The position numbers and the translations under genes were made by a program. Shown here one piece after another: positions 1-64,000 of a stretch of DNA of 64,000 nucleotides (positions are counted from its first letter, which is position 1; every line of letters starts with the position of its first letter). The notes under the pieces were generated by a model. It was not told where the DNA came from, made no database searches, and saw only the letters and a list, made by a program, of their open reading frames with translations. Source of the DNA: Paraphysomonas bandaiensis (taxonomy: Eukaryota; Protista; Chrysophyceae); contig CBFFRP010000218.1 in the NCBI GenBank assembly GCA_965644295.1, positions 310,001 through 374,000 of the forward strand, read 5' to 3'.

Positions 1-169
1 TATTACGTTCTTGTAATTATGAGTCGAGTACGAGAAACACTTTCTTACACAAAGCTTTCTTAGACATCATGGCGTGTAGGGAAGTGTGAAATAATCACTT
101 GTCACATCCTAAGTAACTGATCGTTAAAATATAATCTATATCTATTATCAGTTATTGTCATTAATTTAT

Positions 170-230
170 AGATTTATATTCTCTCTACTACCAATCAATA
201 TTTTATCAGATCTCAGATAAACACGATCTG
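170..230. repeat. Diverged repeat shared (inverted) with 55050-55100
   Basis: TCGTGT.TATCTGAGATC..ATATTGATTGGT.G block in both. Confidence 0.55.
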
Positions 231-284
231 AAACGTATTTTTTTTATTAATTCATGTATTATAGTCTATGCTCTATGCCACAAT

Positions 285-381
285 GGTAATGCATGGCATT
301 GATGGCCATTAATAGTAATGCCATTATAATTGCCGGGAACTGGACTACCATTAATGGGCCATTATTGGTTACCAGGCCCTG
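285..381. repeat. hAT-like MITE end (family D), CCATTAAT-rich, ending AGGCCCTG
   Basis: Related to 22640-22729, which shares the GGGAACTGGACTAC core in inverted orientation and the CAGGCCCTG end. Confidence 0.55.
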
Positions 382-630
382 GACTATGCAGAGTGTGTAT
401 AGTCTATAGTTGCTTTTATTCAACGGTAAATGTCTTAAATACAGCTTTAATTGCATAAAAATAGCAAAGCTTCACATTTTGTTGATTAACTAGGATGTAT
501 AGATTTTCAATCTCGACACCTTATAGCATTTCTATGCAAGGTCATTTACTAACTAACTAACTGCGTCAATTTTGCTTGACTCTTAAAAAAATTTTTTTAG
601 TGCAACTTTTAGCCAGATAGATAAAAAAGT

Positions 631-1098
631 CAGACTCGCACTTTTTCGCGGTGTTCTGGGGGATAAGTACCGGAGATATTATATATTCGGGAAATTAACG
701 TGAGCCGCATATATGTAATCAGCAGATAGTGTTTTGCCCACTCATGGCCAGTAAATGTTTGTGCAGTACAAGATACACTACTAGTAAAAGTCATTTTTGT
801 AGACGTCTTTGGGCCTTGACGAATAGACAAGCATCCGGAAATGGGCTTCACCTCAAGAGGATCAGGGGTATTGGGCTACCTGCTGAAAGGTAACCGGGGT
901 ATTGTTGGGCTGCCCGCTGAAGTCAAGCATCGGGGCTAGTAGGTCACCTTAAGGTCAGAAAACAAAAGTGGTTGCACCTTGGTGGGATATCACTAGCGGG
1001 ATATCGTAGCGTTAACTAGCGGGATATCAGAGTTAAGCACTAGTTAGTTAAATTACTTTGCTACATTAGTTCTGACTCTTACACGCCTATTGCTACTA
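631..1098 (-). repeat. Repeat family A copy
   Basis: Reverse complement of 10536-11000 blocks. Confidence 0.8.
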
Positions 1099-1940
1099 AT
1101 CAGACATTCACTACTGATATGACTACAAAAACAAAGAGAAAAATTGAGTCATAAAGACAATAATTGATGATATTTGTTATTGTGGTTTTCGTATTATTAG
1201 TGAGGTCACACATCTAAACTCTAAACACAGCCGTAATTATGAGTATTATGATGTGAAAAGTTATTATATTATAATATTTCAAGGATCGAAATAGTAATAT
1301 CCTTACTCGCTAACATGATTCATTGAAAAGTAGAAGTCCGAACTTTAAGTCTTTTTAACCTATTACTAACCACAAGGCCTCTCAATTCAGCTTCTCAGCT
1401 CTCAGTCAGTTTAGCCTTTGAGTAGCAAGAAGAATCTCAAATATACATCGTCATCACAACCAGCTCTTCTTGGAGAAAGACATTATTTAAGAGAGAAGGG
1501 CGTAGGCACAGTGAGTAGAGGGTTTTGTAGCTGGTCATCATGTGAGCATGTATTGTAAAAAAAGTATAAGAAGAAACGTGGTATTCTCGCTGAAGTGATA
1601 TACCCTTAAAAACTGAAGAATATGCCGGTATACTTCGTAATCGCAAAGCTATTGTTTGTTGAGACCTGTTATTGAGTAGGATAACTACTTGACAATAATA
1701 TGATCTACTAGAAGCTATTACGACTATGATGTTTCATAAAAAACTCAATAACAATCCGCGACATTTATATTGCACTATTAAAATGACGTGAAATGTCAAT
1801 AAAAATATCAGGAGTAGAACTGCAAATGCCATTCATCGCGATGAGTATAGTGGTCATTTCAAGACATTCACATGTTCCAAAATGTGTGCTTCTCGATGTC
1901 TACAATGAATACAAGTCAAACATATTTACACTGCGCCTAA

Positions 1941-4900
1941 TCATGCCTTCAACTTTTTATTGGATGAAATCGTATCCCCAAGACTTGGCGAAACGCTGCG
2001 CTTCGAGGAATCTCGAAAGGACGATTGTAGTTTCATTTCGGTAAAATTACATTCGTTGGCCTCAGAATTACTGCGCATTCGCTTTTGAATTGCCAGTGGA
2101 ATCGCCGTAGCACAAATGTGATTTCTAAGTTTAATGAGATCGTTCTGTATATTCGTCAGCACAGTGACTACGGAGTACTTGGGGCGAGTATGGAGAACAG
2201 TAAGGACAGTCACAATTCGCAGGGCGGCCTTTGGATAGTGATCCGCAATTGAGGCAATAGCATCTACACACTTTGTTCCTACAGACGTTGAGGAAGGAAC
2301 CTGTTTCCACAACGGGGACGACAGGGACTTTTGGACAAAGTTTTCAAAGGTATACGCCAGACTAGACAAAATTTCTGAGACGGAAGCAGAACAGCCTCTC
2401 ATCGACTTCACTCGGAATATAAAGCAGATGTGCTGTAACAAAACTTCCATTGCCTTAGTAGTAGAATACAAAGGTTCAATTTGACTTCCAGAAACACTGT
2501 CCAATACCTTAGTCACAATACGACTAAATATTCGTTCGTTATAGGATACCAGATAAAACGACGGCCAGTACAAAATGCCATAATATAAGACGGCGTCCAA
2601 GAGTAGGTCATTCTCGAAGAACATTGTAGCAATGGAAGAGGAGAGTGCAGACAAAAGGTTCTGAACAGTTGTAGTATGCTGCACCGTACCGCATACATTA
2701 GATGAGGCTGAGTTGCGATAAGTCTCCGACCAAAGTTCTAATAATGCCCTGATTGAAATTAACTCCTGTAGAACTATATATTCTGTGTCGTCGACCTGAG
2801 TGCAAAGTTCGAGATATGATCTACCGGAGGGAATAGCTGCATCTTTAGTGCTCTTGTATCGACTACGCACTACTCGTAACGCCTCATGAGCAGAGGTACG
2901 CGATGCTACAGTCACCGATCGATGAATAAATAACACTATCCGCAGAAATAAAGGGTCTTGTAGCATACTCATTGGTAAGCGTAGCAACAACAGCGGTTCG
3001 CGAACAAGTACACCATACGACACTATGACCCTTGGGCGCTGGACTTCACCGATTTCAAACAAGAGATTGGCCATATCTAGCTCAAAGCGTTGCGGTCGAG
3101 GATGAATGGCATGGGTCAGCCTCCAAAGTCGCCACAATCCATCCCAGGAGACCTTACCAGAGTGTCCTGTAGTGGATTGGGTAGAGTCCCGGGAGTGGCT
3201 CTTACTCAGACTGCATTGGGATGTAGATGTCACGGTGTAATTTTGAAGTATTCCGACAAGAACAGATGACAATTCGGCCTCGCTTAACTGTTGCAATCTC
3301 AGCATTATGTGGATAGCCCGTATTGGAGGGGCCAGAAGAGACACTGCGTCGTTGATTGTTAAGTCAGCAACTTCACAACTTGATGCCTCTGTCGCTACAA
3401 CGTTGCTGCTTGATAATACATATCTTCTACAAAATCGTGCCCAGAGCCTGTATCGGCGTTCCTTTAATAAAACCTCAGGACATATCTGACGAAGTAGCTG
3501 CAAGAATGACGATAGTAAATTAGATGCACAGTCAGAATAACACAATGCACCATTGGCGTCGCATTTGGACGCTTCACAGGACGACGCAACAGAGAGATGA
3601 ATGCACAGAGCGTCTTCCAGAGGCAGTTCTCGAGGATCACATGTCAGAATACAATTATAATTTGTTCTACAGCTCATGCTACTGAGTGACTGGTACTTGA
3701 GTGATATGTAGCACGTAATTGCTGCCAGATATTCCGCATCTGTATGTACTACTCCGCAGGAATATGGAGCACCACTTTTAAACATCTCCTTCAGCTTAGC
3801 CATAGACACTAAAGTAGCGACCTCCGAGTCTGTATCACTGAAGTCCAGTTCAGCAAATACACCATATTCTTTATCCAACAACTCACAAACTTCAGTTGGA
3901 ACTCTCTTTTGATTGGAAGGGTTCTGGTCATATAGGAGGTTTTTCGTAAACTCCAGAACATCAATAGGGAAGATGGGAACGGCTGCCTTTGAGAGAGTAC
4001 TCTTTTGTGTAGTGAGTGTACCACCATCAGCATTTTTATCCACTAGCGGGCGCATGACAGTATTGTCTCTGGTTCCATTAACTGCTTGGTCTATCCATGT
4101 ATCCAGCACCTCTTGCAGCCAACCATGTGGCGGACTCTTCACTCTACGAAGGGCTGTCATCATTATTTCTCGCAGAGAGGTGTCCACTCCACAACCTTTT
4201 ATGTGATCGGGAGTGAGCATGCGACAACGCATGAGGAGTAGGAGTGACGATATCCAATCTCCAGGAAACTCGCACAGAGATGATATCTCTTTCGGAATAG
4301 GCAACTCCAAAAACTGTTGTCAGTGTCAGTTTCATCAATGCAAAATACATCCACTCACATGTCTAAGAAGTACTTCATGATCTTTTTCAATTAAGCTCCC
4401 GGGCGAAGAATCAGATGCATCGCTATCAATTACAGAGCTCGTTAAGACCTGAGATAAGAAGAGATACGAACTGTGAGGAACATATTCCAACAGAGACGCA
4501 ATGCCCAAGTGCTTCGCACATATTTCTCGAAGAGCAGCGATTCTATTCAGTGATGTACAGCAGCGAATAAAGTAACAAAAGCAGTTGTGCTGGTAGACCA
4601 ATAGACTCTCAAAAGGAAGCGGAGTAACAATGTGACACAAAAGCGTATATGTGTGGAGGTAGTCGATCCCTCTCTCAGAAGAAGATGACAGAGCTGCAAA
4701 GCGGCGAGTGCTAGAAATATACGATATAACAAGAGCAATAGCAGAACGACAGAGTGCTGGGAATGCAGAATGATTTGTCATATCTGTACGGTGATTAGGA
4801 AAAGAATCAATAACAGCATCCAAAAATTTATGTAGTAAATTGGCTACTTCTTGTATATAGACAGGAATTCCATGTGCCGAAGGGTCCATGCATATTTCGA

Positions 4901-5951
4901 CAAAGCCGGGAGCGGACAAGAGTGCGCAGCAGACGCGTATCCGCTGAAATAGGCTACTGTACCCCTCCTCTTCTCGGAAGATAGCAGGGACATAATCTGT
5001 TGCCTCTTTCAGGAGCTCACAGATAAAATTAGAAGCGATGGAGGCTTCGAGATTAGAAAATAGCCAATGGTTTTCAAGTTTAACAGTCACAGCCGGAACG
5101 TTTGCTTTGTCGTGACGGGGAAGCAGTCCATTCAAATAGCTGGCAGCATCCCGCAAGTGATACCTAGTGAGGTCTAAACATACACCTGACAGCCGACAAC
5201 GGGCGGTAAGTATACCACGAATCACGGAGCACGTGTTTCGACCGCCGAGCACCGCAGCCTTGGTGAGGATCACGGGATATCTGTACCGCCCTGAATGATC
5301 TAGTACAGCACCCTCCTGGGAACTTCGCCTTTCAAGCATGTCTAGGATCCTCTCTGTAACACAACTAACCAGGAGTGGCGATACTTGGGCAATTCGCATG
5401 ACGTACTGATCTGCAATGGGAGATGAAAGAATAACTCGCAGTAGGGAACAAAAACAGTCCTCAGACTTCGAAGAGAGAAGCATAACAGCAAATATAAGGC
5501 CAATATCATCAATATATTCCTCAGCACAAAGAGTACTATCTTGATGTAAAATTCCACCGCATTTTCGGAGAAATTCCACCTCCCCACACACAAAAGCAAA
5601 CATCTCCTTCGCATTTGCACTTTCATATTCACTAGCACTGTAGTGCCGGGCCTGGTAGTCAGGGGGACAATGTAATACACAATCCCAATATTCCTTTAGC
5701 CGGCGAACCTACACATGAATTAACATGATTCAGACCGAAATGCAGATACTCACAGTGCAGTATGTCCAAGTTAGCGCAGTATTTCTCTTTAGTCGTGCAA
5801 TTATTTCCACTAATGCGATGCGTTTGCTAGAAAGAACATACACGAATACGCATAGATCGTTGAAACCATTATTAACTTTATCAACTAACTTGCTAATAAC
5901 GGAGTTGCTCTCCAGAGTGCAATCAGAGGCTGCATGTCCTTTAGCTGCCAT
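1941..5951 (-). CDS. INTS2: Integrator complex subunit 2-like protein (multi-exon)
   Basis: ORFs 4335..5603 and 1941..4310 join in frame across a 45-nt GTGAGT..ACAG intron (4314-4358). Two more small introns near 5710-5750 and 5830-5875 lead to an ATG at 5951. C-terminal segments WRLWRLTHAIHPR, LVREPLLLLRLPMSMLQDPLFLRIVL..VASRT and IATMFFENDLLLDAVLYYG resemble conserved INTS2 C-terminal blocks (recalled, not searched). Confidence 0.65.
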
Positions 5952-6650
5952 CACATCAAGCAAATATCTACAAGAGGTTTTCAAAAGAGTTAAGGGTAAT
6001 TACCAGACATTAATGGATGGTTCTTATGGGCACTTCACTCCATTAGTTGCCTGTGCTACCGCCAGTGAAGTGGAAGGAATGTGGAGCACTCTAACCTGAC
6101 ATGCACATCTACATGCCTTAGGCCACTAATTATAGTGAGACAAAAGACAAAAAGACAGAAGACATTTTTCTGGAAAAATGTCTTCTGTCTTTGAAAAGCT
6201 GTAGTTATAGGAGGACAAAAGACAGAAATCCGTCGAAAGACAAAATGTCTTTTTGTCTTCGGCCGACAGAAAGACATAAATATGAGCAAATTTATGTCTT
6301 TTGTCTTCAAGGACAGAAATCGAGAGTGGAAGACATTTTTACACAATGGAGCTTCATTAATAGTTATACACCTCATAAACAGCACCAGGCGCAATGATTT
6401 ATAGTCTCAAGGATTGGCAGAAGCTTGCCATTGCTTTGGCAGGCATGGAGACCCATGGTGTCAAGACCACGACGATTACAGAGCTTGGAGAAACATGTCG
6501 GTGAAACTACTTACGACACGCCGCACTCCTGTCAACAATGAAAGCACTGACATCTACATCAATGAAACCGTATCCCTGACCGAGTATATTCCGGCAGGAA
6601 CCATAACTATTATCAGATTGTGAAAGGTGAAGAGTGTGTGTTGATTTAAA

Positions 6651-6714
6651 CATACATATACATACATACATACATACATACATACATACATACATACATA
6701 CATACATACATACA
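6651..6714. repeat. (CATA)n microsatellite
   Basis: Direct reading. Confidence 0.95.
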
Positions 6715-7784
6715 ATAAGGAACTCTTTGGAATCAACTCTGAAACTATTTGGAAGAAATAAACAACACTGGAAATAAAGAAGGAAGTCAGTCATTAATGA
6801 GTTCACTCCAGATTTTGTTATCCTTTTGAATAAGGTATATATATCTTATAAAGTTATTCAATAGTAATATTTGTTGATGCAGGACGAAACAATACCGTCA
6901 GGCGTGCAGATGAGAGAGTTGCTCGTCAAGACGGTGGAGCTCTCCTGGAATCGTAAAGAAGCTGAAAGGATAAGAAGAGAGCTGGCACTAACAGCAACGC
7001 CAACCAATGGTAATTATCTTGGTCCGATTGATTGTCTGTTATCCATGCAAGTTCTGTTTGTTTTATACATATGTTGTTACTATATTATACACGTTAGTTA
7101 TAATGACGTTTGTCAGTGTCAGTTTTAAATTCACAACTTTGTTTATTACAATTGACTAATAATTATCACATGATCTAACTGTAAGATGCATTTAATCTTG
7201 CATGTAATCACAGATATATTGAATGGGATCTAACTACACAAACAACTGAAATGTAGTGTATGTTGTACATATAACATATTGGCAACATATTGTAATAAAC
7301 TAAATATACACATTCAACTTCAATATTGGGTTAACAGAAACTCACTTCTATCTTAAGTATCAATTATGATATTGGCAGTCATATGTATAGATATCGTTAT
7401 ATTACAAAATTATAGAGAAACCACAATGATGAGTCAACTATCAAAAGGAGTTCATCAAACACTCCAAGTCATCATCCGTCTTTCGTCTGATGTGGAAGAT
7501 TATAATGATGTCAGTGCATGCGATCTATCTTCATAACCTGGACTTCGAAACAAGAGCAAGAATATTACAGGAGAGTTTAAGTGCCATATTTGATGCTGTA
7601 TAGGAAGTTAAGGGCAGTAACACCCAGCTCTTTCAACCCAGCTCTTTCAAGGTGTCCGTCACCACGTCGTGCGTATCAGGATTGTGCGCCTCATCTTACT
7701 ATCATTCAAATCAGGTGCACTCGCAGAGGCTGAGCGTGTTTATATAAATGTGATGATGATGCTAATCAAGGCATTAAAAAGCAT

Positions 7785-7980
7785 CGTGCTTGAAACATTT
7801 GATACGTAATTCCAAAACGCGTTCTGAATTTCTTGCCTGATGCAGTGTGACATGGTATATAATACAATACCAAAAGTCATACCTTCACAAGTTGTGGGGT
7901 CTCTTATCCTTGTATTCCTCAGCAGGAGTCCCCATGGTGTGTTATCGTAGCCAATCCGTTCGTAGACATTTCTTCTTGCA
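7785..7980 (-). pseudogene. N-terminal fragment of Harbinger-type transposase
   Basis: Minus strand reads ARRNVYERIGYDNTPWGLLLRNTRIRDPTTCEG|intron|KKFRTRFGITYQMFQ, matching the 'WG..L..P....GK.FR.RF' start of Harbinger/Plant_tran transposases. It is truncated by a repeat-B copy. Confidence 0.6.
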
Positions 7981-8817
7981 AAGATACGATCCTAACTGGA
8001 CGCTGGAGATTGCTTCATGAGCTGTTTGATCAAGGATGTCCTGCACAGACAACTTTCGGGACAATGCACTCACACATGAAATATCATGCTATCAACTTTA
8101 CACAGTCACTTGTGACTTATGTCGATGCTTAATGCATTGCTTCGCAGTATATTCAGTGAGATCTAGCAAGCAGGGAATGAGTAGAATTCAAAATTCTAAA
8201 AAAAATCGCTGTTTTGTCTTTTGTCTTTCTGTGTGCACTATAATTACGGCTTCGTTTGCATCCGACAAAAACAATTTGGATGAAAAAAAATGTCTTTTGT
8301 CGTTTTGTCTTTTGTCTCCACTATAATTAGTGGCCTTAGGCCACTCTTCACTCTCCACACTCACCAGCAGCAGTCAGTGTACTCCACACTCTCCGTATTT
8401 TATACTGTATGTGTATATGAGTGCGGTATGAGGAATACGTATATAATATCCGAAGAATACAGCAATGTGTACAGCAGTTGATGAGGTGGAGTTGGGAGGC
8501 TGCCAGTTGGGCCGCATCTATGAATGATGTGATGCGATATTTTGAAGTTGTCGAGTGGTACATTAACCAGACTATAAGAGACAACCATATCCAAAAGATA
8601 TCGACTATTTCAGTGGAATAGTTGTTAATTTATAGTACGACAGTTCGAGTTCTTTCTTCTCCATGAGAGCCTGTGTTTAAGAGGATAACATACACTGCTT
8701 TTGAATATTTGGAGCCATATATACCACAGGTTTGACTGCTATATATCGTTGTCATAGATTTCACTCATCATCACCTGTATTAATAATATTTTAGACTGTG
8801 TCAATATTGTTTTTGGA

Positions 8818-10123
8818 ATGAGCAGTCCTTTCGCGAGTAATAATTGTGCCTCTTCAGCGTTACAAACAGATAAGAATATTATGAATGGACTGAAGGTACG
8901 TTTGAGCTGTTTCGATAAGTTTGTAATATGTGGTACAGCTTCTTGAAGATCTGGAGACCAGTTCAAATCCCGATGACATCAATACTTACAAAGCGAAGAC
9001 TAGAGTTTTATTTGAGCAATTGCTTTTGAAATTGGAGGAAAATAGTGATCAGATATACTCACTTGAGCACCGCGTAAAGTATCTGGAGCAAGAGTGCGAA
9101 AGCAAGGATATACATATTGAAAAAATTACTGTTGCCATGCAAGAAGCTGTTGACGATTGTCGACAAGAAGCAGAAGATATGGTAGAGGAGATGGTGCGTA
9201 AGGTTTCAGCAGAAGTGAACCAACGAAGGGATGCGGAATTGCTGGTCTGCCGATTGCAAAGCGAGGTCTCTCGATTGAAGGTTATGAAATCACATATTTA
9301 TCTTCTAAACTAATATTTATTACAGGATACTCTTCATCTTCAAAAGCTTCCTGGCATAGAACAGAATCTGGATGATATTATTATTGAAATTCAAGAGCGC
9401 GAGTCCAGGACCTTCGAAGAAGAGTTGGGTAATTTGAAAATGGAGCTACGTATGAAAGATGATGAACTGCAAACTCTTCGCCGACAGAGAGAGGCAGAAA
9501 TGGAAGCAACAATATCTGTTGTTTCGGCTGCTCAGCAGAAGATTAATACCCTGCACCACCAAATGAAGGCATACGCACTGGCGCAGCAGCAACAGCGTGA
9601 GAGGGAATTGGCTCGGGAGCGATCCCCTCTCCTCATGGTGGTAAGTACCGCTGTGAAAACAATAATTTCTGTCCATGTCAAACATGAATGTGCTCATTTC
9701 GTGATGCAGCCACAACAACCAAGGGAAGTGTACCTCAGTGACAGTGAGACTCTCCCAGTCGACTGTGAAGCAGAACCCTTTGAACATGATGCTTCGTCTG
9801 GGCTACATCCTCAGGGAAATGGGCAACGAGAAAAGAAGGCAGTTGTACCTCACAAAAAGAAGCAACGCAATCGTCGTTCCCGCAACAAGAAAAATCAGCA
9901 ACAACAAGCTGCTGCGCCACCGGGCTCAGTAGAGAATCAGCAGCAGTTGTCTCCTGTGTCCTCTCGTACCTCTACCGGGGACCCACGGACAATATCAGCT
10001 CCTACCACTCCTTCCAGCTCAGTATCTACTCCGCAGGTGACATCACCTCCTACGAATGCATCAGGCACTGATCTTCGCCTAAAAAGCAAGACATTCTGGA
10101 GCGGTTTCAGACCGTCTGTGTAG
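8818..10123 (+). CDS. Hypothetical coiled-coil protein with low-complexity basic/Ser-Thr-Pro tail (multi-exon)
   Basis: ATG at 8818 (MSSPFASNN). A GTACGT..ACAG intron (~8896-8938) joins to ORF 8930..9313, and further GT-AG introns join to 9425..10123. Composition is E/K/Q/L-rich with heptad character. Confidence 0.7.
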
Positions 10124-10535
10124 GTCTCGGCCATCCGAACTTCTTGTTCGTCTCTTGGAGGATATACACCAACTTTCACTGTGTGCAGTGGTACTGCTGC
10201 GGATGTCTGATCCATTGTTTTTTCGTGCTACGTTGTGCACTCTTTGTTTGCATGTACATTGACGGAAGCACTGCATGCATGTCAATTGGTGTGGAGGAGT
10301 TTACTATTTTACGGTGATGGATACTGTTGTCGGTGCGTGATGTACAAAGATAATATTCTTACATATGTCATAGTTGCTATGATAGATAGGTTAATTAATT
10401 AATTCCATCTGTTTAGAATTTGGTTATTCTCATGGCTTCAGTGTGTTATATTATCTTGGGGATTTAATTGCGAAAATGCCCCTCATAGCTACGCGTATCG
10501 AATTTCTACTAATAAATTCCGTGTATTGAATGTCT

Positions 10536-11000
10536 TATTATTAGAAATAGGCGTTTAAGAGTTAGTGTTTAACTCTGATATCCAACTACGTAACGCTACG
10601 AAAGCTGCTTGTGCGTCACCGCAAGCACCAAGGTGCAACCGCTTTCGCTCTATTACTCAAAGCAAACGGTGAGCAAGCAGAATGTTGATATACCTGACAA
10701 CTGCTGACTTCAGGATTTTTGTGTCCTTAAGGTGAACATTCCGAATACTTGACTTCAGCAGGTAGCCCAATACCGAGGATGCCCTTGAGGTGGGCCCATT
10801 TCCGGATGCCTGTTTATTTATCAGGACTCAAAGACGACTACACAAGTGACACTTACTTATTAGTGCCCCTTGTACCACACAAGTATTCGGCTATGAGTGG
10901 GCAGAAAATTATCTGCTGACTAACTATATATGCGGCCCACGTTAGTTTTTCGGAGAAATATATCCGGCACTTATCCCCCAGAACAAGGTGCGAGTCCGAC
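10536..11000 (+). repeat. Interspersed repeat family A (~450 bp, unclassified)
   Basis: Shares TTAACTCTGATATCC, CAAGCACCAAGGTGCAACC, CTTGAGGTGGGCCCATT and CTTATCCCCCAGAAC with 631-1098 (-), 38370-38720 (+, two partial copies), 39540-40012 (-), 55280-55390 and 60107-60150. Confidence 0.8.
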
Positions 11001-11245
11001 TGTGTAGAGGGCTGTATTCAGTTAATTCTAGTGCTCAGTGTCATATTCTGTTCGTGCGTACATGCACACCTTATTTTATATATTATATATAATATCTTAT
11101 ACATCCTACTTATACTTTCCGAAACTCTCCCGCCCCTTACTACCTTTTCTACATGGCCTAAACATTATTTCAAGATTAGTTTCATGCTGCATTGTTTTCT
11201 TTTTTGTCGCTCTCAATATACATGACTTTGTTGAATATTAGAAAA

Positions 11246-11418
11246 CAGGGCTGCGTATCAACTAATTGCTAAATTAATAGACGCAGGTAGTAAGCAATAA
11301 TAATTGCAATTATAACTTGCTGTCTCAATTCCAATTATTGCAGATTCTTGACGCCTATTGCTCAAAATAAGACTTTTGTGCAATTAATTTGAACTCAAAT
11401 AATTGATACGTAGCCCTG
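11246..11418. mobile_element. hAT-like MITE (family C)
   Basis: TIRs CAGGGCTGCGTATCAA / TTGATACGTAGCCCTG, with a TAGAAAA direct repeat on both flanks. Related ends at ~18300-18395, ~25215-25298 and ~61120-61530. Confidence 0.75.
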
Positions 11419-11859
11419 TAGAAAATGGCAAAACTGATCATTTAAAAGAATTACCTCTTCACTCAGTTCAGCGTACATCAATTTTTGTATCACAAGGTAA
11501 TTTGTCTATTATTTCCAGCCCCGACTTAGATGCTTTTAGTACGTATTACGTATACATCACATACAAATAAAACGTTAATCTGTTACTCCTAAATATATCG
11601 GCGATCTGCATTCTAACAGTCTAACAGTGACAAGAAAAATCCAGTGTTGGAATTTGATTAAGATTTCATCACAATTGTAAAATAATTATCTGGATTCAGT
11701 TTACACTATTTTATTATACATTCGTAGAGAGTGTGGCATCACCGTTTTTTAACTACCACTCATATTAGATACAGTGCAGTTACTAGATGTTAATATTATT
11801 CGAGTTAGAGGGTCTATATATACCAACAACAAGCTGGAAAAAAACGTCCGACATTTCTG

Positions 11860-14800
11860 TTATTGGAATAGAAATCGCATATCATCAACAGTTAGCCGCA
11901 CCATAGAGCTTGCGTCGCCACCAACAGTGCCATCAAAGACGAGCTTTTTCTTTTCTTGTAGCCGCAATATGCGCTCCTCAATCGAATCTTCCACGATAAA
12001 GCGCGTGGCAAATATAGGCTTATGCTGTCCCAAACGATGAGTTCTGTCGATTGCCTAAGAATAAAACTGAACAGTCAGTTGACATAACGTATATATATAA
12101 ACCTGCATTTCAGCAGCCGGATTCCACCAAGGATCCATAATAAAAATATAATTGGCGGCCGTTAAATTTAACGCAACGCCTCCAGCTTTAAGAGAAATCA
12201 ATAACACGCTCATGTCAGGACTTTCGTGGAAATTTTTTATAATCTGCGGTAGTGTGTGAGTAACAAGGAGAGACAATTAACTCCGAGCACAACCTTGTCC
12301 CTTGCGTCTATATTCATACTTCCCACAAGCTTGGAACAGTTGATTCCCCCAAGTTGTATGCGATATTCAATGAGCTGCGCATATCAGATAAAAGACATAA
12401 ATACGAAGCTACTCACATCAAGAAAATTCACAAATTGGCTAAACACAATTGCTTTTGCTCCAGGATCCGCAGATAACATAAAGTTCAGCTCCTACGAGCA
12501 GCACTTATTGTGACGATACATTAAAATCCGATTACTATGTTACCTGCATTAATGCCTCCAGCTTGGTGCTTGACTGAAAAGAGTCCAGCTTTATTTTACT
12601 AAGAAATGATTTCTTTCTAGACTTCGATGAGTCCCATATCGACAGGCCATTATCGGGCAGCGTGGCACTATCACGAGGTTTCTCAAGTTCTACTGAAAGT
12701 GGTTTCTCACACTGTGGGCATACCGCAGAGTCAGTAGCAGATTCGGACTGTAAAACATTCAGATACTCCAATACACAAGGCTCACAGAAACAATGACCAC
12801 ACTGAGCTAATCTGGGCTCTTCAATTGGTTCGTGGCAAAAACCACAGGTACTAAGATCAGAATTCAACTCAGTAGATATTGCTGTTGACGCAGCAGCCGA
12901 TGAGTCATACGATGACATACCATTTTCGTAATATTTATCACTGTGCAGTACCAAATAAGGGTGATCAACTACTTGCCGCAATCTAATTAATATGTCAAAT
13001 ATATGCGCATAATTATGAAGAACTGTTCCCGATGCAACATAAGTATTAAACTGGGCTTGAGATTGGGTGTATAAAGCTTGGTAAAAATCTTCTTCTTGAA
13101 GATCCATTTTATCCATCCGTACTTTTACGATCCTATAATATATCTTGATGGTACGAAGTAGAATTTTAAAATGCCACACCTTTGAGGCAATTGAATATCA
13201 CTAGATCTCGTATTTTTCGTGCGCCGGAGAAGAATTTCGTCAAGAACCTAAGCGAAATTAGCTTGCAATAAAGCAACGCGTACTGACCTGCTCTTTTAGT
13301 GTTAACATAGCCCGTTTACCTTCTCCAATGTATCCTGTTCGTTTTATGGGGTTAAGAATGTGCTTATTAAAATGGCAAAAGTGCTGCATCGCAGTGTGCC
13401 CACAATCATCACAAAGCCCATTAGTGAATCTCTGACAAAGTATATCACTGTAATTGAATATATCCTTTCGTCAATATAACTTACATAATGCAAACTCTTA
13501 CAATTGCAAGACTTGGTTCGACAGAAATAAAACGCAAACGGATCCATTCGAAGAAACCTTACAAGTGAATATAATTCCCCGACGCGATTTTGAAGAGGAG
13601 TTCCAGTTAAACACCATTTATTCAACGAAACCAAATTAAAAACAGCTTTCGCGGTTGATGTACTGCGATCCTTTATTAGGTGGGCCTCATCTAACACTAC
13701 TCTGAACCAGGAAACTGAGTGCAGCAGAGATGGAACCGATTCGCGAGTGGCTTTTTTGGTAGCCAATGCAATCGCCTTTTCAACCTCCAAGTCTTCCCAA
13801 TCGTCATTCGCAATAAACTTTTTTGCCTTATACTTAGATTTAGCCTTGGAACTTGATGCATCATCATCTTCCTCAGAGCTCGAGGAAGCGCTGTCCGCGT
13901 AGTCACTGTCACTTGCTGATAAGCTCTTCTTACTAGATGTAATACGTTTACTAGATTTACCAGAACGACGCGACTTATTCACGCCGTTAGTACGCAGTCT
14001 ACTATCCTCACTTCCTTTCTTTTTAGTCCCTATACCTTTGGAGTTATTAGACGTTCGAGACTTCCTAATCATCTGCTTCTGGCGGTCAATATCATCTTCA
14101 CTGCTGGAGTCATCACTAGATAGCACTTTTCGTTTTCTACTCATCTTCTTTGGGCCCTTTAACTCAACAACGCTCCTATCCGACTTTGCCGTTCGAATTA
14201 TCCGCTTTTGTCTATCAATATCATCCTCACTGCTTTCTGAATCGCCCACTTCAAAGACTTCGGGCGCTTTTCGATTCAGATTACTTCTTTTCCTCTCTGT
14301 CTTACTCTGAGCAATTGTTCTCTTCGAACTTTCGCCGCAGAAATATTTCCTATGCATGCGCAACTTCTCGGGATAGTATTTCTTTCCACAAATGGAGCAT
14401 GTAATTTTTTTACCGGCAGTTTCGCGACGGTACTCCAATTCTAGTATTTTGTACGATGTTATGACAACATCAGCAGACTGCAACATCTTCAACGCATCTC
14501 GTCCTGCTCGACTATCCCCGTGATACACGTGCAATGTGAGCGAACCAGGCCGCGTAAAACGCTTAATTTCAGTTTGCCACTGACGAATAGCAACCGTCGG
14601 GACAACGACCAATGTATTCGCACGCAATCTATGATCCGGCTGCCTTCCATGTTCCTTGTCAGATCTAGAAAAAGAGTTATAATTTGAAGTATTCTAAATA
14701 TTTCTTCAAACCTACCTATCCCATGTCGACCTTTGTTCCCTACTTTGTTGTCGTGGGCGGTTTCCTAAGATTGTACTTATCGTTTGAATGGTGTTGTGCG

Positions 14801-16525
14801 TAACAATATACTGCGGTTGCTAATGTGAAAACACAGATGTCAACAGAAAACACGAACTCACATTGTCCGTGACGTAGAGGTGATCGGATGACTTGACAGA
14901 TATACATGCAACTTTGGTTTGCCTCAGTGGGGATATTGACGTAATATACCGACTACGCGTCACACATTTTTCTGCTTTGCTGGCATAGATTGAAGCTTTA
15001 GGGAAAATCGAGAAAGGATTAATATGCGTCGCAGTCATATCGATTTTTACGGTCCACTTGTTGCAGTAACCTGATATACCCAAACTACAATCAATTTTCT
15101 CAGCAATGCCACCCAGCGATCTCACAACATCTAACACTATATCACAGAAATATTGGCTTTCAGAAGTCAGTAATATATAGAGATGTTGGCCAGAACAGTC
15201 TATCTTCCCATTCATATCCAAAATACCCCTCAATATTTTAGTGCGGTGCTCTACACTACCCATTAAATATGGAACGGCAATTGATGGTAGTGGTGGATGT
15301 GAAGTAAAATATGGCGACAAAATTTGCTTGAACCTAGACTGTAGATTGTTCCCCATCACAAGTCTCTCCGTAAGTGTCGAGGTATCGTCCCATACATCGC
15401 CCATGATATTTAAAGTGCGCGAGAAGTGCTCCCATTCATTCTCATCGACAGTCAACGCAAGTGGTGTGTCGCAATTGACGGCAGAGGAAAGTAGAACGCC
15501 AAATGTATATGGGTCCAAGAGAAATGAATTACTGTCCTGCATAATCTCAAAGTGAACACTCTTGACTGTCGGGATTCTCCATGTCTTTCGGGGTGATGCA
15601 CAGAGATACTTCTTGGACATGTCATGATACAAATAACGCGTACTAAGAACCTGCCATGAATTCTCTCCCTCATCAGCAAGCCATAGATGGTCATCAGACA
15701 CTTCTACCCCACAGCCATCGTTCATCTGCACCCAAAACGTCTGTCGGACCCCTCTATGATATACACCTGTCACAGGTGTACCACAACCATTACTTCCAAT
15801 AACGCGGTCACCAACTTTGATATCCCCCATAGTCACCCAACCTACGGGAGTCAGGATACGAGAATCCAGCGGCTGTGCCTTACCCTACAGAATAGTGCAC
15901 ATTCTGAGCAACACAACAGCTACACTACAATACGCACCATTCCCATTTCATCGGCAAGTATCCCTCCACGCATCTGAGATTGCTCTTGATGAAGCATCCA
16001 CCCTAATCCCTCTTTTTGATAAGGTAAAAGCGGCATTAAAAGATCATCACCAGGATCTATAGGTATATTCCAATCTTTTCGAACAAGCTCATCTGGGTTC
16101 AGAGGAACCATATCTTGATCGACTTCATTCTGACTTTGCCGCACACGCTGTCTCACAAGGTGCTGTGCTGCAGAGTCTAATTCCGTGAATCCATCAAGAC
16201 TTTCCGCATTAACAATTCTTTTGTCAAACACTGTGCATGGAAGATGCTGCCATCTGGTGGAAATACCCCAGTCGCCGTCTACTATAATACCCACGCGAAT
16301 ATCTTTATGAGGAATTTTTGTGCCACATTTTTTGCATTCTGCTCGACCACTTTTAGCTTCTTCTACGACGTACTCGGGGATGCAAGCTTCAATGTGCTCA
16401 GTAGCCCGTGATGCGGGGCGAGATTGCTCGCTTACTGTGGTAACTACATCATCGAAATCACTGTCAGAAGAAATCACAATGACTTCTTTGGCTGTATCCT
16501 TTTCAATTTTCTTCTTTCCCCTCAT
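11860..16525 (-). CDS. RAD16: RAD16-like SNF2 helicase / RING E3 ligase with N-terminal PARP-type zinc finger; intein-containing precursor
   Basis: Likely ATG at 16525. Motifs in order: zf-PARP ([20 protein letters not shown]), Q motif [12 protein letters not shown], Walker [13 protein letters not shown][intein]TIQTIS, motif Ia [12 protein letters not shown], Walker [11 protein letters not shown], motif [24 protein letters not shown]3HC4 RING ([17 protein letters not shown]), [36 protein letters not shown]-terminus DDMRFLFQ* (TAA 11860-11862). Multiple GT-AG introns keep the frame. Confidence 0.93.
14793..15878 (-). mobile_element. Class-3 (Ala1, W-C-T) intein with degenerate LAGLIDADG homing endonuclease, 345 aa, interrupted by a spliceosomal intron
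   Basis: N-terminus GK|[14 protein letters not shown]; block B VSDDHLW; block [18 protein letters not shown]; after the intron, block G YIVTHN|T. Central DOD-like region: [37 protein letters not shown]. Removing it restores DEMGMGKTIQTIS. Confidence 0.95.
14811..14861 (-). other. 51-nt spliceosomal intron inside the intein coding sequence
   Basis: GTGAGT donor after ...GAC AAT, and CCGCAG acceptor before TAT ATT GTT ACG CAC AAC. Phase 0; contains an in-frame TAG (14820-14822). Confidence 0.9.
15885..15937 (-). other. 53-nt spliceosomal intron within Walker A, 6 nt upstream of the intein
   Basis: ATG GGA ATG|GTGCGT ... CTGTAG|GGT AAG GCA CAG CCG; phase 0. Confidence 0.9.
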
Positions 16526-16877
16526 TAGTGATGGTATTATCTTCGCCACTTAAGAGGAGCATGTACGAATATAGAGGTATGAAAAATGACGTCCAGTCTC
16601 GCCAGAAGAACAGAATCTGTGCGACTGAATTATCGCAGTCATAGAGCACATTCTACACATGTCCATGCGCTGTTTTTTTCATGTGGGATGGTATGTACAG
16701 TAGAGTAGGTACTGTAGATGCGGGAACAAACTCTCCTGCACAAAACGCCTATTTCTAAAACACCGGGTTTTATGTATAATCCCGAAACTAAAATGCAATC
16801 TCAGCCTTGCGAATTCCAGCCCAACCAAAGAAGCCATTAACATATCTGGATATCCGAGCGATATCATTACAATAATT

Positions 16878-17258
16878 ATGAATGAAATATTGCATACGAA
16901 TATTATAACTGAAAATGATCTGGTAAATCTACAGGCTCAGCTGGATGTCCTTTCAGTAGGACGTGGTGATTGTATAACTGTGGAAGCCTCTGGGCCCAAT
17001 GGCACTGAAGAATCAGTTTCTTTTATTCGACTGACGCCTTATGCTCTAGCGGAGCTTCAGCGTAATGCTACGGATCACCATATCAATAAGATACGAGAAT
17101 GTCCGCGTTGTCACAATGCTACAATGTTTGTGAGTGAAAAGTTGAACACCAGTGATGGGAACTGTGGCATTCAGCGTGGGACATTCGTTTGTCCTGATCC
17201 CTCTTGTGCTTTGCAACAGTGTCATGATTATGAGGGCTATGGTGATATTTTTAATTAA
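16878..17258 (+). CDS. Hypothetical 126-aa protein with possible Zn-ribbon (CPRC...CPDPSC)
   Basis: ATG-initiated single ORF divergent from RAD16, with paired Cys motifs; no family recognised. Confidence 0.4.
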   Translation: MNEILHTNIITENDLVNLQAQLDVLSVGRGDCITVEASGPNGTEESVSFIRLTPYALAELQRNATDHHINKIRECPRCHNATMFVSEKLNTSDGNCGIQRGTFVCPDPSCALQQCHDYEGYGDIFN

Positions 17259-19987
17259 CCGTACATTTTCCGGAAATATGGAGAAAATGTTCGAACCATA
17301 TAGGAAAGAGAACGAGAAGGAAGATAAATATCTAGTCCGCAACTCGCTGGAGCAGTACCGTGTAGTGGAATGTGTTTGTTTAGAATTAATTGTTGGAAAT
17401 GTAATAAACTACTGTTAAACCGTGAGTATTGCACATTGTAAATGTAGTATTGCAATACTTAATGGTGCACCTCACATGCATTCGAAAGACTCTGGAGACT
17501 AAAGTGTAAAGTATACAACAAGTCGCAATAATGTCCGTACATCTTCATATCTTCATATTATGACACTCATACCTTCTCTATCATGGTATTCCGTTGCGAT
17601 CATGAAATACCTCTGCAGTAAGCTTTACCATTTTATTTAAATATTACCTTATCCTCATTTTGTCGCTATTTTTGACTTGAATTGGGCTAAACAGAACGCT
17701 CATATTAGCACCGGACAAATATAGACATTCAACTTCAGCATTTGGTTCAATTGAAACTAACGCACTTCTATCCTCATTATGATATTGCCTATCATTTGTT
17801 TGTGATTTCATTATATTATACAATTATAGAGAAAAGAGAAACCTCAATGAGGAGTCAACTATCAAAAGAAGGCCATTAAACACTCCTAATTACCTTCCAT
17901 CCTATTGGCAGTTTAAATATCGCCACTTTATACTGAAAAGTTGTGTAAAAATTGCGAAAATCCAATTCTTACGAAGATTGGTGGAAGACTATAATATCCA
18001 TAGGAGTATCTTACGTAATAATTCATCAAATTAATTAGCAATATGAGCGATAAACTGGTACAAGCTATGAACTCTGAATAATGCTAGTAAGCTCCGTTGA
18101 AAAAGGTCTTCTCTGTTCTCTGTGAATTACTCAAACAAGATACCAGTGGGGCTTCACATTTGCCATGATTGACCGCGACTTGCGATAATGCGAGTTCGGT
18201 TCCGACGTGTTTAGTCTAATGCTTTTACGCATGAACCGTCGCCTCTGGAATGAAACGACAGTTGAGGGTAGCTATATTGGCAGCTAATGTAGTTTAGAAT
18301 TAAATAATAGCAATAATTGAAAATGAGATAGCAAGTAATAATTGTCAATTATATTTGACTAGAACCTGCGCCATATAATTGATATGCAGCCCTGAGTTCT
18401 AATGCCACATCTGATGCTGTATGCTGTAGAGGTGATTCGGAGCAATGACACCCAACCCTTTCAGGATCGTGCTTGTCAGGATTGTATGTGCATTATCATA
18501 CACACAGCATTCGAGTCCGTTGCACTAACAGAGGTTAATCGCATTGTACATAATTGTGATAACGATTCCAATGACAACAACAGGCCTCACATTCATTATC
18601 ACACTTATGTACGAATTTCAATACCTCGCAGTTGCTATTTCCTCAGTATTCTTCTGTGGTAGAGGTATATTTGATGTAGCTATTATCGCCTCAAGTTAGT
18701 CTAGTCTAAATGTCATTTCCTTTTACAGCTGCAACTGATTTGAAGTATTGCTTTGGTTTTTTATTCTTGTTTTCTAATGTTAAATAGGGAACAACTATTT
18801 CGTATTACAGCAAGCAAGCTACAATAGGATATTAGGATTTTAGCATAATAAGGGTAAGCTACAGTTTAACCTGGGTTTAAGGAGTATCATCTTTTGTCTA
18901 ATTTCAAACATTCGGGCTCTTTGCCCTCGTCTCAAAAATTTGAGCGGGACGATATAGCCTCCTTATTGCCCGTGGTTAAATATAACTATTTATACAAGAA
19001 CGACTATTAGACCCAGGTACGTACTTCGATTTGTCTTAATGTAGTCTATATTCTACATCAAAAGTCTGAGACACTTATGATAGAACACAGGTTAATGTAT
19101 TCGAGTAATAGCTTGTATTCGAGTAAAAGAAGTTGTTGTGTTTTTATACCAACTACAGATACGCAGTAACAAATATTTTATAGAAGCAATGTTGTAAATT
19201 TATATTTTTTGTTTCAACAGTGTTCCAGCTTCCTTATTTACAATTCCTGAGAGAGCTACTAATCTATGTGATTTCGTTTGAACACATCTTTTTGTTGGGA
19301 ACAAATACTTTACTGCAAATGTAATATTGTAGGGCTTCTACACATCGGTGAACAGTTTAGGTATATGTAGGTTTCGTCTATTTCCCCGAAGCTGGGGACA
19401 GCTATGTTGAATTTTAACTTGAATCATCCCTATCTATCCTTGATGCTCGCTGTCTGTCTGGATTTATGACTATCTATCTGTAACCTCTTCTTCTTAATCA
19501 TATTTTATTTCTCTCTGTATCCAAGAAGATTTTGATCTATAGGTGTGTCATCATGACGGTGTTTCGCTTTATTGTGCTTGTTGCATGATCATGCCATATT
19601 GGGTTAGGATTGATTACTTTACTTGAAATGTAAAGTTAGTTTAGACGAGAGTGCTTCGAACATGAGCGATATCTCTTCTACTCGGCGTGTATGGTATTCT
19701 ATGCATGTTGTCGCCTCATATGATGGATTTCGTTAGAGCAATTTAATTCGTAGTACAACACTATACAGAGGTTATACAGCGGTATTTGATCTCATCTGTA
19801 TCTGGTTTACCGTATACGTATACACTGCTGTATATCACTATTTGGCCGTTGATTTTCGACAAGATGTAAACTCACAATTTAGCAGCTCCGCAAAGCAGCA
19901 GTCCTTCTTGTGAAGAATACACGATATTATATCAAACCATAATTTACGTTGCACTCTCTACTGTTAGTCAAGCATAGGACGTTGGAG

Positions 19988-21694
19988 ATGCTAACGTCAG
20001 TGTTTTTTTCGCAGTTTAAAACGTTTTGTTACGAGTTGGAACACGATTCGAAGAACCTCCGCGGCGATGTTTCACAGCAACAGAAATTTAAAGGTCGACG
20101 TTGTGTAGTCTGTAGTATTACGCTAATGTTGTTGCAATATTTACCAGACTATAAATTTGATGATGCGTTTTTAAGTAAAGTTGTACGCGATATTGAGAGA
20201 TGTGAACAATCTTTACTAGCCTTACAAGATTCTGTTCATGGTCAGCAATGCGATCAAAACGGTGTTCAGGCTACAGAGAGTGAGGTAATATCATTATTTT
20301 TTGTTTTAAATGGGCAATTACACGTCGATAGATTAAGAATCATTGTGAGCACTTGCTTGCGGCCAATACTTTCATGATGCATTCGTTGAGGACACATTTG
20401 CAGAAGTATGGATACATCGACCATAACCCAGGTAAGATTCAAATAATGAATTGCAACTCTATTTTATCTTTGTGTGTAGAATTTCAATGTGAGAAAGAAG
20501 TCTGTACTTCTGAACCTCCTCACGGACGAAGGTCTGCAGCGGTAGTTCAAACTGAGGAGTTGGCAAGTACTCCAAACTCCACTAGATCCAATAAGCATTC
20601 GTATACACAGTCCAGTAGTACTCCAGTACTTGACGCAAGTCTATTTTCATCTGCTACAAGAAATGTGCTTCAACTTCACTCTCTTCGTCAAGGAGATACT
20701 CCACCAACTTCAGATCCTGAATATGACGGCATACAGGACACATCATCTACTGTTGTGGAATATCTGCAACAAGACTTTTCACCAGGAAGCCATGATCATG
20801 AAATTCACAATCAATTTGTTGGAGTCGACACTAGTGCAGATAGTCCTGTTTTGCCTCGTATCAGAAGCCCTCCACATACTGTTCCTTATGTTTTTCATCC
20901 GCCTCAAACTTCTGAGCAACAAAATCAAGATAGCAATGCCAATATTTCGATTCGTGACCAATGTAACATTGAAGCCAACACATTCTATGCATGCAACTCG
21001 CCGTGCAGCCCACTCTCGTCTAATCCTAGTACACCAGAGTTATCGCCTAGTGCCCTTTGTACAACAACATTGAAAAAAGTGCTATATTTGCCTGACTCAC
21101 TGCCGACATCAACAACTCCGACTGCGAGGGGTCATCATAGCTCATGCGCAGAAATTGACAAAGAAACTATATCTTTTGACGACTCTGATGGATCTGATTT
21201 TGAAGACCACGATAAATCAATTATAGCGTCACTTGATTGCTTCTCCCCACCAAAGACCTCTAAGCTTCTGCAACCAAGGGAAGCGAGAAGTCGTGTGTCG
21301 GATAACACAGAAACAGGATGGATTCCACTTGTATCACAAGAAGAGTGGAACGATGCTCCTTCTTTTCTAAAGCTCCAGGTTTGGATGAAATATTTACAAC
21401 TCTAAATGAAATTTATTTTGTATTTAACTCAAGGTATCGGCCGATGCGCTGAATGGCGCATTATGTGAGTTAAACAAGCATATCGATGCAACCACCGAAT
21501 CAGAAGGATCAAGTTCGCATCGCAAGCGGCATCTAGAAAGTTTTTCGCAAGAAGAGCTTGAACAGATTGTGGATACACATCATATTAGAAACACACCAAT
21601 GCGAGTGGTCGTCCTCGGGCTTGTCCATTTAAAACGACTTGATATTTGTACAGAAAATTCAATAAAAGTTTACAGAGTGCGCAGATTTTACTAA
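19988..21694 (+). CDS. SKA3: Spindle and kinetochore-associated protein 3 (plant/protist type), multi-exon
   Basis: N-terminal helical region ending HCEHLL..LRTHLQKYGY, then an S/T/P-rich linker. The C-terminal exon IPLVSQEEWNDAPSFLKLQ|VSADALNGALCELNKHI..FSQEEL..VVVLGLVHLKRL..KVYRV resembles the plant SKA3 C-terminal domain. Stop at 21692-21694. Confidence 0.75.
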
Positions 21695-22249
21695 GTCGGA
21701 ATAGTGTTCATTAATCTAATACACGCACAAATAATCTATAATGTATACTATTTGATGAGAACAATTCGTTTTCCGAATTGTTTTGGAGCCCAAGGAAGAA
21801 TAGTATTTCGATCAAAATAGTACTTCCAAACTTATTTTCTAAAGAGTACTTGTTTTTTGCAGTGCACAATTACTTTGTAATTGCTTTGTGGGTAGGCCTC
21901 TAATTTATGATGGAAGTTTCCACCGCATTATAGCACTGCAGTATACCAGGGCCTACGCTCAGGTGTCATAATCAACTTTGCACGAATACAGATCCTCTCA
22001 ACAACAACATTAGATTGTGCTTTGATATGAAGCAAGCAGCGGTAGCTTGACTCATTGGTACCAAGTCGGCACTGTCCAGAACACCCTGTGCAAAATCAGC
22101 GCCCGCACTTTTGTCGTGATTGCTGTCGAATGAGAGCAAACTGGCATTCTTAAACGTCTTTAGATCTTTTATCAAGGAATGCCAATTTGTTCGCTCAGTG
22201 TCAGAAGACGAAGGAAGGTGACTCAGTTTTCTTGCAAATTCACTCGGAA

Positions 22250-22500
22250 AATGACTCTGTACATTACACTGTCATCAACTCTTTTTGACCATCATCGTAT
22301 TGCTTAATATATGGTATAAATACAGAGTATAATTATTTTGTCTAGTTGTGAGTTGTGTACTGTAGCTTCTTTCAACTTTGGAAAAAAGGATACTTTTATG
22401 AATGTTTGTTTCTATAGGTGATATATGCATATTTTCAATGCCTTTTTAGAGTTTTTGAGTATGAGTACGTTGCAATATGTTGTTGCTCAGGAATCTATTT
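22250..22500 (+). repeat. Diverged interspersed repeat shared with 30117-30312
   Basis: CCATCATCGT..CTTAATATAT..AGTATAATTAT..TGTAGCTTCTT blocks occur in both. Confidence 0.6.
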
Positions 22501-23000
22501 TCTAACTCATATATCATTAAGTTTACCGCTAATAATCAATAAAGTTTCCACAAACTAGGTATAGAGTTGCATGAGCATTGTATTGTCCAGATTTCACTTA
22601 GTTCTATATATAGCGTAATATATCAAGTGCCAGTACACTCTATTAACGGGATGCCATTAATGGTCCATTAATTGTAGTCCAGTTCCCAGCAATTATAATG
22701 GCATTACCATTAACGGTTCTCAGGCCCTGCAGTATACAGTATACTGGTTGGATCACATTCAAAGAATGGCTAATTTGCTTTAACTACGTAGTACTATCAA
22801 GCTCCCAAAATATAGAAGCCAATAAGTACTATTTGCTGTTGAAAAGTGGATAACTTGTGCATAAGATATAAGATAGTGTGTGAAGTGTGAAGTAGAGAAA
22901 AAAGTATTTAAATTTATTTGAATGCCAGTTGTACTCTGTAGATATTTAAAAAAAATTATATTTAATAAAATTTATTGTCTTAGTCATCGTACAGTATCAG

Positions 23001-23675
23001 TTATTGGCATTCTCCACTTGTTTTATTGTCATTGGTTTCACTAGTCTGTGTACAACTACTTTCATCCGTATGCTCAAACTTGCAGGAACTACCACGGTGA
23101 CAATTTCCTCGCAGCCACGAGTAGCATATGTTGCTTCGTTTCATCATCGCTTCTTGTACAGCTCTCCACTCACCTATTGACTGATTTGCGGAGGGTATTT
23201 CGGTGTCGGGATAGATAACTGCAATATATCTTTCACCACTTCTCATATCACCCAGTTTTTCCGAAGACTCAATTAACAAATCGTTTACCTCTAATAACTG
23301 TCCACCAACTGGAGTCCGCATCTCCAATACATTACCATCAGGCAGAGTCGCTTCACACACCACAGTATCAGCTTTGATTTTCCTGGCACCTTTTTTCCTC
23401 CGCCCCGACATCGTCTCCACGCCAATGGGGAACTTCAAACAGGATGCAACGAGCGGGTTCCCGTAAAACAGAACGCAAATGCCATTCTTCATAACCATAG
23501 CATCCAAATATGCATCATCATCAACACAAAGCTTATGAGTAAAGTGCCTCTCATAGTATCCCATTCCGCCACTAATAGACACAACAGAAACATTGCAAGA
23601 AATATTCGGCTTTTTTGCAAGTGAGCTAAGCACTTCGCTTCGATCGAAATGAATACGCTTTCGTTTCTTTCCCAT
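23001..23675 (-). CDS. ABITRAM: Abitram/FAM206A (Simiate)-like GCV-H-fold protein with C-terminal CCCH zinc finger
   Basis: NGICVL, SGRRKKGA, VGGQLLEVN..L and YIAVI motifs; CCCH finger ICYSWLRGNCHRGSSCKFEH. Confidence 0.8.
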   Translation of the reverse strand: MGKKRKRIHFDRSEVLSSLAKKPNISCNVSVVSISGGMGYYERHFTHKLCVDDDAYLDAMVMKNGICVLFYGNPLVASCLKFPIGVETMSGRRKKGARKIKADTVVCEATLPDGNVLEMRTPVGGQLLEVNDLLIESSEKLGDMRSGERYIAVIYPDTEIPSANQSIGEWRAVQEAMMKRSNICYSWLRGNCHRGSSCKFEHTDESSCTQTSETNDNKTSGECQ

Positions 23676-25617
23676 TTTAGAAGATGAATAAAACTATGTG
23701 CCAAGGTTGTGGCTGGGCCTTAATATATTGACATGTTTACAGGGTTTGGCATGAACTGAGACGACTGCCTTTTTTGTCAACACTCTTTGCGGAGGTGAGG
23801 ATGTCTATGTCTATGTCTATGGCTATGTGCACACGTTCTATGGCTATGGATCATGTCCAGCATCAGTTCAAAAAAGGGAAAATTTCACTTTTTACTGAAA
23901 AAACTGCTATTTTCATCATTGAATCTATAGTACACATACCTGTACACAACCGTATCCAGCAGGAGTGGAATTCACCCATACATAAAATATCCAGATATAA
24001 CAAGCATTGTATAGGAGCCTCGTCACCATATACTTGTCATGATATATCGTTGATACTTAGCTTTGGCGACGCAAATACAGAACAATGACTGGAAACAACT
24101 CTAGTAACGTTATTTCTGCTCTCAGGGAGAGTTTATTTCAGTGGGTTTTCTGAGCTGAGTTAGCGAATTATACAACATGAGTTACTATTAAATCATCATG
24201 AAACGATGAATACAAAGGCCCGGGACTCCTACATGGAGTGCGACACATAACCGTTAGATTAAATTCCTTTTGAAATTCACTTTTACGTTTTGATAAATAG
24301 TGTTTTCTGTGTCTCTAAGCACTCTTCTTTCACAAATGAGATTTACCACGTGATGTGGTGTCTGTCAGCATAAGTTTCTCTTGTAAGGTGTGGAGTTTTT
24401 TGTATGCTCGTTTTAATCAAATGCGTTGTATTTTATTAATCATTTCGACTTTCTTGATGAAAGTCCTGATATCAAAGCTCTATCCCGTATTCGGATAGTT
24501 TAACTGCTTTTCGCATATTATTGAGGATAGCGTACGACAATCATTTTACACTATTGTACCCAGGTGGAGTAGGGTTACTATGACCTGTTATTGTGATGTT
24601 GAATATTGCTGAAATTGCACATTTCAACTGCGTACACACTGATGAAAGCCGTATATTCATGAAACCAATACGTCACCCACCGTGAACACGAATAGCACTC
24701 CAAGAACTGATTTTGCGGAATGTCGCAGCTCATCGTGAAGGTGGGATTTGCCGTATGCTATCTACTCACACACAATACCCCAATAATTATCCTTGTGGAG
24801 CGTGACGACTCAACTCTCACGGCTAGATTATATTAGTCAATCGAAAACTTCGTAGATTCAACAAAGCAATATATATCGTAGTATTGCCTTGATAACACTC
24901 AGTTTAGTATTGCCTGCACCTAATAACACAATATGTAGATGGAAAGGACTTATTGTTGGCGAAATGTGCTTTATACCGTATACCATTTTCTTGAATCGTC
25001 ACCTCTGGGATGAAATGGCAGTTTGAGCAAGCTATGTTGACAGCAGCCTCGACAGCCCACCTCTGCAACTGCTCACCCAGATGCAGTTGACTACTAAAGA
25101 GCACACCCAAATGGCGACACCCGTTTTTAAATACTCCGCGGACACCAAAAACCCAATATCACCAACGACGTCTCTCAAAGGGGGGTATTAATGTATAGCT
25201 ATATACGTTCGCAGTGTACTTGCAATTAATTGCAATAACTGAAATTGGGACAACCTGCGTCAATTACATATTGACAATTAGTTGTTAACCAACCCTGACA
25301 GGTATGCACTGTAGTCATTTTAGCAGAGGTGTATGTATATGTATATACTATTTCTACACTTCCATGAATGCACCGATGATATCATGCAAATCATATTCAG
25401 CTGGGCTGTGATATATCACTTATCGCTTTGTGTGAAAAAGCGAACGCAATAATTATCCCTGTGGCCTCTCTCATACTATGTGCTTCTGTAGGAAACCTAA
25501 TGATGATCAAATGCGTACATATACTTCTTGTGATGTATAATATAAAAGTAGGCTGATTTTTTAGAATATCTATGTTTGAAGAAGGACGCATTCTTTTGAA
25601 TAAATAACACTATATCC

Positions 25618-25780
25618 TGTTTGAGTAAATTTACTATGCACAACTAAGGTTTTGAAGCCTAAGATCACTGAAAAGATAGTGTATGTGCTTGTTTATCGAA
25701 ACAATAAAACAGAATGTTTATCGAAACTTATCAACAGTCAGAAATACAAGCTCCCACGTATTCCGCAAATCTAAGCTCCC
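25618..25780. repeat. Remnant of the Gypsy LTR
   Basis: CCTAAGATCACTGAAAAGATA..CGAAACAA.AAAACAGAA..CAAGCTCCC is shared with 61636-61790. Confidence 0.7.
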
Positions 25781-26206
25781 AAGGGATAGATGGGCTAACT
25801 AGCTACCCAGAAATTTGATAATGTGGAAGGATTTATCACGTAAAATGCAGAAGTTTATTATCCCCTTTGTCAACAATGACCAATGACCCCGTTACCGTCC
25901 TGATAAACAAATGTCTTTATAAATGCATAGCCAGTACCTTAGTTATTTCTTTGAGATATTGTTGCAAGTGTGAACCAACTCTTTTTGGAAGATATTTCCA
26001 ATACTCGAAGCTGTTATACGAAAGAAATGTATTAAACGAAATATATTAGCATAAGTTCGTTAACATAAAATTTCAAAATAACGAAGCGCTGACTAAACCG
26101 TGGCAATTTTCAAATACTGCTGTTTAGAGGTTAAATTAGTCAGATAATGATCACTGTGAAATAATCTATGAGATATAAGCTACATATCAGTAATTACAGC
26201 GCCAAA

Positions 26207-28666
26207 TTATTCGCACCAGTCAGAATCGGGATTATCGATTTCTTCGAACTGGCTAGTACAAGACACGTGCCCTTCTGTACCCCGTAATGTTGGATTGTTA
26301 GGCGGTAAAAGTGTGACACTATCAACATTAACAACAGGAGAAATAGTTTTCTGTTGAATCGACCTCTCTATTGCAGAACGAGTGACGAAGAAAGCCTCGG
26401 AAGTATATTCCCGTTCCTTTCTACAGGATGAGGAAGAGTGTGACAAAGTAATACTGGGCGGTGGAGGTGAAATCCAGTTATCCGCCTTTCTCGAAGAGGA
26501 ACGAGGAAATATATGATGGGTCTGCACGCTCCATTACATTTAGAGTTAATGCTCAGCAGCGTACCTTGTAGTAATCTAAAAGCTGTCCAGGTAGCTCTTT
26601 TAGCAATTCAATGGCCAGCTCCCGTTGTGCGATTTCAGGATTTTTATCAGCCACTTTACTGCAAAAACTTGTTACATATGCTAACGTAAAAGAGAAACAC
26701 CAGTACCCTATTCACTTACTTCATTTCAACGAATTGAACGATATCTCGCACAGCAGATTCACCATCAAGAGTAGTCAACATCTATTCAACAGCAACAAAC
26801 ACTTACAAGCACAAATCACTACACATATTACATGATTAACCTTATCATCGGAGTCCAATTCTCTCATCGCAGCGAAGTCATCTGGACCTATGCTATACAT
26901 CAATGGTGTGTCAATTAATATGAGTCGTACCGATTCCAACAATTAATATAGACAATGGCAGATGAGAAGCTTTCACAATAGCTTTAATAGTGGCATCCTG
27001 ACTATGAGTTAGAATAAATATGTGTCACGAATTCACATATCATACTAGATCCTTGATGCATCCATCGGTAAGTATCAGTAATACTGTATAAATCTGCTCC
27101 ACAGCAGTACCACCCATAGCCTGCTGCTCTTCCACTGCAGCTGTGGCGATTTCCGCAGCGCAATTCACAGTTTTCGAGAATACAGTTGGTCCTGCCAGTG
27201 TTACTCTTCCTAGCGCACTGTAATACGCATTCAAAATCCCCTCAACACCCACCACAAACGGATCACCGTCGTTGCCTGTTAACATCTTGATATAGAAGTA
27301 GTTTCATTAGAGTTTACAGCACCGGAAAGTGGAAAACAGTGGTTTACTGGCCCGTCTGCCTCCAACTTTCCTCCAAATCCAAACGCTGCACATCGCTACC
27401 AATATGGTAAATCAACATACAAGTTACTGGCGGCCTACCTACCATACTGTCTAATCCACCACAGTAGGGACCAATAATATTGCTAATGGCCAAAATCGTG
27501 TTGGCATAGGCGGTAAGAATACCTGGGTTTTTCGGATCTACGTAGTGGAGAGAGCTCGTGTCCGTAGGCGCTCCATTAGAAAATGTATAGTCAACTGCAA
27601 CGACTAGTTGGAGCTTTCAATAATAAAATTACAAACGGCAGCTAGATGAAAATATGATAAACCTGCGTTCCGCCCCTAATGTAGTCGAGGAATGAGGTTT
27701 GTCGAGAAATGTCGAATTGCTTAACCAATACTGAACCACATGGTGTGCCAGTAGCTGGATCAGCAAGTATAAGAGGTGTCTCTCTTCTTAAGGCATCGCT
27801 TAGAGTATCAAAACAGCAGTGTAATTGTCCTTGTTGAAAGAAATATAAAAAAGCCAAAATATATCGAGTATCACCTTACCTAGTGAATTGTGTTCTCCGT
27901 TTTTACTCAAGGCGAAAACCTCAATTTTAATAGGAAGATTCATATCACCATCTACAAGATCCATAAGAGATCCTCTTATATCATACGACAGAGTCGAATA
28001 ATCAGTTTTTGCCTTCGTTTTATAACATGTGGAATACTTCCCCTTCCCGGTTTTCTTTGACAAGGCCAGGACACGGCCACTTCTTGGCAAAAACTCTTTC
28101 GTCGGTAGATTAGAGAACTCAAGACACATGCTGATGAGATCACACATAGAGGCCAGCTCCGTACCCACAATTTTCAAATATCCACCATTCCCAGTCTGGG
28201 ATTTTCCCTGCAGAAGGCCACACCACGTCATCTCATCATTACCAAATATGTCGCCCAAAAACATGTCACATCTGCCCAAAAACTCATGATCTGTAAGTAT
28301 AAATGAGGAAGAATCTTTCTCCATAAATTCAGGAGTACAACTGAATATTTCGACTCGGAAATCTTGAATTTCTCCAAAATTATATCTTAGACTGGCAGCA
28401 GACTTCCACACAGGGTTCGGTCCACACACAACTTCACTCCTCAAGATTTCTTCATGTCGATTTCTGGTACAAGTATGAATGTACGCTACATAAAAGTAGC
28501 CAGCCCCGCTACTCAACTCGGAACATGATATACTCAGACTCACTCTCGAAGATGGTTTGCCTCCACTTAGTGCAAATTCCACGACATCATCAGTTTCAGC
28601 AGCTGGAATACTTGCTGCACTTTCACATCTAGGCTCCTGACTGGCGTTGCTCTGTCCACAGCCCAT
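26207..28666 (-). CDS. Copine (two C2 domains + vWA), N-myristoylation-type start
   Basis: MGCGQS start. C2 motifs (NPVW, YNFGEIQ.FRVEIF, FLGRC), SFLDYIRGG, VAVDYTFSNG, GVEGILNAY, LAGPTVFS, YTVLLILTDG, LLKELPGQLLDYYK, joined by GT-AG introns to the last exon ending at 26207. Confidence 0.9.
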
Positions 28667-30508
28667 TAATAGCTATCTGCGCTTGAAGATTGGACTTTAA
28701 CAGAAGAAGTGAATATAACTTACTTGCAAAATTTAGGGTTATTCGAACCTCTATGTGTGTGTGTATGAATATACCGGACACATTGCAGATTGGACATAGC
28801 TAAAATATATACGTCGATATACACTGTACTCTGTGGATACTACACAGCTGTTGTTCAAGATGTTAACATCCGGGTTTTCCCAGCCCTACTGGAATTCGGA
28901 ATACCACAATAGATGGATGCTGTGGCTGTACGGTGCCGTATCTACGAGATATCTAATCAGAGGCAGGAATTATCGGCACATCTAGATTTTTAGTCGCCAC
29001 TTCACGACTATCATAAACTTCAGTGAAATGAAGACCCTGTGTTTGATTCATGCCAATCCTAATTGGAAACGACTAGTCTTTTACTGAAAATGACCGTCAT
29101 CACTGAGAAAAAGTCTTATTGAACTGCAACGCTTCGCAGATGGATAAGTAATCAATGCAATCTTTTGGTATATTGTCGTTCTTTCATATCACCATTCTTT
29201 TGTTTTATTATTCTTGGAGATGAAAGTATTGTGGTGATACATCTTCGTCGCATGTAGCAAAGTTAGGTACAAACATATTGTATCGGGACAGTCATTCAAT
29301 TTTATATAAGTCAAACCCTTTCTAAAGCTGGACTTCAAAATGATGAAACCAATGAAAAAATTGTAATATCTGATTCTTGTGATTCGTGGTAGCCTATCGT
29401 AACCCTCTCAGACAACTTTTCCCTTTGTATATTAGAACAATGAGACGAAATCATACAAAGTCATTACAGATGATGGTATATTGACTTAGTCTAAGTAAAT
29501 GATTGAAGAGAGTAACATAAATGAGTACATTATGTTATGAATATATTAAAGGGGTGAGTGCACATGAAGTGCGTAACTGGTACCTGATTGAGAAATTTGT
29601 TGTATCAAACCAATATGGCAGAGCAAGGTACATAAATACTGTTTCAGCTGCTTTTCTTGTTTGATTGTTTCCTTATAGACGAAAGGTAGAAAGTTTTGAA
29701 CTGACTACTCAGTGAAAATCACTGTTCTGAAGTTTGACAAAACAAAGTCAAGATATCTATCGAATGTTCATATTTAATATATTTTTCTAACCAAGTGATT
29801 ACGACCAAGTAAATTTACATACTACCACTACCTGTGGGTGTGTTGAACGAATTTGATTGCTAGGTAATTCGAGCCCTGTGCACTTGTACGCAACCTTCCA
29901 GGGCGCAAAACACATAATACATAATACCCATCTAATGGTGCAAATTTCAGTCATCCCTAGGCAGGTTTGCACATTACAAGTGTGACCCATAAGTAGATAA
30001 AAGATAGTTTGGTGCTTTAGTTAAATAACAGTATATGAATCGTAACTTCACATCATCATTCTTGTCAACCTTACGTTATACCAAATATGAGAGAGGATTC
30101 TCCGAATCCAATGAACGAAAACTCTGTCAATAAAACTGCCATCAAATGTTTTGGCCATCATCGTTCCTTAATATATAGTACAGTATAATTATATTGTTTT
30201 GTGTAGCTTCTTCTAAATTTTGGGGAAAGTGTAGTTTTACAAATGTTTTCTAGGTTCTAGTTGAATTTTAATGCATGTGCTATGTTCTATGTTGTTTCTC
30301 AAGAAACTATTATCCTCATGACGTTAAAAACTTAATATTAAATTGTATAGCTATTAGTAGCTTGCTTGCTATATTATAGGCGTTTCCTGATTAAGACAAC
30401 AAATCGGAATTCATATTGAATGTGTACACTGTGTATGCTTTGGGAATAATAGCAATTGCACTATATAGATCAACTCATACAATAAACCCCCAAATTTATA
30501 TATAATAT

Positions 30509-33500
30509 TATCCCCATTTTGTCTCAAAAAATGCTTTTTTTTGACCTGATTTTGACTCAACAGGGCGCTCATATCAGCACCGGGCAAATATAGACATTCA
30601 ACTTCAATATTCGGTTCAACAGAAGCTCACTTCTATAATGACAGTCGAATGTACGTGATTTCATTATAGTACACAATTATAGAGAAACCACAATCATGAG
30701 CCAAATACCAAGAGCAGATCATCTAACTCCAAGTTATATTCCATCCTTCGACTGCTGTAGAAGATCACAACGATGTCAGTGCAAGTGATCTATCTTCATA
30801 TCCAGGACTTCGAAACAACTTCAAGAATATTACAGGAGAGTTTAAGTACCATATCTGATGCTATATAGGTGGTTAGGAGCAGTGGCACCCAGTTCTTTCA
30901 GGGTTTGAGCCATATCGTGCTTCTCAGGATATTGTGTGTCTCATATCATACACACATCCTTCGATCAGGAGCACTTGCAGAGGTAAAGCCTGCTGTATAT
31001 AAATGTGATGATGATGATAGTTAAGGCAATAAGAAGCCTCTCTTTCACCTTCAACTGTTTACATTTATCATCACACAGTATACATATCATTCATTTGAAA
31101 CTATATGAGTTCTCATTTGTGTTATTAGTGTTAATCAAGGAACATCTATTTCTTAACACAGCAAGCATGCTACAAATAGCTATACAATGTAATATTAGCT
31201 TTTCAACGTCATGAGGATAAGCTACAATTTAACCTAGGGATAAGGAGTATCGTCCCTTGTCTAAATTTTAAAACTCGGGCTTTTCGCCCTCGTTTCAAAA
31301 TTTTGAGCGCGGGGCGATATAGCCTCCTTATTGCCCGTGGTTAAATATAACTATATAGCTACAACAAATGATTTCGAACCACAGAAGGATACTGATGAAA
31401 TAGCAACTGTGAGGTGTTGAAATTCGTACTTAAGTGTGATGATGAATGTGAACAGTTGTAGTCGCACGAAAGAGTTCTTATTTCCTTAATTATCATCATC
31501 ATCATCATCTTCTTTATATACAATACCCTTAACCTCCTCTGCTGGAGCGCCTGATTGAATGATGTGAGTAGGATGATATGAGGCACACAATATCCTTTCA
31601 TAAGCCAATATAACCCGAACCCTAAAAGAACTGAATTCCACTGCCCTTTACTGCCTATACAGCATCAGATATGGCACTTAAACTCTCCTGAAATATTGTT
31701 GAAGTTGTTACGAAGTCCTGGCTGTGAAAATAGATCGCTTGCACTGACACCATTATGAGCGTTAGACGAAGAAGGGTAGAATAATATATCTCTAATGATT
31801 TAACTCATGATTTTTTCTCTACAATTGTGTAATATAATGAAATCACGTACATAATGACTGTCATTATCATAATTAAGATAGAAGTGAGCTTGTGTTGAAC
31901 CAAATATTAAAGTTGAATGTCTATATTTGCCCGGTGCTGATATGAGCGCCCTGTTGAGACAAAATCAACTCAAAATCTAGCTTTTTTTGAGACAAAATGG
32001 AGATATAGTTATATTTAACCACGGGCAATAAGGAGGCTATATCGCCCCGCGCTCAAAATTTTGAAACGAGGGCGAAAAGCCCGAGTTTTAAAATTTTGAC
32101 AAGGGACGATACTCCTTATCCCTAGGTTAAATTGTAGCTTATCCTCATGACGTTGAAAAGCTAATATTACATTGTATAGCTATTTGTAGCATGCTTGCTG
32201 TATAAAGAAATAGATGTTCCCTGATTAACATTAAGAACACAAATGAGAACTCATATAGTTTCAAATGAATGATATGTATACTGTGTGGTGATGAGTGTGA
32301 ACAGTTGAAGGTGAAAGAGAGGCTTCTTATTGCCTTAACTATCATCATCATCACATTTATATACAGCAGGCTTTACCTCTGCAAGTGCTCCTGATCGAAG
32401 GATGTGTGTATGATATGAGACACACAATATCCTGAGAAGCACGATATGGCTCCAACCCTGAAAGAACTGGGTGCCACTGCTCCTAACCACCTATATAGCA
32501 TCAGATATGGTACTTAAACTCTCCTGTAATATTCTTGAAGTTGTTTCGAAGTCCTGGATATGAAGTTAGATCACTTGCACTGACATCGTTGTGATCTTCT
32601 ACAGCAGTCGAAGGATGGAATATAACTTGGAGTTAGATGATCTGCTCTTGGTATTTGGCTCATGATTGTGGTTTCTCTATAATTGTGTACTATAATGAAA
32701 TCACGTACATTCGACTGTCATTATAGAAGTGAGCTTCTGTTGAACCGAATATTGAAGTTGAATGTCTATATTTGCCCGGTGCTGATATGAGCGCCCTGTT
32801 GAGTCAAAATCAGGTCAAAAAAAAGCATTTTTTGAGATAAAATGGGGATATAGTTATATTTAACCACGGGCAATAAGGAGGCTATATCGCCCCGCGCTCA
32901 AAATTTTGAAACGAGGGCGAAAAGCCCGAGTTTTAAAATTTTGACAAGGGACGATACTCCTTATCCCTAGGTTAAATTGTAGCTTATCCTCATGACGTTG
33001 AAAAGCTAATATTACATTGTATAGCTATTTGTAGCATGCTTGCTGTATAAAGAAATAGATGTTCCCTGATTAACATTAAGAACACAAATGAGAACTCATA
33101 TAGTTTCAAATCAATGATATGTATACTGTAAGTGTGGTGATGAGTGTGAACAGTTGAAGGTGAAAGAGAGGCTTCTTATTCCCTTAATTAGCATCATCAT
33201 CACATTTATATACAGCAGGCTTTACCTTTTCAAGTGCATCTGATCGAATGATGCGAGTATGATATGAGGCACACAATATCATGAGAAGCACGATATGGCT
33301 CAAACCCTGAAAGAACTGGGTGCCACTGCTCCTAACCACCTATATAGCATCAGATATGGTCTCCTGTAATGTTCTTGAAGTTGTTTCGAAGTCCTGGATA
33401 TGAAGACAGATCACTTGCACTGACAGCAGTCGAAGGATGGAATATAACTTGAAGTGTCTAATCGTTTAACTCATGATTGTGGTTTCTCTATAATTGTGTG

Positions 33501-33675
33501 TACTATAATGAAATCACATATATACGACTGTCATTATCATACTTAGGATAGAAGTGAGCTTCTGTTGAACCCAATATTGAAGTTGAATGTCTATATTTGC
33601 CCGGTGCTGATATGAGCGCCCTGTTGAGACAAAATCAGGTCAAAAAAAAGCTTTTTTTGAGACAAAATGGGGATA
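30509..33675. repeat. Array of ~845-bp repeat family B units (one + copy, then three - copies); Crypton-like non-autonomous element
   Basis: Units at ~30509-31355 (+), ~31430-32003 (-, diverged), 32004-32848 (-) and 32849-33675 (-). The intact units carry a ~110-bp imperfect palindrome centred on GGGCGAAAAGCCC. Partial copies at ~7290-7790, ~17650-17900 and ~18790-18990. Confidence 0.85.
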
Positions 33676-34092
33676 AGTATGTATTCTATATATTGTGACA
33701 TGGTTTTACGTTTTACTTTCTTAATAGCACAAGCATAGTAATAAAGCCCACGTGGTTGGCATGGCCGGCAGCTACATAGGATTACTCCTTCAGGTGAGAG
33801 TAATATAAATACAAATGTATAATGTACATCTTTTATGTGGAAGCACAAAAATGATGCAAATCCAAGAGAACTGTATTCTATCTATTTCATTACGTATAGG
33901 GTTTCTTTGGTAATAAGTACTTCAAAAAATGACGGGAGTGTATATTGTACCGTGATGTGTGGGAACGTAACTGAATCGTCGAGAGTAACGCCACACAACA
34001 GGAACTACCATATTATCCCCACAGAACGCTCAATTAGACATAATTCTATTTGCAGTTGTGTAGACTTCAAATTACTATGTTAACTGCACGCA

Positions 34093-35597
34093 CTACACGA
34101 GCCTCCGTATTTCACATATACGTACATTATGTTCTAGATGTTCCTTAGCCGCATTGTACAGCTGTATTTCATAAAATAACAAGTCACTGAGAAAACTGTA
34201 TACGGCATGTGGTATGTTATGCGAGGAGCGAATGTTCGTGTTCGTGTTACTATGAAGACCTTCTGCGCTAGAGTTATATGCCTGCAAACATACATCATAT
34301 GACCAAATATAGCACATTCAAACTGTAAACTGTTACACATCCAAAGCAAAGGTGGGATGTCAATAAGAACGGTGAACTTACATGTATCGCCCCCTTGAAG
34401 AATGTGGGTACAGTTTTTTCCAACAATGCGATGGAGTTAGCCATATCTTCCACTAACAAGACCACGCGAAAGCTTCTTCTCATGTTCCTCACTGCCATAC
34501 GTAGCGCCCACTCCAACGAACCTTCAATGGCTGTGGAAGCCAACTTGCACTAAACACAATATATATTGTGTGAGAAAACATAAAGCATCAGCGATATATT
34601 CTTCAACACTGAGGTTCTAATCACACTAGGCAATAGAGGCAAAATAAAGTATCGTGGGACTTCCACAAATAGTGTTTACAAGTACCTGCAGGTTGCCCAT
34701 GCCGCAATAGTAGCGCAGCTGCACGTTAACGTACTTTGATGACATGCACGGAAACCGTACAGCGTCTGCAACTGTCACAAGTCTATCATTCGTCCGGTTA
34801 GGCAGAACGCCACTCAGACTGTCAGATCGCGGTCTTCTGTGTTCCATATAGGCTTCCACACACTCCACAAACGACAATACCTTTTTGGAACCTTTACCAT
34901 TTTTCATACCTACATGCATGGGCCGATCTCCGAAGAAATCGTAATTGTAATGACTTTGCATACGCAGAACAGGATCCCTTATAGTACCCACATATATCGG
35001 TGTTGGGAAGTGGTAGTGCTCAAAGTCTAAGTATCTAATATGGGCCACACTTACAGCCTTCTTATTCAGAGTCGAAAAATACTCACACAACGCTCGTGCG
35101 CGCTCGGAATACTTGATCGGGTCGTTGCCAGGCCTGCCTGGAGAGACTGAGGCCACTTTACTGACCATATAATGGTTCATCGGGGCTAATTTGAATACTA
35201 ATTCCTCAAGGGTTGTGCTAGCTGCTTTCGGGGTGCGCATAGCAAATAACAAATGCGAATCGCTCAAAACGCTGCATTCGCTAGTATTGTGCCAATATCT
35301 ACCATGCAGTGTGGACTCCATTTCCCATTTCTCTCTTTCCGTGTAGCTCGGCACATCTGACGCAAGAACAGCAGCAATCGCTGTGTCCATTTTGTAGTAT
35401 ATATATGTGGCGTATCTTGCAAGCTCTGGGCTCACTTGGCCACTTTGAAGCATTGCTAATAACGATGGAACCATGAACATCATCAGAGTGCATACCATTA
35501 TCCCACACAGCGTACATATCTGAACCTTCAAGCTCCACTTTCTGCTACAACAAGTATTTGTATTGTGACTTTTTGAGGCACGAATACGAGAAAACAT
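34093..35597 (-). CDS. Heparan sulfate 2-O / uronyl 2-sulfotransferase-like Golgi sulfotransferase
   Basis: N-terminal TM segment (ICTLCGIMVCTLMMFMV), 5'-PSB MRTPKAASTT, 3'-PB IRDPVLRMQSHY, then exons ..FRVVLLVEDM.. and ..YEIQLYNAAK.. Confidence 0.85.
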
Positions 35598-36161
35598 ATT
35601 ATACGCTCTCTGCGGTAACTTCGAACCACGAATACAAAAAAGAAGCTGTGGGTACTTCTTGAAAACTTAGCAGGAGTAAATTTTAATGAGAAGTGATTCC
35701 ACAAAGATAAATATATGTGACCATTACTTAAACTATTTCCAACTTGCCAATCATCATTTCTATTCGCATCATGTATGGTGGAGTTAAGACCATCAGGGAC
35801 AGGTGAAGTGACTTTTCTAAAAAAAATATGGTGAAATCGGGCTTTTCGAAAAAACGTTAAAAAGTTGGCCGAAATTGTAGATTCATTTTTCTGAATGGAA
35901 GATTCAATCTTGTCTCTCGAACAGCTAGCTGTTTTTTACAAAAATCACTTTTTAGAAATATTACAACAGCGAAATAGATTTTTATTATATTTCTGTACTT
36001 TTATATGAGGAAATCATGAAACATTCTCTTTTTGTTTCATACAAAAGACTGGTAAGGTGTTGCACTCTATATTTCTAAAGACCCCTGAACCTCCGTACCT
36101 TGGAGTCTTTACTTGGTCTACTAACTGGATATTGTTGTTTTCTACCATATTTCATTGAGGA

Positions 36162-37913
36162 ATGGCAGCGGAGACGAAGACAGAGACAGCAACCACAATT
36201 GTCACTCTCACTACTCGTCGGCTAGCCTCCAAAGAGGACTGTCTCATGGAAAATTATAACACATTATCACGAGCCTCTAAAGAGGACTGTCTCATGGAAG
36301 ACTATAAAACATTATCACGGTCTCCGGGAATGACCTGGGGTGCGGAACGATTGCTAAAAGCTTCCAGACTCTCCTCCAGGAGCCTGGATTCACCTCGTCC
36401 GGGTCCGTGGAGAGAGGGGATCAGCTACCCTGCTGGCTTCGGTATACGGATTGACCCGAGGTCACACTTGGAGGTTTTTGATCGAAAACATAGATACGGA
36501 AAGAATTTACGATTATACTATGAAGAATGGGTTAGGTTGAGGGTAGAAATGCAGTTTTTTGAATGGCTCGATTGTGACGAATGTGTTGAGGTACGTTGAG
36601 TTGTTCAGAAGTAATTCGGTCGATGAATATGTATTTTGTTCTGTATTATCTAATATTTTGGCTAACAAATTGGTAAAGCTTCCAGATTGTTCAAGGCAAT
36701 TACTGGAAGATGATACGGTGTATTACTGCACTAGCGACACTGACCGCGAGCAGTACCTGGTCAGAATAGGCACAGATGGACTGCTATATCATAGACCCTC
36801 TAAACACAGTCAGGACAACTTTAGAGCGGGGGAAGATAGGGATGGGTGGATCAGATTGACAACTCAGGCTGCTGATGGCTGGATATTCGTGCTCAAGAAT
36901 AGTCGTATTTATGCCCACGAAAAAGTCACTGAAGCTCGCCCAAGGTAGACACAGTACTTTTGTTGTTGTCACAGTGGTTGAATACTGCTGGATGAGACTC
37001 GTTTTTCCTTCGCTTTTCATCCCAGATATATGACGATATTTATTTTTCATGTGTTATGTGCTCTTATTTATTGGTTCTTAGGTTCCACCACTCATCTTTT
37101 TTTGCGGGGGCTGACGTAGATGCCGCCGGTATGTTTGTTGTGGAAAACGGCGTGCTTGTGCAGCTGTATCCCCACAGTGGTCACTATCGACCCGGAGAGG
37201 TACATATGTACTTTCTGCTCCACTTCCTTGAGGCCACTGGAGTGACACTTCAAGACGTAGAGGTGGATGCACAAAGGCTGGCTCATGTTGCTCGACAGAA
37301 GCTTCCAGGTAGAAGTATGTAATATATATTCGATATGCAACTGTATTTATAATCACCCTGTATGAAATGGGTACGACGGGCATCAGTAAAGTTAGTTTAT
37401 TTTTTGACTCTCTATCTTTTCTTGTTGTAGGCAACCGCGGCAAGGCTAGAAAGATAGACACCCCTCATATGTGGGCTGGGGACAGAATGCTTAACTTTTT
37501 AAGGTAGAATGGATATTATTTGAGCTATCTGCCCTTATTATATGTAATGTGTGTACTGTAGGATCAAAAAACATGCTTGGGAATCTGGCCTTTTCCATGA
37601 TATCCTGCTCATTAACTCTTCCTGTACCCTGCCTGTACCCATTAACTCTGCAGGATATCATACTACTTCCCACTCACACTATGCTTCTGGCTCATTTGGG
37701 GGCGGGAACCTTGGACACCCCACTGTGCTGTACCCCGCTATATCTGCCTACCCACTTACAGCCCGACTTAGAGATGAACTTATCATGCAAGCCACGAATA
37801 ATCAACCAACTAGCAACAATCAAACCGGCACTGAACTGATAGTTAGTAGTCGGTACGTGAAAAGTCGATGCAACAGCTTCCAAGACGAGGGTAGCTCAGA
37901 TGTGAATGCCTAA
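36162..37913 (+). CDS. IQM-family (plant calmodulin-binding IQM-like) protein, multi-exon
   Basis: HLEVFDRKHRYGKNLRLYYEEW..FFEWLD, WIFVL and FHHSSFFAG..AAG..VENGVL..YPHSGHYRP are the conserved IQM blocks. Confidence 0.85.
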
Positions 37914-39539
37914 TATCATACGCTATTGTCTAACATTAGTAGCTTGTGAGATATATATTTCATATTGCTTTGTGATGAATAGCGTGTATCATGGTTCCTT
38001 TTTGTTATTTGATGCAGTAGTTCAAGTTGTTGTGCTTGTTGTACAGACGATTGTGTGTATGGTATTGTAGTTCGTATTGGATGCGTAATCATAGCTTTAC
38101 TGATGTATTTAACGTAGAATTGAATAGTGCGATAATCTAAATTTACTCAACCGTAGTTGGAATACGAATGTTTCTCTGAGATGGAACTGTACTATTTATT
38201 AAATACAATGTGAAAAACGGAAATGCGTAGTCCGAATACTGTATAGCTATAAAACTTTAAAACTGCAGTATCAAGACGATTCAAGATACCGAAGTTTATC
38301 GGTGGTTGCCATCAGAATGATGAAATTATGTTGGTGATAAGTTTTACACGTAATGACATTATTAGTAGTGAATGTCTTATTATTAGCTATATTAGCAATA
38401 ATAAGCATTGCAATTTAACAGGCTAGTGCTTAACTCTGATATCCTACTATTTGACGCTACTGAGGCTGCTTGTGCGTCGTCGCAAGCACCAAGGTGCCAC
38501 CACTTTCACTCTATATTGAAAGACTTATTTAGCAGTTGGCGTTTCAAATCTTCACCAATGTAGTGGCTAGTTAAATGCTAGACAGACTATTTAGACCTCT
38601 GTCCATAACTATTAGCACAAACTCTATTATCCTACTATATTTAGCGCTACAGAAGCTGCTTATGCGTCGCCGCAAGCACCAAGGTGCAACCACTTTCACT
38701 CTATCACTCAAAGCAAACAACTCTGAGCTAACACAATATATTTGATTAATCATATTTTACTCTTCATAATCACATAGCTTTCATCTATTATTATAATATC
38801 TATCGAACATTTCTGATAATTACCTGCAATGAAGAACGCTGTTCATGTTCGATATCTAATAATTAGAATATGTACTGTCTCTCTGCCAAATGCTATGTGT
38901 CATAGCCGCCCATTTTGGTCACAGCACGAAAATTATTATTCGATTGCGAACTAGTTGACCGTCATCTCTTTCATATTTATCGCGCACAAGGTGTTTGAAT
39001 TACTTCTTTGAAGCAAGGCATCAAGAAGTTTTCTCTTTTTCTTGAGAGCCAGCTTATTGTTCCTACATAGCATATTGTGAATATATGCGTGTGAAGTATT
39101 GTCGAAGTGGCTAATGTATGAACCGCTGCTGCTGCATTTGAAAGGCACAGAGCTACCAAGAAGTTACGACGACAGCTTGGCACCCAGTATCGATCGACCA
39201 AACATATATTTAGTACAACTAACGTTGTGGGGCGTTTTTTTTCAGGATATATTTTTTGCGACAAGGAAAATGACCCCACGACGCCACAAACTGCTGCAGT
39301 TCCTTCGGTTGAACAAGCACTTGTGGATCGCAGAAAACAGAGTGCAACAGGTCATCGATGTTGGACCGCACGATCATGACAAGAATGAGGACGACAGCGA
39401 AAAAAATTGAAATACTTAGAGTACTAGTAGTTGCTGCATTGTTATTGGGTTTTCTCATCATCATGCGTTGTAACTTCTACTAAAACTAGTTCCCTCAACA
39501 AAGTCGGACTCGCAATAATTCGTGTGGTTCTGGAAAATG

Positions 39540-40012
39540 AGTACCGGAAATATATCTCCGGGAAACTAACGCGAGCCGCAAACATAAATATAGGAATATT
39601 TTATTATTACATGAGAACGGTTGTGCACAGAAACTAGGAGCCGCAAACATAGACAGCAGATAACGCTCTGCCTACTCATAGCCAAATGCTTTGTGGTATT
39701 ATTGGTCTTGAAAATATTAATATTAATTTTTTGCTGGCGATATATTGCAATATATTGTTGACTGGCCCTGGGTACAAGGGACACTAATATAAGAGTCGCT
39801 AGTGTGGTCGTCTTTGGGCCCGGACGAATGAGCGGGCATCAGATAATGGGCCCACCTCAAGGGCATCCGGGCTGTTTACCTTAAGGACTGAGAGCGAAAT
39901 GGTTGCACCTTGGTGCTTCCAGCGACGCACATGCAGCTTTCGTGGCGCCAAATAGTAGGACATCAGAGTTAAGCACTACTTAGTTAAATTACTTTGCTAT
40001 ATTAGTCGTGAC
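39540..40012 (-). repeat. Repeat family A copy
   Basis: GGTTGCACCTTGGTGC and CAGAGTTAAGCACTA shared with 631-1098. Confidence 0.8.
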
Positions 40013-40281
40013 TAGACATATATATTGCAATATATTTATTATATATTATTGGTCATTAAAATATTATTATTTATTTTTGCTGGAAATATATTGCAATATA
40101 GACATTTTACCCGGCCCTGCAATTTTGTATGCAATAATAATAATCTATACACTCTGACAACTTAACTTCTTAACGATCTAAGATATGTTACACATGCGAC
40201 GTCAAAGGTCAAAGAACTTCAACATCTAAATCCAATGTCAATGTGCATGCAAATATATAAGTGACACAATTAGCTGTTAGA

Positions 40282-41345
40282 TTAGCCGTAAGGTATATGA
40301 GGACCTGTGACACACCCTTCGCAGCTCTTATCTTCTGACCCACAACAGTCCCAAAACAGCGCTTCCCACCCTACCAATATACCAGAAACACTATTCAGTG
40401 ATGACGCGCTGATGTATCACTTTTCTCACCTTCCTGTCCGTTCCCATAATATCCTAGTGCATCTCCCTGTCCTGCTACTGAAAGTTTTGTCTCAGCGGGA
40501 TGTTTGCGGCACACATAGAGTCCGGGATGGTATCGGCAGCTGCAACTGTTGAGGATACGTAGGTACTGACAATGACACCGACTGCAGGTAGTAGTCGCGT
40601 ACGGGGAATAGAATGCAACTACATGCTGGTGAGTTAAGTCTCCAGATAAAGCCCGATCACAACCAGTGAATAGGGTAGATTCAAGGGGACATGATCGTAG
40701 ACGGGCAGTACAATGAGCTCTCTCCTCTGTGTCCGCTGGACAGGTGACCCGAACCCACTCAATCGCATAATGGGCAACACATGTAGATTTAAATCCTCGG
40801 GAAAACATAAGTTCCCTGAAGTTGGCCTCATACGCCACATCATTAGGAAACGGGACACTATCAAAAGTTACTAGTACTATAGTATTACTGCTACATAGAT
40901 CGTTTATCGTCCACACAAGATCACGTTGTTGCTTGATCAGACAAGCACATTCACAAACCAAAACAACATCAGGATGATGTTCCAATCGCATTGCTCTTGT
41001 CGTAGGTTGACCCCATTCCAGTTCGGATACTGTAACACATCCCTTTAGCTCACTGCTTACGGCAGCGGCATTCTCCACACAGAGATCAATTTCTCTATCA
41101 GTCAGCACCACCCTCGATCCTTGTCCAGCGCAAAACATGCCGCATAGCCCTGTGCCACATCCTAATTCTACGATAGATAATCCCGATATCTGAAACTGAT
41201 CAAGGTAATCACACAGTGCTACAGTTCCATCCCACACAATCCCTCCAATGCCATCCACCATGGATGTGTTCTCATTTACAAACACCTCCACACCAGATTC
41301 ACTTAATATGTGCACCCTAGATCCCCTTTTCCAACATCGGACCAT
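40282..41345 (-). CDS. METTL21/family-16 protein methyltransferase with C-terminal Cys/His-rich (zinc-binding-like) domain
   Basis: GGIVWDGTVALCDYL, IVELGCGTGLCG, VVLTD, LEWG. The C-terminus CSRC..CRYHPG..|GWEALFWDCCG..CEGCVTGPH follows a GT-AG intron; stop at 40282. The 5' end is uncertain and an upstream exon beyond the microsatellite is possible. Confidence 0.85.
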
Positions 41346-41419
41346 GATCAACAATAACTGCCGCTGTAAGACAACTCAAACATAAGCAAGATGTACAGGG
41401 TGTACGAAGTACTAGAAGT

Positions 41420-41628
41420 GTGTATGTATGTATGTATGTATGTATGTATGTATGTATGTATGTATGTATGTATGTATGTATGTATGTATGTATGTATGTA
41501 TGTATGTATGTATGTATGTATGTATGTATGTATGTATGTATGTATGTATGTATGTATGTATGTATGTATGTATGTATGTATGTATGTATGTATGTATGTA
41601 TGTATGTATGTATGTATGTATGTATGTA
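41420..41628. repeat. (TATG)n microsatellite, ~200 bp
   Basis: Direct reading; it produces the spurious MYVC/YIHT ORFs. Confidence 0.97.
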
Positions 41629-41831
41629 TATATTATGTATTACGTACAAAGGTAGGTAGGTAGGTATGTACTCTGTATATATATATGAATTGTATAGATT
41701 GGATTAATTTGACCGTATTGGACCGTGGAAGTTCGGGCCGAGCGAAATCGACTTAGAAAAGGAGAACTGTTTTCCATGCCATTACTTTTGCGTTTTGCTT
41801 CTCTGTATTTGTGTCGCTTTGAGAGGTGAGG

Positions 41832-44800
41832 ATGCTCCGAGAGGTGCTGTCCTTCGCTCTGCGGGCTTGGCACTATGTTGTCACTTTATGTGGACGTATC
41901 TACTGCGTTATCTGCGTCCTGTCGAGGTTGGTACCGTCATGCAATGCTTTTAGTGGCGAACTTAATTTTCCAGCTTTCGACTGTATGGATATCAGAATCG
42001 GAGATTTCTTAGTGCAACGTTTGTGTTGGGAGTCTATTATAATAAAATTTAGGTGGTCGGGGTTGGAAATCAGTTGTTGCAGCGTGAAATGCGATGTTCA
42101 TATTCCGGATAGAAGTCGAACTTACACTAACAATGCTTCAAGAAGTAATGTCAAATGCGAAACAAGGCCTTTATGGCTGTCATTTGTCCCACCAGTCCAT
42201 ATAGAAATAGTGAGTTTGCTCCTGGTCGGGATATCAAAAGACTCTAACTTAGTCGAACTTAACATGTCTGCTCTTGATAGCAAAATAGAGAAGCGGCTGT
42301 TAAACCCTGCTTTCACTGTAGAAACAATGAATTTTCGTGTCGCTGGAAGGCATCAGGCTGTTAGTGATATAATATGCGCTGAGAAAATTAATTTTCGGAT
42401 TTGCCATCGAAATATATCCGTGGCATTAAATAGTGTTGAACTAAACGCAGATTTCAATACGTGTGACACGATTACTGACTTGCTGGGATGTCTTTTGCCG
42501 CCCCATAGAGATTGTGATGTTGAAGAAGGGGCAGGTGCTATTCAAGTTGAAACAGTATTGCAAGCTTACAAGAATAGCAACAATGAGATTGAAAAAAATG
42601 AAGATATAGGTAGAAGACAGAAAGACAGAGTTGGAGATGGGAATGCGTCGTGCTCGTACACTTGTTCACTTCCGCCCATGAAAGTTAATGTAGATATTGG
42701 AGTTATCGTTGTGGCAACAGTAAGCCGAGAGCCACCGTCCTCACGCCGACGACATTTTTCAATATGTGGAATTAATGTACAATACTCTACCTCACCAGTT
42801 TCATTCTCTTTACAATGTAAGCAGTATAGCGCTCAGCCGTTCGATACCCAACATTTGGTGGGATACGACTTAAATAGTGCGGGAAATTGGCTTATGGTAG
42901 AGTATGTTGATAAGCCCTGCGAAAGGGCTATGTCAAGTGTGAATGCATGCAGTCGTCACCCAGTACTATCTATTCATGTGCGCCCAGTTTTGTTACCTGT
43001 TTATCTCGACGATCTGTGCTCCGCCATGTTATTATGGAAGGATATTGTTTCGCTCACTGAAAGTAGGTATACACTCCGGGAACTCCGTTGCCGAAAATTG
43101 AATCGCATACGTGATACAACATCCCACACCTTCCGCCCAATTGAAGTGAATGTTCAATGCGATAGTGTAGATTTAGTGTTGTTAGTGCCAACATGGTTGA
43201 ATAAGCGATACCTGGTGTGGAGAACATGCGATTTTGGAATACGAACAATATGTTCCCCTGATCAAAACACCTGGTCACTGTGCTTATCAATTGGTAGAAT
43301 TCTGTCATTGATACAGTTTCCTGTATCTGAATCGACGCAGAAGCACGAAATTTTATCCCTAAACAAAGTATCAGTGAAATTACCTCTTCACGACCACGAA
43401 AAAGTACAATTTGCGAAGGTAGTTGAGTTCGTTGAGTCATCTCCAACAATGAGTTATGCCTATTGTTCCGAATGGTTGGAAACTAACTCATCAGCTCGTC
43501 GTATTGATCAGAGATGCTGTGCTAGTGTTGATGAATGTATAGTCTCGATATCTGACAGCGATGTAGCGGTTATTACATCAGTTATTAATGCGTTGTCGTT
43601 GTCACTGAGAACTTATGTCGCCCCTGAGGATTCATTCGCACGAATTTTTCACACCAGAAATATTCCCTGTTGTTGTCTGGATATGAATATTCATTCGTTC
43701 GAAGTAATCTTACAAAATCTTGCTGGCTCGAGTAAGTATAAGAGGTCGCCGCAAAAATTTCGGGTTGGCTCTCATGATATCGAAGTGTCTATGGCCCTGG
43801 CGCCTCCAGTTGTGCGTTGTGTCCATATTTCAACAGCATCCAGTCGTGTACAACTGACATGCTCCAGAGACGATATAGAAATACCACTTATGAATTTTGA
43901 CTTGTTTCAGCATACCAGCGAGAAGAGGAGGTTCACAATTGCTAAGTTAATATCTAGGCCTGTTGATATTTGGTTCTGCCAAGAGTCTAGTTATCCGTTA
44001 GCATTAGCCTTCGTGTCAACGGCATGTTACTTGCAGATTTACTGCCTATCTGGCCATATTGATACATCTGACTGTATAGCGCTGTCAGACTTTATCACTG
44101 AAAGCAAAGTGCAAACCTATCACTCTCGTGAGTGGTTTGTGCGGCTTTCTCGTAGGCTTCCGCATAGCGTTTTGGTTGTGCCATCAATGCATGTGAATAA
44201 TACATTGACTGCAGATATTTCTCCTCTTGTGATAGCTCTAGTAGATATTGAACGAACCCGCATCGATATGCTCCATCACTCTGTCGATGTTGGGTTTATA
44301 TTGGCAAAGTCGATTGGAATCAGTTCTGTTACGTACATTTTACCGGGGTTGTATCAGGTCAGCGGGCGCGTGCTTGATGTCTGCATCGCTGATCTCACAG
44401 AAGAGAAGTCATTTTATAAAAATGTTGTGGAATGTGTCCAATCTGAAAACGCTGCAGATGTAGCACGCCCTGTTGTTGAGTTTCACATGACGTCTTATTT
44501 GAATGCTAAGCCATTGCTGGAAGTCAATAGTCATAATCTAAGGGTCGTATATTTGCAACGAGCAGTAATGACCATCATTTCATATATAAGAGACTGTGCT
44601 CTGGCTGAATTGTTCAGATCTGTACCATATAAGTCCACACCTGTGGTTGTATCTGGTATTTGCAATGATGACCTCGTATACACTGCTCTCAGTCAAGCTT
44701 TACCTGTTCTTGACCCTGGAGTATTTCGGTTTGCCTGGAATATCAGCAATTCCGAGTTCCATTTACCTGTGAACAGCCGCAGTGACGATGGACTGGTTTT

Positions 44801-47800
44801 TGTATTTAAGCGGCTATATATGTACTCTTTGTATGTCGATTACGAGTTTTTTGGGAAAACTGGATACTCTATGGGGCCATTATGTTCGGACCGACATATA
44901 TGGCTGTCGAAATATTATGCTCTAAAATCTCTTTGCTCTGAGATAAGTACAACGAGTCGTTGCTGGGATGTAACTGCATATCCCAATCATCTACTGTCTC
45001 CCATTGCCTTTTCGCAATCTCATGACAGCTCAAACCTAAAACACGAAACCCAATTAGCCATGAATCTGACTGACTCTGTGATTTGCACATGGTGCTCTGA
45101 TAATACCATTGCGAAAGGGTTGAATATTGGTGCGCTGCTAACTATTCAGGAGGTCCACCAGGCTCCAAGTGGTTTGTATTCATCTGTATTCAATAGTTTA
45201 GGCTTTATATCTATGTACCCTTTAAATATATTTGCAACTGAACTCATGATTGAAGAGGTAGATTGGGTACTATCGAGAGGGCAGTATATGGCAATCGTGC
45301 TGCTAATTCAGCAGAATTTTCCGGAGTTAACTAAAGTGGTTCCCCCATTACCGTGCAGCGTGCCATGTAATGTACATTTGAACACCAATTTATTTGGAAA
45401 ACGGGCATTAGAAGACAGATTGCCGTTTCATATCACTGTACCATTGGATGTTGAGTATGGTCGGATTCATATGATTGAAGATAACAAAGAGTATTACCGC
45501 AGACTATTTTCGTCTCACCAGGCTAAGAGTAAATTCGTAAAAGATGAGAATTACCTCCTCTACGTAAGAGAAGAAACGGAGAATTTTGTCACACATTGGT
45601 TCGATTCAGAAGTTCGCTTGGAAACTGAGAATGACTGCGAAGTATTTGAACAATTTAATTGCTTTCAGGTACCTAACTGGTCATTTCATCACACATTTCG
45701 AAAGTATATGGAGTTCGGCTTCAAAAACTATGTCATCGCGGAAGATGATGTACTGAGTGGTGACAGTGGCAGCGACAGCGACAGTCGAACTAATCGAAGT
45801 GTCAACTCGTTGGATTCTATTGGGATAATATTTTTCACATCATTGGAATTTAATTTTTTGCGTCAGCATCACGGAGGTGGAATTAGTATAGTCGCGTCAG
45901 CTAAGGATTTTGTCATCACGAGAGGATCGAATTGGGATTCATTCCACAGTGGTTGTCGTCCTGAAGATATTGTTATGGATAGCGATGATGATTCTTTTGA
46001 TGAAAAAACTAGAGATCCACTGAACGTGTTGTATGACATCGATGATATTCCGGAAGAGTTTATTATCGTGAAACAGACTCCATGCCTCCCTGAATCGATT
46101 GATCCTCAAAGTTTCCCTGATGTCGAACGAAGGAGTATTCATTACTTTCAGAACGGAATGGCTAATTTGAGAAGGTGCATCGTAGAACTGGATGACTGCA
46201 TCGCAGTTGTGCATATTCCAGCTCTCATGCGCATCATTAATTTCTTCGTTGAGTGTATAACACTGACCGACATGAGGGAGAAAGACCATATTGATGTAGA
46301 TTTAGATATGGGTAGGTTTAATTTCAGAGCGTTGTTGGATGTTGAAATTTACGCCACGAACACTGTCGTTTGTTTTCCAAACTACACTTTCCAGTGTCAG
46401 TCGGATACTCGCGGGTTATGTGTTGGCATGGCGTCCCTTCAGTATACTCATACTTGGAGGGGGCTTATTGAAGCAGGCCCAGGGTGGGTGGGGATACAAG
46501 TCATCGTAGATATCGGAAGTGTGTTTATATCACCGCTGGATGAACTGGGTACTCAGGAAATTGAGTCCGTTGTTTCGCCGCTGAAACTCATGTTTTCTAG
46601 TCACTATTGTGTATCGCCACCTGCATCCAATGCGATGACACATTTTGAGGTTGTCCGCAGAGATGTAGATGTTCCATTCCCATCTGCTCAAGATATTCGA
46701 GAAAATCGTGCGTTGAGTGATCATGTTATGTTGCTCACTCTTAAGCCAGCGTCGCCACCCCATATTGCCGAAGATGACGAAGATGATGGGGTTATCTCAC
46801 CGAGGGTCCCAGATCATTTTTCGGAAAAATCACAGTTAATAGATATTAAAGTGTCTATTCCGGATATGATGTTTATCAATGCTGTACAGTCGTCATTATG
46901 TGATGCGTACAAAAGTCGCAAAATGAGACCACCTATCAGAGATAGTTTTCGTATATTGTTTCAGTCTTTTCACGATATAGCGCATACTTGGAGACTGACG
47001 GACATACTGAGTTATGTTCCCAACTCTGATTTGCCTAGTCTTCGTGTCAGCGACTTTATATTGGACACTGCTGACTTCCACGTTCTTATAAGAAACAATA
47101 CCTACGGAGTAAAGATTGCTAGGATTCTTATCAACGAACCACGATTTTCTTTCAACAAATCCCGTAAAGGTATCAATATTGCTGGTAGCCTTGACTCACT
47201 GTTATATTTACACAACCCCAAAATGGGCAAATTTGAACCGGCTATCGAAAGCTTAAAAGTAACGGCAATATGTGCCACAGACGTTACATCAACCTCGCAA
47301 GAGCGACCTAGTGGGGATCAAAGTCAACCTACCAGCAATACAACGAATAAGCTGCGATTCGATATGTACTTTGAACCCGTTGAAGTCAATGTTGCGCAAA
47401 GTATGTACGTTGGTACAATCGGAAAGCTTTCCTTGGGCGATGTTATAACAAGCAAATCTGCCAGTTTGCCAGTTTACCGCATTGTAAATAGACTAGGCGT
47501 TGCTGCAACATGTCTCTTAAATGTCGGTCGACGCGATGAATCAGTGGTATCTAAAGAACTGGGAGTGGATGAAGTACTGGCGGTAGATACGAGGCTATAT
47601 GATGCGCATCGAGGTGAGAGTAGAACGCGACAGCACTTCACCCGTGATTCAGACAAAAGTTTTTCGTATTCAGGACTGTCTTTCGGATTCAATAATACGA
47701 CAGATGAAAGTCACACCATTGAGTTGTTGTTTGAAATGGATAATCTGAAGTATAAGTCCCAGACTCCGGTGCCCATCGACAACGAAGGCTTATTTCAGTT

Positions 47801-50800
47801 TATTATGAAACCGATGATGAATTCATATCAGGCTCGTGAAAGGAATTTGACTGATGATTTTGTTGACATCAGTGCTCCGCCAGAGCTGTTGTATGCGCAG
47901 AAGCCAGGGAGTAACAATATCGCAGTTTTAATGAGTATGCGTGTAGTCGACACCAGTGGGACTCGAGAACTTGAACTTCGTAGTATTTGCTCGCTTCGTA
48001 ATGATACTGAGTGTGAAGTTCAGTTTCAGGCTGAGTTGTGTGGGTCCTCCGTAGATGTAACTTTAAAACCGGATGAAGAGTGGTTTTTGCCCGTCTATTT
48101 GATATCGTCTCAAACTTCGATTCATATGCGGCTCGCGGATCTTTTTTCAATTTTTAGGGGGCAGAATTCTAATGATGACCAACCGTCTCGGTACCTCGTG
48201 AAAGCCCTACCATCCCTATATTCGTTTGTACATACAACAACTGCATGGGTCGGGAGTTCAGTTTCTTTGAAAATGCGAGCGAGTCTCGTCACTATGTTTC
48301 GGACACATAGTATCGATAACTCATATGATGAACTTGCCCAGTGGACATGTATGTTACTGCCGGAGCCTCTAGATGTAGAATCATGTGGAGACGGTGATGG
48401 CACCTCCAAGACTACTAAGAAACGTCGCTGTGTTGTGAAATACCCGACTGCAGATTCATTTACACAGGAGTTTCTTACGCCTAGTAGCAATTCGCGTGTT
48501 CATACTGAGGAGTCCCCTACATCCACAGGAAGTACATTCCGCCGTTTTTCGATTCGACCAACCCCAAGCAAAAAACATTTGAATGATGTGCGTGAAAATA
48601 TGGAGAATGAGCCCAGCATGAGACAGGCTTCTGACATTTTGCATCAACGTATAGTTCCAAGTCGGTTATGTATTGTGGCTCCTATTCGTTTTGTAAATCT
48701 CTTTTGTCAACCCATTGTGTATCGATTTGCTGAGAAGAGAAGTGCTTTGAACTGTAGCGAAGGGACACTAATTGCTGGAGGAAGCATAAATCTCTACCAC
48801 AACCCTCTTCGGGGCCTGAATGTGAGTATTAGGGTTTTAAATTACAAGTGGTCGAATTGGATTCGTTTACCAGTGTTTCCACCCCATTCCAAGACATCTG
48901 AAGAGATTCTCGAGTCCCTGCGTCTCATTCACGAGGATCATCCGATTCGTGTTCCCCCACTTACGTTTAATGTTAGTTGTCATGATCGTAACGTGAAAGT
49001 GGTGTGTCCTTTGTGGCTAATAAATCGTACAGGCATGAATATACATTATGCCGAGGGTGTGTCAATGTTGCCTAGTGGTGAGCGCCTCTCTACTCGGTAT
49101 ATTCCTCATAGAGGGCAACAGCGAATTGAAACATCGCTGGTACATATACCACCCTCTGGTGTTCGTGAAGGTGTGCCTCTGGAGCGCAAAATATTTAAAA
49201 TTCCGATGAAAGACCGAGTCGGGCGACATAGCAGTATGATACTTCCTCGTGGGGGTCTCCTTCAGTTCACGGTGTGCTCTCCTTTCGACCACTGTAAAGC
49301 TGTAGTAGTCAGTCTACCTGGGAGTTGTACTGTGGATCTGTTAGTAATGGAAGTATTGAAAAAACTGTTGAATGCAGCTAACTATACTCCTTGGGTTAGT
49401 GATGGGCCACTGCCTCATGACCCAGCAGGATTTATTAACGGTCATAGTATGAAACCATCCGATTATCTATTGTTTCATCTCAGTGAGCAAGGCAGTACAC
49501 TCTCAGCCCATCCTAGGGCTCCTGTAGATATGCAGCTCATGGAAGACTCTGATTCAAAGCACTCTACGAGTGATGTATCAGTAGATGAATCGTTCTCGTC
49601 AAAGCAGACTGGTCATCACCATACCCTCGGCACTGATTATGGCGGATCCGATCTGGACGCTTTGATTTCATTGGGTTTAAATGTAACACCTTTCATCAAT
49701 GAGAACGGCACCACACTGAGAAACGATACTCAGCTGCATGCTGTACCAGAACCCCGACGATTACTTCTTTGTCACGCATCCGAGTTCAAAATTGTCGACC
49801 AGCTCGCAGGTGTGAAAATGGTACCAAAGAGAAAAGAGTCATCTGTTGTGAGTATGCTCGGTTTTAAGAAATATTTGCCGGTGATGCCGTTTAGGTATTT
49901 TGACGGCGATATACCGTTTAATCCAATGGGAGTACTGGGAATGTTTCCGTCATTTAGTGTGTGTATACCTAATGAAACGGAATGGTCTGACGCAGTTAAT
50001 GTACAAAAAGTTGACTTTGATGTGACAGGATCCCGCAATCTGGATTTGGTTGTATCGTCAAATTGCCAGACAACTCAATCTGAGTTATATGAACTCTCTC
50101 TGCTTGTGAAGCATGGGGAAGGCATATTCAAGGGCATTGCCGCTGTGACAATAGTACCAAGACTGATTTTATCATCGAAACTGCCGTTTGCTCTTCAAAT
50201 CCGTCAAGTTGTTTACGATGAAACTGGTGCAGTGACGGAGTCCTCAGCACCATTTATGTTACTCCCCGGATCTATTCAGCAGTTTCATCATCCACTGAGA
50301 CGAGGAACGAAACTTGTACAAATGATGCAGTATAGCTCTAGTAATGCTGACGAGAACTTATCGATGGAGTGGGGGGGTGAGTTAAGTCTAACTGTACTTG
50401 GAGTCACGCATGTTCGGCTTAGAAATCCTGATAAAATTGTTAATGTACGCGTGGAGTCTGTCGGATCATCACTTTATGCTACCTTGTCATTGCAAAACGC
50501 GAAATGGCCTCCCTATCGCGTCGAAAATATGACATCATTCAAAGTCCGGGTGAAGCAGGTCTGTAAAAAACTCAAGCGGGAGCCGTGTCAAGAGGATACT
50601 GTTTCACCTCGATCATCCATACCGTACGCATGGGATTATTGTTTCAATTATTCTACAGAGAAAATGCTACTTCAAGTGGACTTTGCTCAAATTGGAAACC
50701 GGTGGACATCTATTGAGTTTCCAATGAATGAAGTTGATCATACATGTGAGATTGCGTTGACACGACTTTTACCGGACCTTCGACACCCTATAACTGAAGG

Positions 50801-53800
50801 AACCGTTGATGTACGATCCCACGGATCATCTGACTGGAAGTCAGCGTACTGCGTGGTGCATAATGATATGATGTACATGTTTACCAATAGTATGATGAAT
50901 GAAATCGTTGGTGTCATTAACCTGTCATTGCCTAACCCGTCAAGTGACGAGGACGATATGGCTCGTGACCGGATGATGTTTGCCTCAGTTAGACTGCACA
51001 CCAAACGTGAATGGGACATCACGTCCATGTTTTCGAGCACGATAGGACTACAGTCAGCCCCAAGTGAACTGGACGGAATGAAGCTGTATTTTGAACGACT
51101 TCAGTTTTGGGATGTAAATTCTCTTCGTCGTGCGGCAGTGCGTATCGGTGCATGTTTAGGTGTATTTGAAAGCATTGATTTATCTGAGGACCCTTCTGGT
51201 GACGAATCATCGTCAGGCGAGGCTAGTGAGGTTGAAACCGCCAAGAGCTTCTCTGTTCACCACAGAGAGTTTGCTATGAAAGAACTGCGTTCCGTTTTGC
51301 GGAAAGGATATACTGTCGATAATCTGGTTAGTATAGTTTCAGAAACTCCGCTGTTATGTGCAGATATTCTCAACGCCCTCGTAGTTGTCGGCGAGGCACC
51401 GAATGAGAAGTATGCCTACTATCTGCTGAAGGAAATGTGCAGCAGAGCTATAATCAAGCGAGCGAAATCAGAGAAGTTTCTTCACACCGAAATTTCTGAT
51501 TCCTCTGTCGACGTTTCGACATCCAATATCGTGGCTGGTCTGCAGTTTTCAGACTTGTTACTTATTTTTCCACCTAGCCTTGCGACAGAGCTAAGTATAT
51601 CAACAGCAGAGGATAACGAATTAGAACCCTCACGAGAGTCATTTATCAAATCTGCAAGACCTAATTGCGAGTATCGATTCGAAGTTTCATTTGGATCTTC
51701 GATGTATAAATTTCGGTGCTCATCGGAGGCGGATTTATGGCGATGGTTATATTCGATTCGGCTCTGTATTGAGAAGACATGGGTAGAACATATTCAGCAT
51801 ATAGATAGACATTCTACTGGCAATGAGATATCGACCGTAGACTCACTCGAAACAACTGTAAAACTCAAAGTACGAACAGATGGACCGATGAAAGTGCTTG
51901 AACTCACCGAGGAATCTGCACTATTTCCGACTGCAGATAGCAGTGAAGTCGAGGCGGATACTGCTTTGGGATCAGGTGAATCACACGACGAATCAGAACC
52001 ACACGGCGATGAATTGAAACCGCCATCTGCAGAGGTTAATGTGTCTGTGTTTTTCCCTTCCATTGGTTTCTCGCTTGTTGACAACGACCCGACGGAGTTG
52101 GTCTACCTTAGATTTAGAGATATCCAGATATCAATAGAGAGGACGACACAAAGAATGCTCTCTGCATTAACAATTCAATATATTCAAATCGACAACCAGC
52201 TGTTAAATCCGCTCTATCCTGTCAGTTTTAGACCTCGCACGAATCATTCCATCAGTGGGGATTGCGGGGATGGTAAGAGTCAAAAGAAAGTTCTTATGTT
52301 GCCTGGACTTCAGCAGATTGGGGATGACACTTTCCCGACTGTACATGGTTTTATACAACAGCGCTTGGATGTTGGGACGAGTACAACTGCATTCGGTCTC
52401 ACAACTACCGAGGATGAGTCAGATTTACTGTACTTTGACCTTTTCTCTCTGTGGATTGCCCCCGTTGAGTTGTCTATTGATGAAGAAATATTTGTACGCG
52501 TATTAAGAGTATTACAAGCTCTTCGGTCGGCAAATTCGAAGGCCAAAGCAGGGAAAATGGTAACTGTTGATGGAGAGGCTCTAAATGAAAAAGACCCTTA
52601 TTGTGCATCAGCTTGTTTTACGGCATACCAAACGTTAAACTCGGCTGGAGTGAATATCTATGTCTTGCATTCGTCCAATACTCGCCCAGCGTACTTGTCA
52701 AAGAATATATACTTTTCACTACTCCAGCTTCATCCTGTAGACCTTGTTTTAAGCATTCGATCAACACCGGATTTCAAAATCAGTACCACTGAGGATAATT
52801 TTTTAACACTAGCTGTTCGAGTTGACTACGGTCGAATTCGACTCAATGCTCTTATGATCAATAATGTGTTTGGAATGACCTCATTTATTACGTCGATATT
52901 ATCTAAGCACTATACCTATGCTGCACTTAGCCAAATATATGCGTTAATAGGAAGCACAGATGTCATAGAAGGTTCAGTGGGTTTACTATCTAACCTTGGA
53001 ACTGGAGTGTATGACTTGTTTTATGAGCCAATAGAAGGATTGCTGGGAGATGAACAGACATTCATTGAAGGTCTCTCCAAAGGAAGTAAGAGTCTTGCTA
53101 CTCGAGCTATTGGAGGCACATCTGCGTTTACCAGTAAGATCACAGGTGGTTTGGGTAAAGGTATGTCCCTTCTGACTCTGGACAGCCGTTACCAAAAGTC
53201 CCGAGAGAAGGACCGCCTCAAGGCTGCCCAATCCGTTTCGGAGGGCTTGTACTACGGCTCGTATGAGTTTGGAAAGAATGTATATCAGGGCGTTACAGGA
53301 ATAGTTGTTGAGCCGTACAGAGGGTGGGTAGAAGAGGGGGGTGTGGGTTTAGGCATGGGAATAGCGAAAGGAATCCTTGGCGTCGCTCTCAAGCCAGCAG
53401 TTGGTGTCCTGGATCTTGCATCCAGAACAACAGAAGGTATTCGCCATGCAGCTTTCAACACTCGTCTGGAAGCAGATTACCTGAATTCATCTGGAAGGTG
53501 TCGTCTACCACGACAGTTTGGGCGAGATGGCGAGCTCCTCTTTTACACGACGCATCTATCGACTCTGCAGATGATTGTCGATAAGCTGACCATCCCTACG
53601 CGAGAGTTGCGTTTCTATGTCGTCCATGCCCTCCCAATTGTGCGAAGTTATTTTGACGCACAGTTATCTTCTGAAGGAACAGGTGGTCAGAGTATAAACA
53701 GTGAGATCAGAGGCTATGCATTAGGTAACAAATACTTTGTTTTGACGAGTGTAGACCGGATTATGCTATTAAAAGTTGAGTTTATTCCTAACAAACCAGT

Positions 53801-54755
53801 TATCAAAGTCAGTATATCATGGACATGTCCCACTGACATGATTGAGCAATTCTATAGCGATTCGAAGGAAGATACGCTATTGGTGATAAGAGAGGACAGT
53901 CGACCGCTTATTCAACACGGGGAGCCCTGGAACTCGCCGTACCCAACTATTCAAGATCCGTTCTTGATGGATTATTTTGTCTTCCAAGAGTGCTTAGAGA
54001 AACTCCTCGGTCAAAATTTGGCGCGAGAGCACCCCATGGTGCCAGATCGCGATAAGGCTATGTGCATCACTCTCAGCCGCAAACGAACGGGTATTAAAAG
54101 TATTGTACATTCTACGACACGGCACGAGTATCGTTTGTATAAATATGTCCTCTATGAGTTTACCGAGATCCCTAAAGAAATCTCTGATCAGCCATACAAG
54201 ATAACAGACAGTGGGGAAGCGACTTGTAGAGGTTCTCCTGAGGTTGTCTTTAATGCTCTCTCCAGCGTCGGTACATTTTTTGAAGAGGTGTTTGAGACGC
54301 GTATACCTTCGCGAGTAGAGTGCGAAACAGAGGTCGAGGAAACTCAGATGCTGCTTACAACTGCTCTCCCTCTGATTGACATGAGGGTATGTGGACCCGA
54401 CCAGGAGAGTGCGGCACATTTTTCGATTACGTTGAAGAGAAGAAGTGCTTCTACAGATTTAGAGTTGATCAAACGTGAAGATTTAAGCAGTCGATTAAAA
54501 CTGTCAAATAGAGATTCGTTAAAATTGATATTTGATAGTAGGAGGGCGGCTCAAAATTGGAAAATTTATATTGCCGAGTCTTCAGCGTCAGTGATGCTGC
54601 CTTCTGGAGCGGCTTCTGGTTTATTTTCTTCACAGGTATTATCGAACTCTGTGAAAAGGAATCTTGTAATTCCCCTCAGCGGAACAGACTTACGACTGGC
54701 TGAAAACCTAAAAATAGAAATTGCAAAAAATTTGTCGCGCCGAGAAAGTCTGTAG
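41832..54755 (+). CDS. VPS13: VPS13-family bridge-like lipid transfer protein (~4300 aa)
   Basis: Single ORF with first ATG at 41832. Motifs FEPAIE, YRIVNRLG, LWLINRTG, WPPYRVENMT, DGPMKVLEL, IGFSLVD, IQIDNQL, LHPVDLVLS, the Gly-rich ATG2_C region GIAKGILGVALKPAVGVLDLASRTTEGIR, and RLPRQFG. Confidence 0.9.
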   Translation: MLREVLSFALRAWHYVVTLCGRIYCVICVLSRLVPSCNAFSGELNFPAFDCMDIRIGDFLVQRLCWESIIIKFRWSGLEISCCSVKCDVHIPDRSRTYTNNASRSNVKCETRPLWLSFVPPVHIEIVSLLLVGISKDSNLVELNMSALDSKIEKRLLNPAFTVETMNFRVAGRHQAVSDIICAEKINFRICHRNISVALNSVELNADFNTCDTITDLLGCLLPPHRDCDVEEGAGAIQVETVLQAYKNSNNEIEKNEDIGRRQKDRVGDGNASCSYTCSLPPMKVNVDIGVIVVATVSREPPSSRRRHFSICGINVQYSTSPVSFSLQCKQYSAQPFDTQHLVGYDLNSAGNWLMVEYVDKPCERAMSSVNACSRHPVLSIHVRPVLLPVYLDDLCSAMLLWKDIVSLTESRYTLRELRCRKLNRIRDTTSHTFRPIEVNVQCDSVDLVLLVPTWLNKRYLVWRTCDFGIRTICSPDQNTWSLCLSIGRILSLIQFPVSESTQKHEILSLNKVSVKLPLHDHEKVQFAKVVEFVESSPTMSYAYCSEWLETNSSARRIDQRCCASVDECIVSISDSDVAVITSVINALSLSLRTYVAPEDSFARIFHTRNIPCCCLDMNIHSFEVILQNLAGSSKYKRSPQKFRVGSHDIEVSMALAPPVVRCVHISTASSRVQLTCSRDDIEIPLMNFDLFQHTSEKRRFTIAKLISRPVDIWFCQESSYPLALAFVSTACYLQIYCLSGHIDTSDCIALSDFITESKVQTYHSREWFVRLSRRLPHSVLVVPSMHVNNTLTADISPLVIALVDIERTRIDMLHHSVDVGFILAKSIGISSVTYILPGLYQVSGRVLDVCIADLTEEKSFYKNVVECVQSENAADVARPVVEFHMTSYLNAKPLLEVNSHNLRVVYLQRAVMTIISYIRDCALAELFRSVPYKSTPVVVSGICNDDLVYTALSQALPVLDPGVFRFAWNISNSEFHLPVNSRSDDGLVFVFKRLYMYSLYVDYEFFGKTGYSMGPLCSDRHIWLSKYYALKSLCSEISTTSRCWDVTAYPNHLLSPIAFSQSHDSSNLKHETQLAMNLTDSVICTWCSDNTIAKGLNIGALLTIQEVHQAPSGLYSSVFNSLGFISMYPLNIFATELMIEEVDWVLSRGQYMAIVLLIQQNFPELTKVVPPLPCSVPCNVHLNTNLFGKRALEDRLPFHITVPLDVEYGRIHMIEDNKEYYRRLFSSHQAKSKFVKDENYLLYVREETENFVTHWFDSEVRLETENDCEVFEQFNCFQVPNWSFHHTFRKYMEFGFKNYVIAEDDVLSGDSGSDSDSRTNRSVNSLDSIGIIFFTSLEFNFLRQHHGGGISIVASAKDFVITRGSNWDSFHSGCRPEDIVMDSDDDSFDEKTRDPLNVLYDIDDIPEEFIIVKQTPCLPESIDPQSFPDVERRSIHYFQNGMANLRRCIVELDDCIAVVHIPALMRIINFFVECITLTDMREKDHIDVDLDMGRFNFRALLDVEIYATNTVVCFPNYTFQCQSDTRGLCVGMASLQYTHTWRGLIEAGPGWVGIQVIVDIGSVFISPLDELGTQEIESVVSPLKLMFSSHYCVSPPASNAMTHFEVVRRDVDVPFPSAQDIRENRALSDHVMLLTLKPASPPHIAEDDEDDGVISPRVPDHFSEKSQLIDIKVSIPDMMFINAVQSSLCDAYKSRKMRPPIRDSFRILFQSFHDIAHTWRLTDILSYVPNSDLPSLRVSDFILDTADFHVLIRNNTYGVKIARILINEPRFSFNKSRKGINIAGSLDSLLYLHNPKMGKFEPAIESLKVTAICATDVTSTSQERPSGDQSQPTSNTTNKLRFDMYFEPVEVNVAQSMYVGTIGKLSLGDVITSKSASLPVYRIVNRLGVAATCLLNVGRRDESVVSKELGVDEVLAVDTRLYDAHRGESRTRQHFTRDSDKSFSYSGLSFGFNNTTDESHTIELLFEMDNLKYKSQTPVPIDNEGLFQFIMKPMMNSYQARERNLTDDFVDISAPPELLYAQKPGSNNIAVLMSMRVVDTSGTRELELRSICSLRNDTECEVQFQAELCGSSVDVTLKPDEEWFLPVYLISSQTSIHMRLADLFSIFRGQNSNDDQPSRYLVKALPSLYSFVHTTTAWVGSSVSLKMRASLVTMFRTHSIDNSYDELAQWTCMLLPEPLDVESCGDGDGTSKTTKKRRCVVKYPTADSFTQEFLTPSSNSRVHTEESPTSTGSTFRRFSIRPTPSKKHLNDVRENMENEPSMRQASDILHQRIVPSRLCIVAPIRFVNLFCQPIVYRFAEKRSALNCSEGTLIAGGSINLYHNPLRGLNVSIRVLNYKWSNWIRLPVFPPHSKTSEEILESLRLIHEDHPIRVPPLTFNVSCHDRNVKVVCPLWLINRTGMNIHYAEGVSMLPSGERLSTRYIPHRGQQRIETSLVHIPPSGVREGVPLERKIFKIPMKDRVGRHSSMILPRGGLLQFTVCSPFDHCKAVVVSLPGSCTVDLLVMEVLKKLLNAANYTPWVSDGPLPHDPAGFINGHSMKPSDYLLFHLSEQGSTLSAHPRAPVDMQLMEDSDSKHSTSDVSVDESFSSKQTGHHHTLGTDYGGSDLDALISLGLNVTPFINENGTTLRNDTQLHAVPEPRRLLLCHASEFKIVDQLAGVKMVPKRKESSVVSMLGFKKYLPVMPFRYFDGDIPFNPMGVLGMFPSFSVCIPNETEWSDAVNVQKVDFDVTGSRNLDLVVSSNCQTTQSELYELSLLVKHGEGIFKGIAAVTIVPRLILSSKLPFALQIRQVVYDETGAVTESSAPFMLLPGSIQQFHHPLRRGTKLVQMMQYSSSNADENLSMEWGGELSLTVLGVTHVRLRNPDKIVNVRVESVGSSLYATLSLQNAKWPPYRVENMTSFKVRVKQVCKKLKREPCQEDTVSPRSSIPYAWDYCFNYSTEKMLLQVDFAQIGNRWTSIEFPMNEVDHTCEIALTRLLPDLRHPITEGTVDVRSHGSSDWKSAYCVVHNDMMYMFTNSMMNEIVGVINLSLPNPSSDEDDMARDRMMFASVRLHTKREWDITSMFSSTIGLQSAPSELDGMKLYFERLQFWDVNSLRRAAVRIGACLGVFESIDLSEDPSGDESSSGEASEVETAKSFSVHHREFAMKELRSVLRKGYTVDNLVSIVSETPLLCADILNALVVVGEAPNEKYAYYLLKEMCSRAIIKRAKSEKFLHTEISDSSVDVSTSNIVAGLQFSDLLLIFPPSLATELSISTAEDNELEPSRESFIKSARPNCEYRFEVSFGSSMYKFRCSSEADLWRWLYSIRLCIEKTWVEHIQHIDRHSTGNEISTVDSLETTVKLKVRTDGPMKVLELTEESALFPTADSSEVEADTALGSGESHDESEPHGDELKPPSAEVNVSVFFPSIGFSLVDNDPTELVYLRFRDIQISIERTTQRMLSALTIQYIQIDNQLLNPLYPVSFRPRTNHSISGDCGDGKSQKKVLMLPGLQQIGDDTFPTVHGFIQQRLDVGTSTTAFGLTTTEDESDLLYFDLFSLWIAPVELSIDEEIFVRVLRVLQALRSANSKAKAGKMVTVDGEALNEKDPYCASACFTAYQTLNSAGVNIYVLHSSNTRPAYLSKNIYFSLLQLHPVDLVLSIRSTPDFKISTTEDNFLTLAVRVDYGRIRLNALMINNVFGMTSFITSILSKHYTYAALSQIYALIGSTDVIEGSVGLLSNLGTGVYDLFYEPIEGLLGDEQTFIEGLSKGSKSLATRAIGGTSAFTSKITGGLGKGMSLLTLDSRYQKSREKDRLKAAQSVSEGLYYGSYEFGKNVYQGVTGIVVEPYRGWVEEGGVGLGMGIAKGILGVALKPAVGVLDLASRTTEGIRHAAFNTRLEADYLNSSGRCRLPRQFGRDGELLFYTTHLSTLQMIVDKLTIPTRELRFYVVHALPIVRSYFDAQLSSEGTGGQSINSEIRGYALGNKYFVLTSVDRIMLLKVEFIPNKPVIKVSISWTCPTDMIEQFYSDSKEDTLLVIREDSRPLIQHGEPWNSPYPTIQDPFLMDYFVFQECLEKLLGQNLAREHPMVPDRDKAMCITLSRKRTGIKSIVHSTTRHEYRLYKYVLYEFTEIPKEISDQPYKITDSGEATCRGSPEVVFNALSSVGTFFEEVFETRIPSRVECETEVEETQMLLTTALPLIDMRVCGPDQESAAHFSITLKRRSASTDLELIKREDLSSRLKLSNRDSLKLIFDSRRAAQNWKIYIAESSASVMLPSGAASGLFSSQVLSNSVKRNLVIPLSGTDLRLAENLKIEIAKNLSRRESL

Positions 54756-55655
54756 TATTTTTTTAACCAGTCTGCAGTGGGAGAAGTGGAGAATATTTCT
54801 GTTGTTATATGTCGAAATATGTTAACGTTTTTCTTTGTGTAAATAATAATTGTCTAGAAAATAATATAACGAATACAATGGTTGTATATGATGTAGAATT
54901 TTGCTGTTTGTGAGAATTAAAAGTTGTATTTCTAAGGTATTTGAATTATGACCATTTAAAAAATTAATAGTCACTTGAAAAATACAGTAGTGATTTACAG
55001 TGCTATCTGCGCAAATAATTATGAAACTGAAATATATTGGCTGTATAAGGTCGTGTCTATCTGAGATCAGATAATATTGATTGGTGGTTGAAAGAATATA
55101 CCTGTAGCGAATAGCAATGAATGATCTAAGAGATGATGATTATAATTTTAATAATTGCGTGTGTACGTTCAGTTTATTTAATGAGAAGCCTTGCTCTAGA
55201 AGTGAACATATTATATCTGTAATCTCATTATGATTTCAATCATTTTTACTCTCTAGATATCATGAAAGATTGAAAGTCCTATTATTAGCAATAGGCGTTA
55301 AAAACCTGCACCAACTTAATAGCTAGATGAATGCTAGACAAACTAGTTTGACTTCTACCTGTAACTAATCAGTACACACTTTTTTTATCCTTCTTATTAG
55401 GAGTCATTGATTCACGTATATCCCTTAACGCGTGAATACAACACACGTATACAATGAAATACCAAATAGACTGAATAGTTACCAAACTATACATGATACG
55501 CGACTGTACAAGATACGCACATGTGTGTGGTGCTAACGCTCTGCTCAAACGTGTCTTGCTATTATACTATTAGGCCTTATCGTTCAATCTTTATCTCTAA
55601 TAATATCAAGTATATCCTTACTAAATATCAAGACTAACCTTAAATCTTAAAGCGG

Positions 55656-58600
55656 ATGAGTTCTAATACTAACAGTTACGATAACTCCGACTCCGATTCA
55701 TCGGACAAGAGGAAGGATTCCATGCCACCCTTCGACGCCAAGAACTTCTCAAAATGGCAGAAGAAAAGTAGAGCCTGGTTCTTTCGTAAGCCCAAGATAG
55801 TATTATACATCCTAAGAAACGATGCGCCAGAGGAGCCTATACGTCAAGAGGAAGAAACAGAAGAGGACTACCTATACAGGAAAAACGCCTACGACGAAAA
55901 TATGCAGTATTTCGAGGAGGGCAACAATTACCTATGGTCACTTCTATCCAGCGCGGTGATTGGCCAAAACGAGGAAGCAGAGGGTATTATCGAAACAGTC
56001 CCTGAAGGAGATGGAAAAAGGGCATGGTCAGAGATCGAAAAGCATTTCAAAGACAAGACCTCAAATGATACGATAACCGACCTCATTGGCCAACTGCAAT
56101 CACAATCAAAATCAAGCAAGCTCAAACAATCAATCAATTCCTGGACGAAGTCGAAAAATTGCGATTAAAGCTCGCTACACACACGGCCACAAAGTCTCTG
56201 AACAAGACCTCATTTCAAGAATACGACAATGGATGGTCTCAAATGAGAACCAGACCTATAAGGACCTCAGTGGCAATCAACCTCCAAATGAACCCAATTG
56301 ATAATTATAAAACGCTGATAAGAAGATTGAGAGCATTCGAGCATTCCACTGTAGGCTCCCTACTATCACAAAATACGGAAACCAAACGGGATAGCGCAAA
56401 CTACTGCTCAACAGGCAAACAGCCGTTTAACCCCCGTCTATCGAAAAAGCAAAAGCACAACGGGCAGCGAAATCCAACAAAACACAAGAAATTCAACAAG
56501 TCCAGCAGAGCTACAAATGCAAAGTCGCGCGAAGTTAAGTGTTTCAGATGCAATGGATCTAACCACATTGCAGCAGAGTGCAAGCACTCGTGGGAACACA
56601 TACAACAGATGCAGAAGTCCACAAACAAACGAAACGACGACAAAAGAGGGAAAGGGCATCACTCCAAGAACACATCATCAAAATACCCAAGAAACAGTCA
56701 TCGGGATTCGAACTTAAGACTGGAAGACTATGACGATGAGGGGCCAAACGATGACAATGACTACAGTGCATTCTCTGGGATGATCACAGACAATTACGGA
56801 ACACGAGAAGCAGGACTTCGGCATTCTAGACTCTGGCTGCACAATATCAATTACAGCAGCACGAAGCTTACTCTCCGAATTCACTTATGACCAAACCACC
56901 ATCTACACCGCCAAAAATCAGGATCAGAAATAATGCAGGCATTGGGCTACGGCAAGCTAGGACTGATCAGAAAGTGCACGTTAGTTCCAGATGCGTCAAA
57001 GACTTTAATTTCTATCACCCAGTTGACAACAGACGCCAACTGCAACATAGTATTCGGACAAAACGAGGCACGCATATACCACGATGGAATTTTGTTAACC
57101 ACAGCCAGGAAACAAAACGGTCTATATAAGAGGTCAAATTATCTGATTTAGGTTACATCCAAGACCAGTGCAACTTGGCATCTACATCAAACGGTTCCTC
57201 AATTTCCCTGGCACATCAAAGGTTGACCCACGCATCCATTGGCTTAATTCAAAAAGCACTAAAGTTGAATCTTGTAAAAGGAATCACTATTTCAAAATCC
57301 GACCTGAGCTCGCCACAGCTACCAGAAGGCCTTTGTGATGGCTGCGCACAAGGCAAGGCTCACAGGAGGAAACATAGGCGCGAGACTAGGCAAATGATAC
57401 CGACAAAAATCGGAAGATCGCAGGAGCTTGGAGGACTTATAGCAGTTGATTTTACTGGACCATTTTCACCTCCAGCAATAGTCACAGGAAACACCGTAGT
57501 CTTCGGAGCTACTGATGCAGCTTCAAGATACAGTTGGACATTCTATGGAAAACACAGAACCGAGGAAATTGTGGATTATCTGCATTCGAAAGACAAACGG
57601 CTAATACACTATCATGCTGATGGTGGCCGTGAGCTAGTATCACATCGTGTACTGAACTTGCTGAGAAAATTAGGATCAACCTGGACCTTCAACGCCCATA
57701 CACGCCTGAAGACAATCCCATTCAAGAACGACCATGGCACACGACCAAGGGAAGAAGAACGCTTGCATCCATTTGCAACTCAGGCCTACCACCCAACTTC
57801 TGGGAACAGGCCATGTCCACCGTCACGCATATGAAAAATCGCCTGCCATGCGCCAATACCTCGTTGGAATGACCCACACAGATCCACAGGATGGCCTTCA
57901 ATACATCACGACAAGAATCACAGTCATCAGAGGCCACGTGGCTGCTTACAGAGGATTGGCCCCACGAAAAAATGAAGGGCGAGTCATCGAGATAAATGGC
58001 CCAATACACGCTGCGAACATCGAAAGGTACACCGCCGAGCACTTTAGTTATCAGAACGCGGTATCACCCCCGTGGAAGGAACAGCTCCAGGGAGGAGCAG
58101 TTCAACCGATAGCCGTCATGACGCCACACGGGGCGGGAGTCACAGCCATTTGAGAGGACCCTACTCAAATGAGAAGGAGGCAAGGCCTCGCCGCACAGCA
58201 GAAGCTCAGCGGAATACAGTGCCGAAGGAGGCACGGGGTGACAACAAGTGTGATCACCCTGCGCGTAAGGTCAAACGAGCTATCAAGACTGTGAATTCCC
58301 AGGGTGACAGGAGCAGGCAAAGCCCGGATGGCACAATTACGGGTGTAAGGACACCATTATTATGACATATTATGTTGACATCATTATGCATGCAAATGAC
58401 ATTGTAGCAATGATGTACCTATAATACACCTAACAGAAGCGGAGTACATGGCACTATCAACAGCATGTCAAGAAGCTATTTGGCTACGGTCACTACTCTC
58501 GGAATTGGGCTTCCACATACCATACTCAACAACCATATGGTGTGACAACAAAGGTGCAATTCAACTATGCCTAAACCCCGTACATCACCGACGAACAAAA

Positions 58601-58990
58601 CATATTGCCATCAGATATCACTTCATAAGAGAACAAGTCGCATCGCACTCTATTATTGTTGATTACATGCCTACAAACGAGATGCTGGCTGACATTATTC
58701 TAACTAAACCTCTCACATCAAACACGTTCAACAGATTGCGATATTAACTAATGGGGGGGGAGGCATCAACATACCTGCTAGCAACCCACCGGCAGAAAAC
58801 TCAACCAACAAGAGACCACGATGGATGACTTGGAGATCTACGGAGTTTCCCACGAGTATGCTGTATGTTGACATCAGTGTAATCCACAATCTGTGATTGC
58901 ACTCGTGGGTTTTACCCTCAGTAGAACTCTATCTCCAAATATATACACCTAAATTTACATACGTCATGTGATTATTTCATTGAGGGGGAG
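55656..58990 (+). mobile_element. Decayed Ty1/Copia LTR retrotransposon (gag, protease, integrase, RNase H; RT deleted)
   Basis: Gag (FSKWQKK..DGKRAWSEIEKHF), zinc knuckle CFRCNGSNHIAAEC, frameshifted protease ILDSGC (~56823), HQRLTH..CDGC, integrase VDFTGP/HADGGRE, RNase H TEAEYMAL..CDNKGAI..HIAIRYHFIRE..MLADI, PPT TTGAGGGGGAG at 58980-58990. Several frameshifts. Confidence 0.92.
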
Positions 58991-61609
58991 TATTTCATTC
59001 TACTCCAATGTGAACCAGAACAAAGCCCGGATGTCCCAAAAGCTGCCCCCAGCTTGCCTTGTTGTACCCTGTTTGGCGCACTGAGTCCTCGTATCAACGA
59101 CTTTTTCTTCTTACTCTACTTTTGTACTTTCCTGAGCCACCAATCATAGTGCTCAACTGGCTTACAGATTGTTCCACAGCCTCCCCACGGACTTATACCG
59201 CTGGTAGTTCCCTGTGTTTCTCGTGCACTAATATTGTGGTATCTATCAGACTAGTAAAGAGCCAACATAGAGATATTCAGACTCTCTTATAAAGATGCCA
59301 CTATCAGAGGAAGAGAAGTATGTGTGCGTGCAAGAATACCTTAATACAGAGGATCCGTAGTGTGCGTGTACAACAGTAATGGACTAGAAGAATTGGATTG
59401 CCATATTTAACAGGATGGCATCGAATGAACAAATGATGATTTAAATCGTCAGTACCTGGGGTGAAATTTCAACTGGGTACAGACGCGGAAATTGTTCAAA
59501 ACGGAGATTTAGAGAGAGCAGTAGTCAAAATTCAGCGCGGTGGGGAAGAAGAACTGAGCCGCGCTAAAAAGCACAGCTGCGACGCTTTTCGATAAATTAT
59601 GTACCTGCACACGAGGTTGAACTTGATGAAGAGAAAGATGATGAGGAGGAAGTCGAGGCCAACCAAAATCGCCAATAAGTTCGGCGATCCACAATTAGCT
59701 TCCTTTTAGCACTAAAAATAGTATATACGCAGGAGAAATGTGATCGTTGGGCTTTAATGTGATATCTAGCCGTTGATTATTTATTACACTAGTATTCATA
59801 ATTCAGTATTATGTAATAATAATTATTTCATACCTCTTCTACAAGAGTTCCTGGGCATGAAACCTGGGAAGTGAATTATATCAGGTTTTCATAATATTAT
59901 ATATATAAAAATACATATTATAGAGATGTCATTTATTAGGAATTATTCTTAAGATGTTATTTTTGTCAGATTCTGAAATAGTATTACTGACTGATACTAA
60001 TGTTTTACACAATTATTTCTTGTTAATATATAATAATCATCATCACGAACTTTTGAAATTGTAAAGGTATCTTGATGAGAACGCCGAAGTTGTACGGATA
60101 TTGAGTTCTTAAGGTGAAAATCCCGGATGCTTAACTTCTGCAGGCAGCCTTATTCTGTAACATGCTTCCCATCAGCATCTACTACAACAGACGAGGGGAG
60201 GAGGTTTCTAGCCTTTATATACCCTTGTTTAACTGTGCATGACACAAGAAGTTGCAACAACTCATATAGCAAACCTTGTGTAGATCCCTAAAATTTCTTC
60301 GCATTTCAAAAAGCATTGTACATGTGTTGCAGTGTCCGCAGCTGCTTTTGTATACGCATCGTCTGAAATGGGATATCACACCTGAAAGAGAGGTGATAAC
60401 ATCAAAAAAACACCAGAGGAGTAAAGCAAGTCTGTAAGAAAAGTTGTATTCTATGGCAAAGTAAAACGCATAACCCATAGAAAGAAACGAGGTGCCACAA
60501 ATGGGAATGACAAGGGATAACAGTTTCAAAAATTTCTAGCCTCTTAAGAGAATGTAGTTTCAGTTAGACAATTACTGGTTATTACATACTATATCGCATA
60601 TAACTACTCTTCTAATAAAGTATTACGAATATATGACTTATACCAGAGTGGTACCACGAGTTACAGCAATAAACGCCCATGCCATACTCTCACAATGTTG
60701 TCGCAAAGAAGTTATTTAAAATAACTATTCGACGTAGCTGAACAGGCCTCGCTAAAAGGAGTGTGCTTTCTCACATTCACCATTCTTAATAGAGTTGTCA
60801 TCTTATAATGCGGCCAAAACATTTTACAGAAACCGGAAATGCTGAATCGGTTACCACTCACTCAATAACCAGCACTACTACAAACAGAACCCATCGCAGG
60901 CATATTTTTTCCTGGAATTCTCTCCATCATTCCAGAAGCCTACGATATTATGTTTGCCCCGACAAATGTATCCACTTACATCAAAACATATACATTCTGA
61001 TAGATGTGCACAACTCAGTATTTAGCAACTCTGACACCACTAGTTTAAAGTCGTAGATAGCTAAAAACAAAGTAGTTCTCTCATGTAATAATCAGATCTT
61101 TATATATATGATAGATGTGGCAATAATTAATTCCAATTATTGCAATTTTTCAGTCTGAACTACGTTACCTGCCAATATATACAGTGTAGCTAGTTCAACT
61201 GTCATTTCATTCTAGAGGCGACGGTTCTTGCGTAATAACGTAAGTTATTCCAAATGCAAATCAGTAGCAAAATCATAGCTCTACAGAGCAACATTATTTC
61301 AACCTTATATTGGCGTTGTATTATTATTATATATGCAAGTTCTCCATGCTGGTAACAAGTTCACTTCAAGACGTGCTCGCTTCCGCTGCTTGCTACCATC
61401 AATTTAACTTTGTAACTGCACGATTGCGATTAACTGACGCTAGCTGGAGTCAATTATAATTGCAATTATAATTTCCCAATTTCAAATATTGCAATTCGAT
61501 ATTTAACAATTAATTGATACGCAGCACTGGATCACTGAGTTATACCCACAGCTTCATGGACCGCTCCTCCCACTAAAAGTCACAGGGGCCATACTCATAC
61601 ACACTTCTG

Positions 61610-62836
61610 TGTTATAAGTATATGAAAAAGTTATAAACAACTCAGGTCTTGCAACCTAAGATCACTGAAAAGATATGTGAAATGGTTGTTTGTCGAAACA
61701 ACAAAACAGAAAACTATAATAATAACTCTTTAAGAAACCAACAGCCAGAAACACAAGCTCCCCTGTATCCTGCAATCTAAAGCTCCCAATAGACAGATCA
61801 GTCAACCAACTATGTTAATTTCATAGAGAATTATTATTAAAACTAAAGTTACAAGCAAAACAAAAGACAGACCCCTAGTCACAAGACTCCTCCTCATACA
61901 CAGGACATTGAATGCAACCACAACCGTACAATATGCTCACACATGCACTACACCACATACGATTCATATCCTACATCGATTATAGTCAAAACGCCTTAAA
62001 ATACGCCTCAATAGGTCTTTCCTCCAAAACCGCCGGTTTTCGAGTCCAAAAACCCAAAAAACCCCAATTTTAGATTTAGTCGCAAAAACCCAAGATCCCC
62101 AAGTCTGGAGTCTAGTATTTTCCAGACTTATATAAAACACCAATTTGAACTACAAAAAACTCAAAAATGGCAGTATTCGAATCACCAAAAAAATTGCGAT
62201 CTCATTTCATGGCAATATAATCTCATTCCAACCGTTAAATGCATAATACATATCAACTGTGCACAATATTCACAGAGAATGTTACACATTCATACTTGTA
62301 CCAAATTATCCCCCATGCCATCCTTACGCATCAGACCTAAGGGCTCTTATCAATTTGTGCACCGACCTGAGAAATTCTATGTTGAGTATCAGTGAGAAAA
62401 TATTCGCATATCGGAGTCCAGAACGATGAGCAAGCACACAGAGCTGTTCAAAACCATCCAAAGACTTCTCATAATGATGAATGAACTACGAATATCGCAC
62501 ATGCGGTACCAATCAATGCTTCCTAACTCAAAACGCTATGACACCGACTACCGTATGGATATAGGCGTAAACAAACAGGTAGCAATCGCGTAGACCAATG
62601 AAAACGTGTGCTCGAGGGTATAATCCTAGTAGTGAGGGTAAATCCTATTAGCCTCTGCTGTCTTGCTCTCCTAATAATAATCTATTTTTTGTTGTCAATC
62701 TCATACAAAACCAGCTACATAAACCCTACATATTATGTTATCATATCGTTATTGCAATAATATAGTTATCAATATTATTATGATGATGTTGTCATAAAAC
62801 GTGTAAAAGGGTGTTATAAAAGCCCACGGCTTTACA
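61610..62836 (-). repeat. Probable 3' LTR of the Gypsy element
   Basis: Begins TGTAAAG just after the PPT (62836). The distal ..TAACA end near 61610 is tentative. Segment 61636-61790 recurs at 25618-25780 (solo-LTR remnant). Confidence 0.6.
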
Positions 62837-62866
62837 TTACCCTTTCTCCCCCCCCGGATGCTGTAG

Positions 62867-64000
62867 CTACTCCTGAATAATTTTGGGATAAGCCGCAGCG
62901 AGCGACGCATCAACCAAAATCATGCGAGCAGGGTCAAAATCCTTCTGGGACCCCCAACAGTAAACCAAATAGTTGTCGAAAGCATAGTTGGAACCGTTGA
63001 GATTAAAACGGGCGCTAATCTTGCGTTTGGAATTCTTGTGATACCAATGGGTGTACGTGAATTCCATGACATACGCGGCCGTGGCATAATCCGGTAAACC
63101 AAGACTCTCGTACCACAGGTCACCATAGAACCTGAGGTCAACATAGACAGTATCTCCAACCGACACTGTTGTGATATTCTCCTTCCTCATTGAAGAGATA
63201 AAACGCTTCGCAGTAAACGAGTCGTATGCGAGGTGTCGCAAGTAAGGCCTAGACTCACAAAAATCGTAATATGCCTCACACTGAATATCCGGTGTCCATG
63301 GAATGTCCAAGATATCGCCGTCCGCATACTTCACCTTGAAGACCATCGTAGATTTAGTTCGTGAATCTCCCGTATATGAAAGAATCTCCTCCACCTTAAA
63401 TTGCTCATGATCTCGCATCGCCGCTTCAATAGCCGATTCCTTATCTCCGAAAAATGGCTCAAGATCAGAGACAGAGTATTCCCGAATCCCCCCGGTAAGA
63501 AGATTTCGAATTTGAACATCATTCTTATATTGCCGTACCACTTCGAAAGGACCCTTCATCCTCGAGGATAATTTCGGATGTGGTTTAGCACCAGCGTCGA
63601 ACATAACAAAATCGCCTGGACAATACTGGTTTTGTTTGGCAGGATCCAAACCCGCTTCCGCTCGTTTCTCAACTAGAGACTTCTGGTAATCTGCTGATAT
63701 CTGGCGAACTAGAGCTAAGTAATCGTTCAGCCTTTTCAACAGCTGATGAGACGGATCATTGTCTTTCCCCTGGGCGGCCAAAAGGTTCTTATAGATAGAA
63801 TCCTGGGACCCAAACGTCAGTTCGAACGCAGAATACCCCGTCTCACTACTCTCGTGGGTATTCAGAATGAACATGATAGTGGCAAGTAACAGTTCGTCCT
63901 CCAAAACAGCATCAGCCTCGATTCGCTTGTCAAAACAAATAGCACGGATGTGACGAACCACTTCCTTAATAATACGCTCACATCCGTTGACGTGCCTGTT
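62867..64000 (-). mobile_element. Ty3/Gypsy (chromovirus-like) pol C-terminus: integrase, GPF motif, chromodomain; runs off window end
   Basis: LNT..SSETGYSAFELTFG, KLSSRMKGPFEVV, chromodomain-like FKVEEILSY..FKVKYADG..W. A PPT GGGGGGGGAGAAAGG follows the stop. Confidence 0.9.

Follow-up and report, generated by a model that had tools for sequence, protein, structure and literature searches.

Within the window analysed here, a stretch of 64,000 nucleotides from a contig of the chrysophyte Paraphysomonas bandaiensis, a RAD16-like SNF2 helicase gene carries an in-frame insert of 345 codons between the Gly-Lys and the Thr of its Walker A motif and, judged on its sequence, this insert is an intein with a complete class-3 signature. 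Nuclear inteins are rare in eukaryotes, and we consider it very probable that this one is genuine and has long been resident in its gene. The insert occupies positions 15878-14862 and 14810-14793 of the reverse strand (339 + 6 residues), its coding sequence being split by a 51-nt GT..AG intron (14861-14811), and the spliced reading around it is ...ADEMGMGK/AQPLDS...YIVTHN/TIQTIS, where the slashes mark the junctions. The original prediction had described a 345-residue insert splitting the GKT of Walker A, and its post-splicing reading, together with every coordinate and residue that it named (Ala1, the block B Trp, Cys at F:4, Thr at G:5, the terminal His-Asn and Thr at +1), proved correct.

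The host gene lies on the reverse strand, and removal of ten introns at RNA junctions leaves a single uninterrupted frame of 1400 codons, running from 16549 to the stop codon at 11862-11860, of which the intein forms residues 207-551. The first N-extein exon (15938-16549, reverse strand; first ATG at 16525) is covered by RNA contigs and encodes a PARP-type zinc finger (zf-PARP in Pfam, E 1.5e-14), after which the SNF2 domain begins (SNF2-rel_dom, E 1.3e-6). It is followed by a 53-nt GT..AG spliceosomal intron (15885-15937, reverse strand; junction in runs X8, X11 and X12), which ends directly before the Walker A Gly-Lys codons and whose position is shared with eight intein-free SNF2 paralogues of the same genome. 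Beyond the insert, the remaining C-extein (11860-14789, reverse strand), defined by Pfam, RNA junctions and the spliced frame, consists of nine exons and eight introns of 40-53 nt and encodes SNF2 ATPase lobe 1 (SNF2-rel_dom, E 1e-33), a C3HC4 RING (zf-C3HC4, E 1e-5) and a Helicase_C domain (E 6e-7). The C3HC4 RING thus sits between the two helicase lobes of the SNF2 ATPase, the arrangement of the Rad5/Rad16 group, and RAD5 is the best PDB match of the host protein (6l8n, E 7e-22); no HIRAN domain was found in this protein, and an extra zf-PARP is present at its N-terminus. The name RAD16-like is given on the basis of this domain architecture and the match to RAD5.

Class 3 inteins, as defined by Tori et al. 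(2010; PMC2807308), begin with a residue other than the nucleophiles Ser, Thr and Cys and carry a WCT triplet comprised of Trp at B:12, two residues past the block B His, Cys at F:4 and Thr at G:5, the last of these being followed by a C-terminal His-Asn. Each of these features is found in the insert, as Ala1, Trp66, Cys325 and Thr343-His-Asn, and the residues concerned are invariant or nearly so across the 153 aligned family members. The Gly-Lys codons of Walker A, extein residues -2/-1 (15879-15884, reverse strand; GK also closes the N-extein of most family members), precede Ala1 (GCA, 15878-15876), and Ala is also the first residue in 89 of the 143 other members, that is, those outside the ten eukaryote-like ones. 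Block B reads His64-Leu-Trp66 (15681-15689, reverse strand; His64, B:10, at 15689-15687 and Trp66, B:12, at 15683-15681) and aligns to HQW of 6bs8, His being present in all 153 members and Trp in 152 of them. Cys325 (F:4; 14904-14906, reverse strand), the predicted initiating nucleophile, is present in 153/153 and lies in VACISV, which aligns to VRCVEV of 6bs8; Tyr335 is also present. Block G, YIVTHN (residues 340-345), is translated from a separate exon (14793-14810, reverse strand) and contains Thr343 (G:5; 14801-14799) and His344-Asn345 (14798-14793); Thr, His and Asn occur at these positions in 141, 140 and 143 of the 143 other members, respectively, and in all ten of the eukaryote-like ones. 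The first C-extein residue is the Thr of the Walker A GKT (Thr+1, 14792-14790, reverse strand), in agreement with the +1 residue described for class 3 (PMC2807308), and Thr or Ser is found here in nearly all family members. Removal of the insert gives GMGK-TIQ, comparable with the intein-free SNF2 paralogues, which read DEMGLGKTIQ or LQ.

Residues 1-339 (14862-15878, reverse strand) comprise the N-terminal half of the HINT domain with blocks A and B, a degenerate LAGLIDADG domain and block F, which ends in LYVTDN; this assignment is based on a phmmer match in the PDB, an AF2 model, Foldseek matches and the family alignment. The best phmmer matches in the PDB were class-3 DnaB inteins (6bs8 from Mycobacterium smegmatis, E 6e-8; 6rix and 6riy, 2e-6). 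The AF2 model, which was of the intein without its last six residues (pLDDT 87.3, pTM 0.88), is a PI-SceI-like intein with a LAGLIDADG domain; in Foldseek searches the whole model aligned with PI-SceI (E 7e-13), its HINT part with the class-3 DnaB inteins (33% identity, rmsd 1.7 A) and its middle domain with I-DmoI, so that here a HINT fold interrupts a conserved motif in frame. The original prediction had proposed an HMM search for Hint and LAGLIDADG_3 domains: with Pfam, Hint_2 and PT-HINT matched the insert only below threshold (E 0.06-0.11) and LAGLIDADG_3 gave no match, whilst an NCBIfam search of the insert returned nothing useful. The refuting condition named at the outset, that no Hint domain be matched, was thus only narrowly escaped. 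Comparing sequences directly and comparing folds were the only approaches to reveal the homology of the insert, and both bear out the expected intein. As the Pfam and NCBIfam models miss this intein family, model-based surveys of eukaryotic inteins probably undercount.

A search of 1.84 billion representative proteins found 11,390 homologues at E<=1e-3 (best E 8e-60), and this family is overwhelmingly from phages and bacteria, relatives being carried by 446 phage records. Among the best 150 of these homologues, most are inserted at a GK/[TS] site, nearly all show the pattern GK/AQPLD...VTHN/T, and some 34 belong to SNF2 helicases with the reading xDEMGLGK/.../TIQ.

The insert is transcribed and retained in mature mRNA within the RAD16-like open reading frame. 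Contigs from four runs (X8, X11, X12 and X14), one a declared metatranscriptome and three taken to be RNA, a guess which their intron-less contigs support, have the neighbouring introns spliced out and the insert kept, and none of them has a junction skipping 14793-15878. This evidence consists of assembled contigs, with which a minor isoform would still be compatible and which give no expression level. The RNA-type runs hold 0.78-0.85 of the sampled words, a share which exceeds the capacity of an intein-less transcript, and they place the organism with the RAD16-like gene in marine plankton metatranscriptomes. What is removed at the RNA level is the nested 51-nt spliceosomal intron (14811-14861, reverse strand; GTGAGT...CCGCAG, phase 0) between blocks F and G, its junction 14810/14862 being found in contigs of X11, X12 and X14. 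An intron is present at the identical codon boundary in three RAD16-like metagenomic orthologues (L001, L040 and L041), in which the exteins are 50-77% and the inteins 34-36% identical. Because YIVTHN lies on a separate exon, a complete intein requires one RNA-splicing step.

The genome contains three related copies at the same GK/T site, in RAD16-like, SWR1-like and SMARCAL1-like SNF2 paralogues, and no further Pfam-detectable inteins were found in it. In an IQ-TREE phylogeny the eukaryote-like copies, a label given to the metagenomic relatives for their GT-AG introns and fragmented gene calls, form one clade (support 96/83) that contains RAD16 and SWR1 subclades and is separate from the sampled phage, bacterial and metagenomic members; the tree is unrooted and proves neither which way transfer went nor that there was only one acquisition. 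The best relative outside this clade is 30-39% identical to the RAD16-like intein. The GC content of the intein is similar to that of its flanks, the sole strain SNP within it is synonymous, and no flanking repeats of the insert were found. The original prediction envisaged lateral acquisition from a bacterium or virus into a single repair gene. The family and the tree clade make an origin in phages or bacteria plausible, and the three copies would then descend from the P-loop intein family described above; with copies in three SNF2 genes, the picture of a single event in one gene does not stand. Most likely, the intein was acquired once, long ago, and then spread among the paralogues.

By alignment and model, the LAGLIDADG domain is folded and appears catalytically dead. 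The remnant of motif 1 (TFGVLLSSA, 15480-15506, reverse strand) has Ser132 at the position of the catalytic Asp, and that of motif 2 (LRGILDMNG, 15207-15233, reverse strand) has Asn223; the family consensus sequences are LLGDG, with Asp or Glu in 121 of 143 non-eukaryote-like members (85%), and LLQGLxDTDG, with Asp in 131 of 143 (92%), whereas none of the ten eukaryote-like members has the acidic residue at either motif. With the fold present and both catalytic Asp residues lost, this is not the domain of an active LAGLIDADG homing endonuclease, which would leave the element immobile and vertically inherited. Despite this loss in 10/10 eukaryote-like copies, the splicing residues are retained in all ten.

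It may be asked whether the insert is a decayed, non-splicing relic which stays in the protein, or which has left the gene non-functional with SNF2 paralogues covering for it. The dead endonuclease, the splicing-domain models falling below threshold and the inferred status of protein splicing here would all suit a relic. However, every class-3 splicing residue has been kept in the ten eukaryote-like copies at an overall identity of about 35%, the 1400-codon frame is intact and transcribed, and an insert in GK/T would abolish ATP binding, yet the orthologue exteins are 50-77% conserved. Three different SNF2 genes of an essential type present this same picture, and we regard a relic as unlikely. 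Splicing by another route, for instance one in which Thr+1 attacks the N-terminal junction directly in the manner of class 2, is likewise unlikely: Ala1 alone would fit class 2, and the class-3 mechanism in eukaryotic candidates, both here and in the published cases, is predicted from sequence, but class 2 inteins are without the WCT triplet and use Cys+1 (PMC2807308), while in this clade the full triplet is invariant and +1 is Thr, and the closest relatives with solved structures have been shown by experiment to be class 3.

The remaining two alternatives are highly improbable. The first, removal of the insert as a long intron or alternative exon, which would make protein splicing unnecessary, might be suspected from the very short introns surrounding the region and from an acceptor 6 nt upstream of the insert; it is largely refuted by the transcript contigs, which are spliced at the neighbouring introns and run through the insert, and by the word share noted above, and the transcript check suggested at the outset was therefore passed. 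The other, equally improbable, is that the insert came in recently, is still mobile, or entered the assembly as bacterial or phage contamination. The mostly phage and bacterial membership of the family might suggest this, but the host gene is eukaryotic and intron-rich, the insert itself contains a spliceosomal intron, both intein and nested intron are common to the orthologues, and relatives outside the eukaryote-like clade are distant; the dead endonuclease, the matching composition and the lack of detected flanking repeats also count against it. The reading of a long-resident class-3 intein in an intron-containing eukaryotic SNF2 gene, on its complete signature, its homology to class-3 DnaB inteins and its fold, is thus the one retained.

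From the sequence, and by analogy with the mycobacteriophage Bethlehem DnaB, Deinococcus radiodurans Snf2 and M. smegmatis DnaB-1 inteins, we infer that the insert is removed by protein splicing. The precursor, in which 345 residues interrupt the Walker A loop, should be ATPase-dead. Class 3 splicing, as defined in PMC2807308, cannot proceed without the block F Cys and runs through a thiol-labile branched intermediate at that block. Cys325, positioned by His64 and Trp66, would attack the Lys(-1)-Ala1 peptide bond to form a thioester branch, the N-extein would be handed to the Thr+1 hydroxyl, cyclisation of Asn345 would release the intein, and an O-to-N shift would restore GMGK-TIQ and with it a frame of 1055 residues (1047 from the first ATG), presumably the active enzyme. 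A more speculative and, in our view, doubtful extension is that the three inteins have long been kept as a shared post-translational switch whose thiol-dependent Cys325 step is conditional on redox state or metals, for which the analogy is the splicing of mycobacterial class-3 DnaB inteins, reported to be affected by oxidants and zinc (PMC6195587, PMC7360933). Were this so, maturation of the RAD16-like, SWR1-like and SMARCAL1-like genome-maintenance ATPases would be conditional in the same way, and the RAD16-like gene would have a further checkpoint in the RNA splicing of its nested intron, since block G cannot be made from an unspliced message.

The PI-SceI (yeast VMA1), PRP8 and RNA polymerase inteins are class 1, with a Cys1 nucleophile, and PI-SceI is an active homing endonuclease. 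These share the HINT and LAGLIDADG layout and a conserved nuclear-gene site with the RAD16-like intein, to which PI-SceI is the best full-length fold match at a sequence identity of about 13%. The closest match to the HINT part comes instead from the mycobacterial inteins M. smegmatis DnaBi1 (6bs8) and M. chimaera DnaB-1 (6rix and 6riy), in which Ala1, HxW and the block F Cys align; they too interrupt a helicase P-loop, but are mini-inteins without an endonuclease domain in a bacterial replicative helicase. The Snf2 intein of D. radiodurans, for which a block F branched intermediate was demonstrated according to Brace et al. (2010), as cited in PMC5222942, and other bacterial and phage SNF2 class-3 inteins have the same host family and class-3 signature, and metagenomic SNF2 members have exactly the same insertion point (xDEMGLGK/AQPL...VTHN/TIQ). 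The D. radiodurans intein is likened here by description, the 30-39% identities referring to other family members. These inteins differ in having prokaryotic or phage hosts and no introns, and most full-length family members retain the LAGLIDADG catalytic Asp, unlike the RAD16-like intein.

The nearest parallel is found in Anaeramoeba. According to Gallot-Lavallee et al. (2023; PMC10710043), bacteria and phages were the only known sources of class-3 inteins before that study found them in its nuclear genes, all in P-loops and with SWI2/SNF2 and HARP/SMARCAL1 among the host proteins, so that the original premise of novelty is outdated and the RAD16-like insert is a new example rather than a new kind. 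Cluster 1 of that study, for which a phage link was proposed, resembles the RAD16-like intein in being class-3-type, nuclear and in the P-loops of several unrelated or paralogous ATPases, a likeness which rests on the published description (class 3, P-loop site) and not on sequence. Anaeramoeba carries 45-103 inteins as against three class-3 copies in the P. bandaiensis genome, and the main text of PMC10710043 names no RAD16-like host. The same type of element is now found in a second, unrelated-looking marine protist lineage, where it appears fixed and vertically inherited and occupies an identical P-loop site in three SNF2 paralogues. In contrast to Anaeramoeba, the copies have dead endonucleases and are shared with orthologues, and one copy is split by a conserved spliceosomal intron such that RNA splicing must precede protein splicing.

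Reading of 16200-14500 on the minus strand and translation of the exon pieces reproduced exactly the spliced protein of the original prediction, and the codon positions that it gave for Trp66, Cys325 and Thr343 were all correct. The exon encoding the end of the N-extein is followed by a 53-nt GT..AG intron (15937-15885) and then by the codons for GK. The intein is encoded in two parts, the first of 339 residues, including HLW (15878-14862), and the second of the six residues YIVTHN (14810-14793), separated by a nested GT..AG intron of 51 nt (14861-14811), all on the minus strand, which gives an intein of 345 residues. Joining of the exons yields a single open frame of 1400 codons, with its first ATG at 16525 and its stop codon at 11862-11860, in which the intein forms residues 207-551 and without which 1055 residues remain. 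The base composition of the insert is that of its flanks; no transposon-like or flanking repeats were found around it, nor was there any match to an Rfam RNA family. Plus-strand ORFs overlapping the intein were considered and set aside as having no support.

The exteins of the host gene carry zf-PARP, SNF2-rel_dom, C3HC4 RING and Helicase_C domains (Pfam), and RAD5 (6l8n) is the top solved relative of the ATPase lobe and also of the RING segment, whilst no HIRAN domain was found in the gene. Based on this domain set, on RAD5 as the best solved relative and on the lack of a detected HIRAN, the label "RAD16-like, Rad5/16 group" is a fair one; we infer a role in excision repair.

The stretch is present in sequencing runs with three organism labels and in several marine metatranscriptomes, two of these poly-A selected. 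Contigs of four runs (X8, X11, X12 and X14) were aligned to 11700-16900, and ten minus-strand junctions were seen in the RNA contigs, each GT..AG and of 40-53 nt. The nested intron is spliced out in contigs of X11, X12 and X14 and the intron preceding GK in contigs of X8, X11 and X12. One contig of X11, of 3422 nt, extends from the gene's 3′ end across all downstream introns and into the intein up to 15665, a contig of X8 links the first exon and the intein, and a contig of X14, a declared RNA library, spans both introns flanking block G. Among the evidence that would count against an intein, the original prediction had named transcripts that remove the whole insert as an intron; no junction excising the insert was found among the contigs of the four runs, which, being assembled, may conceal a minor isoform. 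At 15288, 12948 and 16496 the RNA contigs show strain differences from the assembly, the sole one within the intein being T>C at 15288, which is synonymous (Leu197, CTA>CTG).

With profile models the intein gave sub-threshold matches to Pfam PT-HINT and Hint_2 (E 0.06-0.11), no Pfam match to LAGLIDADG_3 and nothing relevant in an NCBIfam scan. Curated models, whose Hint and LAGLIDADG_3 domains had been proposed earlier as a check, hardly register the intein; these matches were set aside as evidence for or against an intein, and its identity was established by direct comparison. By sequence it matches best, within the PDB, the class-3 DnaB-1 intein of M. smegmatis (6bs8, E 6e-8) and the DnaB-1 intein of M. 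chimaera (6rix/6riy), to which it aligns with residue 1 on residue 1, HLW on HQW and VACISV..HLYV on VRCVEV..HLYL. Residues 1-339 were modelled with AlphaFold from a 55-sequence alignment (pLDDT 87.3, pTM 0.88); in Foldseek the model is matched by PI-SceI over its full length (E 7e-13), by class-3 DnaB inteins in its HINT half, at 33% identity and an rmsd of 1.7 A, and by I-DmoI in its middle domain.

Searched exhaustively with HMMER, 1.84 billion representative proteins gave 11,390 relatives of the intein. Nearly all of the best 150 read GK-AQPLD...LYVTDDFIVTHN-T(S), the hyphens marking the junctions, and approximately 34 hosts among these 150 are SNF2 helicases of the form xDEMGLGK-...-TIQ; the family occupies Walker A of many ATPases. 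A length-limited homologue search with the intein gave nine matches, with no named eukaryotic protein among them. In the 55-sequence alignment, and likewise over 153 sequences, H64, W66, C325 and Y335 do not vary and the C-terminal T-H-N hardly varies. Class 3 inteins are defined by the absence of an N-terminal nucleophile, the triplet Trp(B:12)-Cys(F:4)-Thr(G:5) and a +1 Thr or Ser (PMC2807308); all of these are found in the sequence, in agreement with the class originally assigned, the biochemical criterion being an obligate block F Cys. The predicted mechanism, class-3 protein splicing that would restore Walker A, has good support from homology.

Besides the RAD16-like copy, two additional members of the intein family are present in the assembly (62.6 Mb, 669 contigs). 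The second intein lies at the same GK-T site of a SWR1/SRCAP-like SNF2 gene (G000:C125:130017-130970, plus strand; locus L007, 1501-2475), reads GK-AQPYDC...FIVTHN-TIQVGV, and is 325 aa in length and 39% identical, with an intron just before GK and orthologous copies on metagenome contigs L002-L004. The third, at the GK-T site of a SMARCAL1/HARP-like gene (G000:C123:62168-63214, minus strand; locus L008, 1480-2547), reads GK-AHPVES...VVTHN, and is 356 aa in length and 35% identical; a similar copy is in locus L005, whose run also gave the RAD16-like orthologue L040. The nested intron is absent from both the second and the third intein, and the Pfam models Intein_splicing and LAGLIDADG_3 detected no other intein in the genome. 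The 5′ part of the SWR1-like gene (L007 17-1288, on G000:C125) contains approximately 3.5 tandem 327-nt units in one ORF, the unit coding for a segment that is acidic and rich in Ser, Asp and Glu (AMLKNESEIPIEQLRAMYGGMEGASASDS...).

An intron at the position of 15885-15937 was found in eight intein-free SNF2 paralogues of the genome, and co-transfer of the pre-GK intron with the intein between paralogues was therefore rejected; two further intein-free paralogues have the intron 5-6 nt upstream, and six paralogues are contiguous. A 40-60-nt GT-AG intron at the L-GK boundary (DEMGL-GKT) is seen in at least 11 SNF2 paralogues, intein-bearing or not (window 15885-15937; loci L010, L012, L013, L015, L019, L022, L026 and L031; also L014 and L017), and could either be an old, family-wide intron or have been gained repeatedly at a proto-splice site resembling GGTAAG.

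As for the organism itself, the assembly holds at least seven silicon-transporter (PF03842) genes, only three SH2 matches, and cadherin repeats located in ORFs of 3000-4600 codons; no match to light-harvesting-complex (PF00504) or PsbO (PF01716) was found in it. The organism looks like a marine heterotrophic protist handling silicon. An uninterrupted ORF of 4309 codons lies at 41826-54755 on the plus strand of the window, the first 1058 residues of which gave no Pfam hit with E<=1e-5.

The best database matches include six short ORFs on metagenome or run contigs, in which gene calls are fragmented and GT-AG introns occur; these ORFs map to the same three host genes (RAD16-, SWR1- and SMARCAL1-like). 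The RAD16-like orthologues among them (L001, L040 and L041) have exteins 50-77% identical to those of the window in conserved blocks, the zf-PARP region included, and inteins 34-36% identical; in each of the three an intron sits at the identical codon boundary, between LYVTEN and FI(V/I)THN. In an unrooted maximum likelihood tree of 52 intein sequences (LG+C20), nine eukaryote-like inteins and the family protein P0060 form one clade (support 96/83), with RAD16 (97/71) and SWR1 (97/93) subclades. P0060 is on run contig L039, a SMARCAL1-like copy which reads IIADEMGLGK-AQPYSS and has no intron before GK; it pairs with another family protein, P0106 (100/99), within this clade. Family members outside the clade come mainly from phages and bacteria: 446 phage records have relatives, mostly mycobacteriophage helicases and terminases at <30% identity, and Uroviricota and bacteria predominate among the Atlas look-alikes.

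The family consensus has GDG and DTDG at the ends of its two LAGLIDADG motifs, where the intein of the window has SSA and DMNG. Asp/Glu occupies the catalytic positions in 85% and 92% of 143 other family members and in 0 of the 10 eukaryote-like copies, whereas H64, W66, C325, Y335, T343, H344 and N345 are retained in all ten. An apparently dead endonuclease alongside kept splicing residues is the pattern to be expected of an immobile intein that still splices, as it must when seated in an indispensable motif. The simplest history would have three stages, in which a P-loop class-3 intein of phages or bacteria was acquired long ago by an ancestral member of the protist lineage, may then have spread to SNF2 paralogues with the common site DEMG(L/M)GK-TIQ before endonuclease activity was lost, and would since have descended vertically, the nested intron being gained later within the RAD16 copy. 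The mainly phage and bacterial family is consistent with the lateral acquisition originally proposed; since the tree is unrooted, we only infer that there was one acquisition and in which direction the transfer went.

The observation itself is confirmed and its earlier interpretation was largely right, but the novelty claimed was overstated, as class-3 inteins were already known from nuclear genes of Anaeramoeba. Among the inteins that Green et al. (2018; PMC5784728) list for eukaryotic nuclear genomes there is no SNF2 or class-3 intein, and the three inteins verified for splicing by Gallot-Lavallee et al. (2023; PMC10710043) do not include their class-3 candidates. In agreement with the earlier statement that no Rad16 intein was known, no paper was found mentioning an intein in RAD16, nor one describing an intron within intein coding sequence, in a literature coverage that is incomplete and is not proof of priority. 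That the genome is itself one of Anaeramoeba was considered and rejected, as it has no further Pfam-detectable inteins and the locus occurs in plankton metatranscriptomes. What is new here is the lineage, the RAD16-like host, the nested intron with its conservation, and the clearly vertical inheritance.

Follow-up and report, generated by a model that had tools for sequence, protein, structure and literature searches.

A spliceosomal intron within the coding sequence of a class-3-type intein in a RAD16-like helicase gene of Paraphysomonas bandaiensis

The helicase gene and its intein

The window analyzed in the present study, namely the whole stretch of DNA under consideration, comprises 64,000 nt of the Paraphysomonas bandaiensis assembly (GCA_965644295.1, CBFFRP010000218.1:310001-374000), and the gene of interest occupies positions 11860-16525 on its minus strand. 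This gene, which was delimited from Pfam matches, ten spliced joints, and the assembled open reading frame (ORF), consists of 11 exons, the joining of which gives a precursor of 1392 aa with the intein included. Pfam assigned zf-PARP, SNF2, RING, and helicase C domains to the product, and the arrangement, with an inserted RING domain, a helicase C domain, and an additional zf-PARP domain at the N terminus, is that of a RAD16-type SNF2/RING helicase; orthologous fragments bear the JGI name 'DNA repair protein RAD16'. A search of the 62.6-Mb assembly found the locus once. All ten introns of the gene have GT..AG ends and lengths of 40-53 nt, and most of those other than the intron nested in the intein are common to orthologues. 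The large exon at 13485-14664 (minus strand) encodes a long Ser/Lys/Asp-rich low-complexity insert within the SNF2 domain, and also contains two copies of one 10-residue peptide and a C2H2-like motif that Pfam matched weakly (E = 0.02).

An in-frame insert of 345 codons, together with the nested intron, extends over 14793-15878 (minus strand) and separates K198 from the Thr of the Walker-A GKT (ADEMGM^GK/intein/TIQTIS, in which the caret marks a host intron and the slashes mark the intein borders). These borders were defined by the empty sites of two orthologous loci, L036 and L042, which read GKTIQ without interruption. The insert interrupts a conserved host site that is empty in homologues; this placement, its matches in the PDB, and a THN/T terminus, which consists of a C-terminal His-Asn followed by a +1 Thr, identify it as an intein. 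On the minus strand, block B is represented by His-Leu-Trp at 15681-15689, the His and Trp of which belong to the class-3 signature, align to PDB entry 6bs8, and are invariant; block F lies at the end of the upstream exon (14862-14915), with the codon for its Cys, invariant in family alignments, at 14904-14906; block G (YIVTHN, 14793-14810) opens the downstream exon with six codons and is the last beta-strand of the intein; and the +1 Thr codon (ACC, 14790-14792) is the T of the host GKT, as the empty sites also indicate. The exon upstream of the nested intron, therefore, carries blocks A, B, and F together with a degenerate LAGLIDADG domain, and the exon downstream carries only the last six intein residues before the C-extein begins at the +1 Thr.

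In class 3 inteins, the Cys of block F acts as the nucleophile, and the Snf2 intein of D. radiodurans is an example of this WCT type. The intein in the window begins with Ala1, without an N-terminal nucleophile, and its AQPL start recurs in all relatives, while the WCT residues, found in HLW, CISV (KVACISV, block F), and THN, are invariant or nearly so. The sequence-only reading had singled out block G as the catalytic block, a description that was too simple for this class because the Cys of block F resides in the first exon. Sequence matches in the PDB were the class-3 DnaB1 inteins 6bs8 and 6rix and the gp41-1 intein entry 6riz, with H..W and C aligning to 6bs8 and C...THN aligning to 6riz; a PDB search with the 49-aa peptide spanning blocks F and G returned no match. 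By these features, the intein that interrupts the Walker-A loop of this RAD16-like helicase is of the class-3 type. Regarding the middle part of the intein, a family profile matched the LAGLIDADG domains of PI-SceI and I-DmoI. Both motifs in the window (motif 1, ...GVLLSSAV; motif 2, ...GILDMNG) are acid-less, as are those of the orthologous RAD16-type inteins, all of which lack the catalytic acids, and the homing endonuclease is predicted to be dead.

A search with the first intein exon retrieved only relatives with at most about 35% identity, which were mostly bacterial or phage P-loop proteins (PhoH, AAA, DnaB, and SNF2). An exhaustive search yielded 11,872 relatives, with no RAD16 orthologue among the best 150 of these 11,872 representative matches, and no closer relatives were found in searches of JGI metagenome contigs and viral contigs. 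In 15 aligned relatives, the frame reads GK/AQP...LYVTDx[FY][IV][VL]THN/T, with blocks F and G contiguous.

Removal of the nested intron from the transcript

The intein ORF (14820-15836, minus strand) reads LYVTDN, continues into GTGAGT, and ends at an in-frame TAG (14820-14822), so that retention of the intervening segment leads to a stop after 13 extra codons. The sequence-only reading had, on this basis, proposed a 51-nt phase-0 intron of the form GTGAGT...CAG at 14811-14861 (minus strand), similar to the other introns in size and style, and had named GACAAT/TATATT as the junction expected in transcripts. When transcript contigs from four public runs were aligned to 12000-16600, this junction was found: one contig each in X1, X4, and X5, which derive from three studies, skips the 51 nt (joint 14810/14862), with CT..AC ends on the plus strand and zero positional ambiguity. 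The intron lies between the codons for Asn537 and Tyr538, and its removal joins GACAAT to TATATT to give LYVTDN/YIVTHN/TIQTIS, the codons that follow it being TAT ATT GTT ACG CAC AAC ACC (YIVTHN/T). The C-terminal His-Asn and the +1 Thr are, as had been claimed, encoded contiguously with the remainder of the intein only after RNA splicing.

The X1 contig (4354 nt) contains the joint of the nested intron together with those of nine others (48, 50, 42, 52, 47, 40, 53, 51, and 53 nt), which agrees with the claimed likeness of the nested intron to its neighbors. The three runs carry three organism labels, and each is at least 99% identical to the window. They are labeled 'RNA?' by guess, and we infer that their contigs represent spliced mRNA because all ten introns, namely the nested one and the nine others, are absent from them. 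Across the four runs, none of the contigs includes the segment 14811-14861. Contigs of X9, which is with certainty a polyA metatranscriptome, contain seven other joints of the gene and part of the intein; none of them extends over 14772-14925. With its GT...AG termini, its absence from mature transcripts, and its typical size and style, the segment has the properties of a U2-type intron, and TTGAC/CTGAC-like motifs are visible by eye in the intron sequences. These results confirmed that 14811-14861 is a real spliceosomal intron within the coding sequence of an intein. The joint is far beyond chance, since it restores the ORF of 1392 aa and rebuilds a motif that runs unbroken in all 15 relatives; spliced LYVTDN/YIVTHNT aligned without gaps to each of these intron-free sequences (15/15). 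For one relative with contiguous blocks, an AlphaFold model (pLDDT 77) places the last two beta-strands at residues 306-309 and 312-315, and the point equivalent to the intron falls in the turn between them.

The 51 nt may, in principle, represent a strain-specific indel or an assembly error, a concern to which a comparison limited to RNA runs gives some room. However, the segment has canonical GT..AG ends and is removed with nine other introns in one contig, the fraction of the words of the stretch that is present amounts to 0.97 in X18-X20 and to about 0.8 in the spliced runs, and five independent genomic contigs of orthologues have an intron at the same place; we regard the likelihood of such an artefact as practically negligible. 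An intron-less retrocopy was also considered as the source of the contigs and was rejected because the locus is single-copy. An origin from an introner family was similarly rejected: a 71-nt query spanning the intron matched only itself in the 62.6-Mb assembly, which makes these 51 nt unique in the genome.

Two further introns flank this region. An intron of 53 nt at 15885-15937 (minus strand), the joint of which was found in all four runs, precedes the intein by two codons (ADEMGM^GK), and a 51-nt intron at 14665-14715 (minus strand), supported by a spliced transcript joint, lies 32 codons downstream of the nested intron and forms one edge of the 95-nt exon in which block G is followed by the first part of the C-extein. 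The latter intron is common to the orthologous loci L040, L042, L045, and L046. At 12948, 15288, and 16496, all covering transcript contigs differ from the window (G>A, T>C, and A>G on the plus strand, respectively), which was seen in four of the four runs at the first two positions and in three runs at the third; a difference between strains or assemblies is a more likely cause of these mismatches than editing.

Conservation and history of the intein and its intron

A search with the N-terminal exon recovered 119 orthologous fragments, the contigs of which were examined together with those of ORFs resembling one orthologous intein. The sole named relative for this exon was the chrysophyte Ochromonadaceae sp. 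CCMP2298 (59% identity), whose contig ends before the intein site. In the five intein-bearing orthologues with DNA, a GT..AG segment directly follows LYVTEN and directly precedes F-I-[VI]-T-H-N-T, with lengths of 41 nt in L038/L039, 45 nt in L040/L041 (from the DNA of L040, the L041 contig ending before the site), 38 nt in L045, 49 nt in L046, and 50 nt in L047. These segments are predicted to be introns at the same codon boundary as 14811-14861, in five of five inteins with DNA. The ORF of a sixth, P0321, which is known from the ORF only and has zf-PARP, SNF2, and RING as neighbors, comes to a stop one codon beyond LYVTEH. The inteins of the orthologous loci share 38-41% identity with that of the window, and the exteins share 53-66%. 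The suggestion in the sequence-only reading to look for the intron in orthologous inteins was thus rewarded, and its view of the intein as sufficiently old for an intron to have arisen in it received support from the boundary shared at this level of identity.

The nested introns themselves, including that of the window, vary from 38 to 51 nt and occur in frames 0, 1, and 2, and reading through them leads to outcomes that range from an immediate stop to a stop-free insert of 15 aa. No obvious similarity was noted among the orthologous intron sequences, as judged by eye. The 45-nt intron of L040 (L040:2665-2709) is in frame and stop-free and was read through by the gene caller (P0320); its retention would add 15 residues between blocks F and G without truncation. 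P0082 was considered as a decayed intein without block G, which was rejected on the grounds that, in its DNA, FIITHN is intact and lies in a different frame after a 38-nt intron. Five further orthologues are devoid of the intein (L035, L036/37, L042, L043, and L044).

Two paralogous inteins of this class-3-type family occupy the same GK/T site in two other SNF2 genes of the genome: one in a SWR1-like gene (G000:C125:130011-130970 = L002:1501-2490, plus strand), which is 39% identical to the intein in the window, and one in a SMARCAL1/HARP-like gene (G000:C123:62168-63220, minus strand; L003), which is 36% identical. No internal intron is present in either of them or in their SWR1- and SMARCAL1-type metagenomic relatives. 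In the intein tree, eight eukaryotic SNF2 inteins formed one group against the sampled prokaryotic inteins (100/99). The inteins of the window, L002, and L003, together with their metagenomic relatives, suggest past spread between paralogues, as in Anaeramoeba. Upstream of the helicase domain of the SWR1-like gene, L002:23-1294 encodes three to four near-identical acidic, Ser-rich repeats of approximately 109 aa (MLKNESEIPIEQLRAMYGG...).

Considering the 53-nt intron immediately upstream of the intein, an intron at the same or a neighboring position was found in at least 11 SNF2 paralogues, whether or not they bear an intein. In these paralogues (within L005-L034), the intron is short, of phase 0 or 1, and placed on or next to the G-L^G-K codons of motif I; where an intein is present, as in three of the genes, this motif-I intron is 5-6 nt from the insertion point of the intein, and in others it lies at the empty site. 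Its presence in all three intein-bearing paralogues raised the idea that this intron was transferred together with the intein, which was rejected since at least 11 SNF2 paralogues have the intron regardless.

The intein is nuclear-eukaryotic, as the sequence-only reading had concluded from the intron; this is supported because the host gene has ten introns that are spliced from transcripts and because polyA metatranscriptome contigs cover the gene, including the intein. Nuclear inteins are rare, and whether they are recent viral or bacterial arrivals or old residents is debated. To our knowledge, spliceosomal introns are gained only in the eukaryotic nucleus, and we know of no way in which a prokaryotic intein relative could contain one. 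The nested intron, therefore, serves as a marker of long nuclear residence and common descent, because its boundary is shared at approximately 40% identity and its gain is confined to the nucleus.

The trees allow two histories. The monophyly of the RAD16 inteins was compatible with the intein tree and weakly supported (63/5). In the extein tree, which is unrooted, the five metagenomic intein-bearing orthologues formed a clade (100/100), and the window grouped with two intein-less orthologues (86/86), such that at least two changes are needed, either two losses or one old transfer. This separation of the window from the other intein-bearing genes is what would be expected if the intein and its intron had moved as one DNA unit, with the patchy distribution due to horizontal homing rather than losses; the grouping of the eight eukaryotic SNF2 inteins and the presence of inteins in three paralogous genes of one genome also imply that the family has moved between sites. 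However, every RAD16-type intein has degenerate homing endonuclease motifs, divergence is greater between the inteins (38-41% identity) than between the exteins (53-66%), which is the opposite of what a recent transfer would leave, and two losses explain the distribution in the unrooted extein tree equally well. We, therefore, consider movement as a unit to be unlikely. Old vertical residence with losses is favored because the catalytic acids are missing, the inteins are more diverged than the exteins, and most of the other introns of the gene are shared between orthologues. The intein is, on this reading, an old nuclear resident, and the intron an ancient gain in an intein that was already fixed.

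Ordered RNA and protein splicing and relation to known systems

Our main reading, to which we assign a probability of roughly 90%, is that 14811-14861 is an ordinary U2-type intron that was gained inside a class-3-type intein of a RAD16-like helicase, has been inherited with the intein, and has no special function that we detected; we call it constitutive from assembled contigs, which cannot reveal minor retained isoforms. The intron would have been gained once, in an already fixed ancestral intein, and then passed on with it, with some lineages losing the intein. Expression would proceed in a fixed order, of which the first step, the restoration of the reading frame by RNA splicing, was directly shown by the transcripts. 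In the translated precursor, the Cys of block F would then attack the N-terminal junction, after which the branch would be passed to the +1 Thr, the Asn would cyclize, and the GKT of the helicase would be rebuilt. This class-3 route is proposed for the precursor because the catalytic residues are conserved and the chemistry of inteins is established.

The sequence-only reading had raised the possibility that the two serial splicing steps act as a regulatory switch. Regulated retention of the intron, for example upon DNA damage, would gate the helicase by leaving a truncated N-extein-intein fragment or a target of nonsense-mediated decay (NMD), and the stop after 13 codons of retained intron, the DNA-repair type of the host, and minor isoforms to which contig data are blind all leave room for such a switch. 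On the other hand, the spliced form alone appeared in the three assemblies, there is no conserved retention product because length (38-51 nt), frame, and read-through all vary among the orthologous introns, with no obvious likeness of sequence by eye, and any one of the ten introns could serve as such a switch equally well, the nine others being similar in size. This part of the earlier reading did not gain support, and we consider a retention switch to be quite improbable.

It may also be asked whether the intein still splices. Were protein splicing lost, the intein would be a dead insert of 345 aa in the P-loop, and the product of the gene would be non-functional or repurposed; the degeneration of the endonuclease domain is in line with such decay. 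However, the splicing residues (the Ala1 context, H-x-W, the Cys of block F, T-H-N, and the +1 Thr) have all been kept in the six complete inteins, whose overall identity is 38-41%, whereas their endonuclease domain has drifted. Conservation of the extein is also good, and the transcripts are those of an expressed gene with all of its introns removed. A dead insert is, therefore, highly improbable, and an ordinary intron in an intein that is predicted to retain its splicing activity continues to be our preferred reading.

The intein shares Ala1, the Trp of block B, the Cys of block F, Thr-His-Asn, and insertion into a P-loop ATPase with the class 3 inteins of bacteria and phages, such as mycobacterial DnaB1 (6bs8 and 6rix), and its GK/AQPL...THN/T frame is common to thousands of PhoH, AAA, DnaB, and SNF2 hosts. 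In contrast to these prokaryotic inteins, it resides in an intron-rich nuclear gene of a eukaryote, its endonuclease is degenerate, and its coding sequence is split by a spliceosomal intron. Class 3 inteins were previously known only from bacteria and phages, according to the study that described nuclear, class-3-like inteins of Anaeramoeba, which reside in the P-loops of SNF2 and HARP/SMARCAL1 helicases and have spread between paralogues (PMC10710043). In that study, introns at or near empty intein sites were read as barriers to homing, and no mention of an intron within an intein was found in it (PMC10710043). Both systems, therefore, combine class-3-like eukaryotic inteins with an interplay between introns and intein sites, whereas the present organism is unrelated to Anaeramoeba and its intein appears to be old and immobile, with the intron nested inside (PMC10710043). 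The present results extend class-3-type inteins to a second eukaryotic lineage, after Anaeramoeba (PMC10710043).

A relationship between an intein and a spliceosomal intron at one site has also been described for PRP8 of Bathycoccus, in which the two are described as mutually exclusive (PMC3749507). Both cases concern nuclear genes of marine protists; the difference is that the intron of the present gene is nested in the intein, the two being found together and conserved (PMC3749507). In engineered S11 split inteins, the C-intein comprises 6 aa (PMC3620165), and the break point is identical to that reported here, with the C-terminal six residues forming the last beta-strand that ends in His-Asn. 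The engineered inteins are split as proteins and splice in trans, whereas the split in the present case is at the level of the gene, and RNA splicing would give a contiguous cis-splicing intein (PMC3620165). The loop before the last beta-strand, which is the engineered S11 split point, is thus where the intein gene tolerated interruption. Nested elements are known at the RNA level; they include twintrons and a group II intron that interrupts the endonuclease ORF carried by a group I intron (PMC4801052). The requirement for a fixed order, in which one element has to be removed before the other acts, is common to such nested introns and the present case, but the former are self-splicing RNA within RNA, and the latter is a spliceosomal intron within a protein-level intervening sequence (PMC4801052).

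An intron within an intein was not reported in a survey of eukaryotic inteins (PMC5784728) or in a paper on an RNA-polymerase intein (PMC1635734), and phrase searches of the literature, which mostly lay outside subscription journals, found no report of one. Even if this is the first documented intein-nested intron, a role beyond that of a passive marker, either as part of a cassette spread between protist lineages or through gating of the helicase by the order of RNA and then protein splicing, is doubtful, with a small chance of being correct. The nested intron is mechanistically an ordinary intron in an unusual place, and it is real, conserved, and instructive. Gene callers that are blind to this intron end the intein ahead of its His-Asn and overlook it, and similar cases may therefore hide in the genomes of protists.

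As for the remainder of the window, an Rfam scan of its whole length gave no match, and an unbroken ORF of 4309 aa occupies 41826-54755 on the plus strand, in a genome whose genes are otherwise rich in introns of 40-53 nt.
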